Virus record (IMG/VR): IMGVR_UViG_3300021963_004506
Span: 1 to 29,166 of that record
Length of the DNA stretch: 29,166 nucleotides
Source of the DNA: a virus
Taxonomy: Duplodnaviria > Caudoviricetes
Direction: 5' to 3' (one strand)
Shown here: one piece after another, positions 1 through 29,166 of the stretch
Numbering within the stretch: the stretch's first letter is position 1
Layout of the letters: every line of letters begins with the position of its first letter
Made by a program: the position numbers and the translations under genes
Notes under the pieces: generated by a model
What the model was told of the DNA's origin: nothing
What the model saw: only the letters and a program-made list of their open reading frames with translations
The model's database searches: none

Positions 1-153
1 TACGCTCCTTACGTTCCATTGATGATGACTCCATTAGTGTACGATCCAGAAACATTTACTCCACGTAAAGGTTTGATGACTCGTTACGCTAAGAAAATGA
101 TCCGTCCAGAATTCTATGGTAAGATCTTCATCACAGATTTAGAGCAAATCTAA
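1..153 (+). CDS. gp23: Major capsid protein, T4 gp23-like (C-terminal fragment, runs off the window start)
   Basis: Frame 1 reads YAPYVPLMMTPLVYDPETFTPRKGLMTRYAKKMIRPEFYGKIFITDLEQI* (TAA 151-153). YAPYVPL...DP..F.P..G.MTRY is the characteristic gp23 C-terminus, and a strong terminator follows. Confidence 0.9.
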   Translation, partial: YAPYVPLMMTPLVYDPETFTPRKGLMTRYAKKMIRPEFYGKIFITDLEQI

Positions 154-171
154 TCTAGGATAGTATAATAG

Positions 172-201
172 AAAGAGAGGCCTTCGGGCCTCTTTTTTTT
201 T
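172..201 (+). terminator. Rho-independent terminator after the capsid gene
   Basis: Stem AGAGGCC (176-182), TTCG loop (C-UUCG-G tetraloop), GGCCTCT (187-193), then a T-run to 201. Confidence 0.92.
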
Positions 202-223
202 GTCTATATAGATCTTTATTGTC

Positions 224-231
224 TATTTATA
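224..231 (+). promoter_or_regulatory. Putative late promoter motif TATTTAT(A) upstream of phoH
   Basis: The same motif recurs in most intergenic gaps ahead of structural genes. Confidence 0.55.
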
Positions 232-266
232 AACGTATAAAGAGTTGTTTCATTAAATAAAGATCT

Positions 267-953
267 ATGACATCGAAACCGTACACTGATGAAGTATATG
301 TTGAAAAACGTAAACCAAAAAATCCAATTAAATTTAATATTCAGCTCAACGACGAGCAAAAGATCGCAAAGTCTATAATTATAGAAAATCCAATAACAGT
401 TATAAAAGGTATGGCAGGTTCTGGAAAGACATTAGTAGCAGCTCAAGCAGCTCTAGATATGTTATTCAATAAAGAAGTAGAACGTATTGTTATTACTAGA
501 CCAACTGTTTCTAAGGAGGATATAGGCTTCTTACCAGGAGATATTAAAGAGAAGATGGATCCTTGGTTAGCACCCATCTATCACAATCTATACATGCTTT
601 ATGACAAGGCTAAGGTAGATAGAGACTTAGAAAACGGTAAGATAGAAATCGTACCATTTGCATTCATGAGAGGAAGGACATTTGTAGATTCTTTTGTGAT
701 TGTAGACGAAGCCCAAAACGTTACACATTCCCAAATGGAAGCTGTAATAGGTCGATTAGGAAAAGGTAGTAAGATGGTAATATGTGGAGACTTAGCTCAG
801 ATTGATTTGCAATCTAAAAAAGAGACAGGATTTTCTTTCTTAGTAAGAGTAGAAGAACAAGTAAAAGGATTTAGAGTTGTTAATCTAGAAAAGAACCACA
901 GACACGAAATAGTAGCCCCGGTACTAAAGGTTTATGAAACTTATAGGGACTAA
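267..953 (+). CDS. phoH: PhoH-family ATPase
   Basis: Walker A GMAGSGKT, ITRP, GFLPG, FMRGRTF, Walker B IVDEAQN, GD..Q.D and RH motifs. Confidence 0.95.
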   Translation: MTSKPYTDEVYVEKRKPKNPIKFNIQLNDEQKIAKSIIIENPITVIKGMAGSGKTLVAAQAALDMLFNKEVERIVITRPTVSKEDIGFLPGDIKEKMDPWLAPIYHNLYMLYDKAKVDRDLENGKIEIVPFAFMRGRTFVDSFVIVDEAQNVTHSQMEAVIGRLGKGSKMVICGDLAQIDLQSKKETGFSFLVRVEEQVKGFRVVNLEKNHRHEIVAPVLKVYETYRD

Positions 954-963
954 AGATAGTAAC

Positions 964-970
964 TATTTAT
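964..970 (+). promoter_or_regulatory. Putative late promoter motif TATTTAT upstream of the neck gene
   Basis: TATTTATTAATAA sits in the 34-nt gap; the identical 13-mer occurs at 4578. Confidence 0.55.
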
Positions 971-987
971 TAATAAAATAAAGAAGT

Positions 988-2178
988 ATGGCCAATATAC
1001 AGATATGGAACGGATCATCTCAGTTTGCAGCAGGGCAGACACCGTTTGGATTTTATGATGCAGATGCTGAGTTTATCGCGGAAGCAGATAAGGTAGCAAA
1101 ATATTGCGCTATAAAATTAGGCTGGCCTTTGATGGATGTTGAACTAACATCTGGATCTTTTTATGCTGCATTTGAAGAAGCTGTTACTCAATACGGTAAC
1201 GAATTATATCAACAACAAATACAACAAAACTTCCTTTCAGTACAAGGAGGTAATTCCTCTGTAAACTTAAACGCTACTTTAGTTCGACCATCTCTAAATA
1301 GAATGATCGAAATTAGTAAGAATTATGGAACAGAAGCAGGAGTAGGAGGAACAGTTAGAAAATATTCAGGTTCTTTAGATACTGTAGCAGACCAACAGAC
1401 TTATGATTTAAACTTATGGGCATCCCAGCAAGGTATAACAGGAGGTATCGAGATTAGAAAAGTGTTTTATGAAGCACCACCAGCAATCTTACGATACTTT
1501 GATCCTTACGCTGGTACTGGAACAGGCATTCAATCTCTGATGGATGCTTTTGACTTTGGTTCTTATAGCCCGGGTGTAAACTTCTTATTAATGCCGACTT
1601 CATTTGATATGTTAAAAGTTCAAGCAATTGAGTTTAACGATCAAGTGAGACGTTCGCAGTATTCTTTTGAATTAGTAGGTAATCAGTTAAAACTATTTCC
1701 GATACCTAAAAATGGAGGTAAATTATTTTTTGAATTCTATAAAAACTCAGATAAAAGGTATATTGACGATGGTGTAATGCTAGGAGGAGGATCTGCAGGA
1801 TCTAATTACGGAGGTACTACAAATACTAATAATGTAATTACTAACATATCTAACGTACCGTATGCAAACCCGGTGTATTCTGATTTTAATGCACCTTCTA
1901 AAGCATGGGTATATAATTATGCAGCAGCTGTATCTAAAGAGATGTTAGCATACATAAGAGGAAAGTATACATCAATACCGGTTCCTGGTTCTGAAGCTAC
2001 TTTAAATCAGGCAGATTTATTAGCAGATGCTAGAACAGAAAAAACAGGCTTGATAGAAAGTCTTAGAGCTAATTTAGCTTCTACTAATATGACATCTTTA
2101 TTAGAAGCAAAAGCTAGTGAGGCTAAATTTTTAAATGACACTTTACAAGGTGTTCCAATGTTAATTTACGTAGGATGA
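988..2178 (+). CDS. Neck / head-tail adaptor protein (T4 gp13-like)
   Basis: KLGWPLMDVEL resembles the gp13-type LG.P.i.vE N-terminal motif. The C-terminus has IRGKYTSIP.PG...LN...L and P..IYVG. It lies between the capsid and tail genes. Confidence 0.75.
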   Translation: MANIQIWNGSSQFAAGQTPFGFYDADAEFIAEADKVAKYCAIKLGWPLMDVELTSGSFYAAFEEAVTQYGNELYQQQIQQNFLSVQGGNSSVNLNATLVRPSLNRMIEISKNYGTEAGVGGTVRKYSGSLDTVADQQTYDLNLWASQQGITGGIEIRKVFYEAPPAILRYFDPYAGTGTGIQSLMDAFDFGSYSPGVNFLLMPTSFDMLKVQAIEFNDQVRRSQYSFELVGNQLKLFPIPKNGGKLFFEFYKNSDKRYIDDGVMLGGGSAGSNYGGTTNTNNVITNISNVPYANPVYSDFNAPSKAWVYNYAAAVSKEMLAYIRGKYTSIPVPGSEATLNQADLLADARTEKTGLIESLRANLASTNMTSLLEAKASEAKFLNDTLQGVPMLIYVG

Positions 2179-2480
2179 TAAAACTACTTAACATATTAAC
2201 CGAAGAAGAGTATAATACATACCAAGGATTAGTTAGAATTACTATTTCTCCGGATGTAACTATACAAGAAACCGGTGAATTAATGAGGGCTTTACCAGGA
2301 GTTATAACAGTAACCCAGGTATCTCATAATGATGCCAATAATACAGCAGTAATGAAGATGAAAATCATTACAAAACAACAAGCTGAACCTGCTTTCGCTA
2401 AATTGAAGCAAGTTTCGTTATCAAAAATACCTCAAATAGCGAAGTTTGAGTTTGCACCTAAAACAATTGAGGTAAAATGA
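2175..2480 (+). CDS. Hypothetical protein (101 aa), possible head-internal or accessory protein
   Basis: ATGA overlaps on both sides; N-terminus MIKLLNILTE. Confidence 0.7.
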   Translation: MIKLLNILTEEEYNTYQGLVRITISPDVTIQETGELMRALPGVITVTQVSHNDANNTAVMKMKIITKQQAEPAFAKLKQVSLSKIPQIAKFEFAPKTIEVK

Positions 2481-2965
2481 TATTTGGAAGTACAAGAGAC
2501 TTTGGATTACTAACTAATATAGGTAGGGAACTACTCAAAGATATAGTTGAGCAAGAGATCTTATACTATAAATTTAGTATAGAAGATACTGAAGCTAATT
2601 TATACGGTGAAGCTCTTAGTAAATCCTTTTGGAATGCAATAAAACTTAACTGTTTTATTACTAGAGGTGAACAAATAATAACTGATGATGATTTTGGACC
2701 AGATTTAACAAGAGAAGCTTCGTTTGCATTTATAAGACAAGACTTAGTAGATACAAGTATAGTACCAGAGGTAGGAGATATCATACTTTGGCATGAAAAC
2801 TATTATGAAGTAGATACAGTTGTAGAGAATCAACTATTTTTAGGTAGAGATAGTAACTATAATTTTACACAATACGGCTCTCAATTCGGAAGCTCAGTTT
2901 CTATTATAGTTAAATGTCACTTAACAAGAGCAGAAAAAGTAGGAATAACACAAGTAACTATATAA
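2477..2965 (+). CDS. Head closure / neck protein (T4 gp14-like)
   Basis: NLYGE, FG, PEVGDII.W...YYEV..V motifs typical of gp14-like stoppers; synteny after the neck gene. Confidence 0.7.
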   Translation: MIFGSTRDFGLLTNIGRELLKDIVEQEILYYKFSIEDTEANLYGEALSKSFWNAIKLNCFITRGEQIITDDDFGPDLTREASFAFIRQDLVDTSIVPEVGDIILWHENYYEVDTVVENQLFLGRDSNYNFTQYGSQFGSSVSIIVKCHLTRAEKVGITQVTI

Positions 2966-2968
2966 TAG

Positions 2969-4204
2969 ATGGCTTATAATAAACCAGTACCTAAAACACA
3001 GTTAGAGATTGCACAAAGCTTTGTGGATCCGTTACTGAATACAGGTAAATCTCCATCTGTAGACAATAAAAGAAGGGAATTACAGAAGACTGTAAAGAAT
3101 GATAACGTAAAACAGTTCTCTTTAGGTTTAAAAGATATAGATGAGACTATATTCTACTACTTTACTAATGTAATTAAACCAACAGTAATACAGAATGGAA
3201 TAAAAAAAGAAGTACCTCTACTATACGGCTCACCAGAACGATGGTCTGCTGTACAGAAAGATGGATTTTATAGGGATAAAGGTGGTAGAATACAGGCACC
3301 TCTCATAATGTTTAAGAGAGACTCAGTAGAAAAGAATAGAAGCTATGGAAATAAGCTAGATGCTAACAACCCACTAAACTATGGTATCTTTCAGAAGAAG
3401 TTCTCTAAGAAAAATATATACGACCGCTTTAGTTTATTAAATAATAGAGACGAAGTCAAGGAATTCTATGCAGTAGTTATGCCAGACTTTGTAGATATAA
3501 CATATTCCTGTATAATCTTTACAGATTACGTAGAACAAATGAATAAACTAGTAGAGTCTATCAACTTTGCATCAGATTCATACTGGGGAGACCCAGAAAA
3601 GTTTAGTTTTAGAGCAATGATTGATAGTTATGCACAGACTACTGAGCTAGCAACAGGATCTGACCGTACAGTAAAGACTACTTTTACAATTAAACTACTA
3701 GGTCATATAGTTCCTGACTCAATAAACGCTACTGTAAGGGGTATGAACAAATTCTACTCTAAATCAGCAGTCAATTTCGGTTTTGAAATGGTTTCTAATA
3801 TCGAAACACAAACAACTACACAAGCCGTGAAAGGAAAAGCAAGATTTTACGATAAAGCTAGTGAGACTTTAAATTTAACAACAATAGAAGAGTCTATGAC
3901 ATCAGAACAAAAGACATATGTAACTTTACAGAAGGTAATAACAAGTAATTCTGTAAATACAGTAGTAAATACAGGGGCTAGAACACTTACATTTACAGGA
4001 CAACAGTTAGTAGAGACACCTGCTGGATTCCCAGCATTAACTAAAGCTAATTTTCAGGTATTTATTAACGGTATGATTGTAGAAACAGATGCAATTGATT
4101 CTATACAAGAAGTAGGTGGTAATCTAGTAGTAACTTTCAACAGTACATTAGGCTTTGCTATCGCTTCTACCGATGAATATACTTTAATTGGAAAATTAGC
4201 ATAA
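2969..4204 (+). CDS. Tail terminator / sheath stabilizer (T4 gp15-like) with C-terminal extension
   Basis: VPLLYGSPERW, P.I...R, P..V.I.Y....T...EQMN.LVE and R.VKTTF.I.L.G motifs. About 140 extra beta-rich residues at the C-terminus. Confidence 0.72.
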   Translation: MAYNKPVPKTQLEIAQSFVDPLLNTGKSPSVDNKRRELQKTVKNDNVKQFSLGLKDIDETIFYYFTNVIKPTVIQNGIKKEVPLLYGSPERWSAVQKDGFYRDKGGRIQAPLIMFKRDSVEKNRSYGNKLDANNPLNYGIFQKKFSKKNIYDRFSLLNNRDEVKEFYAVVMPDFVDITYSCIIFTDYVEQMNKLVESINFASDSYWGDPEKFSFRAMIDSYAQTTELATGSDRTVKTTFTIKLLGHIVPDSINATVRGMNKFYSKSAVNFGFEMVSNIETQTTTQAVKGKARFYDKASETLNLTTIEESMTSEQKTYVTLQKVITSNSVNTVVNTGARTLTFTGQQLVETPAGFPALTKANFQVFINGMIVETDAIDSIQEVGGNLVVTFNSTLGFAIASTDEYTLIGKLA

Positions 4205-4205
4205 G

Positions 4206-4568
4206 ATGGCATTAATACAGTGGAAACAGATTAGTCCTCACATTAGTGGCTCTGGAGATTTAACAGGTTCATTAAATTTATTAGGTAGTTTTACCTTAAA
4301 CGGACAGTCTATCTCTACTCTTGATGCTTCTGTCTTTAATAAAACAGGGTCTTATGCATCAGCTACTACAGATGTACACGTAACAGGGTCGTTTAGGTTA
4401 AAACTAGACGGAGTATCTAAGTACTTTGCAGTAAATGTAGGCGGTAAAGATAAATTTAAAGTAAACGAGCAAGGAGTTGTAGTATTACACCCTTTTACAG
4501 TACCTCCTACACCGATAACAGGTAGTATATATTATGGAATAGATAACAGTTTCTATTTTGGATTGTAA
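4206..4568 (+). CDS. Small virion structural protein rich in [S/T]GS motifs
   Basis: 120-aa ORF with ISGS, LTGS, KTGS, VTGS and ITGS; N-terminal QWKQI resembles the WKKL motif of the following genes. Confidence 0.7.
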   Translation: MALIQWKQISPHISGSGDLTGSLNLLGSFTLNGQSISTLDASVFNKTGSYASATTDVHVTGSFRLKLDGVSKYFAVNVGGKDKFKVNEQGVVVLHPFTVPPTPITGSIYYGIDNSFYFGL

Positions 4569-4577
4569 AAAACGGAA

Positions 4578-4584
4578 TATTTAT
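4578..4584 (+). promoter_or_regulatory. Putative late promoter motif TATTTAT
   Basis: TATTTATTAATAA in the gap before 4615. Confidence 0.55.
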
Positions 4585-4614
4585 TAATAACGCAAATTAA
4601 CATAAAACAATAAC

Positions 4615-5688
4615 ATGGCACAGTGGAAAAAACTCGTCGTTTCTGGTAGTAATATCAGTCAATTAACTAACGACTCAAATTATGCAAGAAACGGAGTGGA
4701 TAACCAGTCCCTTCTCGGTTCATTTAGCGGTTCATTTACCGGTAATGGTGCAGCATTAACAGATGTAACTGCTGCTTCAGTAGCTTTTGGTAACATCACA
4801 AGCAAACCTACATTAGTATCTGGATCTTCTCAGATTACGATTTCTCAAACAACTGGATTTACTGCTTATACAGCTTCTGTAGATAGCGCTGTCGCAGGCT
4901 TAGACTCTCAAATTACTACAATTGAGGGAGTTAGTATATCTGGCGGGGATGGTATTACTTCTAGCGGTACAATTGGTGGTGGAAACCTTGCTATATCTGC
5001 AGATGTAGATAATACATCTATTGAAATAGACGGTTCTGCTAAGATTAGCTTAAAAACAACAGGTGTATCTGCAGGATCTTACGGTAGTGCTACAGCAATT
5101 CCGACATTTACAGTAGATGCTGACGGTCGTTTAACTGCCGCTAGTACTGCAAACATAAGTACTACATTAAACATTTCTGGTTCAACAGGTGGTGGTTCAG
5201 TAGCTTTAGGTAACCAAACATTAACTATTGAAGGTACAGCTAACGAAGTAACAGCAACAGCTTCTGGACAGACAATCACTATCGGATTACCGGATAATGT
5301 TAACATAGCAGGTAATTTATCAGTACAGGGTAATTTAGATGTACAAGGTACTGTAACAAACATCAATACAACTAACTTAGATGTAGAAGATGCTTTCATA
5401 TTACTTAACTCTGGTTCAGCTGCAACAGCAGATTCAGGTTTCGTTTTCGGTGGTTCTAACGGTACTGCTCAGGCAGGTGCTGGTTTAATTTGGGATGCTA
5501 GTTACAACAGCAACGACGGACGTCTTGCAATTGTTGGTAACTTGGCTTCTAATGCAACAGGAGCACAAACTCCATCTTACTATGTAGGAGGTGTATTTGC
5601 AGGTAATTCAGCAGATGCTGCTACAGCAGAAGCAGATCACGTTGGTAACATTAGAGTAGAAGGAGACGATATATTCATTTACGTATAA
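4615..5688 (+). CDS. Fiber-like virion protein (357 aa)
   Basis: Ser/Thr/Gly-rich. Contains the fiber-type motifs [43 protein letters not shown] and L.VED..ILLN. Confidence 0.75.
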
Positions 5689-5702
5689 AATAAAATAAAG
5701 TT

Positions 5703-5888
5703 ATGGGATTATTAGATAAACTAAGCTCAAAACCAGTTAAAAGCGAAGCTCAGTTAGTGTTTTCAAAAAAAGAAATCGAGTTTTTACTCGCTAAACTTAG
5801 GACCGCAACTTATAAAGGTGATGAATTCGAAGCCTTTTATAATGTCTGGGTAAAACTAACAAACGAATTAGAAAAAAACAATCAATAG
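5703..5888 (+). CDS. Hypothetical protein (61 aa), possible fiber assembly factor
   Basis: Helical, charged small ORF with an A-rich start context, followed by a hairpin. Confidence 0.6.
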   Translation: MGLLDKLSSKPVKSEAQLVFSKKEIEFLLAKLRTATYKGDEFEAFYNVWVKLTNELEKNNQ

Positions 5889-5892
5889 TAAG

Positions 5893-5912
5893 AGGACCTT
5901 AATAGGTCCTTT
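5893..5912 (+). terminator. Hairpin, probable weak terminator or processing site
   Basis: AGGACCT (5893-5899), TAAT loop, AGGTCCT (5904-5910), then only a short T tail. Confidence 0.55.
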
Positions 5913-5915
5913 CGC

Positions 5916-5923
5916 TATTTATA
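5916..5923 (+). promoter_or_regulatory. Putative late promoter motif TATTTATA
   Basis: Recurrent motif lying directly before the structured leader. Confidence 0.55.
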
Positions 5924-5928
5924 TGTAC

Positions 5929-5982
5929 ATTATAGGCCCGAAAGGGAAGTGGGCACCGCACATTGGTGTAACCAACCGTAAT
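5929..5982 (+). ncRNA. Candidate structured cis-regulatory RNA (three-way junction) in a 5' UTR
   Basis: GC-rich island in an AT-rich intergenic region. P1 ATTAT(A)GG/CCGTAAT, P2 CCC-GAAA-GGG, P3 TGG-GCACC...GGTGT-(AA)-CCA. It ends 10 nt before ATG 5993. Confidence 0.55.
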
Positions 5983-5992
5983 AGTAACAAAA

Positions 5993-6865
5993 ATGCCAAA
6001 CTGGAAAAAACTCATCGTAAGTGGGTCAAGTGCACACTTATATAATCTTAATGTAGCTAGCGCTGTAACTGCTTCTTACTTCAAAGGAGACGGTTCCGGG
6101 TTAACTAACCTTAACGCTACAGTATCTGAACAAGCTACAGTATCAGATTCATTCTCTAATACCTTAACTAAGGTAGTTAATCATAATTTTTCATCTAAGA
6201 ACCTTGTTATAAGTGTTTATGATGGAAATGATAATCAAATTATTCCAGCTACTGTTAATTTAACAGATAATAACAACGTTACTATTACATTTAATCAACT
6301 AACAACAGGAACAGTTGTAGTTGCTAAGGGAGGTCATATTGTTGGAGGTAATGCTAAAATAGATCAAGTAACAACTATTACAGATACCTTCACTAATGCT
6401 ACTACTAAGGTAGTTACCCATAATTTTAACACTAGAAATATATTAGTTTCAGTTTACGATAATGAGTATAACCAAATTATACCACAGTCTGTAAATGTAG
6501 CTAACTTAAACACAGTAACCGTTACTTTTAATCCTGCAACAACAGGATTTGTAGTAGTTGGTAAAGCTGGACATATTGTTTCCAGTTCCGCTGTCGATTC
6601 TACAAAGTTAGGCGGCCAATTACCATCGTATTACCTTAATTATACTAACTTTACAAATATACCATCTACCTCTTACAGACAAACTATAGAAGGTAGTGGA
6701 CCTTTCACTATAACTCATAATTTATCTGAAGATTTTCCAGTAGTACAGGTATATACTGCTCAGAGAGAGCAAGTATTACCAGCTAAGATTTTATCTGCTT
6801 CAAGTAATGCAGTAGTATTAGAGTTTAGTAGTTTTATTTCAGGGAGTGTAGTAGTAAATAAGTAG
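5993..6865 (+). CDS. Virion protein with WKKL N-terminal motif and three tandem ~65-70-aa beta domains
   Basis: MPNWKKLIVSGS, followed by three repeats of V.HN[FL]....[LIV]V.VY....Q[IV][IL]P........V.[IVL].F....G.VVV. Confidence 0.78.
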   Translation: MPNWKKLIVSGSSAHLYNLNVASAVTASYFKGDGSGLTNLNATVSEQATVSDSFSNTLTKVVNHNFSSKNLVISVYDGNDNQIIPATVNLTDNNNVTITFNQLTTGTVVVAKGGHIVGGNAKIDQVTTITDTFTNATTKVVTHNFNTRNILVSVYDNEYNQIIPQSVNVANLNTVTVTFNPATTGFVVVGKAGHIVSSSAVDSTKLGGQLPSYYLNYTNFTNIPSTSYRQTIEGSGPFTITHNLSEDFPVVQVYTAQREQVLPAKILSASSNAVVLEFSSFISGSVVVNK

Positions 6866-6866
6866 A

Positions 6867-6878
6867 TATTTATAAATA
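6867..6878. promoter_or_regulatory. Palindromic TATTTATAAATA putative late promoter
   Basis: Contains TATTTAT (6867-6873) and the T4-type late -10 box TATAAATA (6871-6878). Confidence 0.55.
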
Positions 6879-6910
6879 ACGTAGCAAAAAGACTATAAAA
6901 GAAGAAAAAC

Positions 6911-9900
6911 ATGAGAATTGACAATCCAATAGGTATTAACGCCGCACTGACAGGGTCCTTTAGTGGATCTTTCTTTGGAAACGGTAGCGGCTTAACAGGT
7001 GTAGCAGCTTCCAACGTGGAGTATACTAACGTACTTAATAAACCAACCTTACTATCAGGTTCAGCACAAATAGCATCTCAGATATCTGGATCATTTAGTG
7101 CAGTTTCTGCATCAATTGCTTCTAGGTTTGATAACTTAGGATCTGGTTTTGCAACCGATACCGAATTAGCTAACGTCTCTTCTTCTGTTGCAGGAGATAT
7201 AACAAATATCTACAACACTTACGCTACGGATACCGAATTAGCTAACGTCTCTTCTTCTATAGCTACTAGATTTGATAACTTAGGATCTGGTTTTGCAACC
7301 GATACCGAATTAGCCGACGTTTCTTCTTCTATAGCTACTAGATTTGATAACTTAGGATCTGGTTTTGCAACCGATACTGAATTAGCTAACGTTTCTGCAT
7401 CAATTGCAGGAGATATAACAAACATATATAATACCTACGCTACGGATACTGAATTAGCTAACGTTTCTTCTTCTTTAGCTTCAAATCTAACAAGTCTTAA
7501 CACTACTGTAAACAATTTAGACAGTACTTATGCTACAGATGGACAACTAACAGCGGTATCAAGTTCAATTATAAACACAATTAGTGCTAACTTACAGACT
7601 TTTGATATAGCATCAGGATCTTTTGCAACTAGAATTGACTCTGTAAACACAACAATAAATAATCTAGGAAATACTTACGCTACTGATAGTGAATTATCAA
7701 CTATCTCTGGATCCTTTGCTACAAGATTAACAACAGATGAGAGTAACATAAGCACAGCTACAAGTGTTAACTCTACCCAAAATAATAGATTAGCAGCTTT
7801 GGAAGCAGCAACAGGTTCATATCAGTCTGGGTTGACGTTTAGTGATACAGCAGGACAGGGTGGAATTGATTTTACTAATACAGCAGGTACTATTTCTGCT
7901 ACAGTAGTAGGATTAGGTACAACAAGTAATGTAACATTTAATAACGTTACTATTAATGGTACTTCAACAGCACAAACACCTAGTAGTAATGATAACTCAA
8001 CTAAGATTGCAACAACTGCATATGTTCAAACAGAACTTACTGATTTAATCGGTGGTGCATCTGCTGCATTTGACACTTTAATAGAAATCTCAGCATCACT
8101 TGCATCAGGTGATACTACTTTAAATACTTTAGTTGACGGAAAATTATCTAAAGCTTCTAACTTATCAGATTTAACAAATACATCAACTGCTAGAACTAAC
8201 TTAGGAGTAGCTATCGGTTCAGATGTACAAGCCTATAACGCAACACTCGCTTCTGTAGCAGGAGGAACTTACAGTGGTGATGATTCTATTACAACAATAG
8301 GTACAATAGTAGCAGGTAACGTAACAAACATTTTACCAGCAGGAACAGTCAGTGGATCAGCTCAAATAGCATTGGGTTCTGCAAGCGGTAATATAGCTTT
8401 ATCTACTCAAACGACTGGTGATTATGTAGCAAGCTTAGTTGCAGGTACTGGAATTACTTTAGCAAACAATACAGGAGAAGGAGCTACTCCAACGATTACA
8501 AACTCTGCACCAGACCAGACAGTTGTACTGACAGCCGGATCTAACGTAACTATTTCAGGTACTTATCCAAGCTTTACAATTGCATCAACAGATACAAATA
8601 CTACTTATACAGCATCTACCGGCTTAACTTTAACAGGTACAGCTTTTAGTATTGATAGTACTGTAGCAACATTAACTGGTACACAAACTCTTACTAATAA
8701 AACAATAAATGGTTCTCAATTAGTAGACGGTTCTGTAGCAAATGCTAAATTAGCTAGCTCTACAATCTCAGGCGTTTCATTAGGTTCTAACTTAAATACT
8801 TTAACAATTGGAACTGGATTAAGTGGAACTTCATATAACGGTAGTGGTGCAGTAACAATTGCAAACACAGGTGTAACATCAATTACTACAAATACAGGTT
8901 TAAGTACAAACGCAAGTGCAACGGGAGGCGTAACAATTACCAACACAGGTGTAACTTCAAACGTAGCAGGAAACGCTATCACTGTAAGTGGAGCAACTGG
9001 AGCAGTTACTATTAACCACGCCGATACATCTACCGCAGCTAATTTAACCGCTTCAAGTAGAACTTATGTATCAGCATTAACATTTGATACATACGGACAC
9101 GTTACTGCATATAGTACAGCTACAGAAACTGTAACCGATACAAATACCGTAACAACTAACATAGCAGGAACAGGAATTAGTGTATCTTCAGGTACTGGTA
9201 ACTCGACGATTACAAATACAGGTGTAACATCTATTGTTGCAGGTACTGGAATTACAATCAGCGGTGCAACAGGAGCTGTCACTATCACAAACGGTATTAC
9301 CAATAATAACCAATTAACAAACGGTAGTGGATATATAACAGCGTCTTCTTCTGACACACTAACTAATAAGGGCGGTAATATCTCACAATGGACTAATAAC
9401 TCAGGATACCAAACAACATCTGGTCAAGTTGCTAAAGTAGAAAATACAGTATCGGGTACTAGTTCAGCAGACTTAGTTTACGGTAACATGGCAGATAATG
9501 ACCAGTTCCGTATTAGAATAGGAGGTACATCTTCTAACGCAGGCTTTGTAGAAATTGCAACAGCAGATGACGCTACTGAACCAATTTATGTTCGCCAATA
9601 CACAGGAGTATTTAGTTCATTGTCTAGAACAGGTGCATTATTAGATGGATCAGGTAATACAACATTCCCAGGTGATGTTACAGCTTATTCTTCTGATGAA
9701 AGATTAAAAGAAAATGTCCAAAATATACCAAACGCATTAGATAAAGTACTATCTTTAAATGGAGTAACTTTTGATTGGAAACAAGAAGCTTTCGATGCAG
9801 GATTCAATCCTAAGATTAAAAAAGAAGATGCTGGAGTATTAGCACAACAAGTACAGGCAGTGTTACCACAAGCAGTTAGACCAGCTCCTTTTGACTTAGA

Positions 9901-10045
9901 CGAAAAGGGAGGATCAAGATCAGGAGAGAATTACTTAACTGTTCAGTACGAAAAATTAGCTCCATTGTTTATTGAAGCAATAAAAGAGCAACAAAAACAA
10001 ATTCAAGAATTAAAAGCAGAATTAGAAGAACTAAAAAATAAATAA
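6911..10045 (+). CDS. Long trimeric fiber protein with C-terminal intramolecular chaperone (peptidase S74)
   Basis: Ser/Thr-rich repeats; DNSTKIATTAYV, NLSDL....TARTNLG and QTLTNKTI fiber motifs; C-terminal SDERLKEN..I.NALDKV..L.GVTFDW...GV.AQ.V..V.P...V.Y.KL...IEAIKE followed by a coiled coil. Confidence 0.9.
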   Translation: MRIDNPIGINAALTGSFSGSFFGNGSGLTGVAASNVEYTNVLNKPTLLSGSAQIASQISGSFSAVSASIASRFDNLGSGFATDTELANVSSSVAGDITNIYNTYATDTELANVSSSIATRFDNLGSGFATDTELADVSSSIATRFDNLGSGFATDTELANVSASIAGDITNIYNTYATDTELANVSSSLASNLTSLNTTVNNLDSTYATDGQLTAVSSSIINTISANLQTFDIASGSFATRIDSVNTTINNLGNTYATDSELSTISGSFATRLTTDESNISTATSVNSTQNNRLAALEAATGSYQSGLTFSDTAGQGGIDFTNTAGTISATVVGLGTTSNVTFNNVTINGTSTAQTPSSNDNSTKIATTAYVQTELTDLIGGASAAFDTLIEISASLASGDTTLNTLVDGKLSKASNLSDLTNTSTARTNLGVAIGSDVQAYNATLASVAGGTYSGDDSITTIGTIVAGNVTNILPAGTVSGSAQIALGSASGNIALSTQTTGDYVASLVAGTGITLANNTGEGATPTITNSAPDQTVVLTAGSNVTISGTYPSFTIASTDTNTTYTASTGLTLTGTAFSIDSTVATLTGTQTLTNKTINGSQLVDGSVANAKLASSTISGVSLGSNLNTLTIGTGLSGTSYNGSGAVTIANTGVTSITTNTGLSTNASATGGVTITNTGVTSNVAGNAITVSGATGAVTINHADTSTAANLTASSRTYVSALTFDTYGHVTAYSTATETVTDTNTVTTNIAGTGISVSSGTGNSTITNTGVTSIVAGTGITISGATGAVTITNGITNNNQLTNGSGYITASSSDTLTNKGGNISQWTNNSGYQTTSGQVAKVENTVSGTSSADLVYGNMADNDQFRIRIGGTSSNAGFVEIATADDATEPIYVRQYTGVFSSLSRTGALLDGSGNTTFPGDVTAYSSDERLKENVQNIPNALDKVLSLNGVTFDWKQEAFDAGFNPKIKKEDAGVLAQQVQAVLPQAVRPAPFDLDEKGGSRSGENYLTVQYEKLAPLFIEAIKEQQKQIQELKAELEELKNK
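7103..7462 (+). repeat. Five tandem 72-bp (24-aa) coding repeats, pattern A-B-A-A-B
   Basis: Units start at 7103, 7175, 7247, 7319 and 7391. A = VSSSIATRFDNLGSGFATDTELAN, B = VSSSVAGDITNIYNTYATDTELAN (consensus). DNA is near-identical within each type. Confidence 0.93.
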
Positions 10046-10047
10046 AC

Positions 10048-10599
10048 ATGGGTTTTCAGTTAAATGTCGATCTTGAGACGAGCTTAGGACCCTCGCAAGA
10101 AGTCTATGCTCGAGTAGAAGGCATAAGTTACAATAAACATACCGCGGCAGTAATGTTTCAAATTGCATACTGGGTAGATAGAAATCATGCATTAAAAGCC
10201 ACTAGGACTTTTTTGGATGAAGAACATAAAAATATGGTGGGGTTAATATATGATAAAGTAATATATTATCCAGAAGGAACGACAGAAGAAATAGAAATAC
10301 ATTTACCGCAATATTTAGATATCTTTGCAGTAAATGAAGAAGAGGTAGAGATTCCTATATATGAAACTAAAGTAACTAATAAAGAAGTTCCTTATATTAG
10401 TTTTGATGAAAATGGAGAAGAGATAACATTATATAGAACTATTATTAAAAATGAGCCGGTTCAAATAGGGGTAAAAAAAGAGGTAAAAAAAGTAATTGAT
10501 TACGGAGTTTCAAATAGATTAGCAGAATTCGCTTATAAAGCTTTGAAAGAAGAATTAGCGAAATGGTTTCCTAAAGAAAATATCGAAACAGTAAAATAA
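10048..10599 (+). CDS. Hypothetical protein (183 aa), possible fiber chaperone
   Basis: Acidic ORF starting 2 nt after the fiber stop; no motif recognised. Confidence 0.65.
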   Translation: MGFQLNVDLETSLGPSQEVYARVEGISYNKHTAAVMFQIAYWVDRNHALKATRTFLDEEHKNMVGLIYDKVIYYPEGTTEEIEIHLPQYLDIFAVNEEEVEIPIYETKVTNKEVPYISFDENGEEITLYRTIIKNEPVQIGVKKEVKKVIDYGVSNRLAEFAYKALKEELAKWFPKENIETVK

Positions 10600-10600
10600 G

Positions 10601-11065
10601 ATGTCAAGAAAAACGTACGGCGCAAATGATGTAAACTGGGGCTCTTTTGACGAATGGTCAACCTCTATTTCTGGTGATAGTAATACTTCTATTGCTACTG
10701 CTATGAACAATATGTTTCCGGCAAATACGTCTCCTTTTAGTGCAAGTGAACTTAGAAATAGTACAATTTTTAAAGGAACTATTCGCTCACAAACAGGAGG
10801 AACAGTTGCAGTTACTGCACCCTACACTGTTTCTGCTACTAGTGGTAATATAACAGTAAAGAATGTTTTCTTGAATTCTTATAATATAACAATAGAAGCA
10901 GCAGCTACATACCCTTACACATTCCATTCATGGAGAACTGCTACTGGAGCTGGTGGTACTCAAATTTCAACTTCTGCTACTTTGACTATTACTAATAGTG
11001 CTAACGCAGACTATTCCGATTACTACGCATACTTTACAACTACCCATGTAAATCCAGCTTCATAA
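10601..11065 (+). CDS. Ser/Thr-rich virion accessory or fiber-tip protein with B-repeat-like domain
   Basis: ITIEA....YTFHSW.T..G.GGTQIS....L......YYAYF resembles the InlB B-repeat / Listeria-Bacteroides repeat pattern. Confidence 0.55.
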   Translation: MSRKTYGANDVNWGSFDEWSTSISGDSNTSIATAMNNMFPANTSPFSASELRNSTIFKGTIRSQTGGTVAVTAPYTVSATSGNITVKNVFLNSYNITIEAAATYPYTFHSWRTATGAGGTQISTSATLTITNSANADYSDYYAYFTTTHVNPAS

Positions 11066-11067
11066 TA

Positions 11068-11097
11068 GTTGGATATATGTAAAAAAGTTCGTAAATT
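11068..11097 (+). promoter_or_regulatory. Putative host-sigma-type promoter GTTG-N16-TTCGTAAATT
   Basis: The same bipartite motif with identical spacing occurs at 13448 and 28175. It resembles the Bacteroidota -33 TTG / -7 TAnnTTTG promoter. Confidence 0.6.
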
Positions 11098-11118
11098 AAA
11101 TAATAAATAAATTTAGTT

Positions 11119-11973
11119 TTGAAAGTAATTTGGGTTTTAGAAAATATAAAAGATGATGAGAGAATCTACGGAAAACTAAATACTCTCATGCTTATTGCTT
11201 CTGTACAATTATGGAAGAAAAACCACCCTACTCACAACTGTGTGATGTATTGTGATAAATTAACCCTACAGTATTTAGAACGTCTCTCTATTACTCATTT
11301 ATGGGATAGTATAGAAGTATACATACACACAAGAAATATTGATAGAAACGTATTTTGGGCAGCTAGTAAAGTTGGAGTTCTTTCTCAACAAACAGAACCA
11401 GTTATCCTTATGGATAATGATACGTTAGTTTATAAACCTATTGCACACCTTTTAGAAAAAGACACAACATATGTATGTAATCTAGAGAAGGGAAGAGGAT
11501 ATTATCCTACAGGTTATGATGAAATAATAAAGAAACTAAGTTACCGCCCTCGATGGAAAACAGAATCAGCATGTGTAGCTTTTTTATATCTTCCAGATCC
11601 AAAATTTACTAGGTTATATGCTAATATGAGTTTAGATATGATGGAAGAGTTGACTGCTTTAGGAGCACCAAATTCACAATACTTAATTTTTTCTGAGCAA
11701 TTACTTTTGAGACATCTTCTAGAAATTAAAAACAAACCCCTTAAAGGTCTTATAAGAACCTATTGGGATTGTCAGGCATGGCAGTGGGGGGAAGATCATA
11801 AAGACGGTATATGGACCTTTCATGAATCTCAACAGTACTTTAAGCATTACGGGCCTTTGAAAACCTGGATTATAAAAAATGAAGGAGATCAAGATTATAA
11901 AAAGGAAATAAAAGAGTTGGAAAATTGCGTAAATATGCCTAACTTAGACCTATCGTTTATGACGGTAATGTAA
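11119..11973 (+). CDS. Putative GT-A-fold glycosyltransferase (DUF6734-like), TTG start
   Basis: SVQLWKK...MYCD, FWAASKV....Q.EP.ILMDND (DxD motif), EQLLL and a late H.G motif. Confidence 0.55.
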   Translation: MKVIWVLENIKDDERIYGKLNTLMLIASVQLWKKNHPTHNCVMYCDKLTLQYLERLSITHLWDSIEVYIHTRNIDRNVFWAASKVGVLSQQTEPVILMDNDTLVYKPIAHLLEKDTTYVCNLEKGRGYYPTGYDEIIKKLSYRPRWKTESACVAFLYLPDPKFTRLYANMSLDMMEELTALGAPNSQYLIFSEQLLLRHLLEIKNKPLKGLIRTYWDCQAWQWGEDHKDGIWTFHESQQYFKHYGPLKTWIIKNEGDQDYKKEIKELENCVNMPNLDLSFMTVM

Positions 11974-12726
11974 ATGTCAATAGTAGATTTAAAATACATA
12001 CAGGAAAAAATAACTACCAACAACGGAACTCCAGTAGATTATAGATGGACACATGGCGCAACAGATAAGCATCTCGGAGACGGATTAATAGTTTATAGCA
12101 TCATACAAATGATGCGAGCAAAGGTATGTGTATGTATTGGATCTGGGAGCGGATTCATTCCCCGTATAATGACACAAGCTCGAATTGACTTATATAACCA
12201 AGGTATTTTTGAAGGAAATGGAGACTACAATTGGGGTGACATTGGGACTACTTACGTTGTTGATGCTTGTAACGGCATTGGTGGCCCTAACGATTTGGAT
12301 AACGAAGATTCATTCTACAGGAAGAACTTTTATCCGAGATTTATTAAATCGACTTCTCTCGACGCCTATTATGATTTCTTTGTTCGACAAGATATTCAAA
12401 TAGATTTTCTTTTTATAGATGGAGACCATTCCTACGAAGGAGTTAAGATAGATTTTGAACTTTACTCAAAACTATTATCTCCATCCGGTCTCATAATGTT
12501 GCACGATACGGACTCTACTTATGAAGAGACTTTAATAATTTCGGAAGATGCAAAAAAAGATCATCATAGATTTGACGGTCCTTCTAAACTAGTAGTAGAA
12601 TTAAAAGAGTCTAAAGAGTGGAATGTGATGAACTTCCATAACTTTGGAATAGTAAAAGATAAACCATCCTCATCAGGAATAACAGTTATACAGTATGCTC
12701 AATCTAGTAACAGTAGTAGGACGTAA
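11974..12726 (+). CDS. Class I SAM-dependent methyltransferase (Methyltransf_24-like)
   Basis: VCIGSGSG motif I and IDFLFIDGDHSYEGV..D......L...G.I.LHD. Confidence 0.88.
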   Translation: MSIVDLKYIQEKITTNNGTPVDYRWTHGATDKHLGDGLIVYSIIQMMRAKVCVCIGSGSGFIPRIMTQARIDLYNQGIFEGNGDYNWGDIGTTYVVDACNGIGGPNDLDNEDSFYRKNFYPRFIKSTSLDAYYDFFVRQDIQIDFLFIDGDHSYEGVKIDFELYSKLLSPSGLIMLHDTDSTYEETLIISEDAKKDHHRFDGPSKLVVELKESKEWNVMNFHNFGIVKDKPSSSGITVIQYAQSSNSSRT

Positions 12727-13534
12727 TACTCACTTACTCCCTCATATGTTAAAACATTATGAAGGAAAAGTTGATAAAAATTATGTAGCAGTTTACCGTC
12801 AAGACGAAAATGACGGAGTACTAGAAGAAGTTTTAGACTTAGGAATTAATCCTTATATAATTGTTACAGATGAGAAATACAACTGGGAGAGAGTGACCGC
12901 TCTTTATAACTTCGTAAAACAAACTAAACCTAACGATTGGTGGATAGTTTCAGATGATGATGAGCTACAAGTATACCCTTACGAAATTTCAGATATAATT
13001 AAAGAATGTGAAAAGCATGGTTACGACTTTGTAACAGGTGGCTTTTTAGATAGAATAGGACCTGATGGTTCTTTTCCGGAAGTAGATAGAGAAACAAATA
13101 TCCATTCTGCTTTTCCTTATGCAGGTTTTTTTAGACACCCAATGTCTAAAGCATGTCCTAATAAAGTGACTCTAATGAAGGGGTTTCAAGATGTATGCTC
13201 AGGACAGCATTATGCTACCTTTAAAGATAGAACAAACAGCTGGGGGAAAGCACACCCGAAAAGAATGCCTATTGAGGAAGTATTTACTCAAGTGCATCAT
13301 TTCAAATGGGACGCTACTTGTGTGGAGAGAATAAAAGAAGTAGCTGATGTTGATAAGCCTTATGCATATTCCGCCGAGTATAAAACAATGTACAATGCTA
13401 TAAAAGTATTTGACTGGAAAATTGATATATGTAATCCTGAATTCAAAGTTGAAAAATTGAATAATTTTTCGTATATTGATTATATGGATTACTCCAAATG
13501 GAATTTATTAAGAGATAAAATTGTTACAATATGA
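12695..13534 (+). CDS. GT2-like glycosyltransferase
   Basis: L.HMLKHY, WWIVSDDDE (DxD motif), G.H and VHHFKW, typical of Glyco_tranf_2_4/GT92-like proteins. Confidence 0.72.
   Translation: MLNLVTVVGRNTHLLPHMLKHYEGKVDKNYVAVYRQDENDGVLEEVLDLGINPYIIVTDEKYNWERVTALYNFVKQTKPNDWWIVSDDDELQVYPYEISDIIKECEKHGYDFVTGGFLDRIGPDGSFPEVDRETNIHSAFPYAGFFRHPMSKACPNKVTLMKGFQDVCSGQHYATFKDRTNSWGKAHPKRMPIEEVFTQVHHFKWDATCVERIKEVADVDKPYAYSAEYKTMYNAIKVFDWKIDICNPEFKVEKLNNFSYIDYMDYSKWNLLRDKIVTI
13448..13477 (+). promoter_or_regulatory. Internal promoter-like motif GTTG-N16-TTCGTATATT
   Basis: Lies inside the 3' end of the GT2-like gene, 53 nt before ATG 13531, with the same spacing as the copies at 11068 and 28175. Confidence 0.55.
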
Positions 13535-13740
13535 ACAAAACACTAAAACAAGATGAATTAGATCTAATCGCTTTAGAAGAAAGAAAGGTTAGAGCTTTAG
13601 AAAAGATTGCAGCATCTATGGATGCATTAACTATTTGGTTTGAAGAGATTGATAAGGACGATTGGAGTGAACGTGTGCAATTCTACTTAACAGAATTTCA
13701 TAAATTCCAATCACCAAAAGATCCAACCATAAATGGATAA
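13531..13740 (+). CDS. Hypothetical protein (69 aa)
   Basis: ATGA-coupled to the upstream gene and overlapping the downstream gene; acidic and helical. Confidence 0.65.
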   Translation: MNKTLKQDELDLIALEERKVRALEKIAASMDALTIWFEEIDKDDWSERVQFYLTEFHKFQSPKDPTING

Positions 13741-15148
13741 ACTTGGTCTTATAGTACCTTATAAGAATAGACCTCAACAACTTTTCGATTTTAAACTAAA
13801 GATTTCTGGATACCTTACAGAATATAGTATCAACTACGAACTTATTATTGTAGAACAAAACGATACAAAAAGTTTCAATAGAGGTAAACTTTTAAATATA
13901 GGGTTTGAAAAAGCAAAAGCTTTGGGGTGTACTTATGTATGCTTTCATGACGTTGATATGCATCCAGTTAAGGTAGACTATAGTCCGGTAGATAAACCAA
14001 CACAATTAGCTAATCGATTTGTATACGAAGAAGGTGTACATAGAACTATCACAGATGACTATTTTGGAGGAGTTACTTTGTTCCCTGTTTCGCAGTTTGA
14101 GGATATCAACGGATATTCAAACGAATACTGGGGTTGGGGATTCGAAGATAACGACTTACTAGCTAGATGTAGAGAGAAAGGAATTCCCCTTGGAAATAAG
14201 TTTTATAAGCAAAACGGTATAAACGGAATAGGGTTAGAATTTAACGGAGAATCTTCTCTTGTTAGATTTCCTAATGTATGTAATTTTAGAAAACCTCTAA
14301 CGATTTATACAACCTTTAAACCTTATAGAGTTAAAACAACATCGACAGAGATTACAGATGAATTCGCAATATACTCTATACCAGGTCAAGATCTAAATTT
14401 ATCATATAACTCTTTTAATACTTATAAATTTGAGACATTTAATAAGTATGGAGAACCTCATTCTATACATACAAAGAACTTACCACCGTTAGCATGTAAG
14501 AGTATAGTAACAATCAATCCAAGAACTAAGCAAATTGAGTTCTACTTGAACGGAGAGAAAATAGGTAGAAAAGGAATCAAAGACTTACTATACCCGTACT
14601 GGGATGAAGAGTATATGTACTTAGGAGTAGGTAATCCTTTACGAGAAGAAAAGCAAAAATACTACTACGGGTATATTACAGAATTTGCTATCTTTAGTAG
14701 AGAGTTAAATCCTGCTGAGATCAAAACATTAAGTAGTAACTCTAGGCACGGATTGACTCAGGAGTTTGGAGACTATTCACCACATACAGACCTAGAAGTT
14801 TACTACGACGGTAAGCACACGGTTGGTAATACTATTAAAGACTTGTCAGGTAATAATAAAGACGGACAGCTTATAGACTGCGGTTTAGTAGAAACCTTCC
14901 AGCCTCAAGAATATACTCAATTAGTTCCAAGCCGAAGATACAGTACATTCAAAGTCTTAAAGCATAAAGAGAACGGATATCAAGACGGGTACTGGGTCAA
15001 TTGGGCTAGTAGAGAAAATCAAATGAGGTATTACGAAAAGATTAAAGACGGACTTACTTTAGATTCTGACGGATTAAGTACACTACGTTATAAAACACTT
15101 TCGAGTAAAAACAAAGATAATTATCACCATTTAGTAGTTACGTTATGA
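13733..15148 (+). CDS. GT7 (beta-1,4-galactosyltransferase-like) glycosyltransferase with inserted LamG-like domain
   Basis: IVPYKNR, FNRGKLLNIG, FHDVD, YFGGV, INGYSNEYWGWGFEDND and C-terminal DGLSTLRY. The insert has FNG, FYLNG, G.I.EFAIFSREL...EI and DLSGN. Confidence 0.88.
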   Translation: MDKLGLIVPYKNRPQQLFDFKLKISGYLTEYSINYELIIVEQNDTKSFNRGKLLNIGFEKAKALGCTYVCFHDVDMHPVKVDYSPVDKPTQLANRFVYEEGVHRTITDDYFGGVTLFPVSQFEDINGYSNEYWGWGFEDNDLLARCREKGIPLGNKFYKQNGINGIGLEFNGESSLVRFPNVCNFRKPLTIYTTFKPYRVKTTSTEITDEFAIYSIPGQDLNLSYNSFNTYKFETFNKYGEPHSIHTKNLPPLACKSIVTINPRTKQIEFYLNGEKIGRKGIKDLLYPYWDEEYMYLGVGNPLREEKQKYYYGYITEFAIFSRELNPAEIKTLSSNSRHGLTQEFGDYSPHTDLEVYYDGKHTVGNTIKDLSGNNKDGQLIDCGLVETFQPQEYTQLVPSRRYSTFKVLKHKENGYQDGYWVNWASRENQMRYYEKIKDGLTLDSDGLSTLRYKTLSSKNKDNYHHLVVTL

Positions 15149-16563
15149 CAAAGCATAAACTAGGGGTCTGTGTTCCTTATCGAAATAGAGAGCTACATTT
15201 ACATGAGTTTATACCTAAGGTAGGAAAGTACCTAAAAGAACAAGGTATAGATTTTCAAATGTACTTCTGTCATCAAGTAGATGATAAATTATTTAATAGA
15301 GGAGCAACAAAAAATATAGCTGCAAAGCATGCATTCGAAGACGGATGTGATTACATAGTATGGCATGATATTGATATGATCCCAGAAGAGGATTGTGATT
15401 ATTCATACCCTGAAAATGTACCACGACATATTGCTACTAAGATTTCACAAATGGACTATCAACTTAAGTATCATGAATACTTTGGTGGAGCAGTTTTATT
15501 TACTAAGGAGCATGTAGAAGCTACAAATGGTTATTCTAATAACTACTGGGACTGGGGAATGGAGGATGATGATCTCTTTTGGAGATGTCATGTAGAAGGT
15601 CTTACACGAAATACTTACTTAGGACCGCAACCATTAAAACAAAAATATTGGAGTTTTAACGGAGAAGATTCCTATATGAAGATTCCTTTTCATAGAGAGA
15701 TGAGAGGATTGACAGCAGGTAGTCATACTATCTCAGTATTAACTAGAGCTTTTCAACAACCAGAAAAAAATCCTATCTTTCTATTAGGAGATACTAATAA
15801 CAAGTATGTAGAATATCCTATATTTAGATTACCAGGATATGATTATGGTATTTCTTTTAATAACTCTAGAGCCATGACTCTAACTTTTTGGAATAATTTT
15901 GATGCACATAATTACATGTGGGTTAAAAGATATGACGACCAATGGAGTTGGGTTACTGCAGTTATAAATGAAAATATAAAAACTGCTCATTTTTACTTAA
16001 ACGGAACAGAGGTAGATTCTAAAGGAGGGTTTGGGAGTCCTTCTCCATTAGAGTGGGAAGGTAAATTAAAAAGCTACGGAATCAATTCTGCATATTTAGG
16101 TATGACTCCTTCTTTAGAAGAAGGTAATCCTGTAAAGTATTTTAAAGGAGATATAGCTAAGGTATTTGCTTGGAAGAGAGCTTTAAGTCCTGCAGAAGTA
16201 GCAACTATGCACTTGAATTTACCTAAGGGAGATCTTATAATAAATTTAGACGCGGATTACCCTAGAACAACAGTTGAAAGTTACGGAGTAGAAGAAAAAG
16301 AAGAGACTTTTAGAATACCTAATTCAATCATACCTTATAGAGTAGAAGGTAAGTTTAGATGCTTACCACACCCAGATGAAGGTATTGTGAATGGTAGATT
16401 TGTAAAAGGAGAAACAACTGCAGCTAATGAAAAACGTTATGTACTCCAGATGCAACAAGGTAAAGTTAATTACAAAGAAGACGGAATAAAACAAGTTCAA
16501 TACAGTTTAGTAGAAGAGAAGCAATTGACTCCTTGGGCTAAAATGTTAAATATAACCCTATGA
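15145..16563 (+). CDS. Second GT7 glycosyltransferase with inserted LamG-like domain (paralog)
   Basis: VPYRNR..HL, FNRG..KN, WHDID, YFGGA, NGYSNNYWDWGMEDDD and DGIKQVQY. The insert has FNG, W.WVT.V, FYLNG and FKGDI..V..WKRALS..EV. Confidence 0.88.
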   Translation: MTKHKLGVCVPYRNRELHLHEFIPKVGKYLKEQGIDFQMYFCHQVDDKLFNRGATKNIAAKHAFEDGCDYIVWHDIDMIPEEDCDYSYPENVPRHIATKISQMDYQLKYHEYFGGAVLFTKEHVEATNGYSNNYWDWGMEDDDLFWRCHVEGLTRNTYLGPQPLKQKYWSFNGEDSYMKIPFHREMRGLTAGSHTISVLTRAFQQPEKNPIFLLGDTNNKYVEYPIFRLPGYDYGISFNNSRAMTLTFWNNFDAHNYMWVKRYDDQWSWVTAVINENIKTAHFYLNGTEVDSKGGFGSPSPLEWEGKLKSYGINSAYLGMTPSLEEGNPVKYFKGDIAKVFAWKRALSPAEVATMHLNLPKGDLIINLDADYPRTTVESYGVEEKEETFRIPNSIIPYRVEGKFRCLPHPDEGIVNGRFVKGETTAANEKRYVLQMQQGKVNYKEDGIKQVQYSLVEEKQLTPWAKMLNITL

Positions 16564-17930
16564 GTTTACAAGAAGTAAAAAACAAACTAGACGGAGTAGG
16601 ATGTGGGTTTTGTTTAGCAAAATGGACTCAAGTTACTATGCACCTAGGGATGGGGATGACACACTCTTGTCACCACCCATCACCGCATAAGATACCTCTA
16701 AAGGAGGTAGAAAGGAATCCTTCTGCTCTACATAATACTTCTTATAAAAAACAGAAGAGGAGAGAAATGTTAGAAGGAGGAAAACCAGAAGAGTGTAACT
16801 ATTGCTGGAAAGTAGAAGAAAGCTCTAACTCTTTTTCTGATAGAGTTTTTAAATCCTCAGAACCATGGTCATTAGACCAGTTTGATAAAATTAAAGATAG
16901 TCACTGGCGAGAGGATTTTAATCCAAGATATGTAGAAGTATCTTTCTCAAATACCTGTAACTTCAAGTGTGCTTATTGCGGGCCACAGTATTCATCTAAA
17001 TGGGTAGAAGAGATTGAGAAACACGGGGCATACCCAACTAGCTACAATTTTAATGATATCAGCAATATACAGGCAAGAGGAGAGATGCCATATAAGCATT
17101 CCGAAATCAACCCCTATGTGGAAGCATTTTGGAAATGGTGGCCGGACTTATATAAAGACTTACATACCTTTAGAATTACAGGCGGTGAACCTTTATTGTC
17201 AAAAGATACTTTTAAAGTTCTAGAATACATACAAGACCATCACCATAAGAATCCAAACCTATCTTTATCAATCAACTCTAACCTTGGCGTTCCGGATAAC
17301 TTGATTGACAGGTTTATAGAAATTGCTAAAGACCTTTGTGAAAATGATAAAGTAAGAGAATTAACTATCTTTACTTCAGTAGAAGCAAAAGGTGCTCAAG
17401 CAGAATATACAAGGTATGGATTAGAGTATGATAGGTTCTGGAGTAATGTAGATAAGATATTAACCGCTTTACCGAAAGTTACTATCAATATCATGGCAAC
17501 ATTCAATGCACTTTCTGTATTTAGTTACGACGAGTTGATTGATAAGACTTTTGAAATGAAAAAGAAACATGCTAATGGACAAAGGTATTGGATATCTGCT
17601 TTACAACTAGATACATCTTACTTGAGATGGCCAACACATCTTTCTGTTAAGATACTAGAACCAGAACATAAAACATCAATTTTGAAGTCTGCAGAAAAAG
17701 CCTTATATTACGGTATAAAGGAATTTACTAAAGACAATTATGGATTCTCTAATGTAGAGATTCAGAAAATAAAACGCATTTACGATTATGCTATTTCAGA
17801 AGATAATTTCGATATAGAGAGAAATAGAAAAGATTTTGTTATATTTGTAGATGAATTAGATAAAAGAAGAGGTACAAACTTTTTAGAGACATTCCCTGAA
17901 CTAAACGAATTTTATGCTAAAATTAAATAA
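16560..17930 (+). CDS. Radical SAM enzyme with N-terminal twitch (Fe-S) domain
   Basis: C-X13-G-X4-C...CNYC, then CNFKCAYC (CX3CX2C) and TGGEP. Confidence 0.9.
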   Translation: MSLQEVKNKLDGVGCGFCLAKWTQVTMHLGMGMTHSCHHPSPHKIPLKEVERNPSALHNTSYKKQKRREMLEGGKPEECNYCWKVEESSNSFSDRVFKSSEPWSLDQFDKIKDSHWREDFNPRYVEVSFSNTCNFKCAYCGPQYSSKWVEEIEKHGAYPTSYNFNDISNIQARGEMPYKHSEINPYVEAFWKWWPDLYKDLHTFRITGGEPLLSKDTFKVLEYIQDHHHKNPNLSLSINSNLGVPDNLIDRFIEIAKDLCENDKVRELTIFTSVEAKGAQAEYTRYGLEYDRFWSNVDKILTALPKVTINIMATFNALSVFSYDELIDKTFEMKKKHANGQRYWISALQLDTSYLRWPTHLSVKILEPEHKTSILKSAEKALYYGIKEFTKDNYGFSNVEIQKIKRIYDYAISEDNFDIERNRKDFVIFVDELDKRRGTNFLETFPELNEFYAKIK

Positions 17931-18498
17931 AGGGGAACCGTGGGTATTTTGGCCAAGTAGTATCTGCGACACTTTCCCTGAAAATCCGGGAAATAAAATA
18001 CTAAGAGGAGATTGCTATTTTGAGTTCAATATTAGGTTTACATTAAAAGAAAAACCTTTAGAAAGAAAAACTATATTTGCACTACTACCTAAATACACAG
18101 GATTAGATATCCATTCAGAAGGAATGGTTTTTGCATATACTACAGAAGAAGAAACTTATTATATTAACCTACCTTCTCTAATAAAGGAAGGAGAAGAAGT
18201 TTTATTAACAGTAATACATCAGCCAAATAGGTATTTAAGAATATTTATTAATAGAGAATTAATTGAAGAAATTAATTTAGATAATAAGGTTTTTGGAATA
18301 GATAATAGCCCGCATATCATATTTGGAGCAGGCAACTTCCCTAAAAATAACTTTAACCTCAATTATGTAGATTTAGATCTTCATGAATTTATATTAATAG
18401 GAATAACAGGAGTCATATCTCATCATACTTTTGAAGAGTTTATATTTGATAAGTCTGTTGATATTTCCGGTAACCTAAATTTTATACATAAATTATAA
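17914..18498 (+). CDS. Stand-alone LamG/concanavalin-A-like domain protein
   Basis: Beta-rich, with LRIFIN, IIFGAG and C-terminal DISGN, echoing the LamG-like inserts of the GT7 genes. Confidence 0.55.
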   Translation: MLKLNKGEPWVFWPSSICDTFPENPGNKILRGDCYFEFNIRFTLKEKPLERKTIFALLPKYTGLDIHSEGMVFAYTTEEETYYINLPSLIKEGEEVLLTVIHQPNRYLRIFINRELIEEINLDNKVFGIDNSPHIIFGAGNFPKNNFNLNYVDLDLHEFILIGITGVISHHTFEEFIFDKSVDISGNLNFIHKL

Positions 18499-20120
18499 TG
18501 GGAGTTTTCGCAAAAAAGGACAATGAATCGTTCCAAGAATATAGAGAAAGGGTTATAAATAAACTATCCCAATCGTTTTGTGGTGCTAAATGGTATAATG
18601 CTACCATTTGGTTAGGTAACGGTACAACAGCTAGTTGTCATCACCCACCTGCACATAAGATACCTTTGGAAGAAGTTGCTAAGTCATATAAAGCAATTCA
18701 CAATACTACTTACAAAAAAGCTATCAGAAAACAAATGATGGAAGGTGAAAGACCTAAAGAGTGTGAATACTGCTGGAAGATAGAAGACTTAGGACCTGAT
18801 AAAGTATCAGATAGAGTATACAAATCAGTAATCTATACAGATGAAGAGTTAAAAGAAGCTAAAGGTAGTTTAGGATATACAGAAGATGTTGACCTTAAGA
18901 CACTTGAGATTGCTTTTGATCCTAATTGTAACTTTGGATGCTCTTACTGTAATGCTTCTTTTTCAACTACATGGCAAAATGATATAAAAAAGTTTGGACC
19001 TTATCAAAACTTAGTTTCAGACGGCGCCGGAGCTTTCCAACACGATGGAAGACACGCAATGCCTTATGGAAGAAAGAATGAAGGTAATCCCTATATAGAA
19101 GCATTTTGGAAATGGTGGGAAGCAGAACTACAATTCTCTTTACGAGAGTTAAGAGTAACAGGAGGAGAACCTACTATGTCTCCTGATTTCTGGAAGTTGA
19201 TGGACTGGTGGAAGAAAAATCCTCAATGTGAAGTGCCTTTTGCAGTAAATTCAAACTTAGGACAAAAGAAAGAATTATTAGATGCTCTTATAGAAGCTAC
19301 TCATAGTTTTAAAGAATTTAATTTGTATACATCTTGTGAAGCTACAGGCTTACAGGCCGAGTATATTAGATACGGACTTGAGTGGGAAACTTGGTTACAA
19401 AATATGTACCGAGTTAACAAAGAAGCAAACGTCAAGTCTGTAAACGTAATGATGACTATAAACGGATTATGTTTATTTTCGATTACAGAGTTTATGGATG
19501 AAATAATAAAGTTAAAGTCAAAGCATGGAGCTCATGCAGCTATTATGTCTTTTAATATACTTCGTTTTCCATCATTCCAGTCTATAGTAACACTCCCTGT
19601 TTATATTAGAATGGAGAGAGCAGCTCATATTGAAAAGTGGTTAGAAGCAAACTGGAAAGAAGGTTCTAACGGATTATTAGATATGGAAAGAGATGGTTTA
19701 TTAAGACTAATTGAATATATCAAACAAGTAGATACAGGGCATGCTTTTACTTCATCTCTAGAGAGTAGAGAAAGAGACTTTAAATCTTTTTATACTCAAT
19801 ATGATATAAGACGAAATAAAGACATTATTAAAGCATTCCCAGAAATAAAAAAATGGTGGGATACAATACCAGAGACTAAGCTTGATGCACTTAAAGAAGT
19901 AATAGACGGAGATGATGCTAAATCAAATAGATATGTACACGACGTACTAAAACAAGCAAAAGAAGAAGGGTGGGTACTTAATCCACAATGGCATAACCCA
20001 GGTTCACAAGAGTACATAGAACCAGATAATCAACAACAAGACGATATGATTGACTTGATTGATTTATTAAAAAAAGAATCTGATCCAAACGGTCCAGGTA
20101 TAAAGCATAAATTAATATGA
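18498..20120 (+). CDS. Radical SAM enzyme with N-terminal twitch domain (paralog 2) and acidic C-terminal extension
   Basis: C-X13-G-X4-CHH...CEYC, CNFGCSYC and TGGEP. Shares NPY.EAFWKWW with the 16560 protein. Confidence 0.9.
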   Translation: MGVFAKKDNESFQEYRERVINKLSQSFCGAKWYNATIWLGNGTTASCHHPPAHKIPLEEVAKSYKAIHNTTYKKAIRKQMMEGERPKECEYCWKIEDLGPDKVSDRVYKSVIYTDEELKEAKGSLGYTEDVDLKTLEIAFDPNCNFGCSYCNASFSTTWQNDIKKFGPYQNLVSDGAGAFQHDGRHAMPYGRKNEGNPYIEAFWKWWEAELQFSLRELRVTGGEPTMSPDFWKLMDWWKKNPQCEVPFAVNSNLGQKKELLDALIEATHSFKEFNLYTSCEATGLQAEYIRYGLEWETWLQNMYRVNKEANVKSVNVMMTINGLCLFSITEFMDEIIKLKSKHGAHAAIMSFNILRFPSFQSIVTLPVYIRMERAAHIEKWLEANWKEGSNGLLDMERDGLLRLIEYIKQVDTGHAFTSSLESRERDFKSFYTQYDIRRNKDIIKAFPEIKKWWDTIPETKLDALKEVIDGDDAKSNRYVHDVLKQAKEEGWVLNPQWHNPGSQEYIEPDNQQQDDMIDLIDLLKKESDPNGPGIKHKLI

Positions 20121-21445
20121 AATTTGGATTCGACAAATATGTAGAGATAGAGGGTGAAATTCATAAGTACCCTCTACCTAATGCTTTAATCGCGGCTGAC
20201 CAGGTACTTCATACTCATGCAGAATTAAGAAAATATAACGTGTATAGTTTGCTCTTTAAACAAGATCTTAATTACGAAGATTTTTCATACGGACATGACA
20301 CTGTTGATAATTTAATAAAACAAAAAGAAAACTTTATATATACAATACTGATTCGTCAACCTAAAGATTTTGAAAAGATTAGTGACGAAACTTTATATAA
20401 GTTTCCTGCTAAAGTCATAGACGTAGTCAAGAAAGGTAAAGCTAAGATAGTACTAAGTTATTTATTTGAAGGAGATTTTTATAAACAAGATGATATAAGA
20501 GCTATAAATCAATTCGTAGTAAAATACAGCTTAAGCAAAGACGATGTAATACTACTAACAAATAACTTAAAATACAAATATACAGAACCGGCAAATAGTA
20601 ATTTTACAACTGTAGTCTTTAATTACTTTTTAGTTAATCAGTGGTTTTCAAAAGATGACCTACTATCTAATTCTATCAATACACAATCTGGAATTCGACT
20701 ACGAGAAAATTTAGAATACATAAGTATATATAGAAAGCCTAAAAAATTCCTCTCTTTAAATCGAAGACCTAGAGTTCATAGAATTGCTCTATTTACAGAA
20801 ATAATGAAAGACCCTATCCTTAAAGAAAACTCAATTATAAGCCTGGGAAGTAGAAACTTAGAATCTAATAACCATGATGGCTATGGACACGATTGGGTAG
20901 ACTGGTATAAACATATTATTTCAGAAGACTACAAATACGGAAAATATTCCGGTATAGATTTTTTAAAGAACTATGACAGTAGTCAAGAGTCTTTTGTCGA
21001 TTCAAATTTAGAATATAATCTAGCTTTTAACTTTAATCAAACATTGCACCTTAATACATTTGTTAATATACTTACAGAGACTTTGTTTGAAAATGAAACA
21101 GTTTTTTTATCTGAAAAAGTATTTAAGCCGATACTAGGATGTCAACCTTTTATAATACTCGGCAACCCCGGCTCAATTCAAGAACTAAAAAATATAGGTT
21201 TTAAGACATTTGAAGACTTTTGGGATGAGAGTTACGATAGTGAATTAGACTTTTCCAAGAGGTTAGAAAAAATAATTACAATACTAAAAGGATTAGCAGA
21301 AAAGACTGATCAAGAACTTTTAGAAATGACAAAACAAATGCTCTCAATTTTACAGCATAATTACGAACATATAAGATTCGCTGCAAGAGATGAAGTATGG
21401 CAATTAAAACAAACTTTAGATGAGCAATTCAACAAACAACCATAA
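20117..21445 (+). CDS. Putative GT-B glycosyltransferase (GT10/exostosin-like C-terminal motif)
   Basis: FLSLNRRPR.HR and NILTET......FLSEKVFKPI...QPFIILG......LK..GF.TF...WDESYD. The (T/S)EK motif recalls the GT10 donor-binding motif. Confidence 0.55.
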   Translation: MKFGFDKYVEIEGEIHKYPLPNALIAADQVLHTHAELRKYNVYSLLFKQDLNYEDFSYGHDTVDNLIKQKENFIYTILIRQPKDFEKISDETLYKFPAKVIDVVKKGKAKIVLSYLFEGDFYKQDDIRAINQFVVKYSLSKDDVILLTNNLKYKYTEPANSNFTTVVFNYFLVNQWFSKDDLLSNSINTQSGIRLRENLEYISIYRKPKKFLSLNRRPRVHRIALFTEIMKDPILKENSIISLGSRNLESNNHDGYGHDWVDWYKHIISEDYKYGKYSGIDFLKNYDSSQESFVDSNLEYNLAFNFNQTLHLNTFVNILTETLFENETVFLSEKVFKPILGCQPFIILGNPGSIQELKNIGFKTFEDFWDESYDSELDFSKRLEKIITILKGLAEKTDQELLEMTKQMLSILQHNYEHIRFAARDEVWQLKQTLDEQFNKQP

Positions 21446-22703
21446 ACAATCAGAACATTTTTGTGCTGCATTATGGATGCACCTACATGTTTTAAACGAT
21501 GGTAATACATATCCTTGCTGTATGACTCCGATGGAGAAAAAAAATAGTTTAGGTAACGTAAACGATACTTCACTTTTTGAAATTATAAATAGTGAGAAGG
21601 CTAAATCAATGCGTAAAGATATGTTAGAAGGAAAGCCACTACCTGCTTCATGCACAAGATGTGTAAGTAAAGAAAGCTCAGGAATGACCAGTATGAGAGT
21701 TGGTATGAACCACCACTGGTATGATCAAATAGAAGACTTAGTAGAAAGTACAAATGAAGACGGAAGTGTAGATGAATTAAGATTATTGTATTGGGATTTT
21801 AGATTTAGTAACTACTGTAACCTAGCATGTAGAACCTGCTCACCACTCTTTAGTACATCTTGGAATAAAGACTTTATAAAAGTGTTTGGGGAAAATGCTG
21901 CACCTCCAGAGCACCTAGGCTTAATTAACCTAGACGGTGCTACAAACTTTTGGCAAAACATAGAAGAAACTATTCATACAGCAAAAGAGATCCATTTTGC
22001 AGGAGGCGAACCTTTAATCATGCCTGAGCATTGGAAGCTTATAGAAATGTTAGAAGAACGTAACCTGTATGATGTTAAGTTGAAATACTCTACGAACGCT
22101 ACAATGCTTGAAAATAAAGGAAGAAACATAGTAGATATATGGAAAAAATTTAAACATGTACATTTAAGCCTATCTATAGATGGAACCGGAGATCTTTTTG
22201 AACTAGTTAGACATAATGGAAAATGGCCTAAGACTAAAGAAAATTTATTGAAAATTGAAGAAGCAGGTATTGACTACTGGTTACACCCGACAATAAGCCT
22301 TCTTAATATATTTAGAATAGATGAAATGCATAGAGATTTTTTTGAAATGGGATTAATACCTATAGAAAAGAAAGCTCATGAAGAGTATGATTTTAATCCA
22401 AACTTTTATTTTACAAGTAGATTTCACATAAACCCAGTTTTTTGGCCTAATTATTATGCTCTAGAGACACTTCCAAATGAATTAAAACAACTAGCAACTG
22501 AGAAGATAACAAAGTATGGAAAGCAACTAGAAAAAGACCACGGTATTCCATTTTCAGGATGGGAAGGATTATTAGATATAATGAATAAAAAAGAAGGGAA
22601 TCCAGAACAGTTTAAAAAGTTTATAAAGGTTACTAAGGATTTAGATAAGTTACGTAATCAAGATTTTTTGAAATTGAACCCAGAATTTAAATCATACTTT
22701 TAA
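21420..22703 (+). CDS. Radical SAM enzyme with N-terminal twitch domain (paralog 3)
   Basis: C-X12-G-X4-CC...CTRC, CNLACRTC, FAGGEP, YSTN, SIDG and R...W. Confidence 0.9.
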   Translation: MSNSTNNHKQSEHFCAALWMHLHVLNDGNTYPCCMTPMEKKNSLGNVNDTSLFEIINSEKAKSMRKDMLEGKPLPASCTRCVSKESSGMTSMRVGMNHHWYDQIEDLVESTNEDGSVDELRLLYWDFRFSNYCNLACRTCSPLFSTSWNKDFIKVFGENAAPPEHLGLINLDGATNFWQNIEETIHTAKEIHFAGGEPLIMPEHWKLIEMLEERNLYDVKLKYSTNATMLENKGRNIVDIWKKFKHVHLSLSIDGTGDLFELVRHNGKWPKTKENLLKIEEAGIDYWLHPTISLLNIFRIDEMHRDFFEMGLIPIEKKAHEEYDFNPNFYFTSRFHINPVFWPNYYALETLPNELKQLATEKITKYGKQLEKDHGIPFSGWEGLLDIMNKKEGNPEQFKKFIKVTKDLDKLRNQDFLKLNPEFKSYF

Positions 22704-23641
22704 TGAAAGGATTTATTTGGAATATAGAATCAGAAACACAGTTTAAAGACGTAGTTAGAGACGATTATAGTAGAGTTGTATTTCTCGATGGAAAAATCAA
22801 CGAACAGTTTGGAGTGGAGATTAAGTATTTATCAGATACGGAAAAACAAGAGACAGTAGACGCGTTTGAAAAAGGTAAAACTGATATTGATAAAGATGAT
22901 GTATCTTATTATATTAATAAGTACGGAGCTCGTGGAGATTGGAGTATAGAAGAACAAAAAAATGACCACCTGAAAATAGCAGTTTTTGGATGTAGTTTTA
23001 CTTTTGGGGTAGGTATGCCAGAAAGCAAAACCTGGGCAGCTCAATTTGTACAAAAATTACAAGTAGATAAACCTGTACAGTTAATTAACTTAGGATACCC
23101 TGGTGGTAGTATTGCAAAAAACTTAAAGCATTTTAAATACCTAACAGATATCTACAAAATAGATATGGCGGTATTTTTACTACCGACACATTGGAGAGAA
23201 GAGTACCCAGATTATTATACATCAGATCATCCTGTCACTTATTACAACTTTATACCTAATTATGGTTTTAAGTATAAAAAAGAAAAATGGGAACAGTTCT
23301 ATAGCTACTCAACAGCCGGTACAAGATTTTATGATATGGTTAAGATGATTTCATATATAGAACTTATCGCATCAGTAAAAAATATTGAAACTTACTACAG
23401 TTCTTGGGACGAACAGACATTGAATTTTATTAGAGAGCATAAACTTGTGAAGCTTTATCAAATACTTCCTTATTTTAAATTTTTAGAAACTATGGTAGTA
23501 CCTCATTTTAATAATAAGTTCGCTCGTGACGGTTTTCACCCCGGTATTGCTTCTCAAGATTTATTTTCAAGCGAACTAGCAGATCATATATCTAGTAAAA
23601 CATTAATACAGGGTATAATTAAAAAGATTAAAGTAATATGA
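22703..23641 (+). CDS. SGNH/GDSL-like acyl esterase or transferase
   Basis: Block I FGCSFTFG, block II INLGYPGGS and block V DGFHPG. Confidence 0.65.
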   Translation: MKGFIWNIESETQFKDVVRDDYSRVVFLDGKINEQFGVEIKYLSDTEKQETVDAFEKGKTDIDKDDVSYYINKYGARGDWSIEEQKNDHLKIAVFGCSFTFGVGMPESKTWAAQFVQKLQVDKPVQLINLGYPGGSIAKNLKHFKYLTDIYKIDMAVFLLPTHWREEYPDYYTSDHPVTYYNFIPNYGFKYKKEKWEQFYSYSTAGTRFYDMVKMISYIELIASVKNIETYYSSWDEQTLNFIREHKLVKLYQILPYFKFLETMVVPHFNNKFARDGFHPGIASQDLFSSELADHISSKTLIQGIIKKIKVI

Positions 23642-24813
23642 AAATAGGTTTTATTGGTATTGGAAAGCTTGGTAAAGACGCTGCTGAGGTAATGGCAGAA
23701 AAGCATTATGTAGAAGGTTATGATATAAATAAAAATATTTCTATTGACAGTAATGTAAAAGTTGTAGAAAGTATTCAAAAGGTTTGTAAAGACAAACAGT
23801 TAATTTTTATAGCAGTTCCTACTCCGCACCATCCTGATTACGATGGCAGATACCCTACCTCTCATTTACAGAATAGAGACTTTGATTATACAGTTGTAAA
23901 AGAAGTTTTAAATGAAGTTAATAATTACACTAATAAAAGTCAACTAATAATACTAATTTCAACTGTTCTCCCGGGTACTATAAGAAGAGAGTTTATACCG
24001 TTTGTAGAGAATTTTAGATTTATATATAATCCATATTTGATCGCAATGGGAACTGTAAAGTATGATATGGCTAACCCAGAGATGCTAATAATAGGTACAG
24101 AAGACGGTACTGAGACTGGCGATGCTAAACTACTTATAGATTTTTATTCTACATTTGTAAACCCTTCTACTAGAATTGAAATAGGTACTTGGGATGAAGC
24201 TGAATCAATAAAGATATTTTACAATACTTTTATATCAACTAAAGTTGCTCTTGTGAATATGATTCAAGATGTTGCTGAGAAAAATGGAAATATAAACACA
24301 GACGTAGTTACAAGAGCTTTAGAACGAAGCACCCAGCGCATCTTAGGCCCTGCGTATATGAAAGCCGGAATGGGAGACGGCGGCGGCTGCCACCCTCGTG
24401 ATAATATTGCATTGAGATTTTTAGCAGAAGAACTCAAATTAGGGTACGACTTATTTGATTCTATTATGAAAGCTAGAGAAAAGCAAGCAAAAAATCTAGC
24501 AAATAAGTTGGTTCTTTACGCAAAAGTTCATAAATTACCTGTAGTTATACTAGGTAAATCTTATAAACCAGGAGTACATTTCGAAGATGGATCTTCATCT
24601 ATACTAGTAGGTTACTATGTAGAAGAACAAGGGTACGAGGTTTTGTACGACATTGAAGATCCAATACCAGCAATTTACCTACTAGCTCATTATAAAAAAC
24701 ACCATGATTTTGATTTCCCTAGAGACTCAGTTATAGTAGACCCATGGAGAGAATATAAATCAGATATTAATAGGGTTATACACTACGGGAATACTAGATT
24801 ACTAAATGGCTAA
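23638..24813 (+). CDS. UDP-glucose/GDP-mannose 6-dehydrogenase family protein
   Basis: GIGKLG Rossmann motif, FIAVPTP, ISTVLPGT, YNP, AE.IK.F.N, catalytic GGGCHPRD and GKSYKP. Confidence 0.9.
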   Translation: MKIGFIGIGKLGKDAAEVMAEKHYVEGYDINKNISIDSNVKVVESIQKVCKDKQLIFIAVPTPHHPDYDGRYPTSHLQNRDFDYTVVKEVLNEVNNYTNKSQLIILISTVLPGTIRREFIPFVENFRFIYNPYLIAMGTVKYDMANPEMLIIGTEDGTETGDAKLLIDFYSTFVNPSTRIEIGTWDEAESIKIFYNTFISTKVALVNMIQDVAEKNGNINTDVVTRALERSTQRILGPAYMKAGMGDGGGCHPRDNIALRFLAEELKLGYDLFDSIMKAREKQAKNLANKLVLYAKVHKLPVVILGKSYKPGVHFEDGSSSILVGYYVEEQGYEVLYDIEDPIPAIYLLAHYKKHHDFDFPRDSVIVDPWREYKSDINRVIHYGNTRLLNG

Positions 24814-25456
24814 AGCAGTTATAATATCAGGACTTTTAACTAACTTTTCAGATAACTTTATAAAATTTATAGAAGATTTAGACGAAGAGGTTCATACATA
24901 CGTAAGTACATGGAATACTCCAGAAAACTTAAGATGGGTAAACAAGTTGATGAGACATCAACATAAGACAAGAATTACTATCAATATGGAGGTTCCGATG
25001 TATGAGGAAAAAAAGTATCTGATATTACATTCTACGTTCCAAGCTGCAAACCTGATTCCTAACCTTTATAATTACTCTACTATTATCAAATTTAAGCCGG
25101 ATCTAGAAATAGATCGTTTAGCTTATGATAAGAACGTAGAGAAGTATTTTCAAGAAGCAGCTATTCATGCACATCCTCTATTAGAAGGAAGAAAGAAAGA
25201 AGATTTTATATACGGAAGGTACTTATATAAGACATTAGATGAGAGAATGTTTACTACCTACCCAGAAGGTATTGAAAAATTATTTAAAAGAAGCTATACT
25301 GATTTTTTTGACGATATTTATGCACTTAATTCATATCTTGAAAAAAAATATACTCAAAAGTATGAAGGGAGTATCCTTTGGACTAATTATATAAAAGAAA
25401 GAGAGTTGGGAATTATACAGGACCTAACTCTTAAATTACCAAATTGTAAAAATTAA
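24806..25456 (+). CDS. Hypothetical protein, possibly glycosyltransferase-like
   Basis: AVIISG...YVSTW...IIKFKPD pattern resembles phage GT-like proteins; last gene of the coupled operon. Confidence 0.5.
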   Translation: MAKAVIISGLLTNFSDNFIKFIEDLDEEVHTYVSTWNTPENLRWVNKLMRHQHKTRITINMEVPMYEEKKYLILHSTFQAANLIPNLYNYSTIIKFKPDLEIDRLAYDKNVEKYFQEAAIHAHPLLEGRKKEDFIYGRYLYKTLDERMFTTYPEGIEKLFKRSYTDFFDDIYALNSYLEKKYTQKYEGSILWTNYIKERELGIIQDLTLKLPNCKN

Positions 25457-25467
25457 AAGTTATTAGA

Positions 25468-25725
25468 ATGTCGACAGAACAAAAGTTACAACAGGAAGAG
25501 ATTGACAGTATCAAGATGATTCAAAGTCAAAAGATTAAGTTAAACGAAGAATTAGCAGCTATTTCATTAGCGGAGTTTGAATTAAAAGACCGCAAGCAGG
25601 CAGTTGAAAATTTTTATAATTCACTCAAAGAAGCAGAAAAAAATATTGCTTCAGATCTCCAATCTAAATACGGATACCAGAAAATAAATCTAAATTTAGA
25701 AACAGGGGAAATAACAGAAGGTTAG
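25468..25725 (+). CDS. Small coiled-coil protein (85 aa)
   Basis: Heptad-rich helix ending KYG...INLNLETGEI. Confidence 0.7.
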   Translation: MSTEQKLQQEEIDSIKMIQSQKIKLNEELAAISLAEFELKDRKQAVENFYNSLKEAEKNIASDLQSKYGYQKINLNLETGEITEG

Positions 25726-25760
25726 AGAATAACAAGTAGAGTGTTTCAGCTGAATACACC

Positions 25761-25823
25761 TATTTATATACGTAGTTAAATTAAATCTTTTGAAAAGGGT
25801 TTCGAATTTATTAAGATATTTAT
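25761..25823 (+). promoter_or_regulatory. Two TATTTAT putative late promoter motifs upstream of the sheath gene
   Basis: TATTTAT at 25761-25767 and 25817-25823. Confidence 0.5.
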
Positions 25824-25853
25824 TTTAGAACCCAACTAACAAATAATAGAGAC

Positions 25854-27599
25854 ATGGCAGAAACATTAATTTCACCAGGTGTATTAACGAGAGAAAATGA
25901 TATTTCGTTTATTCAACCACAAGCGGCTGCAGTAGGTGCAGCGTTTATTGGTCCAACAGTAAAAGGCCCGGTAGAGCAACCTACAGTAGTAACTTCTTAC
26001 GGACAGTATCAAAGAGTATTCGGAACCATAATCGAATCTGGTTCTAATAGCTTTGAGTATTTAACATCAATCGCAGTTAAGAGTTACTTTGAACAAGGAG
26101 GAAATACAGCATTAGTTACTAGAGTGGTATCTGGCTCTTATTCAGCAGCAGAAAATACTACATTAACAACTGTAGGCGGTTCAGTAACAAACCCTTTCCA
26201 ATTAGAAACAATTGGTAAAGGAACTATCTACAATAACGCTACAGGATCTGCTCATACAACAGCAGTTCATAATTCAGACGGTTCAATCGCTTTAGGTAAA
26301 CCAGATAATATCAGATTTGAAATTGCAAACGTTAACGACGACAACGGTACATTCTCATTATTAGTTCGTAGAGGTGATGATAGTAGAAAAAATAAAATTA
26401 TCTTAGAAACTTTCAACGACTTATCTTTAGATCCAAATTCAGAAAACTATATAGAAAGAGTAATTGGTAATCAGTCTGTTTCTAAAACAACAGAAGGTTC
26501 AGAAGTATTTGTTAGTGTATCTGGAGAATATGTAAATAAATCTAACTATGTTAGAGTTAAAGCAGTAAATCATCCTACACTTAACTACTTAGCTAACGAC
26601 GGCATTACAGTAAATAGTAATTTTGCTAATTTACTACCAATAGCTCAATCAGGATCATTCTACAATGCAACCGGAACAGCTTTCCCAACAGGAAAAGTAG
26701 CTAAATTCTTTAAGTATATCAATAACACAGATACACAAGGTTTAGTAGCTACTAACTATGCAGACGCTATCTCAATCTTAAATAATAAAGACGAATATCA
26801 ATTTAATATAGTTACTGCTCCAGGTCTTATTTATGACTTCGGTACTCACAAGACACAACTAGATTCTATCATCTCATTAGCAGAAGGTAGAGGAGATGCA
26901 ATTGCAGTAGTAGATTTAGAGCAATACGGTGCTACAGTATCTAACGTAACAGCAGCAGCTGGTACAGTAAACTCTTCTTATGCAGCAGCTTACTGGCCAT
27001 GGTTACAAACACAATCTGCTACAGGTAAGAACGAATGGGTTCCTGCTTCAACAGTAATACCAGGTGTATATGCTTTCACTGATAGTGCAGCAGCTCCATG
27101 GTTTGCTCCAGCAGGTTTAGTTAAAGGAGGTATTCCTAACGTAATCCAAGCAGAACGTAAAGTTAGCCGTGAGCAACGTGATTTACTATATCGTGCAAAT
27201 GTTAACCCAATTGCTACATTCCCTGGACAAGGTATTGCAGTATACGGTCAAAAGACCTTACAGAAAAAAGCTTCAGCTTTAGATAGAGTAAACGTTCGCC
27301 GTTTATTGATCGAGTTGAAACGTTTTATAGGAGGTCAAGCAAACAACTTAGTATTCGAACAAAACACAATAGCTACAAGAAATAAATTCTTAGCAATCGT
27401 TAACCCTTACTTAGAATCAGTAGTTCAACGTCAAGGTTTATATGCTTACAGAGTTGTAATGGATGACACTAACAATTCAGCTGATATCGTAGACAGAAAT
27501 CAGATTGTTGGTCAGATCTTTATCCAACCAGCTAAGACTGCAGAATTCGTAGTACTTGATTTCACAATTGAACCAACAGGTGCAACGTTTGTAGCATAA
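25854..27599 (+). CDS. gp18: Contractile tail sheath protein
   Basis: SPGV..RE.D, GP..KGP, YWPW, PWFAPAG, LY...VNPI, GQKTL, DRVNVRRL, FEQN and P.KTAEF motifs. Confidence 0.95.
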   Translation: MAETLISPGVLTRENDISFIQPQAAAVGAAFIGPTVKGPVEQPTVVTSYGQYQRVFGTIIESGSNSFEYLTSIAVKSYFEQGGNTALVTRVVSGSYSAAENTTLTTVGGSVTNPFQLETIGKGTIYNNATGSAHTTAVHNSDGSIALGKPDNIRFEIANVNDDNGTFSLLVRRGDDSRKNKIILETFNDLSLDPNSENYIERVIGNQSVSKTTEGSEVFVSVSGEYVNKSNYVRVKAVNHPTLNYLANDGITVNSNFANLLPIAQSGSFYNATGTAFPTGKVAKFFKYINNTDTQGLVATNYADAISILNNKDEYQFNIVTAPGLIYDFGTHKTQLDSIISLAEGRGDAIAVVDLEQYGATVSNVTAAAGTVNSSYAAAYWPWLQTQSATGKNEWVPASTVIPGVYAFTDSAAAPWFAPAGLVKGGIPNVIQAERKVSREQRDLLYRANVNPIATFPGQGIAVYGQKTLQKKASALDRVNVRRLLIELKRFIGGQANNLVFEQNTIATRNKFLAIVNPYLESVVQRQGLYAYRVVMDDTNNSADIVDRNQIVGQIFIQPAKTAEFVVLDFTIEPTGATFVA

Positions 27600-27612
27600 T
27601 TAAAATAATTGA

Positions 27613-27620
27613 TATTTATA
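27613..27620 (+). promoter_or_regulatory. Putative late promoter motif TATTTATA upstream of the tube gene
   Basis: Motif in the 37-nt gap. Confidence 0.55.
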
Positions 27621-27636
27621 TAAAACAGATAATAAA

Positions 27637-28122
27637 ATGGCAGTATTAGATTCTAACGAAATTATGTTCAGAGCCTTCGAACCGAAGGTACAGAATAGAT
27701 TTATCCTATACAGTGACGCTATACCATCATTCATGGTAAAAGCAGTTACTGCACCATCTTTCACAGATGAGGAGATCAAATTAGATCACATCAACTCTTA
27801 TAGAAAGATTCGTGGAAAAAGAAACTGGGAAAACATGGATATGACATTGTACGATCCAATTAACCCATCAGGCGCCCAAGCAGTAATGGACTGGGCTCGT
27901 ACATCATACGAATCAGTAACCGGTAGAGCTGGTTATTCAGATTTCTATAAAAAAGATTTGACTCTGAATCTTTTAGGTCCAGTAGGTGATATCGTATCAG
28001 AGTGGATTATTAAAGGAGCATTTATCGTAAACATGGCACAAGGTTCTTTGGACTGGGCTACTAGCGATGGTGTTGAATTAACAATCACCGTAGCGATGGA
28101 CTACTGCGTACTTAACTACTAA
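27637..28122 (+). CDS. gp19: Tail tube protein
   Basis: EPK..NRF, G...W......YD, YKKD..L..L.P.G.IV.EW...GAF and LDW motifs; follows the sheath gene. Confidence 0.9.
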   Translation: MAVLDSNEIMFRAFEPKVQNRFILYSDAIPSFMVKAVTAPSFTDEEIKLDHINSYRKIRGKRNWENMDMTLYDPINPSGAQAVMDWARTSYESVTGRAGYSDFYKKDLTLNLLGPVGDIVSEWIIKGAFIVNMAQGSLDWATSDGVELTITVAMDYCVLNY

Positions 28123-28140
28123 TCTGCCTGAAATATATAT

Positions 28141-28174
28141 AAAAAGAACCCGGAGAAATACTTCCGGGTTTTTT
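28141..28174 (+). terminator. Rho-independent terminator after the tube gene (possibly bidirectional)
   Basis: AACCCGGA (28147-28154) pairs with TCCGGGTT (28163-28170); A-run before and T-run after. Confidence 0.85.
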
Positions 28175-28207
28175 GTTGTTTTCAAAAGTTATTTTTCGTA
28201 TATTTAT
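28175..28207 (+). promoter_or_regulatory. Composite promoter: GTTG-N16-TTCGTATATT overlapping TATTTAT
   Basis: GTTG 28175-28178, TTCGTATATT 28195-28204, TATTTAT 28201-28207. Confidence 0.55.
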
Positions 28208-28236
28208 ATGAAATAACGTTATTAAAAATAAAATTT

Positions 28237-28977
28237 ATGGAACAAGAACAAAAATTCCCTACAGAAATTGTAGACTTACCTTCTAAAGGGTTACTTTACC
28301 CGACAGATCATCCACTAGCATCAGGTACGGTAGAAATGAAGTACATGACTGCAAAAGAGGAAGATATCCTAACTAACCAAGGCTTTATTGAAAGAGGAGT
28401 AGTAATCGACAAATTATTACAGTCTTTGATTGTAACCAAGTTTAACTACGATGATCTTTTAGTAGGAGACAAGAACGCTATCTTAATTGCAGCGAGAGTA
28501 CTAGGATACGGTAAAGACTACGAATTTAATTATCAAGGGAATACTGAGGTTGTAGATTTATCTTTGATCGAGAATAAAGTTTTCGATGAAAGCTTATTTC
28601 AAGATAGAAAGAATGAATTTGCTTTTCAATTACCTTCAACAGGTAACACGATTACTTTTAAGCTACTTACTCACGGTGATGAACAAAAAATTCAACAAGA
28701 AGTAAAAGGTCTTAAGAAGATTCATAAAGATGCTTCTCCGGAATTATCAACTAGATTAAAACACATGATTATCTCTGTTAATGGAGCTACTGATTCTAAA
28801 AGTATTAGAGATTTTGTAGACAACCACTTCTTAGCAAGAGATACACGTGCATTCAGAAAATATGTTGCTGAATTCCAACCAGATGTAGATTTGAAATTCT
28901 ATCCTGAAAATGGACCAGAAGGAGGGGTTGACATTCCAATCGGGGTCAACTTTCTTTGGCCTGACGCCAACGTATAG
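28237..28977 (+). CDS. Baseplate hub assembly protein / tail assembly chaperone (T4 gp26-like)
   Basis: LPSKG..YP, MTAKEEDIL, L..GD...IL..AR...YG..Y, LPS and C-terminal FLWP; follows the tube gene. Confidence 0.75.
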   Translation: MEQEQKFPTEIVDLPSKGLLYPTDHPLASGTVEMKYMTAKEEDILTNQGFIERGVVIDKLLQSLIVTKFNYDDLLVGDKNAILIAARVLGYGKDYEFNYQGNTEVVDLSLIENKVFDESLFQDRKNEFAFQLPSTGNTITFKLLTHGDEQKIQQEVKGLKKIHKDASPELSTRLKHMIISVNGATDSKSIRDFVDNHFLARDTRAFRKYVAEFQPDVDLKFYPENGPEGGVDIPIGVNFLWPDANV

Positions 28978-29166
28978 AGTAACCATCTTCAACCAGATCC
29001 ATGAAATAGTATTTCACGGCAAAGGCGGATATGATCACGATACAGTATATGCAATGCCTATATGGTTACGTAATTTTACCTTCCAGAAGATGAATGAATT
29101 TTACGAAAAGGAACAGCAGGCTATGAATAAATCTAAGAGCAAAGCACCAAGTAAACCAGCTCCTAG
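28952..29166 (+). CDS. Overlapping +1-frame ORF, T4 gp51-like (partial, start uncertain)
   Basis: The frame from 28952 reads FFGLTPTYRVTIFNQIHEIVFHGKGGYDHDTVYAMPIWLRNFTFQKMNEFYEKEQQAMNKSKSKAPSKPAP and is open to the window end. An in-frame ATG exists at 28910. Not in the supplied ORF track. Confidence 0.65.

Follow-up and report, generated by a model that had tools for sequence, protein, structure and literature searches.

A putative three-way-junction RNA conserved in the leader of a fibre-like gene of Immutovirus-related aquatic phages

Genomic Context and Local Fold of the Element

The control of virion fibre dosage after transcription has been little described, and a GC-rich island directly ahead of a fibre-like gene in a tailed phage raises the question of whether its transcript folds into a regulatory RNA and what such an RNA would respond to. 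The window, meaning the whole stretch of DNA analysed (29,166 nt; IMG/VR record IMGVR_UViG_3300021963_004506), is a 29 kb tailed-phage fragment that contained genes for PhoH, a head-tail adaptor, a tail fibre, the sheath, the tube, and a baseplate hub. Its sheath protein shares 65.7% identity with the sheath of Flavobacterium phage vB_FspM_immuto_2-6A, a member of the genus Immutovirus. The island occupies positions 5929–5982, ahead of the ATG at 5993, and both these coordinates and the pairings given in the preliminary description were correct. Its depiction as a GC-rich island among A/T leaders was also accurate, since 27 of its 54 nt are G or C vs. 8–25% in the comparison leaders (the final 60 nt of each of the other eight intergenic gaps of at least 20 nt, or all of a gap with fewer than 60 nt).

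All parts of the locus lie on the plus strand. A terminator-like hairpin of nine pairs (5891–5912), recognized by consensus match alone, stands 3' of a small gene and is followed by the intergenic word TATTTATA (5916–5923), a presumed phage late promoter upstream of P1. The 5' strand of P1 (5929–5936) carries a bulged A5934 and a near-invariant GG, and the P2 hairpin (5937–5946) combines a conserved CC/GG base with a loop and a length that vary. The near-invariant AAGU of the junction (5947–5950, with AAG at 5947–5949) leads into P3 (5951–5973), which consists of two proximal pairs, a 2-nt bulge, a conserved G·U and C-G, and a variable distal stem-loop; with the U5950-A5974 pair included, P3 spans 5950–5974, with the AA bulge at 5970–5971 and the loop at 5958–5964. 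The remainder (5974–5982) comprises the junction AA (5974–5975), CC, and the 3' strand of P1 (5976–5982), which reaches positions −17 to −11 relative to the start codon.

Folding of the single sequence gave a minimum free energy of −13.0 kcal/mol (z −0.45), and 68 of 200 shuffled sequences folded as well. The minimum free energy structure in the window lacked P1, and the full junction (−12.2 kcal/mol) lay 0.8 kcal/mol above it. Single-sequence folding was thus rejected as evidence for an RNA, being no better than shuffles, and because the window sequence alone stands at chance level, the structural evidence comes from homologues. A covariance model found one copy in the window, with no second copy above 13.5 bits.

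The usual upstream neighbour of the element (5703–5888) encodes a 61-aa helical-hairpin protein, a candidate chaperone or ligand, modelled as two helices (residues 22–34 and 39–60). Of 138 loci, 130 have a homologue at most 900 nt upstream, and four of five loci checked among those without an adjacent copy have one at another place on the contig; two paralogous copies of this family were present in 47 of the 138 loci. The family had no Pfam or PHROG match, and the median net charge of its core is −1, i.e., not basic. The gene downstream of the RNA (5993–6865) encodes a 290-aa MPNWKK-type virion structural (fibre-like) protein (phrog_16122, E 7.5e-22) modelled as three beta-rich repeats, and the gene that occupies this position in Immutovirus carries the annotation tail fiber-like. 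Fold searches with either protein returned nothing at E 0.001, and their atlas matches were unnamed. The original label of "fiber" for the 290-aa protein therefore holds by family labels, with no fold match behind it. The long fibre gene that follows (6911–10045) contains direct repeats at 7140–7470 (ATDTELANVS units) and encodes a C-terminal Peptidase_S74 chaperone.

Conservation Ahead of the MPNWKK Gene

Leaders were chosen by the coding pattern (MPNWKK start) alone in order to avoid circularity, which gave 108 distinct leaders. The motif was carried by 105 of these, 102 directly and three about 120 nt upstream, and the three leaders without it precede unrelated ORFs. Its core (GGC, GGAAGU, G, C, A, and CC) was retained in 104–105 of the 105 leaders at each position. 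In contrast to this, none of 88 leaders of an upstream MAxWKK paralogue had the motif. Furthermore, the motif stayed with the MPNWKK gene in the eight of 138 loci where the upstream small gene had been replaced. The proposed check for conservation upstream of MPNWKK homologues thus came out in favour of the element, and these sequence comparisons support the earlier reading of a cis-regulatory element, i.e., a cis-acting structured RNA tied to its downstream gene.

Larger searches gave a similar picture. A strict pattern listed at least 120 stretches in viral contigs (about 310 estimated), and among the 120 listed, 110 were followed by an MxxW start, eight had inserts, and two were chance-like. 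A looser pattern in metagenomes gave an estimate of about 2800 stretches, and among 120 matches listed, 110 precede MPxW, four were truncated, and six were other. A loose pattern scan, in which 17 of 100 loci scored, was discarded because most of its matches were due to chance. The covariance model recovered one strong copy per genome in nine of ten records, the nine having been selected as carriers, and no copy in Microcystis phage Mel-JY01. A copy is also present in immuto_2-6A, the cultured Flavobacterium phage, at 137892–137946 of NC_055915.1; a blastn search with 5703–6200 against cultured phages gave no match. As judged from these alignments, the element is one copy of a sequence kept ahead of one fibre-like gene in hundreds of aquatic phages.

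In cellular genome contigs, nine matches were obtained, of which six were chance-like and three combined the motif with an MP(N/S)WKK gene on MAG contigs. The latter (L322, L326, and L328) are labelled Pelagibacter, Bifidobacterium, and Flavobacteriales, respectively. They were read as phage contigs, leaving no convincing cellular copy, and they are probably misbinned phage DNA and hence do not provide evidence on the host.

Covariation and Secondary Structure

Pairing was evaluated in 110 aligned distinct copies that fit a loose structural pattern, nearly all of which had first been found by the gene. In this set, 96.1% of cells were paired, and two-sided changes occurred at 13 of 18 pairs; none of 500 shuffles reached as high a value, and slid controls were 29–48% paired. 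RNAalifold, unaided, predicted the identical 18 pairs. An anchored alignment was made of 181 distinct copies (the mis-parsed row L130 left out), and its six strongest column couplings were all predicted pairs. Tree-independent contrasts, based on a FastTree tree of upstream proteins and the 121 of 181 rows with enough flank, indicated that partner bases change together in P1 (7/7, p 0.016), in P2 (about 10/15 concerted and none opposite, p 0.002), and in distal P3 (13/13, p 0.0002, and 8/8, p 0.008). The contrasts were too few for proximal P3 (4/4, p 0.125) and for the second P1 pair (two contrasts), and six non-partner control column pairs were not significant. All three helices thus covary across the copies compared, as the preliminary description had proposed to check on MPNWKK-type leaders. 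The predicted pair probabilities in 177 leaders (medians of 0.20–0.25 for P1, 0.86 for P2, and 0.92 for distal P3) point to stable P2 and P3 and a marginal P1.

Selection for a 3' C-to-U change alone retrieved 29 matches, probably of one clade, and all 29 carried the partner G-to-A change, which confirms the P1 pair that closes the junction. Two other pairings were rejected because this G-C to A-U change supports P1, namely a pairing of the last CC with the GG of P2 and an SRP-like G·A reading. In the 110 copies, swaps numbered 56/51 for U·G/U-A and 88/19 for G·U/A-U, and this G·U swap bias favours a plus-strand RNA over a DNA-level or minus-strand reading. The U5950-A5974 pair did not covary, and U·U was found in three of 303 copies (3' triplet CCU), so this pair may be non-canonical. 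The AGU opposite AA would fit a bulged-G S-turn, but the adjoining pair is a covarying Watson-Crick pair.

The loops of P2 and P3 vary in length and sequence, whereas the junction is nearly invariant. The GNRA tetraloop described earlier is present in P2 of the window copy, but it is not conserved among homologues, and the free variation of both loops indicates that it is dispensable. The combination of an invariant junction with free loops suggests a binding site at the junction.

Position Relative to the Transcript and the Initiation Region

All six plus-strand copies of TATTTATA in the window are intergenic, while their total count is not above chance, and TATTTAW was found in eight of the nine window gaps of at least 20 nt. 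Among 181 homologues, 128 have a TATTTATA-type motif 3–11 nt before P1, and 40 have none within 45 nt. We infer from this arrangement that TATTTATA is a late promoter whose mRNA would carry P1 at its 5' end. Contigs of relatives span the element in two of four RNA libraries, which cannot show a transcription start; two RNA-library contigs of relatives read across the terminator-like hairpin, which counts against the operator reading given below, but they may be DNA. The shares found in sequencing runs were small.

This position is compatible with an element acting on the late transcript itself, e.g., a put-like antiterminator or a 5' stabiliser, as the RNA lies 3–11 nt after a promoter-like motif in the 128 homologues and has long genes downstream. 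However, the element is kept in the 40 leaders without such a motif within 45 nt, is not present in any other late-type leader of the window, and is tied to one start codon, and a role in transcription or stability is therefore considered quite unlikely.

The leaders compared point to a fixed link and spacing between the element and the MP(N/S)WKK start, the distance from the end of P1 to the AUG being 6–23 nt. The structure lies at or overlaps the initiation region of one gene, which is a feature of translational operators. In F. johnsoniae, translation is stimulated by A-12 and A-13, according to the accessible part of PMC6847099. Among 134 leaders without a Shine-Dalgarno (SD) sequence, P1 covers position −12 in 106 and −13 in 111, and an A occupies −12 and −13 in only 76 and 75, respectively. 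Of the 43 leaders that have an SD, 28 have it entirely outside P1. This, like the limited share of A at −12 and −13, weighs against the operator reading given below. The element is kept in leaders with and without an SD, which favours a phage-encoded or universal partner.

Proposed Mechanism and Candidate Ligands

The reading that we prefer, and to which we give even chances, is a translational operator, with a phage assembly protein that binds the junction, closes P1, and lowers synthesis. A late mRNA would have a three-way-junction RNA at its 5' end, before the fibre-like start codon, and a phage assembly protein would bind the invariant junction of this RNA. This binding would close the weak P1 over the ribosome landing region, and P1 closure would lower synthesis of the fibre-like protein, repression being the presumed sign. 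The likeliest ligand would be either the product itself, as long as it is unassembled, or another protein of its assembly path. The downstream proteins vary in length between 67 and 992 aa and have only about 21 N-terminal residues in common (89 distinct ORFs), with nothing beyond; feedback by the product would thus need that N-terminal peptide. The WKK peptide is common to the product and the MAxWKK paralogue, and the paralogue is without the RNA. As for the small helical-hairpin protein, its lack of basic charge and of a fold match counts against a role as ligand. Phage bS21 was rejected as ligand because it is encoded in only two of five complete genomes (G002:C1:45259-45411 and G004:C1:160506-160658).

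An alternative to this operator is an initiation element without a ligand, or one facing the ribosome, in which the fold itself sets or enhances initiation, with loop-start pairing in some lineages. The fixed spacing to the AUG agrees with this, and the loops can pair over at least 5 bp across the AUG in 73 of 303 copies vs. 7.5 in loop shuffles, with GGCA located in the P2 loop or in P3 depending on the lineage. However, kin inflate the 73 of 303, the pairing is 4 bp in the window copy, and loop-start covariation is absent (79 of 200 swaps as high), nor does the base before GGCA follow the Pro codon. Simple occlusion, moreover, needs no invariant junction. The codon bias at Pro2 (CCA in 235 of 303) was rejected as RNA pairing, because GCA in 85 of 91 paralogues indicates that a general A bias explains it. 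Loop-start codon pairing is thus at most an optional feature, and this alternative as a whole is regarded as possible but doubtful.

A riboswitch would account for the compact invariant core, the free loops, and the marginal P1 beside the start, and the bulge base tracks the adjacent pair in four of four contrasts (p 0.125), a hint of tertiary contacts. Nevertheless, the gene context is structural and there is no convincing cellular copy, and the window was not matched by the glutamine-I model (RF01739) at E 10. The terminal P1 C-G pairs that hold glutamine in that riboswitch (PMC6698751, accessible part) are not conserved here, with U-A in 160 of 181 copies of a hand alignment. A riboswitch is accordingly judged unlikely, and no likelier is one particular form of it, a virus-specific aptamer of glutamine-I-like architecture with another ligand, with which many aquatic phages would read the host's metabolic or ionic state and set the number of host-recognition fibres per virion. 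If a small-molecule ligand were true, the element would be a phage-specific riboswitch class; a protein ligand would make it a new example of assembly-coupled feedback. The motif is compact, strongly covarying, and widespread, and because a cultured phage of Flavobacterium has a copy, the ligand and the sign are directly testable.

Comparison with Catalogued RNAs and Known Phage Systems

Rfam 15 covariance models at gathering score gave no matches in the window or in 15 loci, and by E-value only weak unrelated matches were obtained. The Rfam check proposed with the element thus identified no known riboswitch or ribozyme. The hammerhead core was absent from the consensus, in keeping with what had first been noted, and catalogued small ribozymes, including the hammerhead, were rejected for lack of an Rfam match. 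The roughly 20 near-invariant nucleotides around the junction might still suggest a self-cleaving ribozyme, or a trans-acting or structural RNA. Such a function is highly improbable, as no Rfam ribozyme matched, the element occurs as a single copy and always before one gene, and no terminator-like site was found directly 3' of it.

The glutamine-I riboswitch (glnA, RF01739), as described in the accessible parts of PMC6698751 and PMC2864571, resembles the element in being a three-way junction of about 55–60 nt in 5' leaders from aquatic sources, and its loop E motif may have a counterpart in the presumed S-turn of the element. On the other hand, the element has the GG before AAG paired in P2 and precedes structural, not nitrogen, genes. 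The glutamine-I features C1:G59 (pair) and C58/G22 (triple) correspond, by hand-matched position, to an outer P1 that is AU-rich and variable. The glutamine-I riboswitch was rejected, RF01739 giving no matches at E 10 in searches whose control exceeded the cut-off in one of 14 genomes.

Phage T4 gp32 and gp43 autoregulate their own translation and provide a precedent for the operator (PMC3014915, accessible part). The element is like the gene 32 and gene 43 operators in being a structured phage leader at a start codon with proposed feedback by a phage protein. Unlike them, it is a three-way junction before a virion gene, whereas the T4 ligands are nucleic-acid-binding replication proteins and the gene 32 fold is a pseudoknot. 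The T4 RegA type, described there as an unstructured A+U-rich site that includes the AUG, was rejected because the site of the element is structured; a search for RegA genes found none in five genomes, but the search control gave no signal either. The GP20-a and GP20-b motifs (RF02991 and RF03003; PMC10690425, accessible part) are likewise comparative-genomics motifs upstream of one phage gene family and presumed to be cis-regulatory, but the element has no Rfam match and precedes another gene.

The feedback logic proposed for the element is that of the phage P22 scaffolding protein, a virion-assembly protein that, when unassembled, reportedly limits its own synthesis; the gene and the phage are different.

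A full-text literature search found no description of the motif in the text available to it, nor did keyword searches of PMC5737381 and the readable supplements of PMC10690425, as far as these are accessible. The motif may be listed as an unnamed candidate among the 8,495 IMG/VR candidates of PMC10690425. By its conservation and covariation, the element is judged to be genuine, an uncatalogued leader RNA with a three-way junction that is carried by aquatic phages related to Immutovirus.

Insertions Between the RNA and the Fibre Start

In some loci, the gap between the RNA and the fibre gene contains inserts, including HNH genes (L082 and L130), NUMOD1/GIY-YIG-like genes (L098 and L600), and, in L069, L469, and L538, mini-ORFs of 37 and 17 aa. 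The fibre start is visible in 11 displaced cases, and in seven of these an ORF begins 11–19 nt after the RNA, i.e., at normal spacing, and stops with an overlap of 8 or 17 nt with the fibre start; these seven coupled cases are related and not all independent. The contig of L504 stops before the fibre gene and is outside the 11. The other four cases (L108 type, L209, L273, and L115) are without a coupled ORF, and their inserts contain, by eye, short complements of the start region. The insertion series fits a translational control that is passed on by coupling, and translational coupling as a relay of control has been described (PMC6728339, accessible part). Overlap after insertion is also the ordinary way of keeping a downstream gene translated. 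A use of the SD for reinitiation in Bacteroidetes was not borne out by the accessible part of PMC6728339.

Endonuclease genes of the HNH and NUMOD1/GIY-YIG-like types have repeatedly inserted at the fibre start (L082, L130, L504, L098, L181, and L600), and the HNH insertions retain the three initial codons, MPN. A second insert, conserved and about 118 nt long, was identified in the gap at L108:1535-1652 (also L160, L182, and L279), L209:2383-2500, and L273; it contains an ORF of 20–25 codons, a hairpin ahead of the ATG, and a T-run/CCAA stretch that is complementary to the WKK codons. A different insert of 128 nt precedes a GTG-start fibre gene at L115:1534-1661 and in L508, and 7 nt of it are complementary to the start region. 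In one subclade (L033:2894-2983, L011:1382-1471, L226, L027, and L029), the leader of the MA/MTxWKK paralogue contains a GC-rich hairpin with an internal loop. Within the window, the region between the fibre and sheath genes (11119–25456) holds a long block of genes whose products resemble, by eye, glycosyltransferases, radical-SAM enzymes, and a nucleotide-sugar dehydrogenase.
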